From the IMG/VR virus record IMGVR_UViG_3300008267_012518: a DNA stretch of 64,000 bases. The stretch is one strand, 5' to 3'. The translations under genes and the position numbers were made by a program. Source of the stretch: a virus. Shown piece by piece: positions 1-64,000 of the stretch; the first letter of the stretch is position 1, and each line of letters begins with the position of its first letter. Below the pieces are notes generated by a model. That model was not told the origin of the DNA and searched no databases. It was given only the letters and a program-made list of their open reading frames with translations.

Positions 1-2349
1 ACTTGCAGTTGCCAAAATAATATCTGTTGAACCTGTCCAAGTGGCTGAATTAACTTTACAAACAAGTCTGGGGAAATTTCCACTGTAAGTAGCTCCATCA
101 CCTATAACAGATTTTCTTACCCAAACACCAACTGTAATAGTTTTTCCAGTTTCTACTGGCACGTAAACAGGATTTGATTCTATTTTATAAGTTGCATTTA
201 ATGGTGATAACCTCAATGAGCTCGGAGAAGTTCTAAATATTGTTAAATCACTACGTATCGTCCCATTAAATTTATATATGAGGTGAGTACCATCAACCTG
301 ACCATCTCTAGCTGAGTAAACATAACTAGGTCTACTAAATAAAGTAGTCGGTGATTGAACTTTTGTCGTGGAAAGAAATGAACTATTTTTGAATATCAAT
401 TGACTGATAGCGCCAGTTTGAACTAATGATACATCCGCAGTCGAGTGGGTACTCATAATGAAATTTTCAAATGTAATTGGTACTAGGGGGTTTAAAGACC
501 TCACTCCTATTGGTGAAGCTTGCGTTGGTCCACCATAAAGGGTTGCACCTAAGAACCTAAAATCTCCAGATACGGATAAGTTAACATTAGCAGTTGCATT
601 TGAAAATGCTTCAAATTGTCCAATTATCCAACCCCAAGAATACCCAGTACCCGCCGCTCCCGCAAATCCAAACTGAGCGTTTAAATACATTCGATTATTG
701 GATATGTCATGTTGCTCACCGATATTGGTATAAGCGCCAGAATTCGGTGCAAAACTAATTCCATTAGTAGTGTTACACTTAAACACAGAATTTCTAATTA
801 TGATAGGACCAGTATCATAAGAACTATTATTTCCGAATAAAATACCAGATCCAGCGGAAGCGATAAATCTACAATTATCTATGGTGAAAGCATTGTTAGC
901 ACTTGGATAAGACCAGTTACTGACAGCCCTTATACCCCAAGAGTTAGTAAACTTTACAGTTGATTGTGTACTACTAACTAAGTTACCTGCTCCAAACATT
1001 GAGTTATAGTTGTGAAATACACAATCATCAAAACTCATAGTCACACCTGCCGGAATGGCACTATCGGTTATAAGATTTCTTGAGCTACTACCCCAAAAAG
1101 AACATCCTACAAAATTTATTAAACTAGTCGATGTTGTTTCGGTTGCTGAATTTGATATTGCACCAAAATTAAATTCAGTATAATCCATATCGATTGTTAT
1201 TTGACCATTATAAGTATGTAAAGAATCAACGGAGCTACTTAGCCCCCCCACAATCTTAACATTTCTAGTCAAATTAATTATTTCACAATCTGTATTAGCC
1301 CATATTGTTTTTGCATTTGATAATGTTCCAGTCAAGGTTATTGTTGTACCGGAAGCCGTTGCCGACATTGTAAGAAAGTTAAAACCAGCGGAACTATTTG
1401 TGGTTGGAGCAATAACGATGTTGTCACTTCGATTCCAACCAGTCGAAGTTGAAGTTGTTATTGATGAAGTACCCAAAGAAGCATTAGATCCAAGTAGTGC
1501 TCTACCACTTTTGGTTGCTCCATAACTATACAAATACCCAAATTGTCTAACATTAATTTGGAATTGATTGTTAGTTGACATTGTAAACCTTATCAAAGCT
1601 GAAGAACTTGATGGGATCGGATTTCCAGAAGTACCAATATTCAATATACCTCCACCCCCAATATTTATAGCACCATTACAAACCAATTGATATGATGTAC
1701 TTGCACTTATACCAAAGTTAACAATTCCCCTTCTACCAATTTCAAGAGATGGAAAAACAGCACTTGCACTTCCAAAAATTGTGGAGGTGGTGTTATTCAT
1801 TGTAACCGTGTAGTCAACACCAACTCCGGCAGCAGTGTGTTCTCCAGCAACAATTAGTGTGTCTGTAGAAGATGGTGTAGCATTTGTTGAAGTTACTAAA
1901 CATCTTATCCAGTTTGAACCAATTAAAGAATGCCCAAGTGAAACCTGTGAGGTCACTGATGTGGCTGCTTGAACATTATATGCAGTAGCAGCTAACAATG
2001 TAACCGGTGATGCAAACTTGAAATAACACCAATAAAAGGAGGTTGGTACTGAAAGAGTGGTTAGTGGTAAATCAGAAACATTTAAAGTAACTGTAGTACC
2101 AGTAACTGCAGATCCACCAGTAGATAACCTTATAGTTATAGTACCACTTGGACTAGCTACTCTACTCGTTACCTTTACTGCGATCCCTTCTACTGTAATA
2201 GCACCTGGAGTAAATGCACTAGAAGTTTGAAAGGTTGTTATAAGTGTTGTAGCACTAGTTTCTGTATTCGCAAATGATGTTGGATCAACTACTTTCCAAG
2301 TTGTTGATGTTGTCCAATCGCCTGATTGTACTGAAAATAAAACCGCCAT
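1..2349 (-). CDS. Large G8-domain/beta-helix protein (putative fibre or virion surface protein), runs off the left edge; not in ORF track
   Basis: Hand translation from ATG at 2349 (TAATG overlap with upstream stop) is open for 783 codons to position 1: MAVLFSVQSGDWTTSTTW..., GAINIGGGGILNIGTSGNPIP, GWNRSDNIVIAPT, EIINLTRNVKIVG (G8/PKHD1-like motifs), then beta-helix-like IDNCRF/IRNSVF repeats. Confidence 0.8.
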   Translation of the reverse strand, partial: MAVLFSVQSGDWTTSTTWKVVDPTSFANTETSATTLITTFQTSSAFTPGAITVEGIAVKVTSRVASPSGTITIRLSTGGSAVTGTTVTLNVSDLPLTTLSVPTSFYWCYFKFASPVTLLAATAYNVQAATSVTSQVSLGHSLIGSNWIRCLVTSTNATPSSTDTLIVAGEHTAAGVGVDYTVTMNNTTSTIFGSASAVFPSLEIGRRGIVNFGISASTSYQLVCNGAINIGGGGILNIGTSGNPIPSSSSALIRFTMSTNNQFQINVRQFGYLYSYGATKSGRALLGSNASLGTSSITTSTSTGWNRSDNIVIAPTTNSSAGFNFLTMSATASGTTITLTGTLSNAKTIWANTDCEIINLTRNVKIVGGLSSSVDSLHTYNGQITIDMDYTEFNFGAISNSATETTSTSLINFVGCSFWGSSSRNLITDSAIPAGVTMSFDDCVFHNYNSMFGAGNLVSSTQSTVKFTNSWGIRAVSNWSYPSANNAFTIDNCRFIASAGSGILFGNNSSYDTGPIIIRNSVFKCNTTNGISFAPNSGAYTNIGEQHDISNNRMYLNAQFGFAGAAGTGYSWGWIIGQFEAFSNATANVNLSVSGDFRFLGATLYGGPTQASPIGVRSLNPLVPITFENFIMSTHSTADVSLVQTGAISQLIFKNSSFLSTTKVQSPTTLFSRPSYVYSARDGQVDGTHLIYKFNGTIRSDLTIFRTSPSSLRLSPLNATYKIESNPVYVPVETGKTITVGVWVRKSVIGDGATYSGNFPRLVCKVNSATWTGSTDIILATAS

Positions 2350-2540
2350 TATAAATTCTCCCAATAGGTCGTAGCCTCATCAATTGAAAGCTGCTTCCAT
2401 AGTTCTATATTTTCGTCAGTTACCTTATCATCAGTAACTGATATTTCTTTGAAATAATACCTACCATCTTCATTATCTACACGAATGAAACATTCATAAA
2501 ATCCACCATATTGGTAAAAATTTGCAATCGAAGCTGTCAT
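2349..2540 (-). CDS. Small hypothetical protein (63 aa)
   Basis: ORF coupled by overlaps to both neighbours. Confidence 0.65.
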   Translation of the reverse strand: MTASIANFYQYGGFYECFIRVDNEDGRYYFKEISVTDDKVTDENIELWKQLSIDEATTYWENL

Positions 2541-5500
2541 GTTCTTTTTCCTATTAATTCTACCAACCCCGTAGAAGCCATAAAATATAAATGGGTTCTT
2601 GAATTAGCTGTGTAATTTAGATCTGTATCAATATCACCAGTATTATACTGCGTATCATATGATAAAGTTCTTGAACCAGTACCATCTTGTGTAACAATTA
2701 CACCAAAATATTTTACATCAGTCCCTGTTGGCATATTAGTTGGGTTTTCTAAAGTTCTATTACCTCCCAATGTAACACTAAATATGGAACTATTAGAGTC
2801 GGTTATATCAATCGAAATTGTAGCGGCATCTATCAAAACAGTAGGTGTGATACTTCCACCACCCCCACCACCTGATCCGGCTGGTCCTTGTGGACCAGTT
2901 GGGCCCTGAGAACCAGTTGATCCCTTAGCCGATAATTGATCCCACCCATTTGCTACAGAGGGTGTTACGGACAAAGGTCCCCCCGAATTATTATACCAGG
3001 TCTCACCATTATAGGTGACTATATCACCCACAGCATAAATACTTGGTGGTGCCTGCCAGGTACCTTGAAAATACCAATCTGGAGTTGTGCCACTATCACC
3101 TGCTGGACCTGTTGACCCCTGAGGGCCAGTGGGTCCTTGGGATCCAGTTGCACCAGTAGCACCTCTAGATCCTTGAGAACCAGTTGCACCACCGGATAAT
3201 TCCGAAATAGTATAGATAGAACCACTCGATAATGTACCACCACCTGAAACGAATGTTAAACCCCAATTCCAAGTAGGTGTAGGAATACCATGAGAAGTAA
3301 GACGATATATGCCATAATTTGAAGAATTTCCTACTTCTGATATTTGTGCAGTTATTGGCTTTGGTGCCAGATAGTCAGTGAAAATATTCACTAACCAATT
3401 ATAGATAATATTTCCATAAATATCTGTAGGATATCCTGTAGGGGATGGTGGTGAATTGAAACTAATACTTGAGATAGAGCTAAAACTATAACCACCTGAT
3501 GTACCAAAGTTAACATTAAAACTACCAGTCGCACTTGGTGTGCTCGAAGCGGAAGATCCAAATGAAAGCCTTACTGAATTTGGACCGTCAGATCCTGTTA
3601 ATCCAGTCGATCCTTGTGGACCAGTAGTTCCTTGAAATCCAGTTGATCCCTGAAAACCTTGAGGTCCTTGTGGACCAGTAGCACCAATTGACGATATAAC
3701 TAATATAACTTCGTGATTGTTTGGAAAATTAGTATATCCAAGACCAGTAGCAGTCACTAAACTTACTGGTATCTCTACATAAGTATTTGGTACTATAGTC
3801 AATGATCCATTAACTAACCATTGTTGGTAAGAGGTAGAATCATTTCTATCTTGGATAATTATTTTATCACCAGCAGATATTAATTCTAAAAATATATCTA
3901 CATCATCTCCTGACTCATCTATGTGTGACACGGATAATGCAGTAGCTGATATTTGTGTTGGGTTATTCCAAATTATATATCCTGTGGGTGCAACGTAACC
4001 ATCTACAAAATAAGAACCTGTTACATATGACTCTACAGTTGAACTAGTAATTGCTAAATAGTTGAAAAATTGATTCGACTGTCCTTTTTGACCCTGAGGA
4101 CCTTGTGGACCTGTATTTCCTTGAAATCCTTGTGGACCAGTAAATCCTTGTGGTCCGGTTGTTCCTTGGGTTCCTGTATTTCCTTGTGGACCAGTGTTTC
4201 CTTGGGTTCCAGTCGAACCTTGGGATCCACTACCTTGCGGACCTGTTTCACCTTGTGGTCCGGTTGTTCCTTGGTCACCAGTAAATCCTTGTGAACCAGT
4301 TACACCCTGATAACCTGTAAATCCTTGTGGACCTGTTGAACCTTGACTACCGGTGGGTCCAGTACTTCCGGAACCTGTTCCGCCACCCGCTGGACCTTGA
4401 GGACCTGTCGTACCCTGGGGACCGGTTGTTCCAGAACCTGTACCACCAGTTGATGGTTTAGCCTCCCATCTCGAATTTGTGCCACTCCATTGTAGAACAT
4501 CACCATCGTTTGGAGTTGTATAAAAGACATCATGTAATTCTTTTAATTCATATCCAGTATCAACCTTGACAAATATTTTCCCATTGTTTTGATGAGCATA
4601 TACCACATATCCAACAATTATTATGTGATTTGGAGCCTGTGGAATGACATTCGTTATACCACCTGGTACACTAGATGACAGATATAAAACATCTCCATCG
4701 GACCAAGATTCGCCATGAAAACTAGTAGCCGTGGTATTTATACCGTTAACAAGTCCAAAGGTAGTTATAAAACCTTCCTCATTATTTAATATTGTTTCAG
4801 TTACTATACCTAGTGTAGTAGTTGAGTCTGGATCATTATCACCTTGTGATAGAACAACTGCTAATCTTTGACCTTGAGAACCACCCTCAGTTGTTATACG
4901 TATCCTAACTACCTTATATTCTGATTCTAATAAATCACTGCCCGACTTATTAACTACTCTTACTACATTCTCTTGACCAATTTGAAGATTGACATTACCA
5001 CCCTTTAAACCTAAATTTAATGTACCATCAGTATCATTCCAATAAAGTCGACCTGGTGATGAGATAGATGTGCTCTGTGTGTAAAAATCTATATAATCTA
5101 AATTGGTAATCTCGTGGTTCAACATATTAATTGATGTTGAAGCGGTATTTCCCTGTGTCAAAACAATTGACAGTGATGGTGTAGGACCGAGTGGACCAGT
5201 CACTCCTTGATATCCTTGTGGACCAGTCACTCCTTGATATCCTTGTGGACCACCAGCGGGCCCAGATGGTCCAGCTGGACCTTGATTACCAGCACCGCCA
5301 CCAATAATTATTGTACCACTTAATGTAGCACCAAAATTTATATCGATTGAATATGTGGATGTGTGTATAATGGAAGCGGGAAAGATATTGTTTCCCAAAT
5401 CATCAATAATTTGAACCAATGGATAAGAACCACTACTGTGTGTGACAGTTATATTATCAACAAGTATGAATGGGATATTTAATGAAGGAGCAGCTGAAGG

Positions 5501-5773
5501 ACCAGTAACACCCTGTGATCCGGTAACACCTTGTATTCCTGTAGATCCTTGTGGTCCGGTAGATCCTTGTGACCCATCTATACCAGTAGATCCAGCATCT
5601 CCTACTGGTCCTTGTGGGCCAGTAGGACCCACATCTCCTTGAGGTCCAACTGAAACAGAACCTATTATAGAAAAAAGTTCGTTACCAAACCCATCATAAT
5701 AGGTATCACCTATTACTTGCACTAATCTACCATAAGTTGAGGACACCGTTTGACCGGTTAAACTATATGTCAT
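2537..5773 (-). CDS. Collagen-like (Gly-X-Y) tail-fibre/virion fibre protein
   Basis: About six GXY blocks dominated by GxT-GxQ; CBM5/12-like WQAPPSIYAVGDIVTYNGETWY segment; fibre-type C-terminus (VTLGGNRTLENPTN...TQDGTGSRTL). Confidence 0.85.
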   Translation of the reverse strand: MTYSLTGQTVSSTYGRLVQVIGDTYYDGFGNELFSIIGSVSVGPQGDVGPTGPQGPVGDAGSTGIDGSQGSTGPQGSTGIQGVTGSQGVTGPSAAPSLNIPFILVDNITVTHSSGSYPLVQIIDDLGNNIFPASIIHTSTYSIDINFGATLSGTIIIGGGAGNQGPAGPSGPAGGPQGYQGVTGPQGYQGVTGPLGPTPSLSIVLTQGNTASTSINMLNHEITNLDYIDFYTQSTSISSPGRLYWNDTDGTLNLGLKGGNVNLQIGQENVVRVVNKSGSDLLESEYKVVRIRITTEGGSQGQRLAVVLSQGDNDPDSTTTLGIVTETILNNEEGFITTFGLVNGINTTATSFHGESWSDGDVLYLSSSVPGGITNVIPQAPNHIIIVGYVVYAHQNNGKIFVKVDTGYELKELHDVFYTTPNDGDVLQWSGTNSRWEAKPSTGGTGSGTTGPQGTTGPQGPAGGGTGSGSTGPTGSQGSTGPQGFTGYQGVTGSQGFTGDQGTTGPQGETGPQGSGSQGSTGTQGNTGPQGNTGTQGTTGPQGFTGPQGFQGNTGPQGPQGQKGQSNQFFNYLAITSSTVESYVTGSYFVDGYVAPTGYIIWNNPTQISATALSVSHIDESGDDVDIFLELISAGDKIIIQDRNDSTSYQQWLVNGSLTIVPNTYVEIPVSLVTATGLGYTNFPNNHEVILVISSIGATGPQGPQGFQGSTGFQGTTGPQGSTGLTGSDGPNSVRLSFGSSASSTPSATGSFNVNFGTSGGYSFSSISSISFNSPPSPTGYPTDIYGNIIYNWLVNIFTDYLAPKPITAQISEVGNSSNYGIYRLTSHGIPTPTWNWGLTFVSGGGTLSSGSIYTISELSGGATGSQGSRGATGATGSQGPTGPQGSTGPAGDSGTTPDWYFQGTWQAPPSIYAVGDIVTYNGETWYNNSGGPLSVTPSVANGWDQLSAKGSTGSQGPTGPQGPAGSGGGGGGSITPTVLIDAATISIDITDSNSSIFSVTLGGNRTLENPTNMPTGTDVKYFGVIVTQDGTGSRTLSYDTQYNTGDIDTDLNYTANSRTHLYFMASTGLVELIGKRT
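5191..5252. repeat. Exact 27-nt tandem duplication within collagen gene
   Basis: gtggaccagtcactccttgatatcctt x2 plus a partial copy; encodes GPQGYQGVT repeats. Confidence 0.9.
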
Positions 5774-5780
5774 ATCCTAT

Positions 5781-5789
5781 TATATATTA
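5781..5789 (-). promoter_or_regulatory. Putative late promoter TAATATATA (collagen gene)
   Basis: Motif 7 nt upstream of ATG 5773; recurs before structural genes. Confidence 0.55.
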
Positions 5790-5816
5790 ACAATAGTCCC
5801 TTGGAAAGGGATACTA

Positions 5817-5824
5817 AATATATA
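5817..5824 (+). promoter_or_regulatory. Putative late promoter AATATATA
   Basis: 5 nt upstream of ATG 5830; small inverted repeat tccctt-gga-aaggga (5797-5811) lies between the divergent motifs. Confidence 0.5.
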
Positions 5825-5829
5825 CGGTA

Positions 5830-6168
5830 ATGGCGACTAAAGTTTTTCTTGAATGGGAAAATGTTAATTTTACTTGGGATAACCTAGATATGTTATGGGA
5901 AGATGTTGCCATACTAATTGAGGTAGGACAAGTCGTAAAAAAAGGTGGTGGTGGACTTGCTGAATATGTCCGTGGTAATCCTTGGGATGTTACAAAAAGA
6001 GAATTAGGTGAGGAGAAAACTAAAAAATTCATTAAGATATTTTGTAGAGTAAATAATTTGGATTTTGAGGAAGTTATTGAACCGAATTCGAAAGTCAAAG
6101 TCACGGTCGAACAAATGGAAAAAACGCTTAATGAGTCTCTTAAAATAGGCGTAAAAATTGACTTTTAA
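5830..6168 (+). CDS. Hypothetical protein (112 aa)
   Basis: ORF track; preceded by AATATATA. Confidence 0.8.
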   Translation: MATKVFLEWENVNFTWDNLDMLWEDVAILIEVGQVVKKGGGGLAEYVRGNPWDVTKRELGEEKTKKFIKIFCRVNNLDFEEVIEPNSKVKVTVEQMEKTLNESLKIGVKIDF

Positions 6169-6171
6169 AAA

Positions 6172-6180
6172 TAATATATA
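6172..6180 (+). promoter_or_regulatory. Putative late promoter TAATATATA
   Basis: 5 nt upstream of ATG 6186. Confidence 0.55.
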
Positions 6181-6185
6181 ATCTT

Positions 6186-6869
6186 ATGGAAAACAAGGAC
6201 ATTATCAACTTTTCTAAATTCTTTGAGTCATCTGGTAAGACCAATACATTCAAAAGAGAAGATTTTTCTGATTTTTTTGTGAATGATAATGAAACAGAAA
6301 CAGAAAATGAATCCAAGAGTGAGATAGAATTCGATCCTTCTAAAATATTCAAAATTGAAGAACCTGAGTTACAAGAACCATTTGATCCACCCATCAAACC
6401 AGAGGAATTTGTCATTGACGAAGAGGATCCTGAGGAACTTGATTTTGAAGAATCATTACCAGAACCCAAACATAAAATTAAGGAAAACGTTTCTAATGAC
6501 GATTTCTATGCTGTTTATAAAGATAAATCGGAAAATTTCTCTTGTGATGTTTTAGTTGAAGGTGCTAGTATAAATGACACTCAAGCAAGACTTATTTTAG
6601 AATCTGATGATTGGACTTTAATGTTCGAGGGTGATATTGATAGAAATGGAAAATGTACTATACCTATCAAAAAACTTAACATCCTTAACGAAGGTACTAT
6701 GGGTAGAATTAGATTGGAGGTTATCGCTGATAATACTGTTTTTATTCCTTGGGAAGATGATTTCAAGGTAAAGATGAGTAAGAGAGTAACGGTTCAGGTT
6801 AATGAAGGTAGGAGAAATCAACCAGTACGTCAAAATAGAGAATCCAACGTCAAAGTTAAACTTAGATAA
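6186..6869 (+). CDS. Acidic hypothetical protein (227 aa), possible internal head protein
   Basis: Very acidic N-half; N-terminal INFSKFFES motif. Confidence 0.75.
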   Translation: MENKDIINFSKFFESSGKTNTFKREDFSDFFVNDNETETENESKSEIEFDPSKIFKIEEPELQEPFDPPIKPEEFVIDEEDPEELDFEESLPEPKHKIKENVSNDDFYAVYKDKSENFSCDVLVEGASINDTQARLILESDDWTLMFEGDIDRNGKCTIPIKKLNILNEGTMGRIRLEVIADNTVFIPWEDDFKVKMSKRVTVQVNEGRRNQPVRQNRESNVKVKLR

Positions 6870-7117
6870 TGAAACATCTTCTTAGATTTGAAGAATTAAG
6901 TGAGGGGGCTCTACCTAGAAAATCAACAGTATCACAACTGAAAAGATTGAGGAAACTCACCAAGGGCACCGACATCGGTGATAAAATTTCCGATATGAAC
7001 AAACAAGGTGCAAATATTCATTACATACACAATCCTGTAGATACTGGTGTAGAATCATATGAGGACTATATTAGTAAAGCTGAACCACAAAAAATTGTAT
7101 CTAGTAAATCCAAATGA
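6869..7117 (+). CDS. Hypothetical protein (82 aa), possible internal head protein
   Basis: Coupled ORF; N-terminus MKHLLRFEELSE. Confidence 0.7.
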   Translation: MKHLLRFEELSEGALPRKSTVSQLKRLRKLTKGTDIGDKISDMNKQGANIHYIHNPVDTGVESYEDYISKAEPQKIVSSKSK

Positions 7118-7662
7118 TTATTAAAACATTTGAAAAATTTATTCTTTTTTTGGAAAAGGATTCGAAAATGTATGAGTATGGGTGTTTGATGGTTTATTTA
7201 AATTTACCATATTGGGATCAATTTTTATCAAAAATCCAACCTGAGGACTTATATCAAACAGATAACGATAGGTATGGTTTAGAAACAGAACCACATTGTA
7301 CTATTTTGTATGGTATACACTCAGATGTAAATGATGAAGATGTATTCAAATTATTTGATGGAATTAAAAAATCCGACTTTGATTTATCGATAGATGGTAT
7401 TGATTGTTTTTATAATAAAGACTATGATGTTTTGAAAATGAATGTGAAATCTGAAAAACTAAATGAATTAAATTCTCTCGCAAAATCATTACCACACACA
7501 TCACATTTCCAAGACTATAAACCACATTTAACTCTAGCTTATTTACAAAAAGGAGAAGGAAGAAAATACATAGATCCAACTTTCATGATGGAAATTAATA
7601 GTATTGACAAAATAGTATATTCTAAACCAAGTGGTGAAAAGATTGATATTACCCTTTTATAG
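7114..7662 (+). CDS. 2H phosphoesterase (2'-5' RNA ligase superfamily), Acb1/T4 gp57B-like
   Basis: Two HxT motifs: EPHCTILYG and DYKPHLTLAY. Confidence 0.8.
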   Translation: MIIKTFEKFILFLEKDSKMYEYGCLMVYLNLPYWDQFLSKIQPEDLYQTDNDRYGLETEPHCTILYGIHSDVNDEDVFKLFDGIKKSDFDLSIDGIDCFYNKDYDVLKMNVKSEKLNELNSLAKSLPHTSHFQDYKPHLTLAYLQKGEGRKYIDPTFMMEINSIDKIVYSKPSGEKIDITLL

Positions 7663-7730
7663 GATTTGGATGGTATATTCCAAATATTCTAACAACCGAA
7701 TCGAGACCAGAAAAAACTGGTAAGAAACCA

Positions 7731-7757
7731 AAACTTTTACTCCCCACCAACTATAAA
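7731..7757 (+). promoter_or_regulatory. Putative phage-sigma promoter AAACTT-N15-TATAAA (SSB gene)
   Basis: aaactt ttactccccaccaac tataaa. Confidence 0.6.
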
Positions 7758-7809
7758 TATTAACCATACGAAATACGTATTGGTATAAATAAAAATTAAT
7801 AAAAAAATT

Positions 7810-8760
7810 ATGGCAAATTTAAATGAAATGGATGATTTATTTGGAGGCAATCTAGACAGTAAAATGGACTTCCTAAATGAAAAGAAAAGTGTAAATGCTG
7901 ATGGTATTTATCGTATTGATCTTACCAAAGCAAAAGACAAAAAGAAAGGATATAAATCTATTATTAGATTTCTACCCAATCTGACCAAAGAAGGAAAAGT
8001 TGGTCAAGCCGCAATTGAAAAAATTGCACATTATGTAGACATCAAAAATCAAAAAGAAATCTCTGGTTGGTTTGACTCAGCTAAGAACTTCAATGAGAAA
8101 TGTCCACTTACTGACCTTTATTACAGTATGGTTAATTCTAAAAACGCAATTCTCCAAGAGAAGGCAAAAAGTCTGAAATACACCAAGAAATACTATTCAT
8201 ATTGTTTGGTTATTGAAGATGAACAACAACCAGAACTAGTCGGTAAAATTATGATTTTCCAATATGGAAAAACTATTAAGGATAAAATCGCAGCTGAGCG
8301 AAATGGTGAAATCACTGGTGTTCCTTGTAACGTATTCGATCTTTCTCAAGGTAAAGATTTTGTAATCCTCGTTAAAGAAATTTCTACTGGTGATGAAAGT
8401 TATCCAGACTATAAGAACTCTATGTTCAAACCAGAAATGACTTCTCTCCCAATCTACAACGAAGAGAAGAGTGTTTTCAAAAATGTACCTGTATCTGATG
8501 GTAAAGTTGACGCTAGGGCTCAAGGTATGGTTAAAGATTTCCTTATGAAGAGGGATCACGACTTAGAAGAATTCGCACCAAAGAAACTTACCGATGAGCA
8601 GTTAGTTAAAGTAAATCAGATCACTGCTTATCTTACTGGTAAATCAAGTGGTAATTCTTTCTCAAATGCACCGAGTTCAGATGATTTTGAACTAGAGGGT
8701 ATGGTCACTTCTGGTACTAAAGCCACAGAAGATGAGGATGATTTTTTCTCTGATTTCTAA
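7810..8760 (+). CDS. Single-stranded DNA-binding protein, T4 gp32-like
   Basis: IIRFLPN, EKCPL, YYSYCLVIEDEQQPELVGKIMIFQYGKTIKDKI, FDLSQGKDF, YPDY motifs; acidic tail EDEDDFFSDF. Confidence 0.85.
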   Translation: MANLNEMDDLFGGNLDSKMDFLNEKKSVNADGIYRIDLTKAKDKKKGYKSIIRFLPNLTKEGKVGQAAIEKIAHYVDIKNQKEISGWFDSAKNFNEKCPLTDLYYSMVNSKNAILQEKAKSLKYTKKYYSYCLVIEDEQQPELVGKIMIFQYGKTIKDKIAAERNGEITGVPCNVFDLSQGKDFVILVKEISTGDESYPDYKNSMFKPEMTSLPIYNEEKSVFKNVPVSDGKVDARAQGMVKDFLMKRDHDLEEFAPKKLTDEQLVKVNQITAYLTGKSSGNSFSNAPSSDDFELEGMVTSGTKATEDEDDFFSDF

Positions 8761-8765
8761 TAAAT

Positions 8766-8798
8766 AAAAAAAGGGGGAGTGTTTCTACACCCCCCTTT
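8766..8798 (+). terminator. Intrinsic terminator-like hairpin
   Basis: aaaggggg(a)gtgt-ttct-acaccccccttt directly after the SSB stop. Confidence 0.7.
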
Positions 8799-8810
8799 AT
8801 AATTTTTAAT

Positions 8811-9605
8811 ATGAAAAATCGAAAATTCAAAGACTTGTCTAATGATCGAGTTGTCAAGGTAACTGATCAATTCGAAGACATCATAATTTTAGATGGTAAA
8901 AATAAAATTAGAATGAACCAATTACTAGATAAAAGACTTTTCGAGGAATATGTTGATCCATCATCTTTCTTCAATAATGAGGGTTTGATAAACTCTTTTG
9001 CGGAACAGATTAAAAAGATACCGTTAGACGATTGGAATAATCGAATACCGGCCGAAGAAATGGGTTACGAAAATAAAGATTTATATCCCAATATGAATGA
9101 AAGTGCTGTTGTACCATATGATCCAGAAATCGAAAAACAAGAATTATTGAGAAAGGCTCAAACAGTTTACAACATGGGTAACACAAATGACCTATTGCAA
9201 AAACAAAAAGAATCTCTTAGGGATATACTGGAAGAAGACGATGAAATATCTCAAACTATAACAAACACTCAGAACATCTCTGTTACATCACAACAAGTTA
9301 GGATGGAAAATATACAACAAGAAACAATACAAGAAAAGAAAATGGATCCCATCCTAGAAATGTTTAAAAATGTAAAAAGGAACACAAGTTTCAAAATAGA
9401 GTTCACTGTTGAAAATAAAATACCAAGAGTTGACTTTATCGAAATGATGGAAGATTCTTACAATACTAGTATCATAGATTTTTTAGCTCAGGAATTCACA
9501 GATGATATCCTCAGAGATCCAACAATTATCAAGGAAAGAATCAAGAAAAAACTAACTGACTTGGTATACCCAGAGGTCGAAAATTTAAAGAAAAGTCATG
9601 ATTGA
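8811..9605 (+). CDS. Hypothetical protein (264 aa)
   Basis: ORF track, no recognisable motif. Confidence 0.8.
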   Translation: MKNRKFKDLSNDRVVKVTDQFEDIIILDGKNKIRMNQLLDKRLFEEYVDPSSFFNNEGLINSFAEQIKKIPLDDWNNRIPAEEMGYENKDLYPNMNESAVVPYDPEIEKQELLRKAQTVYNMGNTNDLLQKQKESLRDILEEDDEISQTITNTQNISVTSQQVRMENIQQETIQEKKMDPILEMFKNVKRNTSFKIEFTVENKIPRVDFIEMMEDSYNTSIIDFLAQEFTDDILRDPTIIKERIKKKLTDLVYPEVENLKKSHD

Positions 9606-9987
9606 AGAAAGATTTATTGCAGCTGCCAGAGAAATAAGAAAAAAATACAAACAGTTATCTGATGAACTAGATAATCATAAAGGCGATTTGAAAGAATTGA
9701 CCAATTATTTACAAAATAAAATTGATGAATTAAATTCTTTCAAAGTGGAACTAGCCAAAAAGAAGATAAAGACAAAGGAGGAGATTTTTGAAGTATCCAA
9801 GGAATTATTGAAAAAAATGTCCGAAATAGAAACCCAAGAAAAAAATCTGTCAAAAAAAATTGATGAGGTTGATACAAGAATGTCAAAACTTCGTGATGAA
9901 GAAACTACATTAATGGTGAAAATGAGAGAAAAGTATCCAGAAAAAACACCCGAAGAAATAAAAGATGAACTTCACTCTAGGATCTAA
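9598..9987 (+). CDS. Coiled-coil hypothetical protein (129 aa)
   Basis: K/E-rich heptad pattern; overlaps upstream stop. Confidence 0.8.
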   Translation: MIEERFIAAAREIRKKYKQLSDELDNHKGDLKELTNYLQNKIDELNSFKVELAKKKIKTKEEIFEVSKELLKKMSEIETQEKNLSKKIDEVDTRMSKLRDEETTLMVKMREKYPEKTPEEIKDELHSRI

Positions 9988-9989
9988 AC

Positions 9990-10018
9990 AAAAACCCTCA
10001 AATTGTTGAGGGTTTTTT
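9990..10018 (+). terminator. Intrinsic terminator
   Basis: aaaaaccctcaa-attg-ttgagggtttttt perfect stem with T tract. Confidence 0.85.
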
Positions 10019-10023
10019 AATTT

Positions 10024-10032
10024 TAATATATA
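10024..10032 (+). promoter_or_regulatory. Putative late promoter TAATATATA
   Basis: Immediately after terminator, 20 nt upstream of GTG 10053. Confidence 0.55.
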
Positions 10033-10052
10033 TTCAAAATCATTTTTTATAA

Positions 10053-12188
10053 GTGAGAGTTTCAAAATTTGTCAAAGCACACAAGGACATTTTAGTTGAG
10101 TATATCTATGACGATGGCAATAACATAAGTGAAGGCTACAAAGTTTTAGTAAATTCAAGAGAAAATACTTATTCTTTTGTATCTACAAAAACATCTGGTT
10201 CTAATAACACAGAATTGAACCAATTGTTTCCTTTGGATAGAGTTACAGACTACTATGGTATAGTCGATACAAAAAACTATAGTTTTCTACAATATAAAGA
10301 TTATTCGGCTGGTTTTCCAATAAGATTTGATACCATCAAAATACACCTACCAATAAATTATACTTTCGGTGAGTATTTGGGTTGTTATATTAGAGTTTAT
10401 ACTCTAGATACGGATAACAAAAAAGAATATAGTCTAAGTAATTTCTATTATGATCAAACAAATGTAGAACTATCTAAGATCATAAATTTTACAGCACCAC
10501 CACTCAGATTTCAAGAAAAACTTTGGGGTAAATCTTTAGATATAAATGTACCATCTGCTTATTTTGTCTCAAGACAGATCAGTGGAATAGCTCCAAAAAA
10601 CAACACAGTTAATGCAAATTTAACAAATGGTAAGGGTTTAAGTCAAACTGCTCCAATATTCATAGATTTTTCTTTTATAACTAAGAAAACAACGATTAAT
10701 TCTATAACATCATACTATCTGACAACTCCGAAAAAAATAAGTTTTGCACAAACGCCAGAATTCGAAAACTTAGGAGTTAAAATAGAAGAATCCGTGAATG
10801 GTGACTTTTTCGAGATATATGGGATATTTAATGGTTCGTTAGCAGATTTCAAGAAATTTATTGATGACTCTAGACTTCAAGGAAAAAGGTTTCATGTGGA
10901 ATTTGATATCACACTTTTCGAACAAAATATTAGAGGCAAATCTATCAATGTAACAGTAACATCAAATTTTAACGAAAAAGTAGAATATAGACCTATAATA
11001 AAATACACAACCACTACCGCTGTAATAGATGTCGAAATGAGATTAGTTGATACTGTAGACGATTCAATCATTTATAGGAGAGCATCTTACGGGATGTTAC
11101 AAGATGAGGTCAGTAAGTATAGTCTGAACATGACCAAAATCAACATTTCAAGGGCAAACAAACCAAAAATTTACGGTCTGAAGAATTTGACCACAAACTC
11201 TGGAGATATGAGTGGTCTTTTAGGGAATAGAATTTTTCTAGAACCAATTAGAGTTGACAGAACGGTTCTAGTGGATAAATTTAATCTAATAGCAAAGAGT
11301 GATAGTGTTAATGTAGGCAAGAATGTATTTTATGGTTTGGGTAAATTGAAAATTGTGTTACAACCATTTGATAACACATTATTGTTTATAATAGCACGAG
11401 ACATATCCACTGAGCAAACACCTGGTATAAATAATATTGGGGATCTAGCATTTGTTAAAGCTCCAGAATACTTGGATATGAGTAATATGGGGGAAATAAG
11501 TTTTATCATAAAAAATGACACACTCAAATTTGAAACTGGTTTGTATGAAACATCTGGTTCAATAGACTTGACAAGGGGACAATGTGTTTTCAGAATACCC
11601 GAATCAAAAATGAGGGACATAAAGAGTATATTTGAGAGTGGAAGAAATTTATTTTACATAACAAGTAAGTTGAATTCACAGACCGCTGTGATTTATTCAG
11701 GTTTATTCGATATATTTGATAGTCAATCTAATATTGATACAATAAATGCTGAACAAATTGATATTATTAGGAGTGTGGAGCAATCAGAGACACTTATAGA
11801 CACGTATAGTCAAAACACAGCAATAGTCTACAGAAGAAGGATTACCACACCTACAGCTACGGGCGCGACCTCTAGCTCCACTAACTCAGTTACAAACTCT
11901 TCACTACCAGCGACAACAAAACTAGAAGGAGTGACCTATACAATCAATCAAAATTCATCACTTTTAATCGATGGATATGAGTGGACCACACAACAAATTA
12001 AAACTGCACTCGCGCTAGATACAAATCCTATTGGACTATCATTCAGAACAGACAGTTTATTTTCATCAGACAAATTCTTGGATACTCTTTTGGCTCTATC
12101 AAAGAAATTACAAAATCTATTGACCACCACAGAAGAAAAAACGAAATACGAACAGACGCAACAAAATTTCAAAAATACTAATCCATAA
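10053..12188 (+). CDS. Hypothetical protein (711 aa), probably virion structural
   Basis: Beta-rich long ORF coupled to gp3-like gene; late-type motif upstream. Confidence 0.6.
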   Translation: MRVSKFVKAHKDILVEYIYDDGNNISEGYKVLVNSRENTYSFVSTKTSGSNNTELNQLFPLDRVTDYYGIVDTKNYSFLQYKDYSAGFPIRFDTIKIHLPINYTFGEYLGCYIRVYTLDTDNKKEYSLSNFYYDQTNVELSKIINFTAPPLRFQEKLWGKSLDINVPSAYFVSRQISGIAPKNNTVNANLTNGKGLSQTAPIFIDFSFITKKTTINSITSYYLTTPKKISFAQTPEFENLGVKIEESVNGDFFEIYGIFNGSLADFKKFIDDSRLQGKRFHVEFDITLFEQNIRGKSINVTVTSNFNEKVEYRPIIKYTTTTAVIDVEMRLVDTVDDSIIYRRASYGMLQDEVSKYSLNMTKINISRANKPKIYGLKNLTTNSGDMSGLLGNRIFLEPIRVDRTVLVDKFNLIAKSDSVNVGKNVFYGLGKLKIVLQPFDNTLLFIIARDISTEQTPGINNIGDLAFVKAPEYLDMSNMGEISFIIKNDTLKFETGLYETSGSIDLTRGQCVFRIPESKMRDIKSIFESGRNLFYITSKLNSQTAVIYSGLFDIFDSQSNIDTINAEQIDIIRSVEQSETLIDTYSQNTAIVYRRRITTPTATGATSSSTNSVTNSSLPATTKLEGVTYTINQNSSLLIDGYEWTTQQIKTALALDTNPIGLSFRTDSLFSSDKFLDTLLALSKKLQNLLTTTEEKTKYEQTQQNFKNTNP

Positions 12189-12787
12189 TGAGGTTATCAT
12201 CACAAAATTCACAATTCGTATTCAATTTACCATCTGATTTTTTACCTGGTGAAATTATTAGCACATATAAACCAATACTAGAAAAAAATTGGGTCCAATA
12301 TGAAAATGTAATTGATTATCTGAATTCTACGATCAAATCTGTGTCTTACCCAGGATTAAATATCACCACACCCGAACAAACCTTAATACGTGGTAAAAAA
12401 AGATCTTATAAACCAGCAACCAACGTTCAAGACATTTTAACATCTAGAGAAATAGACATAACCTTCCGTTCAGTAGACGCAGATTTAAACTATTGGATTT
12501 TATATGACATATTTATTAAACATTATTTAGATGTAATAAATCTTTATATAAATCCGTTTGTATTGACAGCGGTAGATATATGGAGAGATGCCATCTACAG
12601 AATAAAGTTTTATGAAATAATAGCGATGTCTTTGAGTGAAAATAAATTTGACTATAGTCAACAAAAAGTTAATGCAAAGGATTTCACTATAAAATTCAAA
12701 TTCAATTTTTCTGAGGTTGAATTCCTACTCAACAAATCCAAAGTTCTAGAACTCGGATCAGTTCCGAAGATTATCCAAAGGCTTTGA
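12188..12787 (+). CDS. Tail-tube-fold protein, T4 gp3-like tail completion/terminator
   Basis: TIKSVSYPGLNITTPEQT...IDITFRSVDADLNYWILY...FYEIIAMSLSENKFDYS...FTIKFKF resembles the gp3/gp19 pattern. Confidence 0.6.
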   Translation: MRLSSQNSQFVFNLPSDFLPGEIISTYKPILEKNWVQYENVIDYLNSTIKSVSYPGLNITTPEQTLIRGKKRSYKPATNVQDILTSREIDITFRSVDADLNYWILYDIFIKHYLDVINLYINPFVLTAVDIWRDAIYRIKFYEIIAMSLSENKFDYSQQKVNAKDFTIKFKFNFSEVEFLLNKSKVLELGSVPKIIQRL

Positions 12788-13228
12788 ACCAACCTTGTAT
12801 AACTGCACGTAATCACTACAAATTCCAAAACATTTACTGAAATCATCATCAAAAATTTCTGGTAGTACGGCAATACTATTGATAATTGGTTGTTTACCAG
12901 GGTATACCCACATAAATTTTCGAGAGGTTAGTGTTAGTGTGTCTTCTTGATGCCAGAAAAAGTTCAAATCAAAATTCAGAGACAACAAATGACTAACAAG
13001 TGGTGTATTTTTACAGTGTATCCACAAATTATTTTGTCTCTCTAAAATCCAATCTAAACTTATTGGTGTTTTAGGCTCATCATGACCCAAATAAAGAATA
13101 TCATCAACAATCCATAGATCTATTTCAACATCAAATCCTTGTGACAAGGCATCATCTATATAATCTTGTTGATTTTCTCTATCCGAGTTTCTTCCGTTAG
13201 TATTTCCCCTATGAGATATGTATTTCAT
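12758..13228 (-). CDS. Short GDPD/PLC-like phosphodiesterase
   Basis: ISHRGN, EN, GFDVEIDLW, LYLGHD, LWIHCKN, GICSD motifs. Confidence 0.8.
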   Translation of the reverse strand: MKYISHRGNTNGRNSDRENQQDYIDDALSQGFDVEIDLWIVDDILYLGHDEPKTPISLDWILERQNNLWIHCKNTPLVSHLLSLNFDLNFFWHQEDTLTLTSRKFMWVYPGKQPIINSIAVLPEIFDDDFSKCFGICSDYVQLYKVGSKPLDNLRN

Positions 13229-14457
13229 TAAAAAATTCTATAAGCTAAATCTTCATGAAAATTCTTTACACCCCATTTTTCGATTGCTGCCAAATACTCT
13301 TTTTCAGTAGTGTGTCCATCGATAGATTGTCTCATCGCTCTACCACCAGCTAGTGTGCCCATCGGGTGACCATGCATCGCACCACCAACATTAGCCATCC
13401 AATCATGTGATTTCAGATACTCATTGACGTACTGAACCAATCCTGGATGCATTCCACAACTCAAAGCTGGAACGACATTATACTTCCATAAAACCTCAAG
13501 GGCATCTTTGAGTTCGGTATCATCTTGGTTCATATATCCACCAATCATACCAGCGTGAATTGAATCAACACCGGACCATCCAGCAATCTTACAAAGTACA
13601 GGCCAGTAAATGTGATTTGGAGCACGTTTATCGGTGAAAAACTTATCACCACTTTTCTGAAAATGTATCCAAAGGTTTGGATTTTGTTTTCGAATTGCTC
13701 TAAATACCCCCAATCCACTCCAAACATTTATATGAATTCCGGTTCCACCTTCTTGAGCAACAAAATTAGCTCTTTCGAGAGCATATGGAGAATCACCATT
13801 TATACAAAAGGTATAAATTACATCAGGTGCATTTTTTTGTAACCAGTTAGAAATTAAAGGAACCCTTTGTTTTAAAGAACAGTGGTTTGGATCTCCAAGT
13901 AACTCATCTTCTTTGATAAAGTTGACACCACCATCTACCATCTCCTTGACAGCTTCTAACAGTATTGTTGGTGACATTCCAACCTTTGGTTTGATGATAC
14001 CACCGAAAAACGGTTTTTCATGTGTGTTGGAATATTTTCTAAAACCATCAATACCATACGCAGGTTTCAGTCTAAAACTGTTTTCAATATCTTTTGGTAA
14101 TTCAATATCCAAAACATGACATTGTTCGATTTCTAATATATCAACCTGACCACCAGCAATATGACATAAAATTTGTGAAATACCATCTTCCTCAAGATTG
14201 ATGTTTTCAAAAGGGAAAGCGATTTTTACTATTCCCTCATTCTTGGATTTTAGTACACTCTCATCCTCTAAAATAAAACAAGAATGATCCAAAAACATTT
14301 GGTCGGTCTCCCAAACACTTCTATTGTTTGGATTACCAATGCTTTGACCTATTGCCAAATTCCAAGCGGCATCTCTAAGTGAAGTTTTACCTTTGAGGAA
14401 GTATGTAACTATGAAGTATTTGTCGTAATCTATAATATCAGTAAATATATTGACCAT
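13228..14457 (-). CDS. RuBisCO-like protein (form IV RLP), non-carboxylating
   Basis: GGIIKPKVG, GGVNFIKEDE, IHFQKSG, DSIHAGMIGGY, PALSCGMHPG, GGAMHGHPMG: RuBisCO large-subunit fold with substitutions at the E60, N123, H294, R295 and K334 equivalents. Confidence 0.9.
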   Translation of the reverse strand: MVNIFTDIIDYDKYFIVTYFLKGKTSLRDAAWNLAIGQSIGNPNNRSVWETDQMFLDHSCFILEDESVLKSKNEGIVKIAFPFENINLEEDGISQILCHIAGGQVDILEIEQCHVLDIELPKDIENSFRLKPAYGIDGFRKYSNTHEKPFFGGIIKPKVGMSPTILLEAVKEMVDGGVNFIKEDELLGDPNHCSLKQRVPLISNWLQKNAPDVIYTFCINGDSPYALERANFVAQEGGTGIHINVWSGLGVFRAIRKQNPNLWIHFQKSGDKFFTDKRAPNHIYWPVLCKIAGWSGVDSIHAGMIGGYMNQDDTELKDALEVLWKYNVVPALSCGMHPGLVQYVNEYLKSHDWMANVGGAMHGHPMGTLAGGRAMRQSIDGHTTEKEYLAAIEKWGVKNFHEDLAYRIF

Positions 14458-14471
14458 TTATTTTTTTTATT

Positions 14472-14498
14472 TTTATATTAAAAACCTAGCATAAGTTT
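14472..14498 (-). promoter_or_regulatory. Putative phage-sigma promoter AAACTT-N15-TATAAA (RLP-GDPD)
   Basis: Reverse strand aaactt atgctaggtttttaa tataaa, 14 nt before ATG. Confidence 0.6.
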
Positions 14499-15609
14499 AA
14501 TCTCCATCACTGAGTGATATTTTTTTTGTTTTTGATAGGGCTGAACCAATTACTTGGTGCATGTCATAATATTTATATTCCGCTAATCTTCCACCAAAAA
14601 TAAATTTATTATCATCCATTGATAATTTTTTATATTGATCATAAATTTTATTATTTGTGTCATCATTGATCGGATAATAAGCTTCATTGTTTATCGAAAA
14701 GTCCTGTGGGTATTCTTTTGTAATTATGGTATAATTAGTATTTTTGAATTCGAAGTGTTTGTGTTCGATTATTCTAGTCCAAGGTATGTCTTTATCGGTG
14801 TAATTCACACCAGCCACTCCTTGATAGTTATCTACATCAACTAATTCGTTTACAAACTTGAGACTTCTATATTTTAACTTACCGTACCGGTATCCGTAAA
14901 ACTCATCTATCTTTCCAGTGAAAACTATTTTTTTAGCTATACCATTCCAATAATCTTTACTATTGAAATAGTCAACATTCAATTTAATCTCGATTCCATC
15001 TAATATGTTACTCACCATCTGTGTATATCCACCGATTGGAATTCCTTGGTACAGATCATTAAAATAATTATTATCGTAATTAAATCTGAGTGGTATTCTT
15101 TTTATAATAGATACAGGTAAATTTTTTGGATCCGTACCCCATTGTTTGTAGGTGTATCCGTATATGAGTTTTTCATAGATATCTTTACCAACATTACTTA
15201 GAGCAAACTCCTCAAGATTGTTACAAAATTCAAAATTTATTAAATCTTGATTGATCTTTTTTCTGGCCTCGTTTGGTGTAGTAACCCCCCAAAGACCCTT
15301 GAAAGTGTTCATATTGAAAGGTAGATTATAAAGTTGATCCCCATATCTTGCTAATGGTTCATACCGAAAATTATTGAAACTTATAAATCTGTTTACATAA
15401 TCCCAAATACCTTTGTCAGATGTGTGAAAGATATGTGGTCCGTATTTGTGAACATTTATACCATCCAAATTTTCAGTAAATACATTCCCCCCTATATGAT
15501 TTCTTTTGTCTATAATCAGACAACTTTTACCTCGATCTGTCATCTCTCGAGCAAATACAGCACCAAATAACCCACATCCAACGATCAGATAATCGTATTC
15601 ATATTTCAT
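14497..15609 (-). CDS. glf: UDP-galactopyranose mutase
   Basis: IVGCGLFG FAD motif, HIGGN, HKYGPHIFHT, YQGIPIGGYT, WTRIIEHKHF, GRLAEYKYYDMHQ. Confidence 0.95.
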   Translation of the reverse strand: MKYEYDYLIVGCGLFGAVFAREMTDRGKSCLIIDKRNHIGGNVFTENLDGINVHKYGPHIFHTSDKGIWDYVNRFISFNNFRYEPLARYGDQLYNLPFNMNTFKGLWGVTTPNEARKKINQDLINFEFCNNLEEFALSNVGKDIYEKLIYGYTYKQWGTDPKNLPVSIIKRIPLRFNYDNNYFNDLYQGIPIGGYTQMVSNILDGIEIKLNVDYFNSKDYWNGIAKKIVFTGKIDEFYGYRYGKLKYRSLKFVNELVDVDNYQGVAGVNYTDKDIPWTRIIEHKHFEFKNTNYTIITKEYPQDFSINNEAYYPINDDTNNKIYDQYKKLSMDDNKFIFGGRLAEYKYYDMHQVIGSALSKTKKISLSDGD

Positions 15610-15620
15610 ATATAAAAAAT

Positions 15621-16322
15621 TTAAAATGATTTGATGATATATGCTGTAGGTGCTATGAAATTCAAGTTCTTCACTTTAAGTCCCCTTTCTTTAAGAAATC
15701 TGTCGACACCAATAGACTCGCTCCACTTAGAGTGAGCATATTCATCAAATACTACTATACCACCAATTGAGACATAATCCCAAAGGTTTACTAAAGTGTT
15801 GTAAGTAGGAACTTCTAAATCGAGATCAATGTATAATATTGATATTTTCAAACCAGGATTATCATCAACATATTTTTTTGATGTTATAGATATATCACCT
15901 TTAACAAGTTCGAAATCTGTTTGTTTGAAACCGTGTCCTTTAAGGTTCTGTTCTAAGTATAATTTATAATCTGAATTATGCTCAAAATTTCTTCCTTGGA
16001 AAAGCGTATCCATGGTTTTACGTTGAACCTCATCATTTATTGTTGATAGAAGTTGAAATGTATCAAACATATCAAACCCAACAACTTTCTTTATGCTATT
16101 TGGATTTAACACTTCTTTCAATTTCAGAAAAGTGTAGAGTCCAGATCCCTTGAAAACTCCACATTCTAGTATGTCACCTGTAATATTTTTTACTTTATTA
16201 TAGATAAGTGTTCTGGCAACGAGTTTCTGAAATACTTTTCTATCATCACTAATTATAAAACCGTTAAAATCATCAAAAATTTTTTGGGTTGTTGAAATCA
16301 TCTCTATAGTTTTTATATCCAT
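15621..16322 (-). CDS. TylF/MycF-family sugar O-methyltransferase
   Basis: GDILECGVFKGSG, VVGFDMF, ISILYIDLDL, GGIVVFDEY. Confidence 0.85.
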   Translation of the reverse strand: MDIKTIEMISTTQKIFDDFNGFIISDDRKVFQKLVARTLIYNKVKNITGDILECGVFKGSGLYTFLKLKEVLNPNSIKKVVGFDMFDTFQLLSTINDEVQRKTMDTLFQGRNFEHNSDYKLYLEQNLKGHGFKQTDFELVKGDISITSKKYVDDNPGLKISILYIDLDLEVPTYNTLVNLWDYVSIGGIVVFDEYAHSKWSESIGVDRFLKERGLKVKNLNFIAPTAYIIKSF

Positions 16323-16328
16323 AAATTT

Positions 16329-16649
16329 TCAAATTATATATTTGTCACCGACAATCGAAGGTGATTTTATTACTAAAATATTACAATCGGTCAGAAATAT
16401 AGGATCAGCAATCTCATTTGGTCTTAATATAAAAATATCATCCTTTTTTAATTTACGACCTTGAATGATCATCTTTCCCTTTAGAATAAGGTTAATCTCC
16501 GTTGCTAATTTATGAAAATGGGTTGGCCATTTTTCGCCCTTTTTGTGTGTGAGGATCCCGACTTCAAAATCACCTTGTTTAAAACAAGAAGGTTCGAAGT
16601 CACCAATAAACCAACCTCTGTGAAAATTATTGAGTTTGAATGTTTCCAT
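16329..16649 (-). CDS. Cupin-fold protein
   Basis: GWFIGDF; HFH...TEINLILKG and FILRPNE cupin motifs. Confidence 0.75.
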   Translation of the reverse strand: METFKLNNFHRGWFIGDFEPSCFKQGDFEVGILTHKKGEKWPTHFHKLATEINLILKGKMIIQGRKLKKDDIFILRPNEIADPIFLTDCNILVIKSPSIVGDKYII

Positions 16650-17328
16650 TTTGTAGATATTTTTTTAAATCGTCTGGAGTACCAATAGGAAAGTGTTGAT
16701 TAAAAAGGTATATACCGATTTTTTGATTATTTTTGATTAGATAGTTATATGTTGGTGCAACATAATATTCACCATTTGTTTTGTCTTCATTTTTTACCAT
16801 TTGTTCATAAGATTCAAAAAAATCCGAGGCTTTATTCCAATAATGCAACCCGTTTGTGGCTAAATTAGATATTACTTGTTTTTCCTTCACATCTTTGACT
16901 AAATTATTTTCGTCAATTTGAACATAAGAATTTTTTTGGTGGTTGGATATAAAACATCCAAAACATCCATCAAATTGCCTAGCATATCTGATAAATAAAT
17001 CTAAATTCCAATCTTTTATTATTTGGTCACAGTTTGTTATGATTAATTCTGAATTAGGATCAATCGAATCTTTGGCTAAATAAGCTGTCGAAGCAGGTCC
17101 CTCTGTCGTATAATCGATTTCTATTACTTTCGATCCAAAAGATTGGAAACTATGTCCCTTTCTTCCAATGACTGTTATATCAATTTTTTGATCTACAAAA
17201 TTATTGATTACGTGCTCGATCATATTTCTACCATCCCAAGAAATCAAAGGTTTTGGCTCGATCCACTCAGAATTAATAAATCTAGTCCCCCTACCCGCAG
17301 CTAATATAATTAAATTTATTTTATCCAT
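16627..17328 (-). CDS. Sugar-phosphate nucleotidyltransferase (NTP_transferase family)
   Basis: ILAAGRGTRF, PKPLI, EGPA, ITNCDQ, NGEYYVAPTYN, IGTPDDL. Confidence 0.85.
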   Translation of the reverse strand: MDKINLIILAAGRGTRFINSEWIEPKPLISWDGRNMIEHVINNFVDQKIDITVIGRKGHSFQSFGSKVIEIDYTTEGPASTAYLAKDSIDPNSELIITNCDQIIKDWNLDLFIRYARQFDGCFGCFISNHQKNSYVQIDENNLVKDVKEKQVISNLATNGLHYWNKASDFFESYEQMVKNEDKTNGEYYVAPTYNYLIKNNQKIGIYLFNQHFPIGTPDDLKKYLQNGNIQTQ

Positions 17329-17331
17329 AGT

Positions 17332-18069
17332 TTATCTATAAACACCAATGTGAATTGAACAATGTTCGACTACCAAGTCATTAATTTTCTCTAGGTGAAC
17401 TTTTAAATTAGATTCATCATAACTAGCATATTGGTTGGTCTTAATAATTTCGGGATAATTATCATATACAAGACTATACTTTTTCATTGCTTCTGATGTT
17501 CCAATTGCAAATAAATTTGAACACCCATGCCCATCAGGCCAATCGTATCCTGGATTTACCAAAATTAGTTTGGGATTTTCGTCTATCCGCTTTTTTATAT
17601 TTTCCCAATCAACTATGGTTTTATCCCATTCAACGTCATGATCCATCCTATATTTGATTGCGTATTTATAAGATACATTATTTTCATTTTCATACTGTTC
17701 TTTGACCTCGAATGCTTTTTTTATAGAATAAAACTGTGACCACGATGACCAAACTTTGTTTATGGGATTTCTATATCCTGGTGAAACGCTAGTATTTTTA
17801 TAAAAGTCGGTTTTATCATAATCCTCAATTATGTATTTTTTAGGTTTATATAATTCAACGAATTGTGTCGCGTCATGAACTTTACTTTGCTTATTTTCCC
17901 AACCCATCTGGTCTCCCCAACTACTCAATAATTTATCATGTTGCCAAATATGACCAAATACGTCATATTCAAGCCCATTAAACAAATTTAAAAAATCCTC
18001 ATATCCCTTCTCGACACACCTTGGTTGTCCACTAAAACAAATTCCAAAATCCTTTATAATTTTTTCCAT
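17332..18069 (-). CDS. SGQxR-type putative glycosyltransferase-like protein
   Basis: ICFSGQPR, VFGHIW, SQFYSIK, IKYRMD; paralogous to 20309..20959. Confidence 0.55.
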   Translation of the reverse strand: MEKIIKDFGICFSGQPRCVEKGYEDFLNLFNGLEYDVFGHIWQHDKLLSSWGDQMGWENKQSKVHDATQFVELYKPKKYIIEDYDKTDFYKNTSVSPGYRNPINKVWSSWSQFYSIKKAFEVKEQYENENNVSYKYAIKYRMDHDVEWDKTIVDWENIKKRIDENPKLILVNPGYDWPDGHGCSNLFAIGTSEAMKKYSLVYDNYPEIIKTNQYASYDESNLKVHLEKINDLVVEHCSIHIGVYR

Positions 18070-18074
18070 TAAAT

Positions 18075-18101
18075 CTTATATGAAATATATCATTTGAGTT
18101 T
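18075..18101 (-). promoter_or_regulatory. Putative phage-sigma promoter AAACTC-N15-TATAAG
   Basis: Two mismatches to the consensus, 5 nt before ATG 18069. Confidence 0.4.
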
Positions 18102-18112
18102 TTAAATTTAAA

Positions 18113-18140
18113 AAACTTTTCTCTGATTTATATTTATAAT
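18113..18140 (+). promoter_or_regulatory. Putative phage-sigma promoter AAACTT-N16-TATAAT
   Basis: 13 nt before ATG 18154. Confidence 0.5.
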
Positions 18141-18153
18141 AAATAAAATTATT

Positions 18154-18876
18154 ATGAATTACAATCCAACCCAAAAATATAACTTCAAATTTGAAGTGGA
18201 TCAATTTGGTTTTAATCATTTGGATAAAGATTTTTTTGATCGTGATGAGATTATTCTTATTGAAAAATTCGAAAAATTATGCCAAATAATAAAAATCTAT
18301 GATCAAAAAAAATACAAAATGATTGAATTGGGATGCAATCAATGTTTCTATTCTTTATTCTTTAAATTTATATTAGGTATTAACAATACAAACACTGTTC
18401 TCGTAGAACCATATAAACCTTTCCTAGAGAGGGGTAAGAGAAATTTTCATATCAACGGTCTTGATTGTGAAATAATAAACAAGTGTGTTGGAAGGAAGAA
18501 ATGGCTGGGTACAAGTTCACCAGATTATGAATTCGATGTTGAACTTACTACTTTAAATGAATTGATGTGTGGTGATACTTTCGATATACTCCATTCAGAT
18601 ATTGATGGTAATGAATTATATATGTTACTAGAAAACAAAGATATATTCCAAGAAAAAAAAATAAAAAATATATTTCTTTTGACCCACGGTGGTAGTGTTC
18701 ACTTCAATGAAATGCTTGAAAATGACAGACCAGATACAACACATTATAAATGCAAAGAATTTTTTACAAACACTGAGTATAAATTAATATATGAGTGTGA
18801 AGAGTGGGAAGTTGGTGGTGATTCATTATTGATTTATTCGATCGATGAAAACGTTATATCAAGTTTTCAGAATTGA
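18154..18876 (+). CDS. FkbM-like SAM-dependent methyltransferase
   Basis: MIELGCNQCFYS, VLVEPY, FDILHSDIDGNE, IFLLTH. Confidence 0.7.
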   Translation: MNYNPTQKYNFKFEVDQFGFNHLDKDFFDRDEIILIEKFEKLCQIIKIYDQKKYKMIELGCNQCFYSLFFKFILGINNTNTVLVEPYKPFLERGKRNFHINGLDCEIINKCVGRKKWLGTSSPDYEFDVELTTLNELMCGDTFDILHSDIDGNELYMLLENKDIFQEKKIKNIFLLTHGGSVHFNEMLENDRPDTTHYKCKEFFTNTEYKLIYECEEWEVGGDSLLIYSIDENVISSFQN

Positions 18877-18879
18877 TTT

Positions 18880-18913
18880 ATAGAAAATATGACTACGTAG
18901 TCATATTTTCTAT
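18880..18913. terminator. Perfect 34-bp palindrome between convergent genes (probable bidirectional terminator)
   Basis: atagaaaatatgactac|gtagtcatattttctat. Confidence 0.6.
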
Positions 18914-18923
18914 GGAATTAATA

Positions 18924-20291
18924 TTATTTATAATTTTCTAAAAAATAATTTAGATCTTCTGGTGTACCCAATCCCCACATATTTTCGACATGGTAAGTTT
19001 TTATTTTTTTACCATCATTAATCGCCAGATTATAAACAGGACACACATAAAATTCACCATTTATCCTCATATTCTTTTCAATCATTTCCTCCGAATATTT
19101 AACAAAATCACTACCACGTTTCCAATAATAAAAACCAACGGTTGCTAAATCCGATATTGGGTTTTTTTCCGAAACTTCACTAACATAACCATCTTCACCT
19201 ACTCTAGCGAATGACCACTTTGGGTGAGTTGAAGTAAATGTCACTATACCACCATCCAAATCACACTCATTCATTTTGTAAAAAAAATCGTTGGAATCCC
19301 ACTCTACAAACTGATCCGAATTAGCAAAAAACAATGGTAGGTCTACATTTATAATATCTTTAGATAAAAGAGCACTACAAGCGGCCCCTTCGGTCACACC
19401 ATCAACTTCTACGATTTTACAATTTGGAGTAATTAGGTTTAGTAGTGTTCCTAAATTATATTTTTCCTTATGTGACTTTTGAACAATGTAAATGTAGTTA
19501 GCTTTGATATTCAAATTTTCAACAACAACTTGAATCATGGGTTTATTCCTAACATCAATTAGTGGCTTAGGAAAAGTATACCCAACTTTTTCAAATCTCG
19601 AACCTTGTCCAGCCATGGGTATAATCACATTTAATTTCTCATCAGACCAATAAGGTATTGGATTTTTTTTATCCATCTCCAAAATGTTGATTTTACTCTT
19701 GATGAAATCCGAAGTTATTTCAGATGGTGAATTTATCCTTATAACATTCGATTTACTATTTGAGGCCGCGTACAATCCTGGTGGCGAATCTTCTAAAATT
19801 AAAGTTTCGTTGGGTAAAAAACCGAAGTAGGACATCGCTTTCCAATAAATCTCAGGATGTGGTTTTGGAAATTCAACATCTTCATTTGACAAAAGTAAGT
19901 CAAAGAATTCTATAATACCCAATCTAGATAATGAAGTTAAAACGGTTTTCTTAATACTATTTGAACAAACAGCGATTTTATATTTCTCTGATAACTCAGT
20001 TAAACAATCTATGAGGTTATTGTTAATACTCAAACTTTGTAGTTTTTGTAAGGTGATTTTTTGTTTTTTCTGCCAAATTTCGTCATACTCCGTTACTGGT
20101 AAATTTTTCTCCAGTGTCAAAATTTGTAATTTCTGATTTGTTTTAAGACCATCAAATTTTGACAAATGATCTTCCCAAGATATAGAGTATTTATCACCAA
20201 GTGCCAAATTCAAGGCTTCGTAATGAATCTTTTTAGCATCAACTAAGACACCATCAAGATCAAAAATAATAAATTTAATTTTGTTTTTCAA
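18924..20291 (-). CDS. HAD phosphatase + nucleotidyltransferase fusion
   Basis: N-term FDLDGVLVD, PKPHPEIY, LEDS; C-term IPMAGQGSRF, PKPLI, ANSDQ, NGEFYVCPVYN, LGTPEDL. Confidence 0.9.
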   Translation of the reverse strand: MKNKIKFIIFDLDGVLVDAKKIHYEALNLALGDKYSISWEDHLSKFDGLKTNQKLQILTLEKNLPVTEYDEIWQKKQKITLQKLQSLSINNNLIDCLTELSEKYKIAVCSNSIKKTVLTSLSRLGIIEFFDLLLSNEDVEFPKPHPEIYWKAMSYFGFLPNETLILEDSPPGLYAASNSKSNVIRINSPSEITSDFIKSKINILEMDKKNPIPYWSDEKLNVIIPMAGQGSRFEKVGYTFPKPLIDVRNKPMIQVVVENLNIKANYIYIVQKSHKEKYNLGTLLNLITPNCKIVEVDGVTEGAACSALLSKDIINVDLPLFFANSDQFVEWDSNDFFYKMNECDLDGGIVTFTSTHPKWSFARVGEDGYVSEVSEKNPISDLATVGFYYWKRGSDFVKYSEEMIEKNMRINGEFYVCPVYNLAINDGKKIKTYHVENMWGLGTPEDLNYFLENYK

Positions 20292-20308
20292 TTTTTATTT
20301 TTATTTTT

Positions 20309-20959
20309 TCATAAGACTATTCTACCATCAGATCTGACTAAATCAAAAGTCCTTGGGATTGAATTGTTACCAATATTATGATGGCTCAAATGTTCCGAAA
20401 TTATTCCCTCAGGACACATTTGATTAATCCTTTCTGTTTGGTCATATTCGTCAAAAATATTCGAATAAATGTCCATCAACTCCGAACTTCCGTATGCAAA
20501 CCAATCATTTAATCCACCACAACCACCAGATCTGTTGATTAGGTTTATTCCACCATTTGAAATATCAAAAGATATCCTTTGGTTATACTTCAGATCGTAC
20601 CTCGCTCTGATGCAAACATCATATTTAAAATTATTTAATAATTCATAGTCAACCTTCATTCTATTTGATTCACGTATAGAATAAAACATACTTCTTGTAG
20701 GAACATCAATAGATGGATGATCAAATCGGAAAGATTTTGGCTTCAATGTATTCAAAACGTCAATAATATCATCCATAGAGTATCCCCCAAAATCTGTTGG
20801 ATCATAATTCCAAAAATTTTGGTATTTACTGTTATCATACTTATACCAAGAATGACAAAAAATATCCACGTCGTTATTTTCTAAAATATTTTCAATCAAA
20901 CTTTGTTTCACCAGTGGGAAACTTCTGATTTGTCCAGATAAGCAAAGGGCAATTTTCAT
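20309..20959 (-). CDS. SGQxR-type putative glycosyltransferase-like protein
   Basis: MKIALCLSGQIR, DIFCHSW, SMFYSI, YDVCIRARYD, NDWFAYG. Confidence 0.55.
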   Translation of the reverse strand: MKIALCLSGQIRSFPLVKQSLIENILENNDVDIFCHSWYKYDNSKYQNFWNYDPTDFGGYSMDDIIDVLNTLKPKSFRFDHPSIDVPTRSMFYSIRESNRMKVDYELLNNFKYDVCIRARYDLKYNQRISFDISNGGINLINRSGGCGGLNDWFAYGSSELMDIYSNIFDEYDQTERINQMCPEGIISEHLSHHNIGNNSIPRTFDLVRSDGRIVL

Positions 20960-21963
20960 AATGAATATTTACTTTCTATATAATTTTTAATCCATTTATA
21001 GTTGAAATATTTATCTACAATATAAATCTGATTCAATAAGCATTTTTGATAAAGGAATTCATCCTTTTGTAACAACGTATACTTCTCTACAAATTCCTCA
21101 GCGGTTGAAAATAAAGTTTCTTCTGAAAAATAATCACCATCCTCAAATGGAAAAACCAAATCTGTTCTTTGCATCAACATAAGTGAGTTTGTAGATAATC
21201 CCTCAAAAAACCTTTTACATAAATGACCAGTACCGTTAAGATTAAGGAAATATTTAAAACTTGAAATTGCTTTAATAAAGTCAGCGTTGCTCAAGTTATT
21301 AGCAGTCAATAGATATGGATGAATTTTTTGCAAAATTTCCAAGCGGTTACAATACTCATCTGGGTATGGTTCTCTTGTTCTGTATATTGCTGTCCCAGCC
21401 CAAAAACAAGATGGTATTCTATTTTCTGGAATTATTTTAATTCTCTCCTCATAAAGTGTCCAAGGAGCATTTGGTTTACCATAAACAATAAACGGAAATG
21501 GGAAAACATCATCATCATACTCATCAATCCAATCCTTTCTGTATTCTCTTTTGAAAACAAAATCACATTTCATATTGTTTTCTCTGAGCCACATCAATCC
21601 ACCTCGGACCACTGCTCTGTCAGTGTCGTCCAAATAAATAACTCTATTTATTTTGATGTTTGAAAGTTTATCGTAGATCATTTTGAAATACTCTCTTCTT
21701 TCTGAGGTATTTGGTGTGTATGGCATGTCATTGAATGTATGGACTGGCCAAATGAATACTACCATATCATATTCATTTTCCAAAAGAGACCAATCTTCAA
21801 TAACATCGATACCGTATCTATCCTCACAATATTTTTTGTCCGGAATAACTTGAAGTTCCTTAAATTGATCCAAGGGAATGAATGGAGAAAAATAATCACA
21901 AGGTTCAAAAAGATGAAAAGCTGGTGGAAAATGTTTCTCTAAATCGATGATTAAATTTTTCAT
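20956..21963 (-). CDS. Putative glycosyltransferase (GT-B-like C-terminus)
   Basis: C-terminal FKYFLNLNGTG...RFFEGLSTNSL pattern; glycan-locus context. Confidence 0.5.
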   Translation of the reverse strand: MKNLIIDLEKHFPPAFHLFEPCDYFSPFIPLDQFKELQVIPDKKYCEDRYGIDVIEDWSLLENEYDMVVFIWPVHTFNDMPYTPNTSERREYFKMIYDKLSNIKINRVIYLDDTDRAVVRGGLMWLRENNMKCDFVFKREYRKDWIDEYDDDVFPFPFIVYGKPNAPWTLYEERIKIIPENRIPSCFWAGTAIYRTREPYPDEYCNRLEILQKIHPYLLTANNLSNADFIKAISSFKYFLNLNGTGHLCKRFFEGLSTNSLMLMQRTDLVFPFEDGDYFSEETLFSTAEEFVEKYTLLQKDEFLYQKCLLNQIYIVDKYFNYKWIKNYIESKYSL

Positions 21964-22865
21964 AGTGTGTTTAAATTTTTTTTAATCCAATCAATAACAT
22001 CAACTCTTGGTTCAAATCCAAGTACCTCCCTAATTTTACTAATATCAGCGAGAGTATTTTCGGCCTCACCAGGTCTATAATCCAAGTGTACTTGTTTACT
22101 ACTGATAAGATCTGCTATTTCTTTTATTGATATGTTTTTACCAGAACCAACATTTAATACAGTGGCTCCAATTTTATTTTTTGAATTCATCGCTAAAATA
22201 TTTACATCAACTACGTCACCAACATAGATGAAGTCCCTTCTTTTATCACCCATCCCAACAATAGTTAAATCTTGTTGTTTTTCAAATTGATCCAAGAAAA
22301 TACCTAAAACAGGAGCGTAATTACCCTTCACTGGGCTTCTTTCTCCAAACACATTAAAGTACCTGAAAATGACTGAATCTAATTTGTGCATTTTCCAATA
22401 ATATCTGAAGATATCCTCTCCCAAAAATTTTGAATGTGAGTATGGATTAAGAAAATCAGTCGAATTGTCTTCCTTAGTAGGTAGATTTTCAGTCAAACCA
22501 TATACAGATGATGTAGATGAATACATTACCCTTTTTATCCCATGTTTGAGAGATAAATCTAGAATATTTAACGTGCCTATTACATTCACATTATATGCTC
22601 GATGAGGGTTTTGTATTGCGGGTTGAATCCTTGATTCTGCAGCTAAGTGAAAAACATAGTCCACCCCAACAAATAGACAGTCTATTTGTTCCTTATCACA
22701 AATATCAAATTTGTGATAAGTTGTCCTCTCATTGAAGTAAAATTTATCATTTTCGGATGCTGATAAGTCATCAATAACAACTACTTCATGACCTAGATTG
22801 ACCAACTTATCAACTAGATTACTCCCAATAAACCCAGAACCACCGGTTACTATTATTTTATACAT
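21960..22865 (-). CDS. NAD-dependent nucleotide-sugar epimerase/dehydratase (extended SDR)
   Basis: TGGSGFIG, HLAA, SSTSSVYG, YSHSK (YxxxK), RYFNVFG, RDFIYVGDV. Confidence 0.9.
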   Translation of the reverse strand: MYKIIVTGGSGFIGSNLVDKLVNLGHEVVVIDDLSASENDKFYFNERTTYHKFDICDKEQIDCLFVGVDYVFHLAAESRIQPAIQNPHRAYNVNVIGTLNILDLSLKHGIKRVMYSSTSSVYGLTENLPTKEDNSTDFLNPYSHSKFLGEDIFRYYWKMHKLDSVIFRYFNVFGERSPVKGNYAPVLGIFLDQFEKQQDLTIVGMGDKRRDFIYVGDVVDVNILAMNSKNKIGATVLNVGSGKNISIKEIADLISSKQVHLDYRPGEAENTLADISKIREVLGFEPRVDVIDWIKKNLNTL

Positions 22866-22869
22866 AATT

Positions 22870-23586
22870 TTATTGTTCTTTTATCATTTTTTTGAATTTG
22901 GTTGCCGACCAACCGTGTTTTCTTGGAATAAAAAATGTATTTATATTTAGTTTCAACCCATTATGGTCTTTACCAATATAATCATCTCCCAAAAAAAGTA
23001 TATCTGGTTTTACATTTTCAGTCAAAGAAATCAATTCACTTTCAGTATTATAAAAAAATACTTCATCAACATATTTTAATGAAGTCAATATTTTTTTTCT
23101 TTCTTCTTTGGAAAGTATTGGTTTGGGCTTACCCCTCTCAATCGAAGGATTATTGTGCAACCCAACCACCAAATACTCACAATTTTTCTTCGCCAATTCA
23201 AACATATGAATATATCCAGGATGAATTACATCAAAAGCGCCTGCTATAAAACCAATTTTGGGATTTGTATTCTTTTTGAAATCTTCAATAGATAAATTTT
23301 TATCATCTATAAAAAAATCAAAAGATGGTTTTCCTAAAATCAATTCATTATATTTTACACCCCACGATTTAAGCTGTGTAGTAGTCAGGTCAAATAAATT
23401 ATTATAAACTAAACTGACATTACCTTTGTAAGTTGTCATCCCTCTAGCCGTAAATATTTTTATATAATGACCCACATCAAACAAATTGTTGACTTTTAAG
23501 ATCATTTCATCATTTGGATAAGATGAGGAATAATTATTTGAGTCTGTACTACAAATAGTGTTATCTAGGTCGAAACAATAAATCAT
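22870..23586 (-). CDS. HAD-like capsule phosphatase + cytidylyltransferase (TagD/HldE-type) fusion
   Basis: CFDLDNTI, FTARG, GKPSFDFFIDDK; then GAFDVIHPGY, LVVGL, YVDEV, GWSAT. Confidence 0.85.
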   Translation of the reverse strand: MIYCFDLDNTICSTDSNNYSSSYPNDEMILKVNNLFDVGHYIKIFTARGMTTYKGNVSLVYNNLFDLTTTQLKSWGVKYNELILGKPSFDFFIDDKNLSIEDFKKNTNPKIGFIAGAFDVIHPGYIHMFELAKKNCEYLVVGLHNNPSIERGKPKPILSKEERKKILTSLKYVDEVFFYNTESELISLTENVKPDILFLGDDYIGKDHNGLKLNINTFFIPRKHGWSATKFKKMIKEQ

Positions 23587-23595
23587 AAAATTGAA

Positions 23596-24576
23596 TTAAT
23601 TAAAATTACCTAGAATAACTGAACCAAGTTTGTCTATGTCAAAATGTAACCTTTTATAACCTCTACCTGTCATAAAATTCTCAACTTCTGTGTGATTTTT
23701 TTCAGTGAACAGTAGTAAAAATCCACCACCACCAGCGCCCACTATTTTACCACCAAGAACGCCAAATAACTCCTTTGTCATTTCATAGGTCATATCAACT
23801 TCCGACACTGATATCTTATCAGAAAGACTCTTTTTCATTTTCCAATATTCGTCTAAGAGTATTCCATACTTCTTAAAGTCTCCAGACTCAAGAATACTCA
23901 ATACCTCATAAGCTTGCTGTTTTATTTTCAAGAGGGTTTCCTCTGAATTACCCTTTAATTGTTTCTGATCTTGTAAAACCTCTGATGCGTCTCTTTTGAC
24001 GTTTGTGTAATAAAGATGGACGTGCGAAAGAAATCTATTAAGCTCACTTTGTGATAAGTTTACCTCTTTTATATCAACGTTTCCATTGGTATCTATATCT
24101 AAGATTTTCAAACCACCAAACGCAGCAATATATTGATCCTGTTTACCAACTGGCTCACCTAACTTATCAATCTCAATATAACATGCCTCTTCTGCCAGAA
24201 CGATTGGTTCACGGTTTAACCTTTTGATTTCTCTAACAACGTTTGATAGACCCACTAAGAAACTACCCGAACTACCAAGACCGGTATTAGAAGGTAGATC
24301 AGCACAGGTGTTGACCTCAAATGAGTTAAACATATTGTGGTGTAAAAATAGTTCTTTAGCTCTATGATTTTTTAAATCTGATGCATTATCAACAATTTCA
24401 ATTTGAGAATACCTAAGTTTAAGGTAATTTTCGAATTCATCAGGTTTCAAAGTTATATAGATGTATTTGTTAATAGCTAGAGATATTACAAATCCTCCGT
24501 GTTTGGAGTAGAAGGATGGTAAGTCGGTACCACCACCAGCAATTGTTATTCTCAAAGGTGTTCTGGAAAGTATCAT
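23596..24576 (-). CDS. hddA: GHMP sugar kinase, D-glycero-D-manno-heptose-7-phosphate kinase-like
   Basis: RTPLRITIAGGGTD, LPSNTGLGSSG, GKQDQY, GGKIVGAGGGGF. Confidence 0.8.
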   Translation of the reverse strand: MILSRTPLRITIAGGGTDLPSFYSKHGGFVISLAINKYIYITLKPDEFENYLKLRYSQIEIVDNASDLKNHRAKELFLHHNMFNSFEVNTCADLPSNTGLGSSGSFLVGLSNVVREIKRLNREPIVLAEEACYIEIDKLGEPVGKQDQYIAAFGGLKILDIDTNGNVDIKEVNLSQSELNRFLSHVHLYYTNVKRDASEVLQDQKQLKGNSEETLLKIKQQAYEVLSILESGDFKKYGILLDEYWKMKKSLSDKISVSEVDMTYEMTKELFGVLGGKIVGAGGGGFLLLFTEKNHTEVENFMTGRGYKRLHFDIDKLGSVILGNFN

Positions 24577-25271
24577 AGTTTATATCCAGCGTTTTTAGCG
24601 TCATCAAAAAACATTTGAACTGTTTCTCTTGAATATTCTGTCAAATCTTTATTAGACAAATTCAATTTTTTTATAAGATCTGGTGTAACAGTAATTATAT
24701 CACATCCAATTCTATCAGCTTCGAAGATATTGTATACTTCTCTAGTACTAGCCCATAAAATCTCATGCTTCGTAGAATCTCTTTTACCTAAAGCATACTC
24801 GATAATTGGTGATGGATTCACACCAGTGTCGGCGATTCGACCGGAAAAAATCGATATCACACTTTCGGTGTCTGAGTTCAATGAATTTAAAACATTATCT
24901 ATTTGTTCTTCAGTAAATACGGCTGTAATATTTAGTTTTATTTTCAGATCACTCATTTCCTTAATCAATTCATAAGTTGGAACACCTTTCGTATTCATAA
25001 CCGGAACTTTCACGTAAATATTTGGTGATATATTTGATAGTTTCATGATCTGAGATTTCATCTCTTGATAATCATCAGCGAAAATTTCAAAGGAAATTGG
25101 TAGATCCTTCACCTGATCAGTCACCTCCTTTATGAATGATAAATAATCTTTTACACCGGATTTCTTCATAAGTGAAGGGTTGGTTGTAAATCCACTCACC
25201 ATTGGATTGTTCTTGTATGTTTCCAATATTTCTGAGATATTAGAACCATCTGAAAAAATTTTTACTCTCAT
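24573..25271 (-). CDS. tal: Transaldolase (short TalC/FSA family)
   Basis: GFTTNPSL, ISFEIF, IYVKVP, LNITAVF, SIFSGRIAD, LWASTRE, GCDIITV. Confidence 0.85.
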   Translation of the reverse strand: MRVKIFSDGSNISEILETYKNNPMVSGFTTNPSLMKKSGVKDYLSFIKEVTDQVKDLPISFEIFADDYQEMKSQIMKLSNISPNIYVKVPVMNTKGVPTYELIKEMSDLKIKLNITAVFTEEQIDNVLNSLNSDTESVISIFSGRIADTGVNPSPIIEYALGKRDSTKHEILWASTREVYNIFEADRIGCDIITVTPDLIKKLNLSNKDLTEYSRETVQMFFDDAKNAGYKL

Positions 25272-25285
25272 ATTAAATATTTTTT

Positions 25286-25999
25286 TTAGGGTTTATAGAA
25301 AAATAACGCGTTTTCAGCGACGTGTGGTACTAAAAATCCAACATTTTTATTAGCGACGGCAGCTGGTCCTCTGTATTCTCTTTCACCAGTCTGTGATTGC
25401 CAATTTCTAAAATCATTAAAATCTTCCATCGCAATCTTTCTAATTTTGTTTGTTTCATCCTCATCGAATATGAAACCATACTCAGAAAATATTTGTTTCC
25501 AGTAGGTAAATGGTTGACAATTCACATGATTGTGACCAGACTGACCCGGTAAAGCGTGTGTCATAATCACACATTTAGACTTATCAAAGTCTTTCATAAA
25601 GTTGTGGACACCTAATTCATCAACGTGTTCAACAAATTCGACCGACCAACACAAATCAAAACTACCCGTAAGATCAGAAGGTCCAGTTGTGTAATCATGT
25701 GCTAAAATTTTTTCAGGAAAGAATGAAACGTCTCTAGCAATCTTAGAACCCTCAACTCCTTGTACCTCTAGACCTAAAAAATCCTTGAAATATTTAAGAT
25801 GGTATCCAAATCCACATCCGATATCTAAAACCGATTTAATATTGTATTTATCTACAATATATTTCCACATTTTCGGACACTCTGTTCCTGGGTCCCCATC
25901 GACATTACAACCACCTAAGTGACCATCGTTAAAACTCTGGTCAAAAAGTAATGATTCATGTTTATATTTTTTTATAGATTCTCTTATAGTATTAATCAT
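25286..25999 (-). CDS. Class I SAM-dependent methyltransferase
   Basis: SVLDIGCGFG, GVEGS, FDLCWSVEFVEH, HALPGQSGHNHVNCQ. Confidence 0.85.
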   Translation of the reverse strand: MINTIRESIKKYKHESLLFDQSFNDGHLGGCNVDGDPGTECPKMWKYIVDKYNIKSVLDIGCGFGYHLKYFKDFLGLEVQGVEGSKIARDVSFFPEKILAHDYTTGPSDLTGSFDLCWSVEFVEHVDELGVHNFMKDFDKSKCVIMTHALPGQSGHNHVNCQPFTYWKQIFSEYGFIFDEDETNKIRKIAMEDFNDFRNWQSQTGEREYRGPAAVANKNVGFLVPHVAENALFFYKP

Positions 26000-26001
26000 A
26001 A

Positions 26002-26574
26002 TTATATTTTTTTATATAGAGCATTTACAACTAGGTGCAATATTACACCCTGCCATTCCTCTGCATGAGGTGTTATCTTTTCTTGGTCAACAACTGGTAT
26101 CAAAACACAACAATCGGATAATTCTTTTGATTTACCACCATCTCTAGACACAACTGATAACTTCATAGATCCAATCTCACTAGCGTATTCAAGACACCTA
26201 ACAAGGTTTAAGGAAACTTTATCGGTACCACCACCAACAGAAAAAATCAGAATAGCATCATTTTCACCAAACTGAGAAACCTTAAGCCAATTTAGATAAG
26301 AAGTTTCCCAACTTTCATCGTTTATTCTAGCGGTAAGTTCAGAAACATTCTCAGAAATTGAATATGATTCAATGTTGAGTATCTTTCTAAAATCATTCAC
26401 AGCATGAGCAGCATTTGCTGCACTCCCACCAACACCAGCGATGAACAATCTTCCTTTGCGATTTTTTAAAACTTGTATGTGATTTATAAAACTTATAATG
26501 TTTTCTTTATCAATCAAATCACATATTTGCTTTATCTGATTTAGGTAGTCACTTACGTAAATATTAAGATCCAT
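26002..26574 (-). CDS. gmhA: Phosphoheptose isomerase (SIS domain)
   Basis: LFIAGVGGSAANAAHAVND, LTARIND, FSVGGG, EEWQGVILH. Confidence 0.75.
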   Translation of the reverse strand: MDLNIYVSDYLNQIKQICDLIDKENIISFINHIQVLKNRKGRLFIAGVGGSAANAAHAVNDFRKILNIESYSISENVSELTARINDESWETSYLNWLKVSQFGENDAILIFSVGGGTDKVSLNLVRCLEYASEIGSMKLSVVSRDGGKSKELSDCCVLIPVVDQEKITPHAEEWQGVILHLVVNALYKKI

Positions 26575-26577
26575 AAT

Positions 26578-27252
26578 TTATTTTTTAATTATTCTGAAAC
26601 ACCCTTGGCTGTATCCTAAGTTTTGGTAAACTAGTGGTATGTAATCAAAACCAGTCTCAAGTAAAAATTCAGCAAATGCTTTAATTTCGTGATTTTTATA
26701 ATCAGGATAATCATTAATTTCATCAAATACTATGACTGTTCCATCAACAATTTTTTCTTTTAAATGTTTGAATATGGTTACCGCTGCGGAATAAATATCA
26801 CTATCGATGTGTATAAGGGCACAAACACCTGGTGTTTCCTGTACAAATTTAGGAAGAGTATCTTCGAACCACCCTTTTACTAAACTTACATTTTTTTTCC
26901 AGGGTTTTGTTCTGACGATAGCATTTGGAAGGAATGGTGAAACATTATCATCGTCTATAGATCCTGTAGGTATATTACCATTCAAATTAAACATACCTTG
27001 TGGATTATCATTATCCCATTTTTCAGGTAATCCCTCAAAAGAATCGAATCCATAAACAGGATTCTCTGTTCTATCAGCAAATTGAGCAAGACTTCTTCCT
27101 CTAAAAACACCAAATTCTATCCACATACCATCAATGGTTACTTGGTCAGCACATAGATTATGAAATGTTAGATGATTATCCCAAACGCCTACTGTGTTTG
27201 ATTCTTGCTTCATTCTATTTTCAATCTCGTCGATTTTTTCTTCAATTGTCAT
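26578..27252 (-). CDS. TylF/MycF-like methyltransferase
   Basis: WIEFGVFRG, YGFDSFEGLPE, KGWFEDTL, IHIDSDIYS, GTVIVFDE. Confidence 0.85.
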   Translation of the reverse strand: MTIEEKIDEIENRMKQESNTVGVWDNHLTFHNLCADQVTIDGMWIEFGVFRGRSLAQFADRTENPVYGFDSFEGLPEKWDNDNPQGMFNLNGNIPTGSIDDDNVSPFLPNAIVRTKPWKKNVSLVKGWFEDTLPKFVQETPGVCALIHIDSDIYSAAVTIFKHLKEKIVDGTVIVFDEINDYPDYKNHEIKAFAEFLLETGFDYIPLVYQNLGYSQGCFRIIKK

Positions 27253-27268
27253 TTTTTTATTTTTTTAT

Positions 27269-27295
27269 TTTATATAATTTTAAAAACTCAAGTTT
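27269..27295 (-). promoter_or_regulatory. Putative phage-sigma promoter AAACTT-N15-TATAAA (heptose operon)
   Basis: aaactt gagtttttaaaatta tataaa, 16 nt before ATG 27252. Confidence 0.6.
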
Positions 27296-28304
27296 AAATT
27301 TTTCTACTCAAAAACAAATTATCAAATTCAGACATAACTCTACTAGGTGAATATCTGTCCTTATAAACGTCCCAATCTTTTGATTCAATATCTTTTTTTG
27401 AAATATTTATCAATATGTTAGATATATCTTTATCATCAGAATAGTATATAGCCTGGTCACCAAACACATAAAAGTGTCCAAAATCATATGGTGGAAAATT
27501 AAAATTTGGTTTCCAAGTTATTATAGGTTTATTCCTTATCGAAAATTCAGCAAGTGATAAGCTAAATATTTCACCATCCTCTCTAGCATGAATCATCGCG
27601 TCACAAGTATTTACAAACTTAGATTTCAATGAAAAGTCGGATGTATAATCAATGTAAAAAATATTCTTATGTTTATAAAATACATCAGTATTTAGAAATA
27701 CAAAATAAATATCATTCCTGATATTTAAAACATCAATAATAGCCTTTTTAACAAAGTTCAAATTAAAAGTATCTTTACCACCATGTCTACCGAGGACAAT
27801 AGCCTCTTTTGGTATACCAAACTCCTCCCTAAAATTTGAAACATTATCTGAATCATCTCTCTCTACAATAGGATATAAACAAGGGAAATCCATTTTGTAT
27901 TTATCAACCAAGTACTTACAAAGTAATGTAAAAACAGAACCATGTGGTGATATCCCTGGTCCACCAACCGCAGATACACAAGTATCTACATTTGTAGGCA
28001 AAACCCCATCATTAGAACCCTGTTTAATTGACCAAAAGTGAGTAACATTATTTTCGGAACAAATCTTCTCATGGGCTTGTCTCATATGGGAATTATCTCC
28101 ACCCAAGTCATATGGACATAGAATTGTTTTGAATTCTTTGTTGAACATTTCAAAACTAGGAGTTGGTCTAGCTGACGTCGAAATTATCAATGATTCGTTA
28201 CCAAGTATTTCCCTATTGTATTTTGCATATTTATACATATGAATTTCAGTACCCCGCTCACCAAGTTGGTAGGAATGAAAAGCTACAACCTTTGACATAA
28301 TCAT
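27294..28304 (-). CDS. Glycosyltransferase, GT-B (GT4-like)
   Basis: GERGTE N-terminus; LGRHGG; CDAMIHAREDGEIFSLSLAEF (ExF...E). Confidence 0.7.
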   Translation of the reverse strand: MIMSKVVAFHSYQLGERGTEIHMYKYAKYNREILGNESLIISTSARPTPSFEMFNKEFKTILCPYDLGGDNSHMRQAHEKICSENNVTHFWSIKQGSNDGVLPTNVDTCVSAVGGPGISPHGSVFTLLCKYLVDKYKMDFPCLYPIVERDDSDNVSNFREEFGIPKEAIVLGRHGGKDTFNLNFVKKAIIDVLNIRNDIYFVFLNTDVFYKHKNIFYIDYTSDFSLKSKFVNTCDAMIHAREDGEIFSLSLAEFSIRNKPIITWKPNFNFPPYDFGHFYVFGDQAIYYSDDKDISNILINISKKDIESKDWDVYKDRYSPSRVMSEFDNLFLSRKI

Positions 28305-29203
28305 TATTTCTTATTTTTAATCATTGTTTGAAGTATACTCAAAGCCCTAGCTTCTGTAGTCCCATATTTTAGTAGCCATTCCCTCTGAGCGAATAAAAGA
28401 TCCACATATTCCTGTGTTGGGTTACCATCTTTAACCAATCTATTTATCGTGGATGTGAGTTCGTCAGGACTCGAGTATGATATACAAGGTAAATTTTGAG
28501 GAGCACACAAAGGTGGTTTTTTATCATAATCCCTGAATAGTAATAAAGCACCCGAGGCCATAATTTCATAATGTCTAAGACTATCCCACCCACCTTTCTT
28601 TGATGTAAGTCCAAAAAAAGACCTTGACATATCATCAAAATAATCTTCCTCGCTCTGAAATATGTGGTGAAATCTAGTTCCCAAATCAGTCGCTGGTTGA
28701 AATACTGAATGATAAGGTGTTGTCTTCTGATGAAATTGTTGTTTATTATTTAGATTAATGGGTCTAATTTGATAGTGGGGTATGCCAAAACCAGTCGGAT
28801 AAACATCATCATCTTCTGAAAACAATTCTCTTTTGAAGCAGGGTTTTCTTCTTATTCTTTCATCATCATGTCCATCTAAATACCAAACATTTGGAGTTAA
28901 TTTATTAATTTCAGGATATTCACTAATACCATATGCGTCAGTCACACCATATAGAACAAAATCGACGTTGTCGATATTTCTAAGGGAGTCGTCGATCTCC
29001 ATAATAGATCTCGTATAAAGTGTAAATCCCGAACCATGAAGTTCCCTCTGTGGAGTTTCTGAAAAATCTCTGTACATAACTTTTTTCTTTGGTAAATCAA
29101 CACAAGAATCACCAAGTATTGATCTGAGACCATTGAGAATCATGACCTCTTGAAAGTCACCTTGTACTCTTGGATTTACTGTTGTTAAATATAAAATTTT
29201 CAT
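28304..29203 (-). CDS. Putative glycosyltransferase
   Basis: KKGGWDSLRHYEIMASGALL GT-B-like C-terminus. Confidence 0.55.
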   Translation of the reverse strand: MKILYLTTVNPRVQGDFQEVMILNGLRSILGDSCVDLPKKKVMYRDFSETPQRELHGSGFTLYTRSIMEIDDSLRNIDNVDFVLYGVTDAYGISEYPEINKLTPNVWYLDGHDDERIRRKPCFKRELFSEDDDVYPTGFGIPHYQIRPINLNNKQQFHQKTTPYHSVFQPATDLGTRFHHIFQSEEDYFDDMSRSFFGLTSKKGGWDSLRHYEIMASGALLLFRDYDKKPPLCAPQNLPCISYSSPDELTSTINRLVKDGNPTQEYVDLLFAQREWLLKYGTTEARALSILQTMIKNKK

Positions 29204-29991
29204 ATCTTAAATTTTTTTTGATCGATTATTTGCTCTTTAATTGATTTTATTGTATATTCGGATTCAAAAATAGTTTTTAAATTCCTCTTACATGATTTCA
29301 CATCATCATATTGATTTATCGATAAGTTAAGATCGTAGACATCATTCAATATATGAAGTAAATCAAACTTACTTAAATCTTCCGAAAAAAAATGTCTAGA
29401 GCCGATCCAATATTTTTTATTATCCACTACCCACTCTATAAATTTAGATAATTCTAAACAAGTGACACCATTCCAAATATGGTTCTCATACCCATTTACC
29501 TCATTCCCTTTGTTTGATTTCGCCCACTCAATAAGTGACAGTTTGTTTTTAATTTCCTCACCAATTATTGAGGTTCTTATTGAACAGTGTTCTCCCTCCC
29601 CGAGAGATTTTGATCTACCATAATCATCTTCAGCGTCATGTGGGTGATTCTCATCATAAAATCCTTTATTACCATTAAAAACACAATCTGTAGTTATATG
29701 TATAAAATTACAATTCAATTTTTTGGATATTTTATTTAAAATGTGGGGGAGTAAAGAATTTATCCTTATAGCTTCAAATTTATTGAAATTGCGTTGTTTT
29801 ATAATTCCTATACAATTGACAATCACATCTTGTTCCCCAATATCGATACCTTCAAAAAATTTGATTATTTCAGATTCTTCGGAAATAAAGTCAATATCTT
29901 TCCTAGTAATCTGCAATACTTTATTTTTCAATAATAAATATTTTGATAAATATGTACCCAACATACCATCACCTAATATAATATATTTCAT
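29200..29991 (-). CDS. RmlD-like nucleotide-sugar 4-reductase
   Basis: ILGDGMLG, VNCIG, HITTDCVFNG, YGRSKSLGE, RTSIIG. Confidence 0.85.
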   Translation of the reverse strand: MKYIILGDGMLGTYLSKYLLLKNKVLQITRKDIDFISEESEIIKFFEGIDIGEQDVIVNCIGIIKQRNFNKFEAIRINSLLPHILNKISKKLNCNFIHITTDCVFNGNKGFYDENHPHDAEDDYGRSKSLGEGEHCSIRTSIIGEEIKNKLSLIEWAKSNKGNEVNGYENHIWNGVTCLELSKFIEWVVDNKKYWIGSRHFFSEDLSKFDLLHILNDVYDLNLSINQYDDVKSCKRNLKTIFESEYTIKSIKEQIIDQKKFKI

Positions 29992-30926
29992 GGTCTATAA
30001 AAATCTTTTTCTTTAAGAAATTTAAATAGTTCCTCTTTTGATAACATGAAGTCTTTTGACGAGTATTGATCGTTTTTGAAATTTAACTCATTGAATTCCT
30101 TACCAGGACACATTAAAAAAATATCACGTTCTTTTATGTACTCCATCCTCCTTATCTCTTCACTAGAAGCCATGATTTCGTGAATTTTCTCTCCAATTCT
30201 TGGCTCACCAATATCAAACTTCAATCCAAATTGATCAACATAAATTTCACATAGATCTAGTACGGAGAAAGATTTCGCATTTGGTATAACATTTACACCG
30301 TTATAATCCAAAGATTCTTTTATCAAAGAAATTGCGCTTTCGACAGTGAGTAAAAATCGTGTCATGTTTTTACCATAGAGGGTTAGTTTCCTATTCTCTT
30401 TAATAAATTCAAATATAAGAGGTATAATACTACCAGTTGAATTCATAACATTACCATACACTGCGGTTGATAAATTTATATCACCATTTGAGTGGGATAT
30501 AAATGACTCACCAGCGACATATTTCATAGACCCATATATTGTTGTAGCAGCTCTAGATTTATCCGTAGAAATGAAACAAGCGGATTTAAATCCATTTTCC
30601 TCAGCAACCCTCCGAGAGTTAAAAGATCCATCTATAATGACTTTACTAGCCTCTTCAAAATTGGTATCACAAGCATCAATTTGTTTTAATGAAGCCGCAA
30701 AAATACCAATTGTGTGGTTTGTAGATTTCCTTTTCATCAAATCATAATTTCTGATATCACCAATAGCAAAATTAACTCTTGGATATTTTTTCTTTAAAAA
30801 ATAATGTTTGGATTCATCTCTAGAATAAACTGTTATTTCATTATCCTCATATAAATCTTTGATGAGGTTTTTTCCTAGAAAACCAGCACCACCAGTTATG
30901 AATATTTTTTCGTTTTTTAAATCCAT
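29988..30926 (-). CDS. CapD/FnlA/PseB-like UDP-GlcNAc 4,6-dehydratase
   Basis: ITGGAGFLG, SRDESKH, GDIRN, AASLKQ, STDKS, YGSMK, YGNVMNSTGSIIP, MTRF, GEKIHE. Confidence 0.85.
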   Translation of the reverse strand: MDLKNEKIFITGGAGFLGKNLIKDLYEDNEITVYSRDESKHYFLKKKYPRVNFAIGDIRNYDLMKRKSTNHTIGIFAASLKQIDACDTNFEEASKVIIDGSFNSRRVAEENGFKSACFISTDKSRAATTIYGSMKYVAGESFISHSNGDINLSTAVYGNVMNSTGSIIPLIFEFIKENRKLTLYGKNMTRFLLTVESAISLIKESLDYNGVNVIPNAKSFSVLDLCEIYVDQFGLKFDIGEPRIGEKIHEIMASSEEIRRMEYIKERDIFLMCPGKEFNELNFKNDQYSSKDFMLSKEELFKFLKEKDFYRP

Positions 30927-31675
30927 TAGATACTTGTGACTTTTCTGTATTCGTTACCGTTGTTATCCACAAACCAATGAGTTCTCGACAAAGAACCCCT
31001 TTCCCTGAAAAAAATATTGACTTTAGACTTGTCCCATCCAGTCCAGGTGTCTGAGATATCTGGTCTAGAAGGTCCTAATTTACCTTCATATTTTTCATAT
31101 GATTCTTCCGTAATAACTCTTTTGATTTCATCGTTGGTCACCTGCCATTTGGATTGGAAAAACGGTTCTGATTTCTCAAGTCTACGACCATCGATTGGTT
31201 GTAAGGGTGTCTTCCAACTCATATCATATTGACCTTCTAGTGACTCATAATAAGATAAATTCGCCATCCTCAACCTTAAAACAAAATCATCATCATCATA
31301 CCCACCACCATAATATCTTTCATCCCACCATCCAATTTTTCTAATTACTTCTTTAGACATAGCCATAAAAGCCACACTATATTTGGCGGATACAGCAAAT
31401 CCATTCTCCAACATTTCTAACATTTGGAGAACCTCATATGGCTTAGGGTGACATCTATCATTTATAAAAACTACTATCTCAGTGGGTGATGAAATTATAT
31501 CATCATTGATCATCTCAGAAAACGAATCATATGTATCTGGATGCCTTTCAATTCTTAAATTCCAGTGTACCTTAAATATTTGTTCAAGCGGCTTTAATAA
31601 ATTAATTTGATGATTTACTACATCCATTGAACAACCACAATGTAGACAAATTGTAATTTCTTTAATTTTTTCCAT
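30926..31675 (-). CDS. Glycosyltransferase family 2-like
   Basis: FINDR, IGWWDERYYGGGYDDDDFVLR. Confidence 0.7.
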   Translation of the reverse strand: MEKIKEITICLHCGCSMDVVNHQINLLKPLEQIFKVHWNLRIERHPDTYDSFSEMINDDIISSPTEIVVFINDRCHPKPYEVLQMLEMLENGFAVSAKYSVAFMAMSKEVIRKIGWWDERYYGGGYDDDDFVLRLRMANLSYYESLEGQYDMSWKTPLQPIDGRRLEKSEPFFQSKWQVTNDEIKRVITEESYEKYEGKLGPSRPDISDTWTGWDKSKVNIFFRERGSLSRTHWFVDNNGNEYRKVTSI

Positions 31676-31690
31676 AAAAATTTTTATTTT

Positions 31691-32335
31691 TTAAGATTCG
31701 TATCTACAATCCAGTAAAAAAAGTTTCTTACCACCCTTACATCTTATGTAAGCATTTGGATATGGAGAATTTAAACATCTTACTTTATTGTATAAGTACA
31801 CGGGGTCATTGTTGATTATTTCATCTAAAGTAATCTCACTTTCCAAAGACGTTCTTCTCTTGTACGTAGTTGAATTTGAATTATCTTGTTTAATTCTGAT
31901 AACTTGCAAATTTTCGAAATTTTCAATAATATATTTTATTCCATTAACCCCCAGATCTATTATTCTTCTAAATATATCTATCAAACTACCATCCAGAGAA
32001 AAATAAGACTGATATAGAATATCACCCGTATCCAAACCTTCATCCATAATGAAAAAAGTTACAGCACTTTCCGTCTCTCCTTGTAAAATTTGATGTTGTA
32101 TAGGACTACCACCTCTATATTTGGGTAAAGGTGAGGGGTGGAGACAAATACATCTGAAGTCTTTAATTATTCTGTCTGGAACTATTTCACTCCAACCTAA
32201 AAAAAACACAAGTGATGGATTTATTGAATAAAGTAAATCATAATCACCGTGATTTAATAAGTATTTTTCTTTTGGAACAATTTGTGAAAATATCTCAATT
32301 GACCAATCTCTATATCCAAAAAATACTATTTTCAT
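31691..32335 (-). CDS. N10-formyl-THF-dependent formyltransferase (sugar-type)
   Basis: HPSPLPKYRGGSP, GLDTGDI; short, in glycan locus. Confidence 0.8.
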   Translation of the reverse strand: MKIVFFGYRDWSIEIFSQIVPKEKYLLNHGDYDLLYSINPSLVFFLGWSEIVPDRIIKDFRCICLHPSPLPKYRGGSPIQHQILQGETESAVTFFIMDEGLDTGDILYQSYFSLDGSLIDIFRRIIDLGVNGIKYIIENFENLQVIRIKQDNSNSTTYKRRTSLESEITLDEIINNDPVYLYNKVRCLNSPYPNAYIRCKGGKKLFLLDCRYES

Positions 32336-33228
32336 GGGAGTGGTACTTTTTGGGGAGAATCATATCTAGGCATATCCAAAAAATCCACAACATCAAGCTC
32401 GGTTAAAGTCATCTGATTGACAGTGTATGATAATATACAATCGATTTCTCCCATAAAACTCTTTATACTATCATTGTACCCACCATTTGGATACGAGAAA
32501 TAAAATTTATCCGAAAACCTAGACACGAAATCTTTTGATTTTTTCAAATCTAAAAATGGATCTGGTAGAGATAATAGATTCTCCGAAACGTAACCATGTC
32601 CACCTATTATCATACCGTTGTTCGACATCTCTTCTATTTGTTCAACCGTTAAATAGAGGTCTTTAGAAAATCCCTCTTCGTCTTGTGTAATTAATTTTTC
32701 AAATAAAGAATCTAAATAATCAAAATTTTCATACATCCTTAAAAAATTGGTAACAAAAATCATTTCCTTACTCCACCAATTATTTTTCCACTTTGTTTGA
32801 GAGTATTTATTCCAAATTGAACCATCATCACCAAAATCTGATAATATTTTATCAACTATAATTTTCTCTCCTACTTTAGCAAGTATAAATTGTATTTTGT
32901 GAGAATACATGACTTTTTCCTCTACTATTGGTCTAGCTGGGACAAAAAAAGAACCTTTAAGTCTTTTAGATTTTAGAATCTGGTAAACATAAAAATGATC
33001 TGACAGACCATCATCAAAAGTGAGAGTCGCGTAGTTTTTTTTTGATCTGTTCAAATCCAAGTATAATAATTCCTCTGTACTTACAATTTCGTAATTTTTA
33101 TTAATCCAATCCAATTGGTATTCAAATTGTTTCTTAGATAGAAAGGACTTTAGTGTGTATCTCCTAGGAAATTCTGTATCTTCTAAGTTTCTAACATCAT
33201 GAAACATAAATGACCTAACAGTACCCAT
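32332..33228 (-). CDS. Polysaccharide deacetylase (CE4/NodB); start reassigned to 33228
   Basis: MFHDV, LTFDDGLSDH, IGGHG, FSYPNG; ATG 33228 follows the upstream stop at 33230. Confidence 0.85.
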   Translation of the reverse strand: MGTVRSFMFHDVRNLEDTEFPRRYTLKSFLSKKQFEYQLDWINKNYEIVSTEELLYLDLNRSKKNYATLTFDDGLSDHFYVYQILKSKRLKGSFFVPARPIVEEKVMYSHKIQFILAKVGEKIIVDKILSDFGDDGSIWNKYSQTKWKNNWWSKEMIFVTNFLRMYENFDYLDSLFEKLITQDEEGFSKDLYLTVEQIEEMSNNGMIIGGHGYVSENLLSLPDPFLDLKKSKDFVSRFSDKFYFSYPNGGYNDSIKSFMGEIDCILSYTVNQMTLTELDVVDFLDMPRYDSPQKVPLP

Positions 33229-33229
33229 A

Positions 33230-34003
33230 TCATGAAAATAAATTAGTTTGTATCCACTCGGATCTCCAAGGTTGACCACCAGCAAAATGTCTAATTATAA
33301 CATTTTCCTTTTTAGATTTATTTATATTAAATTGGCCTCCAGTTTCTCCCTCAAGTTCTGTAACATTCCAATCAGCTGATAGAATTTCAACATTTTCGTA
33401 GAGATCTTCAAGTGAGTAGTAAGTATCTTCATTTTTGTCACTATGCCAACCGTAGTTCGGTAGTTCGGTAAATGGCATCCAACTGTGTCTTTTAACACCA
33501 GATAAGGAATACCAAGAAGCTTGCTCTCTAAACTCATGCCAAAAAGAACTGAAATGACCAAAAGCCTCATGTTGAGTAACTCTATCATTTAGCTTTTGAT
33601 ATCTATCTTCATCTAAGATTAAATCAATCAATTTTCTCGACCAATCATTTACCTTTATACTATAACTGCCCATACAATGGGTGTTACCGGAGTCAATAGA
33701 ATATGAAAACGACTTATTAGTTTTATATTCCTTTTCAAAATCAACAATCACCATATCAGCATCAAGATGTGTGAAAATATCCCCATCTTGGATCCTACCA
33801 TCTTTCAACATGTCTCTGAGTATGGTAAACTTCCACCAAGTAGGGTTGTTCCTATAAATTGGTAGATCTACATCATTTTTGATTTCAATATACTCAAATC
33901 CCCACTTTTCACAATACTTTTTGTTTAGAGGGGAAATCAAATTTTCAAAAAAATTTTGTCGTTGATCTTTATACCGAGCTATTACTAATAAATATTTTTT
34001 CAT
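33230..34003 (-). CDS. Glycosyltransferase, GT34/MNN10-like
   Basis: KKYCEKWGFEY, PTWWK, HLDAD (DxD), EQA. Confidence 0.6.
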   Translation of the reverse strand: MKKYLLVIARYKDQRQNFFENLISPLNKKYCEKWGFEYIEIKNDVDLPIYRNNPTWWKFTILRDMLKDGRIQDGDIFTHLDADMVIVDFEKEYKTNKSFSYSIDSGNTHCMGSYSIKVNDWSRKLIDLILDEDRYQKLNDRVTQHEAFGHFSSFWHEFREQASWYSLSGVKRHSWMPFTELPNYGWHSDKNEDTYYSLEDLYENVEILSADWNVTELEGETGGQFNINKSKKENVIIRHFAGGQPWRSEWIQTNLFS

Positions 34004-35490
34004 ATCATTTTTAAAATTATTTTGGAGACCGATTCCAATTTAAAGAATTTTTCGTAATATTCTATACACCTTTGACTCATAAGTTTAATTTTATCCTCAT
34101 CAAAAGAGTTTAATATATTTTTAATATTTCCTATTTCAGATTGATGAATCGATATAGAAAACTCAGACCAATCCACCGTTTCCTTAAATGGTCGCCAATC
34201 ATCATCGTAAATATAAATAGGTATACTACCAACTTGCATACACTCAAACATACGGAAAGATGTTTTACCATATCCCCTAGGACAAAGGGTGAATTTACTT
34301 TTTGAACTAGTTTCCAAAAAGTGTAACATATTTTCTTCTGTCACTTTATTTTTCCAACTATCATAAGATAAGTAAAATTTAGGATCATTAGACAAAAAAT
34401 CAACCATTTGTTTCCTTATCGGATGAGTAATTGAACCCACAAAAGAACAGAATATTGTTTTATCTGTTTGTTTGTAAACTTCAACATTAGGTATGGAAGA
34501 ACAAATTAGTGGTAATGGAATTCCACCCATGTTACCACCCGAACAGAATTTCTTAGTATTTGGTGGTAGATATTCTTTTATAGCATCATCGTGTTGACTA
34601 ACTGTAAAATAATATTTCGATTTATCTAAACTCAATAGTTTTTCTTGCAAAAGAACCAAATTAGAATTTTGAATGTAACAAGTCGTCCAACTTACTGGAA
34701 TGAAGAAAACTTCTTTCACCATTTTGTTAGTTTTAAAATACTCAAAGAAATAATCTTCTAGGTATTTACCAGTGTGGTAAGGTGGATAAACAGGATACGT
34801 TGGTTCAGGTCTGAATTCTTTAAAATAATCATTGAGAAAATTTTGATAATTATTTAAGTTATTCTTTACTAACCTTTTCAAATCCATCTTTTGTCTAACA
34901 AAATCTAAAAGTAACTTCTTATTTTGCAAACCCTCTGTCCAATTTGCATGATGCATCAAAATATCATCAGGTATTTCAAAATTTTGATTTTTCCATTGTG
35001 TCTGATAAGCACCAAATGTCCAAAATTTGGAAGACAGAGGTTTGAATTTTACATGATTTAAATTCATATTCAAAGCATGTTGGTCTTCTAAATAAGTAGA
35101 TTCATTTTTCTTCATGTTTTGAAACATTTTCAGTGTTCTTTCATTTCCTCTACAAACAAAAAAACCAGAACACATTCCACCTAAATAATCGTTTTGGAAA
35201 GCGATATCATAATCACCGAGTTCCTCTAATAAAGTTTGTTTAATTGGTCCAAAAAATTGTATATCTACATCAGAATACAAAAAAATATCATTTTGATTTT
35301 CTTCACAAGCTTTTATAAAAATATCAACTTTTTTCATAGTTGTATTTTTCCAACCATCTTGGTAATAACTACCAGTCTTACATTCTTGTTCACCCTTGAA
35401 CGCAACAATTTCAAATCCCTCTAATGTTTTGCTAAAATAGCCATCATAAAAATTTTTGTGACTATCAGTGTAATAAGTATAAACTTTCAT
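34000..35490 (-). CDS. Fusion: nucleotide-diphospho-sugar transferase (GT77-like) + exostosin (GT47-like)
   Basis: N: YSDVDI, CSGFF, DQHALN, HHANW; C: FVGS, SKFTLCPRGYG, RMFECMQVGSIPI. Confidence 0.75.
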   Translation of the reverse strand: MKVYTYYTDSHKNFYDGYFSKTLEGFEIVAFKGEQECKTGSYYQDGWKNTTMKKVDIFIKACEENQNDIFLYSDVDIQFFGPIKQTLLEELGDYDIAFQNDYLGGMCSGFFVCRGNERTLKMFQNMKKNESTYLEDQHALNMNLNHVKFKPLSSKFWTFGAYQTQWKNQNFEIPDDILMHHANWTEGLQNKKLLLDFVRQKMDLKRLVKNNLNNYQNFLNDYFKEFRPEPTYPVYPPYHTGKYLEDYFFEYFKTNKMVKEVFFIPVSWTTCYIQNSNLVLLQEKLLSLDKSKYYFTVSQHDDAIKEYLPPNTKKFCSGGNMGGIPLPLICSSIPNVEVYKQTDKTIFCSFVGSITHPIRKQMVDFLSNDPKFYLSYDSWKNKVTEENMLHFLETSSKSKFTLCPRGYGKTSFRMFECMQVGSIPIYIYDDDWRPFKETVDWSEFSISIHQSEIGNIKNILNSFDEDKIKLMSQRCIEYYEKFFKLESVSKIILKMI

Positions 35491-35505
35491 AAAATAATTT
35501 AATTT

Positions 35506-36336
35506 TTACCAATAACAACCACCCTCTACCAAATTACCTCTCAGTGGTTTTTCATCTTGGTCTGGTCTTGTCCAATATTCGTTCATTTCTGATTTAATTT
35601 CATCTCCCTCCCATCTCTTACCAATGATTCCAAAATATAATTGTAATCCTCCGCCGACATAAATAGCGCTTTTATTTAGTTGAGTTTTTATAAAGTCTGT
35701 CAGTGGTAATCCATAAGAACCACACCCAAGAAGTGCAATATCAAAATCTATTTTGGTGATGTCATCACACATTTTATTGAAAGATTCGAACCAATCTTTA
35801 TGTGGTCCTATACCACCTATTGATTGTACCGATTGATAGACTATCCAATCTGCTTCGGGTAAAATATTTTGATTTTTCCAAATTTTTGTTCTATTGATGA
35901 GCTGTTTGTCTATTGTATTCTTGAAAGGATTTATTATGAGGACTTTCTTTTTTTTCAAAAATTCAGTCCAAGGTTCTTTAAATCTAAATGCTTCGAGGGC
36001 GGAAATATCTATAAGTTCTTTGTCTTCTTTAACAAGGAAATCTTCCATCTCAATAAATCCTGGGAAATTCCAATAGGATACACAGTCTGAGTTATCAAGT
36101 GATGCTTTGTATTTAGTTGCGTAATTAAAAAAATCATCAGTCCCATAAAAACCAGCGTTTGTATAAAACCAATTTTTGATGTTATCTGGAATAAATTGAT
36201 TTGATAGTGTCAGTGCCGAAACAGCAGTTTCGCCACCCAAACCAACTCTGGTAATTGAAAATGGTTTATTAGAATTAATCAATTCTTTTATTTTTGAATT
36301 ACTATCTGCGGGCGAAAGTCTTTTATCTACTCTCAT
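35506..36336 (-). CDS. Glycan-locus protein, GT-D/DUF1792-like
   Basis: LIINPF, FDIALLGCGSYGLPL, AIYVGGGLQLYFGIIGKRW. Confidence 0.5.
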   Translation of the reverse strand: MRVDKRLSPADSNSKIKELINSNKPFSITRVGLGGETAVSALTLSNQFIPDNIKNWFYTNAGFYGTDDFFNYATKYKASLDNSDCVSYWNFPGFIEMEDFLVKEDKELIDISALEAFRFKEPWTEFLKKKKVLIINPFKNTIDKQLINRTKIWKNQNILPEADWIVYQSVQSIGGIGPHKDWFESFNKMCDDITKIDFDIALLGCGSYGLPLTDFIKTQLNKSAIYVGGGLQLYFGIIGKRWEGDEIKSEMNEYWTRPDQDEKPLRGNLVEGGCYW

Positions 36337-37025
36337 TAGAAATGTGGGATTGTTTTTATTTCACTTTTTGAATTAATTTCATCAGTCGGTGTAATCAATA
36401 AGTAAGGACCTGGTACTAAATCCATATGGTTATATGTTCTGTAGTTTGTTTGATGTAAATGTTTTATAATAACGGATTTACTTGGATTACGAACATCATA
36501 ACCCAATTCATGATAAATTTGTGAAATTCTGTTATCACATCCTGGTTTACCCATCAAAAATTTTGATCTTTTATCAAGTTGGACTGGTGACTTAAAAATC
36601 CAAGTATCTTGTGACATTTGACCAGTTGTAATGTTATCTCTCCAAATATGGTCATAATACTCAATCATCCATTTATCCGCAACTTTGAAAACATCCCATC
36701 TAGTTAAAGCTAAAAAAAGTTTATCAAAATCTATATTTTTTAAATATTGCAAAGTTTCATCAAAAAATATATCAGTATTGGCTATAATATTTACTTGGTG
36801 ATTTAGATTTTTATTGGAATACTCAATTAAATCATAAAATGTTGGTCTATTATCAATATTAATAATTTTTACTTTTGGGTGAGAAATAGATAATTCGGAA
36901 TTGTCAGAAATAAAAACAAAAATATTCTCTATTAAAATATTTTGTATGTTCTGGTTGATGCAAGTCAAATATTCATAATCTCGTTCTTGATTAGAAGATT
37001 TGAAATATTCAATGAGTAAATTCAT
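36336..37025 (-). CDS. Putative glycosyltransferase (GT-A-like)
   Basis: IIANTDIFFD, LALTRWD, SQDTWIF, GKPGCDNRI. Confidence 0.5.
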   Translation of the reverse strand: MNLLIEYFKSSNQERDYEYLTCINQNIQNILIENIFVFISDNSELSISHPKVKIINIDNRPTFYDLIEYSNKNLNHQVNIIANTDIFFDETLQYLKNIDFDKLFLALTRWDVFKVADKWMIEYYDHIWRDNITTGQMSQDTWIFKSPVQLDKRSKFLMGKPGCDNRISQIYHELGYDVRNPSKSVIIKHLHQTNYRTYNHMDLVPGPYLLITPTDEINSKSEIKTIPHF

Positions 37026-37028
37026 AGA

Positions 37029-39140
37029 CTATTGAGGATTATTTTTCTTCCTTCCCTTCTTTTTCAAAATCTCAATCTCAGTCACATCTTTATCTTTGTT
37101 ATATTTCAAGACAAGTTCTTGTGTTGGTTTCAAGTTTTTATCAATAATAAACTCCGTAACATAATCATCAACCCATTTCTGTATTGCTCTTTTTAAAGGT
37201 CTTGCTCCATATTCTTGATCATAACCAACCGTAATAAGATGTTCCTTCAGAGAATCCTCTATTGTCAATTCAAATCCCAAATCTTTTGATCTAGTAAGTG
37301 TTTTGTTTAATTCCAATTCAACAATTTTGGAAATATTATCTTTACTTAAGTCCTTAAAATAAATTATTTCATCCAATCTATTAATAAATTCCGGTGCGAA
37401 TTTTTTCTTAAGTTCTTTCTCAAGAAGATCTTTCATATCTTGATCCTTCGATTCTTCTTTCGACTTAGTTGTGAAACCAATCCCTCCACCAAAATCTTTT
37501 GCTATCTTTGTTCCGACGTTAGAGGTCATAAGAATGACACAGTTTTTGAAACTAACCTTACGACCATGAGAATCGGTCATAAATCCATCATCAAGAACTT
37601 GTAGGAATAAATTGAAGATGTCGGTGTGAGCTTTTTCTATTTCATCAAACAAAACTACGGAATATGGTTTTCTTCTTATCTTATCCAAAAAGTTTGAATC
37701 ATCATAACCAACATAACCTGGTGCCGCACCTTGAATTCGGGAGAGATTAATTTTTTCTTGAAACTCTGACATATCCAACCTAAGTAGGGAATCCTCACTG
37801 TCGAAAAGATATTTAGCCAATTGTTTAGCTAGTTCTGTCTTACCAACACCCGAATTACCAATCAGTATACCCGAAAAAAGAGGTTTATTTGGGTCCTTGA
37901 GGCCAACTCTGGCCCTTTGGATGGCTTTTACTACTTTCGATACTGCATCGTCTTGTCCAATTACTTTACCCCTTATCTCTGACGGCATCTTGGACAACTT
38001 TTCATTTTCCTTTACTCCTACTCTTTGTAATGGTATTCCAGTCATCATAGAGACTACTTCAGCAACATTATCTTCTGTAACTGGTTGTCTATTAACCTTT
38101 TGTTCTTCATCCCATTTGACCCTAGCTTCATCGAGGTTCAAATTTAGTTGTCTTTCTACGTCACGTAATTTAGCAGCTTCCTCATATTTCTGACTTCTTA
38201 CCACTAGGGTTTTTTTATCTTTGATTTCTTGAATTTTATTTTCAATGTCAGTGATTTCTTTTGGGACAAGGATATTAGAAATATGAACTCTTGAACCTGC
38301 TTCATCCAGAGCATCGATGGCTTTGTCGGGTAAAAATCTATCTGACATAAATCTTGATGTTAGTTCAACACAAGCTTTTACCGCATCATCTGAGTAAATA
38401 ACATTGTGGTGGTCTTCATATTTGTCTTTGATGTTATTGATGATTTGAATTGTTTCTTCTTCAGTGGCCGGTTCCACGACCACTTTTTGAAACCTTCGTT
38501 CTAATGCACCATCCTTTTCGATGTGTTTTCGGTATTCATCTAAAGTAGTTGCACCAATTATCTGGAGTTCTCCTCTAGCCAAAGCTGGTTTAAACATATT
38601 GGAAGCATCCAAAGAACCTGAAGAACCACCAGCTCCTATGATAGTGTGTATTTCATCAATAAACAAAATCACATCTGGTTCCTTTTCTAATTCTAACATC
38701 AAAGCTTTTACTCTTTCCTCAAATTGTCCGCGGTATTTAGTACCGGCGACCATAGAACCTATATCCAAAAGGACAATTCGTTTATTGAAAAGTACTCTTG
38801 AAACTTTTTTCTGTATGATCCTAAGTGCAAGACCCTCAGCTATAGAGGATTTACCAACACCTGGTTCACCGATTAACATAGGATTGTTTTTTTTCCTTCT
38901 ACCAAGGATCTGTGAAACTCTTTCGATTTCTTTTTCTCTCCCTATTATAGGATCAATTTTTCCTTCTTCAGCAGATTTTGTAAGGTCTCTACCAAATGTA
39001 TCCAATACCGGTGTTTTGGACTTAGTTTCGGTGACTTTCTTAGAAGATTTGAATTTATCATCTGACTCATCATCATCAGATAACGACGAGGTGATTTTAA
39101 TAAAATCATCGTAATGATTTTGATTGATAATTTTATCCAT
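37029..39140 (-). CDS. clpC: ClpC-type AAA+ chaperone lacking the Clp N-domain
   Basis: GEPGVGKS, FIDEIH, GATTLDEYR, UVR coil YEEAAKLRD, GNSGVGKTE, DEIEKAH, GARPLKR. Confidence 0.9.
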   Translation of the reverse strand: MDKIINQNHYDDFIKITSSLSDDDESDDKFKSSKKVTETKSKTPVLDTFGRDLTKSAEEGKIDPIIGREKEIERVSQILGRRKKNNPMLIGEPGVGKSSIAEGLALRIIQKKVSRVLFNKRIVLLDIGSMVAGTKYRGQFEERVKALMLELEKEPDVILFIDEIHTIIGAGGSSGSLDASNMFKPALARGELQIIGATTLDEYRKHIEKDGALERRFQKVVVEPATEEETIQIINNIKDKYEDHHNVIYSDDAVKACVELTSRFMSDRFLPDKAIDALDEAGSRVHISNILVPKEITDIENKIQEIKDKKTLVVRSQKYEEAAKLRDVERQLNLNLDEARVKWDEEQKVNRQPVTEDNVAEVVSMMTGIPLQRVGVKENEKLSKMPSEIRGKVIGQDDAVSKVVKAIQRARVGLKDPNKPLFSGILIGNSGVGKTELAKQLAKYLFDSEDSLLRLDMSEFQEKINLSRIQGAAPGYVGYDDSNFLDKIRRKPYSVVLFDEIEKAHTDIFNLFLQVLDDGFMTDSHGRKVSFKNCVILMTSNVGTKIAKDFGGGIGFTTKSKEESKDQDMKDLLEKELKKKFAPEFINRLDEIIYFKDLSKDNISKIVELELNKTLTRSKDLGFELTIEDSLKEHLITVGYDQEYGARPLKRAIQKWVDDYVTEFIIDKNLKPTQELVLKYNKDKDVTEIEILKKKGRKKNNPQ

Positions 39141-39162
39141 TAATTAAATTAATTTTATGGAG

Positions 39163-39190
39163 TTTATAGAACTAAAATCTGAAAAAGTTT
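39163..39190 (-). promoter_or_regulatory. Putative phage-sigma promoter AAACTT-N16-TATAAA (clpC and downstream glycan genes)
   Basis: aaactt tttcagattttagttc tataaa. Confidence 0.6.
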
Positions 39191-39237
39191 CTTTGTGATT
39201 TCAAGTTCAAATTTCTGAATTAAAAAATAAAAAATAA

Positions 39238-39735
39238 TTAGTTTGAAATAGGAATTAATTTATCTTTGTATAGTACAAATTCCTTGGTATAAACAACCTT
39301 GCCCGAATGAGAATAAAGATTGACTAATAATTTCATCTTATCTTTACGTCCAAATATTGATTTGATTGATAGAAGTTCAGTTTTCATGTAAATACTCTCA
39401 ATCTCATCTTCTTTCAGATAATAATTATCAACATCCAATTCTTTAGAGTAAACTTTTGAAATTTCAAAGTCGTATATTCTCAAGATCTTGAACCACCAAA
39501 AATCATGTAACCAATCCCAAAAAGTTCTTTTTGTTTTGACTTTAGTAATGTCTTTTATTTCTATATGTGAAAGACAATCAGACATCCTTACGTCTATCTC
39601 AAAAAAAATAGTGCCATCATTTGATAAAGCACTATAATTTTCTACGTATATTTTTGGTGGGTGTCTACCTATTTTCTGACCTGATGATGTAAATGATCTA
39701 AGGGTTAGTATTACAAATAGGAGGTAGTATTTCAT
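39238..39735 (-). CDS. Hypothetical exported protein (165 aa)
   Basis: Signal-peptide-like N-terminus MKYYLLFVILTL. Confidence 0.65.
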   Translation of the reverse strand: MKYYLLFVILTLRSFTSSGQKIGRHPPKIYVENYSALSNDGTIFFEIDVRMSDCLSHIEIKDITKVKTKRTFWDWLHDFWWFKILRIYDFEISKVYSKELDVDNYYLKEDEIESIYMKTELLSIKSIFGRKDKMKLLVNLYSHSGKVVYTKEFVLYKDKLIPISN

Positions 39736-40214
39736 TCATCTTTTATGACTTTGTCAATTTGTTTATCTCTATATATTTCTGGTGCAATTTCGGATAAATC
39801 ATAATCCCAAATCTGACATGCCTCTTCTAAACCATAAGTAACAAAATTAATTTCCTTACCATCTTTGAACTCATAGAACCCACAATTATATCCCAAATCT
39901 TCATCAGCAAATGTAACCTCAAATATTAAGTCAGGATATCTTTCTGAAAGGGTACACATTAATTCATGTGGTGTTGACCAAGCGGTATCAAAACATATAT
40001 AACCGTTTTCATCTTCGTAAGTTTCATCCACATCCCATTTGGTCCCCCAATTTTCCACAGACCAATCATACCAACCATCACCAATATCTTTTGGTCTTGG
40101 TAGGATTTTTTCAAATGAAATATGTTGACAATCACTCGCAATATCAAGTGTACATTGTTTGACCTTATCCGAAGGTCCATGTATAAATAATTTGTTTCTA
40201 ACCCAGTTTGGCAT
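39732..40214 (-). CDS. DUF1281/YubB-like protein
   Basis: MPNWVRNKL, WYDWSVENWGTKWD, FDTAWSTP. Confidence 0.75.
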   Translation of the reverse strand: MPNWVRNKLFIHGPSDKVKQCTLDIASDCQHISFEKILPRPKDIGDGWYDWSVENWGTKWDVDETYEDENGYICFDTAWSTPHELMCTLSERYPDLIFEVTFADEDLGYNCGFYEFKDGKEINFVTYGLEEACQIWDYDLSEIAPEIYRDKQIDKVIKDE

Positions 40215-40218
40215 AATA

Positions 40219-40692
40219 TTAAAGATTTATGATTTTGTCGAATCCTTCGTCATTTGTTACTGTTTCCCAATTATCCAACATATTCCGTATGACTGATATT
40301 GGTATGTGCTTATTTTCTTTTTCTTTTCTTATGATATTTCTATTGTTATATTCTTCGAGATCTAATTTTGGAAATACAATTGCAATCTTCTCATACTCTG
40401 AAGATGGAAACTTTGATAGGTGTCGATGTCTACTCTTTTTTGTTAGATTGGTCATGTTTATTACTACGAATTTCCTGTCATTTATACACTGGTTTATTTT
40501 ATCATTTAACAGTTTGTCCACCTCTCTTGGATTCACTTCCAAGAATGCCTGTGAGTAGTTATTATTTTTATGTAGAGACATCAATATATCGTCTCTACTT
40601 ATGATTTGGTGGTTAGAATAAATACCGGTCCTAAGGTAAGTGTCCTTTCCACTAAGGGGTGGTCCTATTAATAGTATTACTCTTGGTTTCAT
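40219..40692 (-). CDS. P-loop kinase (AAA_33 / PNK kinase-domain-like); start reassigned to 40692
   Basis: LIGPPLSGKDT, SRDD, NMTNLTKKSR, RNIIR; ATG follows a Bacteroidota-type promoter. Confidence 0.75.
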   Translation of the reverse strand: MKPRVILLIGPPLSGKDTYLRTGIYSNHQIISRDDILMSLHKNNNYSQAFLEVNPREVDKLLNDKINQCINDRKFVVINMTNLTKKSRHRHLSKFPSSEYEKIAIVFPKLDLEEYNNRNIIRKEKENKHIPISVIRNMLDNWETVTNDEGFDKIINL

Positions 40693-40695
40693 ATA

Positions 40696-40726
40696 CAAAT
40701 ATAAAAATAAAATCTGAATTATCAAA
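40696..40726 (-). promoter_or_regulatory. Bacteroidota housekeeping-sigma promoter TTTG-N19-TATATTTG
   Basis: Matches -33 TTTG / -7 TAnnTTTG consensus; ATG 3 nt downstream (near-leaderless). Confidence 0.7.
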
Positions 40727-40737
40727 ATCATGTAACA

Positions 40738-41904
40738 TCATGATATACTATTATATTTTATTTCTGTCTCGATCCAATCGTTTAAACTTGATATGTATTC
40801 ACTGATTTCTTTTCTTTTTAAGATAATATCTTTATCATTTAGGTTTTTAATTACTAAATTATTCCCATCCCAGTGAATTTCGTCGTAGTCTATTTCAAGG
40901 TCTGTAAGTAGTTTGTCAATTCTTGACTTTTCATTTGCTAATCTTGCAACATGGGGTTTTACTTCTATAATTTCAAAGGTGTTGTAGTTATATTTAACTA
41001 ATGTTTCGTGTCCATAGTATTCCGTGTCAAGTACAGTGGTTTTAACTTCTGTTGGTAAATCAGAACCTAAACTTTCATCTGAGTAAGATTTGTAAATTCT
41101 ATCACTATAAGAGTATCCAGTACCATAGTCAAAATCATCATCCAAATCATAGTAATTATTTTTGGTTATATCTCTATAAACTTTTAGATTATCCCAATCG
41201 ATTTTACAAACTACTTCACATAGTTTTTCAAGGTGTTTAATGTCTTGCTGTTCATATTTGGTATGTTCATTTTGATATCCAACTGATATATTTGTACACT
41301 CAGGATAAATATCTATAAATTGAGCTGAGTCTGTATAGATACCAGTAGAATCGGGTAGGTACTTAAAAGGTTTGTCAAAAATTTTTGATTTGTTGTTCAA
41401 CTCATTTGATAAGTCACTTGCAAAATTGAATGAACAGCTTCTGCCAGACAATTGGTGTGTAATGACTGAGTCATATCCTCTTCTATCAAATGATACTACT
41501 TTATTCACCCCTTCTATTGGGTTGTCTTTATGTAGATTAGCAACTTTTCTTGAACCTACACAACCCCTTTCCTCCCCTACAAAAAAATAATACAAACCTG
41601 GTACGTTTTTCTCTATTAGTGTCAAAAGTACTACAACACCTGCCTTATCATCAGCACCTAAGATAGAAGTACCATCTGAGTAAATCATATCCCCTTTGAT
41701 TAAATGATTTACCTCAACCGAATCATAAGAAGCGGTGTCTAGATGACTTGTAAACATAGTAGTTGGTTTATCTCCAATTTGATGATAAAGATTACCGAAT
41801 TGATCTTGTTTTAGAAAATTAGGTAAGAATTTTGATACTTCTATCTCAACACCATGTGGATATGTTTGTTTGGTGAGTTCAATAAATTTTTCTTTTACGT
41901 TCAT
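40738..41904 (-). CDS. M28/M20-family Zn peptidase-like protein
   Basis: SHLDT, ILGADDKAG, GEERG, FDRRG, NISVGYQNEHT. Confidence 0.8.
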   Translation of the reverse strand: MNVKEKFIELTKQTYPHGVEIEVSKFLPNFLKQDQFGNLYHQIGDKPTTMFTSHLDTASYDSVEVNHLIKGDMIYSDGTSILGADDKAGVVVLLTLIEKNVPGLYYFFVGEERGCVGSRKVANLHKDNPIEGVNKVVSFDRRGYDSVITHQLSGRSCSFNFASDLSNELNNKSKIFDKPFKYLPDSTGIYTDSAQFIDIYPECTNISVGYQNEHTKYEQQDIKHLEKLCEVVCKIDWDNLKVYRDITKNNYYDLDDDFDYGTGYSYSDRIYKSYSDESLGSDLPTEVKTTVLDTEYYGHETLVKYNYNTFEIIEVKPHVARLANEKSRIDKLLTDLEIDYDEIHWDGNNLVIKNLNDKDIILKRKEISEYISSLNDWIETEIKYNSIS

Positions 41905-41944
41905 ATTTTTTTTGTTCTACGATGAACACTCTTATTCATCTTTA

Positions 41945-41975
41945 CAAAGATAGTAATAAATATTTTAAATGTCAA
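41945..41975 (-). promoter_or_regulatory. Bacteroidota housekeeping-sigma promoter TTG-N20-TATCTTTG
   Basis: Reverse strand ttg acatttaaaatatttattac tatctttg; followed by hairpin gatgaa/ttcatc (41921-41940). Confidence 0.7.
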
Positions 41976-41983
41976 GATATATT

Positions 41984-41992
41984 TAATATATA
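41984..41992 (+). promoter_or_regulatory. Putative late promoter TAATATATA
   Basis: 6 nt before ATG 41999 of the neck-like gene. Confidence 0.55.
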
Positions 41993-41998
41993 TTTTAT

Positions 41999-44263
41999 AT
42001 GCTTCAAATAATCTCTGATCCTACGGAAGAAACCTTTAAGATTTACGAATCATGGTCACTCACAGCTACAATGAGTGCTGAGCTACCACCAGTTTTTGGA
42101 AGGATAGGTGACCAATATATTGTAGGTGTAACTGACTTAAACAATATCCTAAGTTTCAAAACCTTTAATTTCGATTACACTATGAAAACCGACAATAGGT
42201 TTCTTAAAACTTATTACCGCTTAAGTAGAGATACAGAAAACTGGACTGAATGGTATGATTTACCATCAACCATAAAGGAATTCCCACCTTTTAATGATGG
42301 TGATACACTTTCTTTGGATATAAAATTTGTTAGAGAGGGAAATTCTGAATATGGTTTAATAAAATTACTTAGTTGGTCAATAGATGGTCTTAAACAAAGA
42401 AATCAAACTGATGGGGAATCTAAAATCATATTGACTGAGGAAAACAATCAAGTAATAATCAAACCCCCCTTTATATTTAAAGTTTTCAAAATTGAAGACA
42501 TAGAAATTTTATCCTCTGACAAATCTTTGACCGATGTCTCAATAAAGTATAGATACTCACAGGATTATGGTAGAACTGTCACCAATTGGGAATACTTTAC
42601 CAAAGAAAATATAACAACCACAAAAATAAACCCAATTAGATTTTTTCAAATAGAGTATCTTTTGGAATATACAGGTAAAGGTCAAACAAAAATATTTGAT
42701 ATAAATTTAATAGGAGACTTTCAAAATGTTACCGAAGACTACAAGAAGAGTAATGTATATGGCATAAGGGAAAACTGTAATTGTGAAAGACTTGGAATTG
42801 TTGGAGATACAACATCGAGTACCACAACTCCGACCGGAGGTCAACCAAACCTATTGACACAAACAGAACCAACCAATGTCCTTCCAATATTGTCTAATGA
42901 CCAAATAAACTCATTATATAAACCCTATCAACTACCAAAGGCCACTGAACTTCTAACGAAAATGGTGAATGATGCTAATCAGATGTTTGGACATGAGGTA
43001 GTATACTTTATAACTGATCCTGACAAAAAGGGTATAGATCACACATTCCATGAATATCAATTATTTAACTATGTATGTGAAAGGTTAATTAAAGTGTCTG
43101 TGGAAAATAATCAATTTCCAGACAATCAAATAGTGATGAACCAATTTGATCTATCATTATTTGAAGCTTTTGAGGTCCATGTTCCAAAATTATTTTTTAA
43201 AGAACAATTCGGACCAGAAAAAAGACCGTCAAAAGAAGATTTTCTTTGGTTTTGTGAATTGAATAGAATGTTTATTGTTGAACATGCTCAACAGTTTAGG
43301 TCTTTCAACAATAATGCAGTCTATTACAAGTTACACCTCAAGAAATACGTACAAAAATCCAATGTCATTGGAGTTAATCAAACAATCACTGAGAAAGTTC
43401 AAGAACTTACTAAGAATTCAACAATCAATGAATTGTTTGGTCAAGAAAATACACTTGATAAAAAATCCGTATCCAACAAAGAGGAATTCAGACCGTTGAC
43501 TAGAGATATCACTAGGGTTAGTATAGTTGCTAATATAGTAAAACAATTGGTTGAAAATGCAGAATTAGTGATAAGTAAGTCTCACTATGATTTGTCCACT
43601 GTGACGTTTTCTGTTACACAGTCTTATCCAGCTGTAACTTACAGAAATATCAAAGATTATTTTGCACCAAGTGATAATTTATGTTATACTTGTTGGTTCA
43701 ATTTGAATAATTATATTAACGATGACAAATATAATTTTTTCAATTATTATGACAATTTGAATAATGTTGGATTAAATTTCCAATTGAAGTCAGATGAAAT
43801 ACAAATAAAAATAAACCAAAATAGTTACAGTTTCGAGCTTATGGGTGTAACTGGTGGATCCGAGGGTTTATATGAGGATACTTGGTATGCCTATTTGGTG
43901 AATATAGATCAAAGAAAGAGGGAACTAAGTCAGTATATTTATAAAAGGGATATAGAAGACGAAGACCTTGGGAGTAAAGTTAATTCCACTAAACTTAAAT
44001 TAATAAAGACCAAAACCCAAACTTTGTCTAATTTTGAATTTTCTATTGATAATATTCATGCGTCTATTCTCTCAAGTGATATGAGGATAACCAACATAAG
44101 ACTTCTTTCAGAAGTGATACCTATTAACCAACATTCAATTTTCTTAAACCAATATCACCTAAGAGACGACACAAAATATTTAATTTTTGGGGATAATGCG
44201 AATCAAAGATTAAGTTTACCTTATATGCCATTAAATCAAGTTGGTAGCAATGATGTTGGATAA
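41999..44263 (+). CDS. Virion protein with central T4 gp14-like neck domain and C-terminal LamG/ConA-like domain
   Basis: MFGHEVVYF...NQFDLSLFEAFEVHVPKLFFKEQFGPEKRPSKEDFLWFCELNRMFIV resembles gp14; C-term TCWFNL, WYAYLVN, ITNIRL. Confidence 0.6.
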   Translation: MLQIISDPTEETFKIYESWSLTATMSAELPPVFGRIGDQYIVGVTDLNNILSFKTFNFDYTMKTDNRFLKTYYRLSRDTENWTEWYDLPSTIKEFPPFNDGDTLSLDIKFVREGNSEYGLIKLLSWSIDGLKQRNQTDGESKIILTEENNQVIIKPPFIFKVFKIEDIEILSSDKSLTDVSIKYRYSQDYGRTVTNWEYFTKENITTTKINPIRFFQIEYLLEYTGKGQTKIFDINLIGDFQNVTEDYKKSNVYGIRENCNCERLGIVGDTTSSTTTPTGGQPNLLTQTEPTNVLPILSNDQINSLYKPYQLPKATELLTKMVNDANQMFGHEVVYFITDPDKKGIDHTFHEYQLFNYVCERLIKVSVENNQFPDNQIVMNQFDLSLFEAFEVHVPKLFFKEQFGPEKRPSKEDFLWFCELNRMFIVEHAQQFRSFNNNAVYYKLHLKKYVQKSNVIGVNQTITEKVQELTKNSTINELFGQENTLDKKSVSNKEEFRPLTRDITRVSIVANIVKQLVENAELVISKSHYDLSTVTFSVTQSYPAVTYRNIKDYFAPSDNLCYTCWFNLNNYINDDKYNFFNYYDNLNNVGLNFQLKSDEIQIKINQNSYSFELMGVTGGSEGLYEDTWYAYLVNIDQRKRELSQYIYKRDIEDEDLGSKVNSTKLKLIKTKTQTLSNFEFSIDNIHASILSSDMRITNIRLLSEVIPINQHSIFLNQYHLRDDTKYLIFGDNANQRLSLPYMPLNQVGSNDVG

Positions 44264-44281
44264 TTTTTTTCAAAATTGGAA

Positions 44282-44313
44282 AAACTTCTGTTTTTTGTTG
44301 TGATATATATTTG
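44282..44313 (+). promoter_or_regulatory. Overlapping AAACTT-N16-TATATA and TATATTTG promoter elements
   Basis: Both motifs seen upstream of the synthetase-like gene. Confidence 0.45.
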
Positions 44314-44360
44314 AACAGAAATTGATTGGTCAACTCAGATCAATCAAAAAAAAAATTTCT

Positions 44361-45206
44361 ATGTTTAACACACAAACTTATCACACTCTCGTACAGAAGA
44401 TGCGAGAATTTTTTTTGCAAAAAGGTTTCTATGAGGTACCTACACAATCAAGATTATCAATCTTGGCAGCTTGTGAAAATCCTCATTCAATTACAACATA
44501 TAACTATCAAGGTCTAGTTTGGCCACTACCCCAAACAGGCCAAATGTGGTTAGAGTATGAGTTACTAAAAAACCCCGAGTGGAAAGGATGTTTCTGTATC
44601 TCAACTTCCTATCGACAAGAAAAAAACCCAATTCCTGGTCGTCACGAATTAATTTTCCCAATGTTCGAATTTGAATCCAAAGGAACTATGGAAGATATGT
44701 TGAGACTTGAAAGTGAATTACTAACTCATTTGGGTTTTGATAGTCCAGTGGAAGTTAAGTATGACGATGTTTGTCAAGAGTATGGTGGTGTTCCGATCTT
44801 GGAAAATGAACATGAACAAAGGATGTGGGATGAAAAGGGTCCTGTTATATCACTTCAACATTTCCCTTTGAGGACTAATCCGTTTTGGAATATGAGACAT
44901 AACGATAATGGAATTTTCAATAAAGTAGATGTTATTCTATATGGTCAAGAGACCATTGGTTCGGCCGAAAGGAGTTCTGATATTGAAAAAATGAGAGAAA
45001 TGTTCTACACAATCGAAGATGGAAAATATTCTGAAAAACTTTTTGAATTATTTGGAAAAGATAGAGTTGAAAAGGAATTAGAAGATTTTTTCAAACATGA
45101 CTTCTTTCCAAGATTTGGTGGTGGTATAGGAATGACCAGAATGGCTAGAGCCTACGAAATGCTACAAAAAGATAAATTAGTTGAGTCTGTACTCGAAGAA
45201 GCATAA
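44361..45206 (+). CDS. Asp/Asn-tRNA synthetase catalytic-domain paralogue (no anticodon domain; asparagine-synthetase-like); start reassigned to ATG 44361
   Basis: REFFLQKGFYEV (motif 1), LPQTGQMWLE, SYRQE...RH (motif 2), ETIGSAER, GGGIGMTR (motif 3); 281 aa. Confidence 0.8.
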   Translation: MFNTQTYHTLVQKMREFFLQKGFYEVPTQSRLSILAACENPHSITTYNYQGLVWPLPQTGQMWLEYELLKNPEWKGCFCISTSYRQEKNPIPGRHELIFPMFEFESKGTMEDMLRLESELLTHLGFDSPVEVKYDDVCQEYGGVPILENEHEQRMWDEKGPVISLQHFPLRTNPFWNMRHNDNGIFNKVDVILYGQETIGSAERSSDIEKMREMFYTIEDGKYSEKLFELFGKDRVEKELEDFFKHDFFPRFGGGIGMTRMARAYEMLQKDKLVESVLEEA

Positions 45207-45207
45207 T

Positions 45208-45236
45208 AAAAAAGGGGGATAAATTCCCCCTTTTTT
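45208..45236. terminator. Bidirectional intrinsic terminator
   Basis: aaaaaaggggga-taaat-tccccctttttt between convergent genes. Confidence 0.85.
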
Positions 45237-45999
45237 ATTTTAAGTCGGTTGAGAAATACATCATGTTATGTTTTGCTAAACGAAAACTTCCACCGTTGTA
45301 GTCAACTAATGACAACAACCAAGCCCTTTCGTTATTGTTACCCGAGGTCTTATGTACTTCATATTGTTCTCTTAAGTGATAGGAGGCAACTCTGATATCA
45401 TCAATAAGATGGTGGTTTGTCTTACCTATTTTATTCAAAATATATTTTCTAGTACAAGGCATAATCTGTGGTATACCTTTTGCACCAGAGTTTTTATTGG
45501 TGATATTACAAAAACCAGATTCTTGGTCTAAAAGTCTGAAGAATATACTTGCTGGTATCTTATTTGAGTTTATCTCCGAAACAATTGTGAAAAAAACTTC
45601 ATCCGAAAGTTTCTGTAAATTTACATAGTTTTTTACTTTGTATTTTGAATGAGCTAGATATTCGATATATCTTCTCTCCTCCCTAAGTTTGTCAAAATCC
45701 AAATTGTCGATTGACTTATTAATAAAACTTTTCTTGACTACTACAACTGTTTTTTCTGATGCTGTAATTCTTCCGAATGTAAAAAAAGTCAGACATAATA
45801 ATATTGGAATCAATATTATCGATAAGATAAACTTATTATGTCTGATAACCATTATCAATGAGTTTTGAGATCTATAGTCTGGGTAAATTACCCAACTCAG
45901 TAGAGATATGAATTGTATCTTTATATTTTCCTCGAACCATTTACTTTTGAATGTAGATGTAAGTAACCAATGATGGAATTTAATGAGGTCATAATTCAT
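45235..45999 (-). CDS. Lytic transglycosylase (SLT) with N-terminal hydrophobic segment; alternative start 45852
   Basis: LDQESGF (catalytic E), SGAKGIPQIMPCT, DYNGG; TM-like FILSIILIPILLCLTFFTF. Confidence 0.75.
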   Translation of the reverse strand: MNYDLIKFHHWLLTSTFKSKWFEENIKIQFISLLSWVIYPDYRSQNSLIMVIRHNKFILSIILIPILLCLTFFTFGRITASEKTVVVVKKSFINKSIDNLDFDKLREERRYIEYLAHSKYKVKNYVNLQKLSDEVFFTIVSEINSNKIPASIFFRLLDQESGFCNITNKNSGAKGIPQIMPCTRKYILNKIGKTNHHLIDDIRVASYHLREQYEVHKTSGNNNERAWLLSLVDYNGGSFRLAKHNMMYFSTDLK

Positions 46000-46015
46000 A
46001 AGGTTAAATTAATTT

Positions 46016-46750
46016 TTAATAAGGATATAGATGATAAATTTCATTTATATCCAGTAAATGATGGTCAACTTCATTGTGAGTTTCTAATTTACTCTTATGA
46101 AAATGACCATAAAAATGTTTCTTGATTTTATTATTTTCGTATATGTCAAGAAATATATTTGTCATTAGATTTCTTTCAAATGAAAGATCTCCAATTAAAC
46201 CACTATCATGTTTTGACCAATCCTCAACAAAGGAACCAAACCCAAGTTTATTACATGGATCGCACCAATCGGGTGCTGTGTGGGTTATGATAATATCAAT
46301 ATCTTTTAAGTTCTTAGTAATTTCGGGATTATATACGATACCCTCCTTTTCCCAATAACATCTTTTTCTACTTCCGTATTTGATGTTACTATTATTTTCC
46401 TTAATTCTTTGGGTCCTATCAACACTAATAGCACCACCAATAAATAAGAATTTGTAACCTTCTAAATTAAGGGTGGTGTAGTCTGGTAAAAGTTTCAAAT
46501 GACTAAAATCATAGTCACCATTGAAGAAACCTGGACTATCATGGTTTCCTCGAATAGCGAGCAAGGTAACATTAACATCCTTCAAGAAGTCATTAAGATT
46601 CTTCAAAGTTTGTTCATCATTTTCCTTGTAACTAAACCCAATTCCAAAATCACCAACTTGAATAATAGTACAATCAGTAATTTGTTTAGAGTGGATTTGA
46701 TGTTTGAGGAAATTGAAATTTCCGTGTATGTCGCCTAATAATAAAACCAT
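46016..46750 (-). CDS. Calcineurin-like metallophosphoesterase
   Basis: GDIHG, QVGDFG, RGNHD, ITHTAP, FYGHFH. Confidence 0.9.
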   Translation of the reverse strand: MVLLLGDIHGNFNFLKHQIHSKQITDCTIIQVGDFGIGFSYKENDEQTLKNLNDFLKDVNVTLLAIRGNHDSPGFFNGDYDFSHLKLLPDYTTLNLEGYKFLFIGGAISVDRTQRIKENNSNIKYGSRKRCYWEKEGIVYNPEITKNLKDIDIIITHTAPDWCDPCNKLGFGSFVEDWSKHDSGLIGDLSFERNLMTNIFLDIYENNKIKKHFYGHFHKSKLETHNEVDHHLLDINEIYHLYPY

Positions 46751-46754
46751 ATTG

Positions 46755-46786
46755 CGAAGATACGAAATTTATATATCTTTACCAAA
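46755..46786 (-). promoter_or_regulatory. Bacteroidota-type promoter TTTG-N20-TATCTTCG
   Basis: One mismatch to TAnnTTTG with correctly spaced TTTG; 4 nt before ATG. Confidence 0.6.
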
Positions 46787-46830
46787 ACTATAAAAAAAGC
46801 AATACCCTAAATTTTCTGTAAATTTCAAGG

Positions 46831-47802
46831 TTATTGACCCATTATGTAGGAAAACATTAAGGGGGCAACTATAGTGGCATCACTTTCGATTATAAATTTT
46901 GGAGTATTTATATCTAACTTACCCCAAGTAATTTTCTCATTTGGAACTGCACCCGAATATGATCCATAACTTGTGGTTGAGTCGGAAATCTGACAGAAGT
47001 AAGACCAGAAAGGAACATCGGTCCATTCTAAGTCTTGATACATCATTGGGACTACACAAATTGGGAAATCACCAGCAATACCACCACCAATCTGAAAGAA
47101 TCCAACACCTTTACCACCAGAGTTTTTTCTATACCAATCAGAAAGGAAAACCATATAATCAATGCCACATTTAACTGTAGTAGATTTTAATTTACCCTTG
47201 ATTACATTTGAAGCAAAAATATTTCCTAGTGTGGAATCTTCCCAACCTGGAACGATAATAGGTAAGTTTCTCTCACAAGCCGCGATCAACCAACTATCTT
47301 TAGGATTGATTTCATATTCCTTTTCCAAATCTCGATTCCTTATTATTTGGTAAATAAATTCATGGGGAAACATGGGATAATTCTTTCTTTCAGCAGTCTC
47401 CCAATAGAATTCAATTACTTTCTGAATTTTTCTGAAAGCTTCTTCTTCTGGTATACAAGTATCGGTTACTCTATTTAGTCCTCGTTCCAATAAATCCCAT
47501 TCATCTTGTGGTGTTAGGTCTCGATAGTTTGGAACTCTTTTATAATGAGAATGAGCTACTAAATTCATTAAATCTTCTTCTAGGTTTGCTCCTGTACAAG
47601 AAATGATATGGACCTTATTTTGTCTAATCATCTCTGCGAGGGAAATACCAAGTTCAGCTGTACTCATAGCACCTGCTAAAGTGATCATCATTTTACCACC
47701 CTCTTCCAAATGTTTTTGGTAGGCGATGGATGCGTCCCTTAAAGATGCTGCGTTAAAATGTTTAAAATTTTTATCAATAAAAGAGGTGATAGTCTTTTCC
47801 AT
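46831..47802 (-). CDS. Deoxyhypusine synthase-family protein (bacterial type)
   Basis: LAGAMSTAELG, TGANLEED, LNRVTD, IGGGIAGD, GSYSGA, EKITWGK (catalytic Lys). Confidence 0.92.
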   Translation of the reverse strand: MEKTITSFIDKNFKHFNAASLRDASIAYQKHLEEGGKMMITLAGAMSTAELGISLAEMIRQNKVHIISCTGANLEEDLMNLVAHSHYKRVPNYRDLTPQDEWDLLERGLNRVTDTCIPEEEAFRKIQKVIEFYWETAERKNYPMFPHEFIYQIIRNRDLEKEYEINPKDSWLIAACERNLPIIVPGWEDSTLGNIFASNVIKGKLKSTTVKCGIDYMVFLSDWYRKNSGGKGVGFFQIGGGIAGDFPICVVPMMYQDLEWTDVPFWSYFCQISDSTTSYGSYSGAVPNEKITWGKLDINTPKFIIESDATIVAPLMFSYIMGQ

Positions 47803-47806
47803 CTAA

Positions 47807-47833
47807 TTTATATTGAAAAAATCAAAAATGTTT
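47807..47833 (-). promoter_or_regulatory. Putative phage-sigma promoter AAACAT-N15-TATAAA (DHS)
   Basis: One mismatch; 4 nt before ATG 47802. Confidence 0.5.
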
Positions 47834-47844
47834 ATATATAGAAT

Positions 47845-48216
47845 ATGAACAGACCAGAGGTAAGAGTGATAGAAACTCAACACGAAGAAGTAAAACCAAT
47901 TGAGGTAAGTAATTGGGAAAGGGAACAACTTCTAGCTAAGTATGGATATGTCAATCAATCGACTTACAAACAACCAATCCAAGAATTTGATCCAACAAGG
48001 GATTTATCATATCAAGAAATGATGGAAATTGAGGATCGTAAACAACAGATTGAAATGGAAAGGGGTCGTCAACAAATGACGAACAGACCCACCACCTACA
48101 CTATTGACCAAGACCAGGTTAGATACAATGAGACTAGGTGGTCAAATATGGATTTGGGTGGACAAGATTTTGGTATACAAGTTCAGATAGTTTCTGATAT
48201 GAAGTTTACTAGATAA
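47845..48216 (+). CDS. Hypothetical protein (123 aa)
   Basis: ORF preceded by TTATATATA (47832-47840). Confidence 0.75.
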   Translation: MNRPEVRVIETQHEEVKPIEVSNWEREQLLAKYGYVNQSTYKQPIQEFDPTRDLSYQEMMEIEDRKQQIEMERGRQQMTNRPTTYTIDQDQVRYNETRWSNMDLGGQDFGIQVQIVSDMKFTR

Positions 48217-51200
48217 TCAAGGTGGTGGTATATAAAAATATTGTTTTGTAATGGGATTACTTGAACAAGTACCGTTACATTTAACATTTAAACTATACCA
48301 AGTTCCGTTTACAGGGTCTCCAAAAGGTTGTGGCTTCATTAACAATCTCACATATCCATTATTGAGGTCTGTTATTGATGGTGTGTAAGGATTTGCATTA
48401 TTTATCACGTAAGTTTGAACTGGTGTCAAATTAGGATTATTGGTTGGATCTGATGTATATCTTGACACATCCACTTTATAACTTTGACAATTTATATTTA
48501 GGTTGAATTGTGAAAACCACCTCACTCCACCAGCAGTGGGTCCTTGTGAAACACTCATTTCAGAGATGGCACATTGTTTGTCACCTGATTGTGGGGTAGT
48601 AACGCCTACTAAATTTCCATACCCAACCCCAATACTATTTTTAGCGTAGGCTTTTATATAATAAGTAGTATTTGGATTTAATCCAGTTATACTACTTGTG
48701 AATTGACCAACACCAATACCATTTGATGTCTTGGTAGGGAGGGCGATAGTCAAGTTATCGAATGTGGTTGACCAGATGACACCACGTTGTGTCACTGGTG
48801 CATCACCTTGATTTGTTATCTCACCTCCTGATGAAGCTGTTGTACTAGTGGTCGCAGCACTGTTGGATGTTAATACTACTGGAAATGGTGATGGGGGGGT
48901 GGTAAAAGATAATTCATTCCCATAACCAGTACCTACTGAGTTTGTGGCATAAGATCTGATAAAGTATGTCTGAAGTGGTTCTAATCCGGATAAGTTAGAT
49001 ATGAAGCTGGTTGAATTCGGACCATTGGTGGTCTTTGTAGTCAAGTCTATTGTTGGGTTAGGTGACGTGGACCAACAAACACCAGTTTGTGTAATGTTAG
49101 AAAATCCGTTGGATAGTATGTTCCCCCCAGAGGTAGCGGAATTATAAGTTAAATTCGAAATTGTGGTTGTTGTCAGAGTGGGTGATGTAACAGACGAAGT
49201 AGTAAAACTTTGTACTTCACCTTTACCCTGACCATCGGATGTAGTAGCGTAAGCATAAAAATAATATGTAGTGTTTGGTTGTAAACCAGTGATTATCATG
49301 TTGAATGAGTTGTCAGTTGGTGGTGAATATGTGCGTATAATCGATGGGTTAAAGGAAGGTTGAGTGCTAAAAACAATGCCCATGTTTGTGATAGTTTTAC
49401 CCCATCTGTTCAAGACCTGACCCGAAACAGTCGCAGAATTTTGGGTTATATTTTGGACAATTGGATTAGTAAAAACGACCGGTAGTTGTAATGGTGTAGC
49501 TATGATATACAGTATGGAACCTCCAACAAAATTATTCTGATTTTTAGCAAAGGCGGAAAAAAAGTACGTAGTGCCGGGAGTCAAATTGGTAACACTAACC
49601 CCAAATGAACCCAATTGACCGGGTGTGGTAATTTTTGTGGTGGATGGGTCTGTATAACTCGGAATAGTACCAGATTTATAGAGCACACCTCTTTCAATTA
49701 TCGGAGACCCACCATCACTAACCACAGTTGCACCAAATGACACAGTTGTAGGACTCGAAGCGCTCGCACCATTAGCTTGAACTACAGGTCTGTCTGGGTA
49801 TACAAATGGCATGGCATCTCCATAATTATATTCTCTGAAGTCGTCTATTATAACTGGTCTAACATAAACCGTCTGACCGGGCAATAAATTACTAGGGTTG
49901 AGTGGGATGCTAACGTCCCTTGTGCCAATGAATGGTGTTTGGGGGAATCCATCACCGGTTAGATTGGTGGCGTTTGAATTTACTATAGTTACATTTGGGG
50001 TTGTTTTTGATGCAACGATCCCATTTTGCCAAGGTACTTCATCAGTATCAATGAATGTGGTTGACATAGCTCCAGTTACCGTCGGAACGATACCGGTCAG
50101 ATAAAAAACTAATTTTTTTGTAGTAAAGCTTATTTCATCAGAGTAAAAGACACCTTGTGAATTTTCAGCAAAAATCCTTATAAAATACTGCGTTTGTTGA
50201 CTAAGATCTCTTATTATTCCATTAAATGAACCCATTCCTTGACCAATTTCTAAATATTGATCATTCAGAGTGGGACTAGAATTGGTAGACCAGCAGAAAC
50301 CCCTTCTTATAATTGGAGATCCACCGTCTGACAAAAACGCAAGGGTACTTGTGCCACCTACACCAAACTTAGATTTAGTTGAAAGAATTCGAATTGATTG
50401 AATTGGTTTAAAAATTATTTGTGAAGAGCTTTGAGTTGTTAAACTTCTAACTTGTCCGTATCCTATACCGCCTGATGTTTTAACAAAAGCTCTAAAAAAA
50501 TAATTAGTGGACGGAATCAAATTATCTAAGCTTAGTATAAAATTTGCAGTATTATTATTTGGATCAAAGACCTTCGTAGTCAAATCATATGTGATGTTGT
50601 TTTGTGAGGTTGAATAAATTACACCTCTTTCTAAAACTGAAGAACCATAAGTGTTGATACTGAACCCTCCAGAAATTATTGAAGTGTTTGTTGATTCGTA
50701 GAGAGCTGTTGATATTATTGGTTCTTGGGGTGATGTGGTTGTAAATTGTATAGATTGACCATAAGAAACACCAGCAAGATTGGTAGCGAAAGAACGCACA
50801 TAATAAGTTGAACCTGGTTCCAAATTTTTCATCATTATATTGAATGAACCCAATTGACCGTAGTCAGCTATTTCAAAATCTAAACAATTTTCAATGGTTG
50901 GATCAAGTGTGGTCGACCAAATTAGACCTCTCACTAAAAATGGGGCGTTACCTGTATCAGATACAACACCTCCAGATCCTGCGGTGGTTCTGGTAACATT
51001 AATTACAGTAGGATAAGTCGTCGTTGTAGGTTTTGTTGTGAAATCTACGAAAGGTAACTGATCACTCAGATACAAATTCGATCTTATAGCGTGTCTTGGA
51101 TATTTCCAGAAACCTCTCACCAACATATTTTTAGTACTTCGATAGGTGAAGAATTGGCCTGGTCCATCATAAGAGTATTCCCATTTTGTAGGATCGACTG

Positions 51201-52407
51201 GTGGTAATGTGAATACAGATTTGACGAGGTGACAATAACTCATTATTGATGAATTCCAGGATCCATAAGGTATATTAATATTATCACAACTTTGATTAGC
51301 AATTGTCTCACCATTCGAACAACTATCCAAAACTCCTATGGGATTATTTTGATCGTCTTTCCATCCACACCAATGGGTATGACGGGAACCTAAATTATGT
51401 CCCAACTCATGAACAGCAGCAACTATAGGTAAATTATAGTTCGATGTTCCAACTGGATTTTGACTCAGTTGTAATAAATTTTGAGTCGATCCAATATTTA
51501 AAACACTGTGACAAGTAGTTGGATAAATTTGGGGTGAAGTAGTTTCATATCCATTAGCTGAGTTGTTAGCACCTAGGTTTCCGATACCACCTGCATTTTG
51601 ATTGATGTCTAATAACATTTTGAAGTGACTTTCTGTATTGACTGGTGTGTTAGAGTTACTTCTTTGTCTGAATATCTCCAATGTATTTTGTATAGAAGTG
51701 ATTGTATAAAGATCCTGATTGGTATTTATGTAAACTTTTCTGAGACGAAAATAAATTCCTTCTCTGGCATATAAATTCTTAATCGATAAAAATAGATTTG
51801 AAACATAATTTATAGTTTCGGTTTCATTTGATCCAAATAACTGGTAAGATCTGTAACTTACCTCAATGTACAAATCGCAAATTTTGTTGATTGGTTTTAA
51901 TCTATTGTAAAAATCTGAATTACCAAATTGGATATCTTGTATTGTTCTACTTTTTTTTATTGTAATATTTTTTGTATCTTTTTTTGAGGTATCCAAAACC
52001 TCTACACATGTATTATCGACTGAAAATGTATCTAAATTAACCTTATTTGTCAAAGAATTGATAGAATAGTTTTTTCCATCTTTAGTTTTTGAGTACCCAC
52101 TCCACCCACCCTTACCATTATGTGTGATAACACTCATTGTCTTTCTAGACACATAAGTTTGTGGTTTATAAATATATTGACCCTTGGATGTCACCACCAA
52201 TATAGAGGGTAATTCTATTTTATCATAAATGTCAATAGTGCCATCTGGTAAAGTCGACTCAAACGACTTTGGTAGATTTGACACACTCAAATTTTGTTGA
52301 GTTGTTTTACCCGCCTTCGGTGATTTGTTCCAAACATCCATTCTAACCTGTGAGAATAAGTTGTTTATAATAAGTAGAGAAATTACTAGTCCTATAAATC
52401 TTTTCAT
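48217..52407 (-). CDS. Secreted metzincin (M12B/reprolysin-like) protease with eight FN3-like repeats; start reassigned to 52407
   Basis: Signal peptide MKRFIGLVISLLIINNLFSQ; HELGHNLGSRH and Met-turn SIMSYC; 8 units of ...SDGGSPIIERG...L.P.T.Y..R..A.N..G..YG...FTT. Confidence 0.85.
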   Translation of the reverse strand: MKRFIGLVISLLIINNLFSQVRMDVWNKSPKAGKTTQQNLSVSNLPKSFESTLPDGTIDIYDKIELPSILVVTSKGQYIYKPQTYVSRKTMSVITHNGKGGWSGYSKTKDGKNYSINSLTNKVNLDTFSVDNTCVEVLDTSKKDTKNITIKKSRTIQDIQFGNSDFYNRLKPINKICDLYIEVSYRSYQLFGSNETETINYVSNLFLSIKNLYAREGIYFRLRKVYINTNQDLYTITSIQNTLEIFRQRSNSNTPVNTESHFKMLLDINQNAGGIGNLGANNSANGYETTSPQIYPTTCHSVLNIGSTQNLLQLSQNPVGTSNYNLPIVAAVHELGHNLGSRHTHWCGWKDDQNNPIGVLDSCSNGETIANQSCDNINIPYGSWNSSIMSYCHLVKSVFTLPPVDPTKWEYSYDGPGQFFTYRSTKNMLVRGFWKYPRHAIRSNLYLSDQLPFVDFTTKPTTTTYPTVINVTRTTAGSGGVVSDTGNAPFLVRGLIWSTTLDPTIENCLDFEIADYGQLGSFNIMMKNLEPGSTYYVRSFATNLAGVSYGQSIQFTTTSPQEPIISTALYESTNTSIISGGFSINTYGSSVLERGVIYSTSQNNITYDLTTKVFDPNNNTANFILSLDNLIPSTNYFFRAFVKTSGGIGYGQVRSLTTQSSSQIIFKPIQSIRILSTKSKFGVGGTSTLAFLSDGGSPIIRRGFCWSTNSSPTLNDQYLEIGQGMGSFNGIIRDLSQQTQYFIRIFAENSQGVFYSDEISFTTKKLVFYLTGIVPTVTGAMSTTFIDTDEVPWQNGIVASKTTPNVTIVNSNATNLTGDGFPQTPFIGTRDVSIPLNPSNLLPGQTVYVRPVIIDDFREYNYGDAMPFVYPDRPVVQANGASASSPTTVSFGATVVSDGGSPIIERGVLYKSGTIPSYTDPSTTKITTPGQLGSFGVSVTNLTPGTTYFFSAFAKNQNNFVGGSILYIIATPLQLPVVFTNPIVQNITQNSATVSGQVLNRWGKTITNMGIVFSTQPSFNPSIIRTYSPPTDNSFNMIITGLQPNTTYYFYAYATTSDGQGKGEVQSFTTSSVTSPTLTTTTISNLTYNSATSGGNILSNGFSNITQTGVCWSTSPNPTIDLTTKTTNGPNSTSFISNLSGLEPLQTYFIRSYATNSVGTGYGNELSFTTPPSPFPVVLTSNSAATTSTTASSGGEITNQGDAPVTQRGVIWSTTFDNLTIALPTKTSNGIGVGQFTSSITGLNPNTTYYIKAYAKNSIGVGYGNLVGVTTPQSGDKQCAISEMSVSQGPTAGGVRWFSQFNLNINCQSYKVDVSRYTSDPTNNPNLTPVQTYVINNANPYTPSITDLNNGYVRLLMKPQPFGDPVNGTWYSLNVKCNGTCSSNPITKQYFYIPPP

Positions 52408-52427
52408 ATAAAAATAGATTTTATTTT

Positions 52428-52435
52428 TATATATC
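52428..52435 (-). promoter_or_regulatory. Late-type motif GATATATA upstream of protease
   Basis: 20 nt before ATG 52407, just downstream of the thioredoxin terminator. Confidence 0.35.
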
Positions 52436-52444
52436 AGATAATAT

Positions 52445-52473
52445 AAAAAAAAATCCACCAATTGGTGGATTTT
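52445..52473 (-). terminator. Intrinsic terminator after thioredoxin
   Basis: Reverse strand aaaatccacc-aatt-ggtggattttttttt. Confidence 0.85.
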
Positions 52474-52477
52474 AGAG

Positions 52478-52798
52478 TTAAGAATTCTTCTCTATCATTT
52501 CCAAGATATCTTTCTTGGATTTTAGACCCGTTGTTCTATCAACTAATTCCCCATTTTTGAATAATAAAAGAGTTGGGATGTTTCTAACATTATATTCTTT
52601 ACAGAAGTTCATATTTTCATCAGCGTCAACAACACCAACGGATACTTTTCCATATGTTTCAGAACTAATCTCATCGATAATTGGGCTCAGTTGTTTACAA
52701 GGTCCACACCATTCTGCTTTGACGTCGATAAGAGATAGATCATTTTCTAAAAATGGTTTCAAATCCTCTTCTTTAAGTTTCTTTGTATAAATTACCAT
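52478..52798 (-). CDS. trxA: Thioredoxin
   Basis: WCGPC, VDADEN, YNVRNIPTLLLFKNG. Confidence 0.95.
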   Translation of the reverse strand: MVIYTKKLKEEDLKPFLENDLSLIDVKAEWCGPCKQLSPIIDEISSETYGKVSVGVVDADENMNFCKEYNVRNIPTLLLFKNGELVDRTTGLKSKKDILEMIEKNS

Positions 52799-52820
52799 AA
52801 CTAACTATTAATTTTTAGAC

Positions 52821-52828
52821 AATATATA
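52821..52828 (+). promoter_or_regulatory. Putative late promoter AATATATA
   Basis: 7 nt before ATG 52836. Confidence 0.45.
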
Positions 52829-52835
52829 TCTTATC

Positions 52836-53588
52836 ATGAAATTAACCTTTAGTTTGTTTTTTATTTTTCTTGTTACTTTAGTTAGATCTCAGACCAATAA
52901 CTTCTCAATTGGTGGAAATTTAACCACAGGTAATCTATTAAGTTATGGTATAAATATTAGAGCAAATCTGAACACTAATCCTGAAAAATTAAACCAAATT
53001 GTATTTTCGCCAAGTTTTGATTATGGTAAGATTTCGGATCAGTCTGGTGAATTTCAATTAAGGAGAAAAGAAATACTAACTGTTCTAAATTATGAGAGGA
53101 CAAAAAATAGATTTAAGTTTTATGTCTATAATGAATTCGAAAAATCATTTCTGAGGAAGATAAGGATAAGAGGTGCATTTGGTACAGGACTTTCGTATAG
53201 GATAGTAGAAAATGAAACTACCAATTTTGATGTGTCTCAGCTTATTTTGCCAGAATTTTTTCAGTCAAGTTTCACAAATAAAAGAGATAACTGGGCTTTA
53301 AGACTATCGACAAGGATACGATTATCCAAAAAATTTCCCAAGTATAGATATTCCTCACAATTATTGTTTCAACCAGCTGTTTATACAGAACTAAGTGATG
53401 GTACTGAAGTTGCACCAAAAAATAATACGACAGTCAGGATTAATAATTCCTACGAGTTTGTATTATCAAAAAATTTGTCTATAGGGTTCATGGGTGAAAT
53501 GATCGTTCAAACATATACGAGTTATATCAATCCAACCGTTAAACCCTACGATACAAATTTAAATTTATTTATAAAGGGTAATTTCTAA
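52836..53588 (+). CDS. Outer-membrane beta-barrel protein (DUF481-like)
   Basis: Signal peptide, alternating amphipathic strands, RIRGAFGTGLSY, C-terminal ...FIKGNF. Confidence 0.7.
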   Translation: MKLTFSLFFIFLVTLVRSQTNNFSIGGNLTTGNLLSYGINIRANLNTNPEKLNQIVFSPSFDYGKISDQSGEFQLRRKEILTVLNYERTKNRFKFYVYNEFEKSFLRKIRIRGAFGTGLSYRIVENETTNFDVSQLILPEFFQSSFTNKRDNWALRLSTRIRLSKKFPKYRYSSQLLFQPAVYTELSDGTEVAPKNNTTVRINNSYEFVLSKNLSIGFMGEMIVQTYTSYINPTVKPYDTNLNLFIKGNF

Positions 53589-54199
53589 AGATACGTTTCA
53601 TCTAAGAAATCAAATTCCTTTTTGGTTTCGGAAATAAGGATTAATCTACCGTTTCTAATTTGAGATTTGATGGTAGATAGATTTTTACCCAATTCATCAG
53701 CAATGTCTTTATAAGCCATCTTTTTGATTTCTCTCATTTCGATAACCTTCCTATATGGTTCTTTGAGGTTTTGGATATGTTTCTTCATGATCTCGGCTTT
53801 TCGGTCCGAAACGTCATGTTTATTATTTTCCGAAACTTCTTCTTGTATAAAGTCCTTTAGGGTTGTACCCTCCTCGTCGATTTCAATGTCGATGGATACA
53901 TTCTTTTTTGAGAGTTTTATGTCTTGGAGAAGAATATTCCTTGCGATGGTGAATAACCACGTTGAAAATTGTGCCTTTTCTTTTTCATACTTGTCAATTT
54001 TTTCGAACGCTGTGAGGAATGATTCTGTAGTTACGTCTTCAGCTTTTTGGTGGTCTCCACACATTTTAGCCGTATAGTAAATTAACTTTGGATAATACTT
54101 TTTGTAAAAGAAAGTAAAGTCACTACCTGTTCTTTCTTTGAATAGAACTTCTTGTTCTGAGAATGATTTGACTGCCGTTGAATTGTACATATATTTCAT
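53585..54199 (-). CDS. ECF-type RNA polymerase sigma factor
   Basis: Region 2 AEDVTTESFL...FSTWLFTIARN; region 4 YKDIADELGKNLSTIKSQIRNGR. Confidence 0.92.
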   Translation of the reverse strand: MKYMYNSTAVKSFSEQEVLFKERTGSDFTFFYKKYYPKLIYYTAKMCGDHQKAEDVTTESFLTAFEKIDKYEKEKAQFSTWLFTIARNILLQDIKLSKKNVSIDIEIDEEGTTLKDFIQEEVSENNKHDVSDRKAEIMKKHIQNLKEPYRKVIEMREIKKMAYKDIADELGKNLSTIKSQIRNGRLILISETKKEFDFLDETYL

Positions 54200-54248
54200 T
54201 TAATTTTTTTTTAGATTGCCACGAATGTATAACAACAATTATACCATA

Positions 54249-54275
54249 TTTATATCCTATTTATGAATAAAGTTT
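54249..54275 (-). promoter_or_regulatory. Putative phage-sigma promoter AAACTT-N15-TATAAA upstream of the sigma gene
   Basis: aaactt tattcataaatagga tataaa; a TACATTCG (TAnnTTTG-like) box also lies at 54222-54229. Confidence 0.6.
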
Positions 54276-54327
54276 TGTCATCTCAGTAAATAAACCAAAC
54301 AAATATTCATATAAAATTATAATTTTT

Positions 54328-56220
54328 ATGGTCACACTTAATATAATCACACGTTGTTCACGAACTACAAAGATAAGAGAAATTTTTGAAAGTTTTGATA
54401 AAAAAAATAAAAAATTTTCAATCAAATGGTTTGTGTTATTTGATCTGACATCACTACTCGAAATACCAACTGACATATTGTCTTTTTTGAAAGACAGATC
54501 TGAAATTAGATTTTATGAATCCGATCCAAGTGATTATGGACATGACATGATTAACAAAACACTTGATGAAATACCTAATGGTTTAGTATATGTTTTAGAT
54601 GACGATAATATTATACACCCAAACTTCATTGATCTGATAAATAATTGGATTGAAAATAATTTCTATTTTGATGGAATAATTTTCAGTCAAAAAATTGGAG
54701 GTATTGATTTTACCGGTCAAGACATAAGATTTGCTAACGAAGAAAATATCAAAGTTAGTAAAATTGATATGGCTCAATTTTGTTTAAAGCGGGAATTAAT
54801 TGGTGATAATAGAATTCCACCCAATCAATATGTTGGTGATGGTATTTTCATTGAGAATTTATTTGAAGAAAACAAAGATAAATTTTTAATCATAGATGAA
54901 ATAGGATGTTATTATAATTACTTCAAACAAATTGAGAAAAAAGACTATTTTTTACCCAAAGTTTTAATTATCGGAGAAGAAAATGATATTGAAATAAAAT
55001 CTCATAAATATGCAAATTATGAAGATGATAGGTTGAAATCCATTTCCAACCTTACCGATGAAGGAATCCAAAAAATACTCCATGAGTTCAATCCCGATGG
55101 AATATTGACTACAGGAGATGATTGGCAAAATTATAAGGAATTATCAAACATGAATTTAGATTTTAGAAGAAAATGGATACATATCAAAAGGATTGATGAT
55201 AATTCGGGTGAACTTATTTTTAATTGTCTAATGCAATCAATGTTAGATCCAATTTATGATAAAAATCCACTTATCAGTGTATTTACACCGACTTATAACA
55301 CCAAAGAGGTTCTTTATAGGAGTTATGAATCTTTAAAAAATCAAACTTATAATAATTGGGAATGGGTGGTTGTTGATGATTCCACTGATGGTGGTAAAAC
55401 TCTGAAAATAGCCCAAGAAATTTCGAAAAAAGATCCTAGGGTCAAAGTTTATGAATTCAGAGATAAATCAGGTGGGGTTGTTGGAGAATCGAAGTACCGA
55501 GCAGCTTCATTGTGTTCCGGTAAATACCTAATTGAATTTGATCACGACGATTTGTTATTACCAGATGCGTTACTTTACACAGTAGAGGCTTTTCAAAGGT
55601 ATCCAGATGCTAAATTTGTTTACTCGGACTGTGCTGAAATAGATCAGAATCACAATTCCCTTACTTATGGAGATGATTTTGCCTTTGGATATGGTTCATA
55701 CCGTGATGAAGAATATAATGGTAAAATTTATAAAGCTGTCAATACTCAGAATATAAATCCAAAAACTATAAGACACATAGTTGGTGTACCAAACCATTTA
55801 AGAGCATGGGATAGATTTTTCTATCATTCTATTGGTGGACATAATAGAAATTTATCCATAGCTGATGATTATGAATTATTGGTTAGAACTTTCTTGAAAA
55901 CTCGATTTGTTAGGATACCAAAAATGTTGTATCTCCAATTTTTCCATAGTTCGAATACACAGAATGATTCTAGATCTGATATACAAAGAAGAGTGAGAGT
56001 AATCTCTTCTTTTTATAATGAAAAAATCAAAAATAGGTTTGAGGAGTTGGGTTGCACAGATTGGGCCTACGAAGGTAATCCTCAGTGGCCAACCAACACT
56101 CCGAGTAGGTTCGGTGTAGAAGAGTGTGCGGTCAACTACGTTATGGAAATAGATCCTGTTAAAAATTCGAACCTTGATTACAACTTCGATACTATGACTG
56201 GATTTTCAATATTAAATTGA
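54328..56220 (+). CDS. Tandem GT-A/GT2 glycosyltransferase
   Basis: N: YVLDDDNI, GDGIF; C: ISVFTPTYN, QTYNNWEWVVVDDS, EFDHDDLL, ADDYEL. Confidence 0.88.
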   Translation: MVTLNIITRCSRTTKIREIFESFDKKNKKFSIKWFVLFDLTSLLEIPTDILSFLKDRSEIRFYESDPSDYGHDMINKTLDEIPNGLVYVLDDDNIIHPNFIDLINNWIENNFYFDGIIFSQKIGGIDFTGQDIRFANEENIKVSKIDMAQFCLKRELIGDNRIPPNQYVGDGIFIENLFEENKDKFLIIDEIGCYYNYFKQIEKKDYFLPKVLIIGEENDIEIKSHKYANYEDDRLKSISNLTDEGIQKILHEFNPDGILTTGDDWQNYKELSNMNLDFRRKWIHIKRIDDNSGELIFNCLMQSMLDPIYDKNPLISVFTPTYNTKEVLYRSYESLKNQTYNNWEWVVVDDSTDGGKTLKIAQEISKKDPRVKVYEFRDKSGGVVGESKYRAASLCSGKYLIEFDHDDLLLPDALLYTVEAFQRYPDAKFVYSDCAEIDQNHNSLTYGDDFAFGYGSYRDEEYNGKIYKAVNTQNINPKTIRHIVGVPNHLRAWDRFFYHSIGGHNRNLSIADDYELLVRTFLKTRFVRIPKMLYLQFFHSSNTQNDSRSDIQRRVRVISSFYNEKIKNRFEELGCTDWAYEGNPQWPTNTPSRFGVEECAVNYVMEIDPVKNSNLDYNFDTMTGFSILN

Positions 56221-56234
56221 GATATTGATGTATT

Positions 56235-56243
56235 TAATATATA
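56235..56243 (+). promoter_or_regulatory. Putative late promoter TAATATATA
   Basis: 20 nt before ATG 56264. Confidence 0.55.
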
Positions 56244-56263
56244 AATAAAAAAAAATTGCACTT

Positions 56264-59200
56264 ATGGCAATACAAAGTTCCTTTCCAAAAGTAGCTGATC
56301 AAATCATATCATTCAATAAAAATGTAATAGATTCTTTATCCAAAATAAACACACTTGTCACATCTTCGGATCCATCTGTGACTGTTAGTATTATAGATAC
56401 ATCGGGTGTTACCCGTCAATTCAATCTACCTACTGTTGGTTACTTGAAATCCGAAATTGATAGGTTGAATAACAACATCAACTCAATTTATTCGATAAAT
56501 GAAGCTGGTGCTTTGATCCAACCGGTCAACGGGACAAAATTTAAGAAAGTTGTTACTGTTGATTTAAATAAAGAACCAAATGACCTTGGTGATCTAAATT
56601 TAGTTACATTTTTCAAAAGTGGTAAAAACTGGTTTTTTGATTCTATGTTGAATCCACAGATTTTTATTGAACTTGATTTATCTAATAAAGTCGAAAATAA
56701 CGTCAGAAAAATTGTTTGTAGGAGATATATTCCAGAGTTTGAACGTGACGGGAATGGAAATTTGACAACAAATGGTCAAAAGGGATTGGATAGTTTCAAT
56801 CTTTTATTCAGAAATAAAAATGATTTTTCCTTAGAAGCTTATCTCACTTGGCATGAAACAACATCAGGTGTTCTTAAACCATTTAATCCAAATTATGATG
56901 AACAAATGTTTGATTTGGAACCAAACATAGTCGAATATGATGGTACTTTTACTGTTTTAAAAGTTGAGGAGGATACTTTAAATAAAAAACTATTTTATCA
57001 CTTAAATTCTTTGACATACGTCAAAAATCAGATGGGTCAAATGGGTGATATAATACAACAAGAAAAGGAATTAGTTGTTGGTGATGAAATGATAATCAAT
57101 ACACCAGCATCTTATACTAGATATAAAATCTTAGAAATTTCTAAGACAGCACAAAATCCAAGAGTGAGGTTTGAGAGAGTGGAGGGTAATCAACCCATCC
57201 CATCTGGTGTTGTAGGGGTTCTTAAGGTTTATTCTCCGGTTGTCTATAACAAAAGGGTTAGGGTAAGTGTCGGATTTGATGAGAGAAATACCATCTTCAT
57301 TAAAGCTCTAAACATGGATAACTATATTCTATCTAAAAATTGGAGTAGTGGTATCGGATTTTATACAAACGATTTGTATGAATTCGATACTAGACAGAGC
57401 TTACCCGACTATTATAATTCAACAATTAATGATTATGGTGAGGTCCTCAAAGATTTAGTTAAGAAAAAAACCCCTAACACCGCTGCTAGTAAGCCAAATT
57501 TTCCTGTTTTATCTGGTGGTGAATTCAAGGTGGTTCAGATCAATAAACATCAAACCGACTCACCGGATGCTTTGAGATTGAGAGATCTGAGTAATCAACA
57601 AAGGACACTCCAATCGGATATGCAACAATTATTAGCAGCAATCGATGATAAAAAGAAGCAAATAAGGTTGACAGCATTCGCGTCAGACGCTACGAGGTCA
57701 CAGTTTGAGAACGAGATCCAACTTTTGAATGGTAAATATGAAAGTAAGCAAAAATTAGCGACATCAATCAATATTCAAATATTAGCTTTGTCGAATTCAC
57801 TCTCTACTAAAATTGATCCTGTATACAGAATTCGAGGATTTTTCCCCCTTCCTGAACCAGCGATTAGACCAGGTGGAAAAGTTCAAGAAGTGGTACAATT
57901 CAAAGTACAATATAGATATCTTTCTAAAAGTGGACAAGAGTCTCCTATAGAAACGTTCAGATTAGATAGTGGGAACAATAATTCCGATTTAGCCGCCTTT
58001 TCAAACTGGAATGAGTATTTATCACCAGTTCGTAAAAGAACATTCAATAAATCAACAGGTGAATATACTTGGGACACTGAGGAGATTTCGAACCCAGATG
58101 TACCAAATATAAACCAAGTTGATATACCAATTAAGGTTAATGAAAAAGTTGAAATGAGAGTAAAGTCAATTTCTGAGGTTGGATATCCAGAGTCCCCAGT
58201 TGAATCCGATTGGAGTCAGTCCGTCACTGTGGAATTTCCCGACGAACTTGCGACAGTAGCTACTCAAAATGATACCATTCGGTCGGAAGCTCAGAAGGAA
58301 GAACTTCAAGTTGCGGTCAGAGGTGACTTATCAGCTTTGGGTGTGATTCAACACGTATCCGAACAAGTTTCGATTGGAACTACAACATATTATCATACTA
58401 CAGAGGGTATACTTTCTGGATTTAGAGACACAAACAATATTCCTATGGATTTGTTCACTTTCATGCAAAAACTTTTGGATAGAATTAAAGTCCTCGAAGA
58501 CAAAGTTAATAGAGTTGCGGGTGAACTTGAAGTTACTGTTATACGAAATAGTGAGATATTTATTGTTAAAAACGGATCTGAATTATCTTTCAACGTCGAG
58601 TGTGAAGATTATTTAGATTTTTATCAATCACCTGGTGTACCAAGTGGTCGAGTTTATACAAACAGTATATACGTTATAAAAGATTTCTTACTTAAAATAC
58701 GCAATAAATCAGTTGAAAGTAGTTTGGGTCTTTTATCCAATAGGGCTTACAATTCTAGTACAAATGGTGCTGTATATAGTGCTGCTGCTCCTCAAGTATT
58801 TTGGGTTGATCAGCAAGATCAACTTTTAGTTTCCAATATCTCAGGTATTACTAAATCACAATTAGATAACCAATTTATTTGGATGGTTAATTATGATGGA
58901 TTGAACCAGAACACAGTCATGAAATTGGCACAAAGCGTACCAAGTGATCTACTTTTGCAACAGAATAATTCAATAACAAAGGCTTTATCTTCAAATGAAT
59001 ACAATATTGGTTTTTCGGGTGTCTCTATTTTGAATTTTGTCGGTAATAATTTGTCACTTTTCGACAGATCCAAATGGATTGATGCATTCCCATCGAGCAC
59101 TTCGACTACAAAGTTATTGTCTACAATTCACCCAAGGGTCACAAATCTAGAACAGATACAAGAAACCAATGCTGACAAAGTTTATTACCTTGATGGTGGT

Positions 59201-59467
59201 GCCGAGAATGATATAGACATTCCACTCAACATATATTTTAAAATGAACGCTATGGATAATAGTAAGCCTGGTTTAAATTTCGAATATATCAATTTGAATG
59301 GTGTTAAAAGTACAGTGAAACACATTAAAAAAATAAAATTTCTATTGGAAAATGAGAGTGATAATAAACCATTTATTTTCACAATCAAATTTACATTAAA
59401 TAGAGCGAAATTAGTTGTTAAGAAAACAATCGAATCAACTCCATTCGCAACAACTGCTAACAGATAA
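56264..59467 (+). CDS. Large hypothetical protein (1067 aa) with central coiled coil and FN3-like segment; probably structural
   Basis: Coiled coil LRDLSNQQR...; FKVQYRY/VEMRVKSISEVG...ESDWS FN3-like pattern. Confidence 0.6.
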   Translation: MAIQSSFPKVADQIISFNKNVIDSLSKINTLVTSSDPSVTVSIIDTSGVTRQFNLPTVGYLKSEIDRLNNNINSIYSINEAGALIQPVNGTKFKKVVTVDLNKEPNDLGDLNLVTFFKSGKNWFFDSMLNPQIFIELDLSNKVENNVRKIVCRRYIPEFERDGNGNLTTNGQKGLDSFNLLFRNKNDFSLEAYLTWHETTSGVLKPFNPNYDEQMFDLEPNIVEYDGTFTVLKVEEDTLNKKLFYHLNSLTYVKNQMGQMGDIIQQEKELVVGDEMIINTPASYTRYKILEISKTAQNPRVRFERVEGNQPIPSGVVGVLKVYSPVVYNKRVRVSVGFDERNTIFIKALNMDNYILSKNWSSGIGFYTNDLYEFDTRQSLPDYYNSTINDYGEVLKDLVKKKTPNTAASKPNFPVLSGGEFKVVQINKHQTDSPDALRLRDLSNQQRTLQSDMQQLLAAIDDKKKQIRLTAFASDATRSQFENEIQLLNGKYESKQKLATSINIQILALSNSLSTKIDPVYRIRGFFPLPEPAIRPGGKVQEVVQFKVQYRYLSKSGQESPIETFRLDSGNNNSDLAAFSNWNEYLSPVRKRTFNKSTGEYTWDTEEISNPDVPNINQVDIPIKVNEKVEMRVKSISEVGYPESPVESDWSQSVTVEFPDELATVATQNDTIRSEAQKEELQVAVRGDLSALGVIQHVSEQVSIGTTTYYHTTEGILSGFRDTNNIPMDLFTFMQKLLDRIKVLEDKVNRVAGELEVTVIRNSEIFIVKNGSELSFNVECEDYLDFYQSPGVPSGRVYTNSIYVIKDFLLKIRNKSVESSLGLLSNRAYNSSTNGAVYSAAAPQVFWVDQQDQLLVSNISGITKSQLDNQFIWMVNYDGLNQNTVMKLAQSVPSDLLLQQNNSITKALSSNEYNIGFSGVSILNFVGNNLSLFDRSKWIDAFPSSTSTTKLLSTIHPRVTNLEQIQETNADKVYYLDGGAENDIDIPLNIYFKMNAMDNSKPGLNFEYINLNGVKSTVKHIKKIKFLLENESDNKPFIFTIKFTLNRAKLVVKKTIESTPFATTANR

Positions 59468-62400
59468 TGAAAAGTAGTGCAATATTAAGAACTAATGTGG
59501 GATTGACTACTAACGTGAAGTTAGTAGTTAGAAGTAACTATGGTCTTTATTTGGATTCTATTGTTTCTTCACCAGAATTATCCGAAAACAGATTCAAGAA
59601 ATTCCAGATAGATAAGGACACATTTTGGGAGGATATAGTTCCAGTCTTTTTTCAAAAGACTCCTGTTGATTTAGCATACAAAATAAAATATGATGGTGAT
59701 GTAGATAAGATGTCTACCGATTTTACTAGCCAATTTGATGACTTATATCAATATGGGGCTAGAAATATTGTAGATAATAAATTTTATAGTGAGGAATTCG
59801 AATATTTTGCTCCACTATACATAAGTAAAAATAGTCTACCTAAAAATTTCATCATATTCCGTGTTGATGGTCCTGGTATTATAAACCTAACCAAGGATAA
59901 TTTTAGATCAGAGATTCTGAATAAATTAAAAGTAGTAAAAAACTACGATTTAACACAAAAAAGTTATTTGGGTCAATGGATTAATAATAACATTACAAAT
60001 AATAGATTTTATCCCAATAATAGTTTATACATTGATTTCAGAAGACTTGAGTTTTCTACTTGGCGTGGTATAGATTATGAAAAGGGTGGGTATACCGAAA
60101 AAAACTTTCTTCTTGATAGTACACTTGAGTTTGAACTACCATATTATGAAATGGAAAAATTAATTTTGGAGGGTTATAAAAATAACAAAATTGTCTTTCC
60201 AAACATCATAAACTTCAGCTTTTTATTCGATGACACACCTGCTACACCCGATTCTCTTAGAAAGTGGTCGTTGAATAGATATTTGGGTTTCTATCTCGAT
60301 GAGATGAAATTGGTAGATTCTTTTTCACCGAATAAGTTACCAACTCTGAAATCGGATGTTAAAATAGATGATGAGAACATCCTTTCTAGTCCTAGTAGTC
60401 AATCCCCATTTCTAAATGAATGGGAAGTCAATGATTACCCATTCATAGAGGTAGATGGTGTTTACTATAGGTTGGAAAAATTCGAACAAGTCACATCGTC
60501 CGTAATTCAAAGAGTACAGAACACAAGAAATACCTACGAAGAACGCAGGGCTAGTAGTAATGTTATAAAATATAAAGTAATTTCAGACATATCACTATCG
60601 GGTAAATCATTTTCCGACATCAATAATAAATTGATAATCATAAATTCAGACAAGACCATAGGTCTCCAAAATGGAAACACATTTATGATTAATGACTTTG
60701 GAAATGCTGATGTGTGGTTGATTGAAATTGATAATTTTTTACACCACTTGGTATTTGAAGATGGTAAATATAGAATATTGACTGATTATGGGTTTAGACA
60801 ATCCGCTGAAAGATTTGATTATTACATAAATGGTATAAATTCTGATACATCTAAGAGCGTAAATTTAGTGACTAGTAAAGATTATGGTCCAGTGGAATTC
60901 AAAATCTACAAATGTAAATTTACTGACATCAAGGATTTTGATACAGATATTGTTGATACTACCTATTCCAAATATGAGTATATAAAGTCGGAAACTCTAA
61001 CTGATACCGATGAGCCAAAAATGTATGTACAGGATTTGGAATCAACTAATCAACCAAAAGATTACGTTCAGTTCAAATTACAAAATAAAGTTGTTACTAT
61101 ACCAACATCTTCCGAATATACTGCAAATTCTGAAACTTTTAGAATAGAAGACAATAACCTCACACAATTATGGAGAAAAAATTCTCAAAGATTGAAATGG
61201 GGGTTTGGGGGTTCTATATCATCCAATGATTATCCTTATTTACTTAATAATAGTATAATCTCCGAAGATTATAATAAATCTCCAAATACAAAAGATGTTA
61301 TACTACAACGAGAAAAAAGAAATCTAGACCACTTTTATACTATTAACTCTGATAGTAATCAATATTCTCATCACACCCTTCACATTGAAGATTGGTCTAA
61401 TGATAAATTGAATATTGATTTCAAATTTGAATTGGATAAATATCTAGGTATAGGATATAATTTGGATTACTTTTCCTACTTTTTTGGTAAAAAGACTTAT
61501 TTTGAGGAAGGTAAAGTTTCAAAGAGGACTGAGAAGTTTTCTTATTTTCAGAGTGGGGATGGATCAACTCCAAATATTACCCTATTCAAAGGATTGAAAT
61601 TCAGTATTTCTGAAATAGATAATATAAATATAGTTGATGGTAAAATTGAAAAGATCAATTTAAGAAATTCAAACAAATTCGAAAGTTGGAGGTTTTCTGT
61701 TTTGTTGTCAAACAATTCTCACTTGATAGTTGGATCTGATACTGATCCAACCAACCCGAACGTTATTAAATCTGAGACCGCACTCAAGTGGAGAGTTATT
61801 GATGAGTGGAAACACGATAAAGATTACTTCACCAACAGTTTGGTGTTGTACGAACAGACTTTGTACAAAAATACTGTTCATTCTAGGATAGTCGATCCGA
61901 TATACAATCCAAAGAATACCACAGATTGGCAACTCTATACAAATCCAACAATATTTTACAGCCCACTTTTTGACGGAACCTCAACAAAAAATAACATGGT
62001 AGGATTTGGAGCTACAATTCCACCACTGATTTACAATGATGGTCAATATTATTTTTCAAACCCTTTTAATAGTAATGATTTTTGGAATAGTTCTTTTACA
62101 TATTCGGATTTTGATGTGGTGACTTACAAAAATAAAAATTGGGTATCCCTTACATCTAGCAATATAACTATTCCAAGTGAAAACTCTGGTATCAATATTG
62201 GTGGTGAATTTTTTAGTACTTGGGAAGAGACAGGTGTGTCTGTGAGATGGAATCCAGTTAGTATTTGGAAATCTGATTTTGAATATGATGTATCTTCTTG
62301 GCAACAGAATTCTTTTGGGTTTGGTAATTATGTAATACACGATGACGTAGTTTATGGCAGCACATCGTCTCCAGTTTACGGTGTTCCACCACCACTTGAC

Positions 62401-63522
62401 AATAATTGGAGAAGAATTTATAGTCTTGAACCAGATACCTCGTATTTTTATGGACCATCAATATCCAATAATAATATTATTGAGATGAATGGTAAATATT
62501 ATGAGTGTGTTGGGAATAATTTTAACGGTAGTTTATCTTCTGATACTTTAATAAATTATTCTATCGATAATGGTATTTACATAGTAATCAATGAAAAATT
62601 CAAAAATGTTCTCATAAATATTTATGTGAATGACAATACTTATTCGGAAGTAAGTGAAATCTCACAAAGTGTGTGGGATGTGACAAGTAACAATGTCAAA
62701 AACACCAATAGGGATGATATTTACACTACTATATTTTCTAAGTTGTCCACGAATAATTTCATGAACTGTCTGAATGATTTGTCTAATAAATTTGGATTTA
62801 GTGACAACGTGAAATATGTTGTCGTGGGAGAAAGTGGTACAAAGTTGTATGATTTCAATAATCTAAAATCAGTTGTAAATTTACCATATCTATTGACATG
62901 CTCTGGACCAGATGAGTTATTAGTAAGAACTCGTTCCAACATATATCAACCAATTACACTAAAGGGATCTGAAATTAAATCTAAAAGAATATTAAATGAT
63001 TCGAATATAGAAAATTTATCCGAATTGAATTATTTTAATGAAATGCACTTAGCTTCCAAAATTTCAAAAAATGTTGAAAGTCCAATAATATTACCCAATT
63101 ATAGTGGATTGAAAAATCAAATTTATTACAGACTTTATAGATTTTCAGGATACTATGGTCCAATTTTGAGAAACATAGAACTCTTTGACTCACCTAGTCT
63201 GACTCAAAGCGAAACAAATTATAGATTTGACACAGAATTAACGAATTTTGGCATCGTCAAGGAAAGAATAGTTTCAAAGGTTAATAGGAAATCTAATTTA
63301 TTGAGATTTGCTAATCAAACTAACTTAAAATCAATATATCCCATGATAGATGAATTTGGGTATCATACTGTTGATTATTTTATGTTTAAGTCTACTTGGG
63401 ACCTTAATTATCACATTGAAACACAAGATTATGTTCCTGAATTACAGACAACACAATTAAAGCCAAATAACCAAGATCTAAGTTCAAAGGAATTCAGAAA
63501 TAATAACTCAAAATTACTATAA
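59467..63522 (+). CDS. Large hypothetical protein (1351 aa) with CBM5/12-like repeats; probably structural
   Basis: WKHDKDYFTNSLVLYEQTLY, SFTYSDFDVVTYKNKNW, WKSDFEY...YVIHDDVVY repeats. Confidence 0.6.
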   Translation: MKSSAILRTNVGLTTNVKLVVRSNYGLYLDSIVSSPELSENRFKKFQIDKDTFWEDIVPVFFQKTPVDLAYKIKYDGDVDKMSTDFTSQFDDLYQYGARNIVDNKFYSEEFEYFAPLYISKNSLPKNFIIFRVDGPGIINLTKDNFRSEILNKLKVVKNYDLTQKSYLGQWINNNITNNRFYPNNSLYIDFRRLEFSTWRGIDYEKGGYTEKNFLLDSTLEFELPYYEMEKLILEGYKNNKIVFPNIINFSFLFDDTPATPDSLRKWSLNRYLGFYLDEMKLVDSFSPNKLPTLKSDVKIDDENILSSPSSQSPFLNEWEVNDYPFIEVDGVYYRLEKFEQVTSSVIQRVQNTRNTYEERRASSNVIKYKVISDISLSGKSFSDINNKLIIINSDKTIGLQNGNTFMINDFGNADVWLIEIDNFLHHLVFEDGKYRILTDYGFRQSAERFDYYINGINSDTSKSVNLVTSKDYGPVEFKIYKCKFTDIKDFDTDIVDTTYSKYEYIKSETLTDTDEPKMYVQDLESTNQPKDYVQFKLQNKVVTIPTSSEYTANSETFRIEDNNLTQLWRKNSQRLKWGFGGSISSNDYPYLLNNSIISEDYNKSPNTKDVILQREKRNLDHFYTINSDSNQYSHHTLHIEDWSNDKLNIDFKFELDKYLGIGYNLDYFSYFFGKKTYFEEGKVSKRTEKFSYFQSGDGSTPNITLFKGLKFSISEIDNINIVDGKIEKINLRNSNKFESWRFSVLLSNNSHLIVGSDTDPTNPNVIKSETALKWRVIDEWKHDKDYFTNSLVLYEQTLYKNTVHSRIVDPIYNPKNTTDWQLYTNPTIFYSPLFDGTSTKNNMVGFGATIPPLIYNDGQYYFSNPFNSNDFWNSSFTYSDFDVVTYKNKNWVSLTSSNITIPSENSGINIGGEFFSTWEETGVSVRWNPVSIWKSDFEYDVSSWQQNSFGFGNYVIHDDVVYGSTSSPVYGVPPPLDNNWRRIYSLEPDTSYFYGPSISNNNIIEMNGKYYECVGNNFNGSLSSDTLINYSIDNGIYIVINEKFKNVLINIYVNDNTYSEVSEISQSVWDVTSNNVKNTNRDDIYTTIFSKLSTNNFMNCLNDLSNKFGFSDNVKYVVVGESGTKLYDFNNLKSVVNLPYLLTCSGPDELLVRTRSNIYQPITLKGSEIKSKRILNDSNIENLSELNYFNEMHLASKISKNVESPIILPNYSGLKNQIYYRLYRFSGYYGPILRNIELFDSPSLTQSETNYRFDTELTNFGIVKERIVSKVNRKSNLLRFANQTNLKSIYPMIDEFGYHTVDYFMFKSTWDLNYHIETQDYVPELQTTQLKPNNQDLSSKEFRNNNSKLL

Positions 63523-63525
63523 TAT

Positions 63526-64000
63526 ATGAGAAGAACTTTTATAAGTCCGGAATTCAAATATGTTTCTGTATACGGAACACTAAATATGGAGGAAGAAAGT
63601 TCTTTTTTTGGATCCAAAATGCTCGAAATAGAAGATTTAATTACCATCGGTAATGAAAGTATATTATTCTATCAAAATGAAAAGGGGGAACAAATAGACT
63701 TTGAAAAGGAATATGATGCACCACCTATCATATATAATTCCAATGCAGACAAACAAAAATTACATACTTTGGTATTGGATGAATTTCAAACACAAATAGA
63801 AAAGAATAATTATACTAAATGGAAACTCACAATAAGTATACGGTCACTTTTGAAAAATTACCTATTCGCTACTTTAAAAAAATATAGAACTTTTGAGGGA
63901 GTATCCAATGAAATGACCTATAACAGAAATGTTGATTTTTCAATAAATGAGTATATACAGAGGAATGTAATAAATAGGTACAAGTTTACAGGTGTGGATT
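63526..64000 (+). CDS. Hypothetical protein truncated at right edge; not in ORF track
   Basis: ATG 63526 open to the end: MRRTFISPEFKYVSVYGTLNMEEESSFFGSKMLEIED...; TAATATAT motif overlaps the upstream stop. Confidence 0.8.
   Translation, partial: MRRTFISPEFKYVSVYGTLNMEEESSFFGSKMLEIEDLITIGNESILFYQNEKGEQIDFEKEYDAPPIIYNSNADKQKLHTLVLDEFQTQIEKNNYTKWKLTISIRSLLKNYLFATLKKYRTFEGVSNEMTYNRNVDFSINEYIQRNVINRYKFTGVD

What the first reader, a model, noticed from the sequence alone, without database searches (positions are those of the whole stretch)
12758..20959. RuBisCO-like protein in a phage biosynthetic module (RLP + GDPD + cupin + two nucleotidyltransferase/SGQxR pairs + HAD): candidate pathway for an unknown activated sugar
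Seen: a complete form IV RLP keeps the Mg/carbamate core (KPK, K-E-D-E instead of KDDE, IHAG, SCG, GG). It has lost carboxylation residues (HxHR->HFQK, loop-6 K334->Y, E60->G, N123->G). It has its own promoter, is translationally coupled to a GDPD-like gene, and sits beside a cupin, a HAD-NTase and a second NTase. Known: characterised RLPs are enolases, isomerases or decarboxylases in catabolic or salvage routes (methionine salvage, tetronate and apionate catabolism). Inference: here the RLP works anabolically, remodelling a sugar phosphate (isomerised, shortened or branched). HAD/GDPD would trim it, the NTases activate it, and the SGQxR proteins transfer it onto a phage glycan. I know of no described RLP pathway in this context.
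Basis: partly seen in the sequence, partly recalled or inferred. Interest (0 to 1): 0.9.

Follow-up and report, generated by a model that had tools for sequence, protein, structure and literature searches.

The report
Phage RuBisCO-like sugar-activation cassette
A large uncultured phage carries an intact relative of the CO2-fixing enzyme RuBisCO that cannot fix CO2. In viruses, bacteria and archaea this gene sits beside a sugar-activating enzyme, so it probably helps build an unusual activated sugar for a surface glycan, a job never tested for this enzyme family.

Summary
A complete 409-aa RuBisCO-like protein (RLP, 13228-14457, minus strand) keeps the Mg/carbamate core and the P1 phosphate site but lacks the carboxylation residues.

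- **Neighbours.** The "SGQxR" proteins fold as GT-A glycosyltransferases.
- **Conservation.** Within 6 genes of the RLP, in 79 viral loci, I found a nucleotidyltransferase in 74, the cupin in 63 and the mini-GDPD in 62. In 48 cellular loci (SAR11, Legionella, candidate-phyla bacteria, DPANN archaea) the counts were 44 for the nucleotidyltransferase and 31 for a GDPD.
- **Fusions.** RLP-nucleotidyltransferase and nucleotidyltransferase-cupin fusions both exist.
- **Phylogeny.** These RLPs form one clade (support 100) outside the MtnW, OiaX-like and form III-like groups, with an invariant active-site signature.

Best reading: an enolising or isomerising step in a conserved nucleotide-sugar pathway. 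The substrate is unknown.

Phage RLPs were reported in 2019 (Jaffe et al.) without a function. This scan has already found the same cassette in at least 12 other genomes. The HAD fusion, Glf and the heptose-type genes are not conserved partners of the RLP. The "own promoter" claim is unproven.

The parts
13228..14457 (-). RuBisCO-like protein, 409 aa (P0001). The Mg/carbamate core and P1 phosphate site are kept; the carboxylation residues are lost.
   Evidence: PF00016 E 1.4e-33. Below all NCBIfam equivalog cut-offs. Residue mapping. Clade of 83 with support 100.
12758..13228 (-). Mini-GDPD, 156 aa. Its start overlaps the RLP stop (TAATG).
   Evidence: phrog_34507. Profile hit to GDPD 7e0v at 1.5e-4, with the HRG/EN/ExD/HD motifs invariant or nearly so. 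AF2 pLDDT 95.8, with GDPDs as top Foldseek hits. hhalign probability 91% to a full-length Pfam GDPD from DPANN loci. Near the RLP in 62 of 79 viral loci.
16329..16649 (-). Small single-domain cupin, 106 aa, with an HxH...E metal motif.
   Evidence: Profile A1 against the PDB: cupins at 5e-7 to 2e-4. H44, H46 and E51 are invariant. Fused to the C-terminus of the nucleotidyltransferase in giant-virus MAGs (hhalign 99.8%). Near the RLP in 63 of 79 viral loci.
16627..17328 (-). Nucleotidyltransferase, 233 aa, of the sugar-1-phosphate type. It is the most constant partner of the RLP.
   Evidence: PF12804 and PF00483. Profile against the PDB: 4evw 3e-32, then Man-1-P, Glc-1-P and GlcNAc-1-P transferases at 1e-11 to 1e-9, with LicC and IspD only at 1e-4. 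Near the RLP in 74 of 79 viral and 44 of 48 cellular loci. Fused to an RLP in P0137.
15621..16322 (-). TylF/Methyltransf_24-type methyltransferase. A frequent accessory in viral loci.
   Evidence: PF05711 E 4e-10. A methyltransferase lies within 6 genes of the RLP in 45 of 79 viral loci.
14497..15609 (-). UDP-galactopyranose mutase (Glf), inserted between the cupin and the RLP. Seen only in this window.
   Evidence: TIGR00031, 396 bits against a cut-off of 304. No Glf in any other locus.
17332..18069 (-). DUF7796/phrog_13607 protein ('SGQxR'), a GT-A-fold glycosyltransferase-like protein.
   Evidence: phrog_13607 E 6e-23. AF2 pLDDT 86.5. Foldseek: B3GalT5 6e-8, B3GNT2, glycogenin TM 0.46. Near the RLP in 35 of 79 viral and 10 of 48 cellular loci.
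18154..18876 (+). FkbM-family methyltransferase, on the opposite strand.
   Evidence: TIGR01444 E 2.8e-6, 27.9 bits, below the model's 37.7-bit cut-off. FkbM-type methyltransferases recur in other loci.
18924..20291 (-). Fusion of a HAD domain (beta-phosphoglucomutase-like) with a nucleotidyltransferase, 455 aa.
   Evidence: PF13419 E 5e-29 plus PF00483. Its transferase domain groups with the transferases directly upstream of the RLP in SAR11. It replaces the plain transferase before the cupin in L023 and L024.
20309..20959 (-). Second DUF7796 (GT-A-like) protein.
   Evidence: PF25072 E 7.8e-10. phrog_13607.

Best explanation
The RLP is the catalytic core of a small, widely transferred cassette that makes an unusual nucleotide-activated sugar for a surface or virion glycan. 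The cassette comprises a sugar-1-phosphate-type nucleotidyltransferase, the RLP and a GDPD-like phosphodiesterase. A small cupin is usually present in viruses, and a methyltransferase and a GT-A-like transferase are often present.

Shown here: the gene set, its conservation, the fusions, and the invariant active-site signature.

Inferred: the RLP binds a phosphorylated keto-sugar through the retained P1 phosphate site and Mg2+/carbamylated-lysine site. It abstracts a proton to form an enediolate and reprotonates it, giving an isomer or epimer, or possibly a C-C rearranged product. The polar pocket that replaces the second phosphate site (K, D, H, Q, Y) would hold a hydroxylated tail rather than a phosphate or a thioether. 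The cupin would act as an accessory isomerase. The nucleotidyltransferase would cap the product as an NDP-sugar. Methyltransferases would decorate it, and the DUF7796 GT-A proteins would transfer it. The role of the mini-GDPD is the least clear; it may act on a phosphodiester intermediate or edit the product.
For: 1. Conservation. Within 6 genes of the RLP in 79 viral loci: nucleotidyltransferase 74, cupin 63, mini-GDPD 62, methyltransferase 45, DUF7796 35. In 48 cellular loci: nucleotidyltransferase 44, any GDPD 31.
2. Fusions. P0137 is an RLP-nucleotidyltransferase fusion. The giant-virus transferase carries the cupin at its C-terminus.
3. One isofunctional clade. Support 100, 83 leaves. The active-site signature is invariant from phages to Legionellales at 32-55% overall identity.
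4. K175, K177, K201, D203, E204, H327, S379, G381, G403 and G404 are kept. E60, N123, H294, R295, H298 and K334 are replaced.
5. The transferase profile is much nearer to sugar-1-phosphate transferases (1e-11) than to alcohol-phosphate ones (1e-4).
6. DUF7796 has a GT-A fold.
7. The surrounding genes are glycan genes throughout: SDRs, DegT aminotransferases, C- and O-methyltransferases, GT2.
Against: - No substrate or product is known, and no kinase or other enzyme supplying the keto-sugar phosphate is conserved in the cassette.
- RuBisCO-type sites act on open-chain 2-keto-1-phosphates, whereas sugar-1-phosphate transferases need an anomeric phosphate. The link between the two steps is unexplained.
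- The recurring GDPD, and the LicD beside the RLP in Legionellales, fit phosphodiester chemistry better than glycosyl transfer.
- The cupin, methyltransferase and DUF7796 are missing from most cellular loci.
Confidence: 0.6

Rival explanations
1. The cassette makes an NDP-activated phospho-alcohol (of the CDP-ribitol, CDP-glycerol or CDP-choline type). The RLP product keeps its primary phosphate, the transferase makes NDP-X, and X-phosphate is attached to a glycan through a phosphodiester. The GDPD-like enzyme would make, move or trim that bond.
For: - All characterised RLP products are primary phosphate esters (established knowledge of MtnW, the R. rubrum RLP and OiaX), and the P1 site is retained.
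- A LicD phospho-alcohol transferase sits directly beside RLP-NT in 4 Legionellales loci.
- A GDPD, mini or full-length, is the second most constant partner.
- TagD-like CTP_transf_like genes occur in 16 loci.
- LicC-type enzymes share the same transferase fold.
Against: - The transferase profile matches sugar-1-phosphate enzymes about 7 orders of magnitude better than LicC, IspD or inositol-phosphate enzymes.
- DUF7796 is GT-A-like.
- The nucleotidyltransferase-cupin and HAD(mutase-like)-nucleotidyltransferase fusions resemble hexose-1-phosphate routes.
- LicD is confined to Legionellales and is divergently transcribed from the RLP.
Confidence: 0.2
2. The RLP is an auxiliary metabolic gene for salvage (methionine, 5'-deoxynucleoside or nucleotide salvage), and merely lies next to glycan genes.
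For: Characterised RLPs and form III RuBisCO work in salvage routes. NCBIfam gives partial scores to the rubisco_III, MtnW and OiaX models.
Against: - All scores are far below their cut-offs.
- The clade lies outside the MtnW, OiaX-like and form III-like groups.
- No IF-2B/MtnA-type isomerase is present in any of 130 loci.
- The partner set is a nucleotidyltransferase, GDPD and cupin, with fusions.
- The thioether-type and second-phosphate pockets are replaced by polar residues.
Confidence: 0.05
3. The RLP is a true but divergent carboxylase/oxygenase, or a non-catalytic scaffold.
For: The lysine that carries the carbamate in RuBisCO and the Mg ligands are present.
Against: - E60, N123, H294 and K334 are all replaced, and invariantly so. 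That pattern argues against carboxylation.
- Strict invariance of about 30 pocket residues at 32-55% overall identity argues against a non-catalytic role.
Confidence: 0.03

Closest known systems
'Form IV-like' RuBisCO-related proteins of phages and Beckwithbacteria (Jaffe, Castelle, Dupont and Banfield 2019, Mol Biol Evol, PMC6389311)
   Same: Divergent RLPs on IMG/VR myovirus-type contigs and in Beckwithbacteria, branching outside the other RLPs, with partly changed key residues. My clade includes a Beckwithbacteria MAG copy (L096, 48% identity) and 120 IMG/VR contigs.
   Different: That paper left the function open and discussed carbon metabolism and gene transfer. It did not describe the nucleotidyltransferase/cupin/GDPD cassette, the fusions, or the spread to SAR11, Legionella, DPANN archaea and giant-virus MAGs. 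I did not compare against their sequences directly.
DK-MTP-1P enolase (MtnW/YkrW) and the Rhodospirillum rubrum RLP with its cupin partner (methionine salvage and the MTA-isoprenoid shunt)
   Same: The RuBisCO fold, a carbamylated-lysine/Mg2+ enolisation site and a retained P1 phosphate site. In R. rubrum a cupin acts next to the RLP (recalled from the literature, not tested here).
   Different: Below the MtnW cut-offs (110 and 86 bits against 409 and 514). Outside the MtnW group, which contains P0248. No mtnA, mtnB or mtnK-type neighbours. The distal pocket is polar.
OiaX/OiaT RLPs of D-apiose catabolism (Carter et al. 2018, as cited in PMC6389311)
   Same: RLPs acting on a branched keto-acid phosphate. 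They show that the fold can carry out decarboxylation and C-C chemistry on sugar-derived phosphates.
   Different: 119 bits against a cut-off of 700. The OiaX-like representative P0252 lies outside the clade. The context here is anabolic and glycan-related, not a catabolic operon.
Bifunctional type II phosphomannose isomerase / GDP-mannose pyrophosphorylase (ManC/AlgA type)
   Same: A nucleotidyltransferase followed by a cupin: adjacent genes in phages and a single fused protein in giant-virus MAGs. The cupin profile weakly matches a small protein deposited as 'mannose-6-phosphate isomerase' (7zvm, 1.5e-4).
   Different: Pfam gave only a weak, sub-threshold hit unrelated to cupins, and no PMI family, for the cupin. 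The transferase's nearest structure is the uncharacterised 4evw. An RLP and a GDPD-like protein are extra partners that ManC systems lack.

Membership tests
RuBisCO large-subunit superfamily | N-terminal and TIM-barrel catalytic domains (PF02788 + PF00016) above Pfam's gathering scores | tested here: met
   116.9 bits against 30.1, and 28.3 bits against 20.7.
Bona fide RuBisCO (forms I-III) | Carboxylation residues E60, N123, H294 and K334, and the second-phosphate residues R295 and H298 | tested here: not met
   Replaced by G, G, Q, Y, K and D, invariantly across the clade. rubisco_III scores 157 bits against a cut-off of 497.
DK-MTP-1P enolase (MtnW) | Reaches the NCBIfam equivalog cut-off and groups with MtnW | tested here: not met
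   110 bits against 409 and 86 bits against 514. P0248, which passes NF007095, lies outside the clade.
3-oxo-isoapionate-4-phosphate decarboxylase (OiaX) | Reaches the NF042437 cut-off | tested here: not met
   119 bits against 700.
'Form IV-like' phage/Beckwithbacteria RLP clade (Jaffe et al. 2019) | Monophyletic group of phage and Beckwithbacteria RLPs, separate from the other RLPs | tested here: met
   A clade of 83 with support 100 holds the window's RLP, IMG/VR phage copies and Beckwithbacteria L096.
Glycerophosphodiester phosphodiesterase (GDPD) for the 156-aa protein | Catalytic motifs HRG, EN, ExD and HD, and a GDPD barrel fold | tested here: met
   The motifs are invariant or nearly so. 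Profile hit to 7e0v at 1.5e-4. The top Foldseek hits are all GDPDs, with TMq 0.53-0.60 and E 2.7e-3.
Glycerophosphodiester phosphodiesterase (GDPD) for the 156-aa protein | Pfam PF03009 match and a full-length (about 240 aa) barrel | tested here: not met
   No Pfam hit in any of 40 members. The protein is 156 aa and only the N-terminal ~50 residues align by sequence.
Cupin superfamily for the 106-aa protein | Beta-barrel with an HxH...E metal motif | tested here: met
   H44, H46 and E51 are invariant. PDB cupins hit at 5e-7 to 2e-4. No structure was modelled.
GT-A glycosyltransferases for DUF7796 | GT-A Rossmann-like fold with an acidic metal-binding (DxD-type) motif | tested here: inconclusive
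   Fold match to GT31, GT8 and GT6 enzymes (E 6e-8, TM 0.39-0.46). D135, R141 and D143 are conserved, but I did not map them onto a DxD position.
Type II PMI-GMP (ManC) | Transferase domain plus a PF01050-type PMI cupin | tested here: not met
   The transferase-cupin order and fusion are present. The cupin has no cupin or PMI Pfam family.

The most novel reading that the evidence does not exclude
This RLP clade carries out a reaction new to the RuBisCO superfamily in an anabolic setting. It would be a cofactor-free, enediolate-based epimerisation, carbonyl shift or C-C rearrangement of a sugar phosphate that feeds a dedicated nucleotidyltransferase. The result would be a so far undescribed activated sugar, or sugar-phosphate substituent, used on surface glycans. 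Its carriers include SAR11, Legionella, candidate-phyla bacteria, DPANN archaea, large phages and giant viruses.
Probability: 0.5. Interest if true: 0.85.

Novelty: new variant of a known kind. Interest (0 to 1): 0.7.

Why it matters
Every characterised RuBisCO-like protein works in salvage or catabolism. A clade wired to a sugar-activating enzyme in glycan loci would give the fold a biosynthetic role.

It would also point to an unknown sugar, or sugar-phosphate decoration, on some of the most abundant marine bacteria (SAR11), on Legionella, on ultra-small archaea and bacteria, and on large phages and giant viruses.

The cassette is small, at three to five genes, and occurs in culturable Legionella species. 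The question can therefore be tested directly by heterologous expression and LC-MS/NMR. It also warns against reading 'RuBisCO form IV' hits in viral or microbial metagenomes as carbon-fixation potential.

Tried and rejected
- **RLP with its nucleotidyltransferase (complex prediction).** No verdict (score 0.01). This is no evidence either way.
- **GenBank phages.** No DNA or protein match to the RLP, so no isolate is available for comparison.
- **Pfam.** It misses the mini-GDPD in all 40 members and gives the cupin only a weak hit, below threshold and unrelated to cupins.
- **WavE against DUF7796.** Not related (hhalign probability 3%).
- **LicD.** A profile search over all loci found it only in 4 Legionellales loci.
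- **Supplying enzymes.** IF-2B/MtnA-type isomerase: none in any locus. GHMP kinase, transaldolase, SIS and Glf are not conserved with the RLP, so the heptose-type genes in this window form a separate sub-pathway.
- **Legionella neighbours.** The unknown genes beside the Legionella RLP gave nothing in PDB or Atlas searches.
- **Promoters.** The sigma-70 scan is at chance level.
- **Major capsid protein.** A Gp23 search of the record found nothing, but the controls did not ring either, so this is uninformative.
- **Literature.** Searches for an RLP-glycan or RLP-nucleotide-sugar link found nothing.

Full report
**Setting.** The window is bases 63271-127270 of a 178-kb IMG/VR virus record, estimated 78% complete, with about 31% G+C. 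It encodes a gp32-like single-strand-binding protein, a collagen-repeat protein, tail proteins and a ClpB-like ATPase. The gp32-like protein is 68% identical to those of 634-642-kb uncultured phages. From about 12.7 to 36 kb, a run of minus-strand genes is almost entirely glycan biosynthesis.

**Observation.** The finding's block contains ten genes. In minus-strand order they are:
- DUF7796 (20959-20309)
- a HAD-nucleotidyltransferase fusion (20291-18924)
- an FkbM methyltransferase on the plus strand (18154-18876)
- a second DUF7796 (18069-17332)
- a nucleotidyltransferase (17328-16627)
- a 106-aa protein (16649-16329)
- a TylF-like methyltransferase (16322-15621)
- UDP-galactopyranose mutase (15609-14497)
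- the RLP (14457-13228)
- a 156-aa protein (13228-12758)

The RLP stop and the next gene's start overlap as TAATG.

The RLP matches both RuBisCO large-chain domains but is far below every NCBIfam equivalog cut-off:

| Model | Score (bits) | Cut-off (bits) |
|---|---|---|
| rubisco_III | 157 | 497 |
| OiaX | 119 | 700 |
| MtnW (two models) | 110 / 86 | 409 / 514 |

(All.)

Kept:
- K175-P-K177
- K201-E-D203-E204
- H327 (IHAG)
- S379-C-G381
- G403-G404

Changed: E60 to G, N123 to G, H294 to Q, R295 to K, H298 to D, and K334 to Y.

**The two small proteins.** Pfam shows neither family, but both calls hold.
- *Cupin.* A 33-sequence profile of the 106-aa protein hits cupin domains in the PDB (5e-7 to 2e-4). 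H44, H46 and E51 are invariant.
- *GDPD-like.* A 40-sequence profile of the 156-aa protein hits a GDPD at 1.5e-4 over the catalytic N-terminus. The HRG, EN, ExD and HD motifs are invariant or nearly so. Its AF2 model (pLDDT 95.8) has GDPDs as all its top Foldseek hits, with TM 0.53-0.60 and modest E-values. It aligns with a full-length Pfam GDPD from archaeal loci (hhalign probability 91%).

The 'SGQxR' DUF7796 protein folds with pLDDT 86.5 as a GT-A glycosyltransferase-like domain.

The 'own promoter' is not supported. Sigma-70-like sites occur at chance frequency. I can only point to a near-match to the T4 late motif just before the start and an exact TATAAATA 113 nt upstream.

**Is the neighbourhood conserved?** More than 2,600 homologues exist in metagenomes, 120 on IMG/VR contigs including giant-virus MAGs, and 50 loci in cellular genomes. 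None is in GenBank phages. I called ORFs, clustered them and counted partners within 6 genes of the RLP:

| Partner | Viral loci (n = 79) | Cellular loci (n = 48) |
|---|---|---|
| Nucleotidyltransferase | 74 | 44 |
| Cupin | 63 | 13 |
| GDPD (mini; cellular count includes full-length) | 62 | 31 |
| Methyltransferase | 45 | 6 |
| DUF7796 | 35 | 10 |

- The cellular loci include a complete Pelagibacter genome, other SAR11, three Legionella species and Beckwithbacteria. They also include Saccharibacteria, Woese-, Nano- and Micrarchaeota, Verrucomicrobia, Planctomycetes, Nonomuraea and Azospirillum.
- The usual phage order is transferase, cupin, RLP, (methyltransferase), mini-GDPD, DUF7796. In this window Glf and a methyltransferase are inserted between the cupin and the RLP.
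- P0137 is an RLP-transferase fusion.
- The 352-aa transferase of giant-virus MAGs carries the cupin as its C-terminal domain (hhalign 99.8%).
- Glf, the GHMP kinase, the transaldolase and the SIS protein of this window are not conserved with the RLP. No IF-2B/MtnA-type isomerase occurs in any locus.

**Phylogeny and signature.** I built a FastTree tree of 162 superfamily members. All cassette-linked RLPs plus 20 metagenomic representatives form one clade of 83 (support 100) on a long branch. Outside it lie a member that passes the MtnW model, OiaX-like sequences and form III-like sequences.

About 30 pocket positions are invariant across viral, SAR11/DPANN and Legionellales members, which are only 32-55% identical overall. 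They include the substitutions listed above and the clade-specific H242, N244, Q104, M304 and C334. This pattern points to one conserved reaction.

**Partner enzyme.** The transferases fall into four context-linked subtypes:
- before the cupin
- HAD-fused, or directly before the RLP in SAR11
- after the RLP, the type fused in P0137
- paired with a GDPD

All subtypes share the same distinctive motifs. The profile's nearest structure is the uncharacterised 4evw (3e-32). Next come mannose-1-P, glucose-1-P and GlcNAc-1-P transferases (1e-11 to 1e-9). LicC, IspD and inositol-phosphate enzymes score only about 1e-4.

**Mechanism.** What is shown is a conserved transferase-RLP-GDPD-like set, usually joined by a cupin in viruses, with a fixed catalytic signature, lying in glycan loci.

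What is inferred:
- The RLP uses its carbamylated lysine and Mg2+ site to enolise a phosphorylated keto-sugar held by the P1 site.
- The former second-phosphate and CO2-stabilising positions are now K, D, H, Q and Y. They form a polar pocket suited to a hydroxylated tail.
- The product is activated by the transferase, often methylated, and transferred by GT-A-like proteins.

One speculative link deserves a test. Known RuBisCO-superfamily substrates derive from aldose-1-phosphates through 1-phospho-aldose/ketose isomerisation (ribose-1,5-bisphosphate, methylthioribose-1-phosphate). This is established knowledge of those pathways. A ketose-1-phosphate to aldose-1-phosphate step, perhaps by the cupin, would connect RLP chemistry with a sugar-1-phosphate transferase.

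The main rival is a phospho-alcohol donor of the CDP-ribitol type that ends in a phosphodiester-linked decoration. It is favoured by the GDPD association and by LicD beside the RLP in Legionellales. It is disfavoured by the transferase's affinities and by the GT-A fold. Salvage, carboxylase and non-catalytic readings are poorly supported.

**Known or new.** Phage RLPs ('form IV-like', with Beckwithbacteria) were reported by Jaffe et al. 2019, who left the function open. I found no paper linking an RLP to nucleotide-sugar or glycan synthesis.

Earlier agents of this scan reached the same cassette reading on at least 12 other genomes. I re-derived those points here. I added:
- the invariant signature table
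- the transferase subtypes
- the full-length GDPD and LicD contexts
- the two fold models

**Verdict.** The feature is real. I class it as a new functional variant of a known superfamily. It is of high interest, but its chemistry is unresolved.

Noticed in passing
window 7810-8760 (+): The gp32-like single-strand-binding protein is 68% identical to those of 634-642-kb uncultured phages (LR756502.1, LR745206.1), and only about 28% identical to cyanophage SSBs. The 178-kb record may therefore be a fragment or a smaller relative of that huge-phage lineage. Two exact TATAAATA motifs lie just upstream, at 7752 and 7784.
   Followed up: partly
window 22870-26574 (-): A separate heptose-type gene set: CTP_transf_like, a GHMP kinase, a transaldolase/F6P-aldolase family protein, a methyltransferase and a weak SIS-domain protein. 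None is conserved with the RLP. A phage-encoded transaldolase inside a glycan operon is unusual.
   Followed up: partly
P0204 (583 aa, metagenomic representative): A TIR domain fused to the N-terminus of a RuBisCO-like protein, 28% identical to the window's RLP. It was not placed in the tree. It may be a defence-type fusion.
   Followed up: no
P0172, P0174 (726 and 742 aa): Fusions of an IF-2B-family isomerase with a form III-like RuBisCO. They lie outside the clade studied here.
   Followed up: no
window 2537-5773 (-) and 37029-39140 (-): A 1078-aa collagen-triple-helix-repeat protein and a 703-aa ClpB-like double AAA+ ATPase encoded by the phage.
   Followed up: no
L127, L129, L130, L131 (Legionellales): Beside RLP-NT lie a LicD transferase and a 113-aa carboxymuconolactone-decarboxylase-family protein. 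Several conserved proteins with no family also lie there (147, 328 and 336 aa).
   Followed up: partly
window, whole: The T4 late-promoter motif TATAAATA occurs 22 times against 11.3 expected; 2 of 100 shuffles reach this count. Copies lie just upstream of several genes, for example at 18131-18138 (-) before the DUF7796/NT/cupin genes and at 56240 (+).
   Followed up: no
L083 (contig of a 'Saprospirales' MAG): A 64-kb contig binned as a bacterial MAG has the same phage gene order as IMG/VR loci L017-L035 (SSB, tail-region genes, RLP cassette). It is probably a phage contig mis-binned into the MAG.
   Followed up: no
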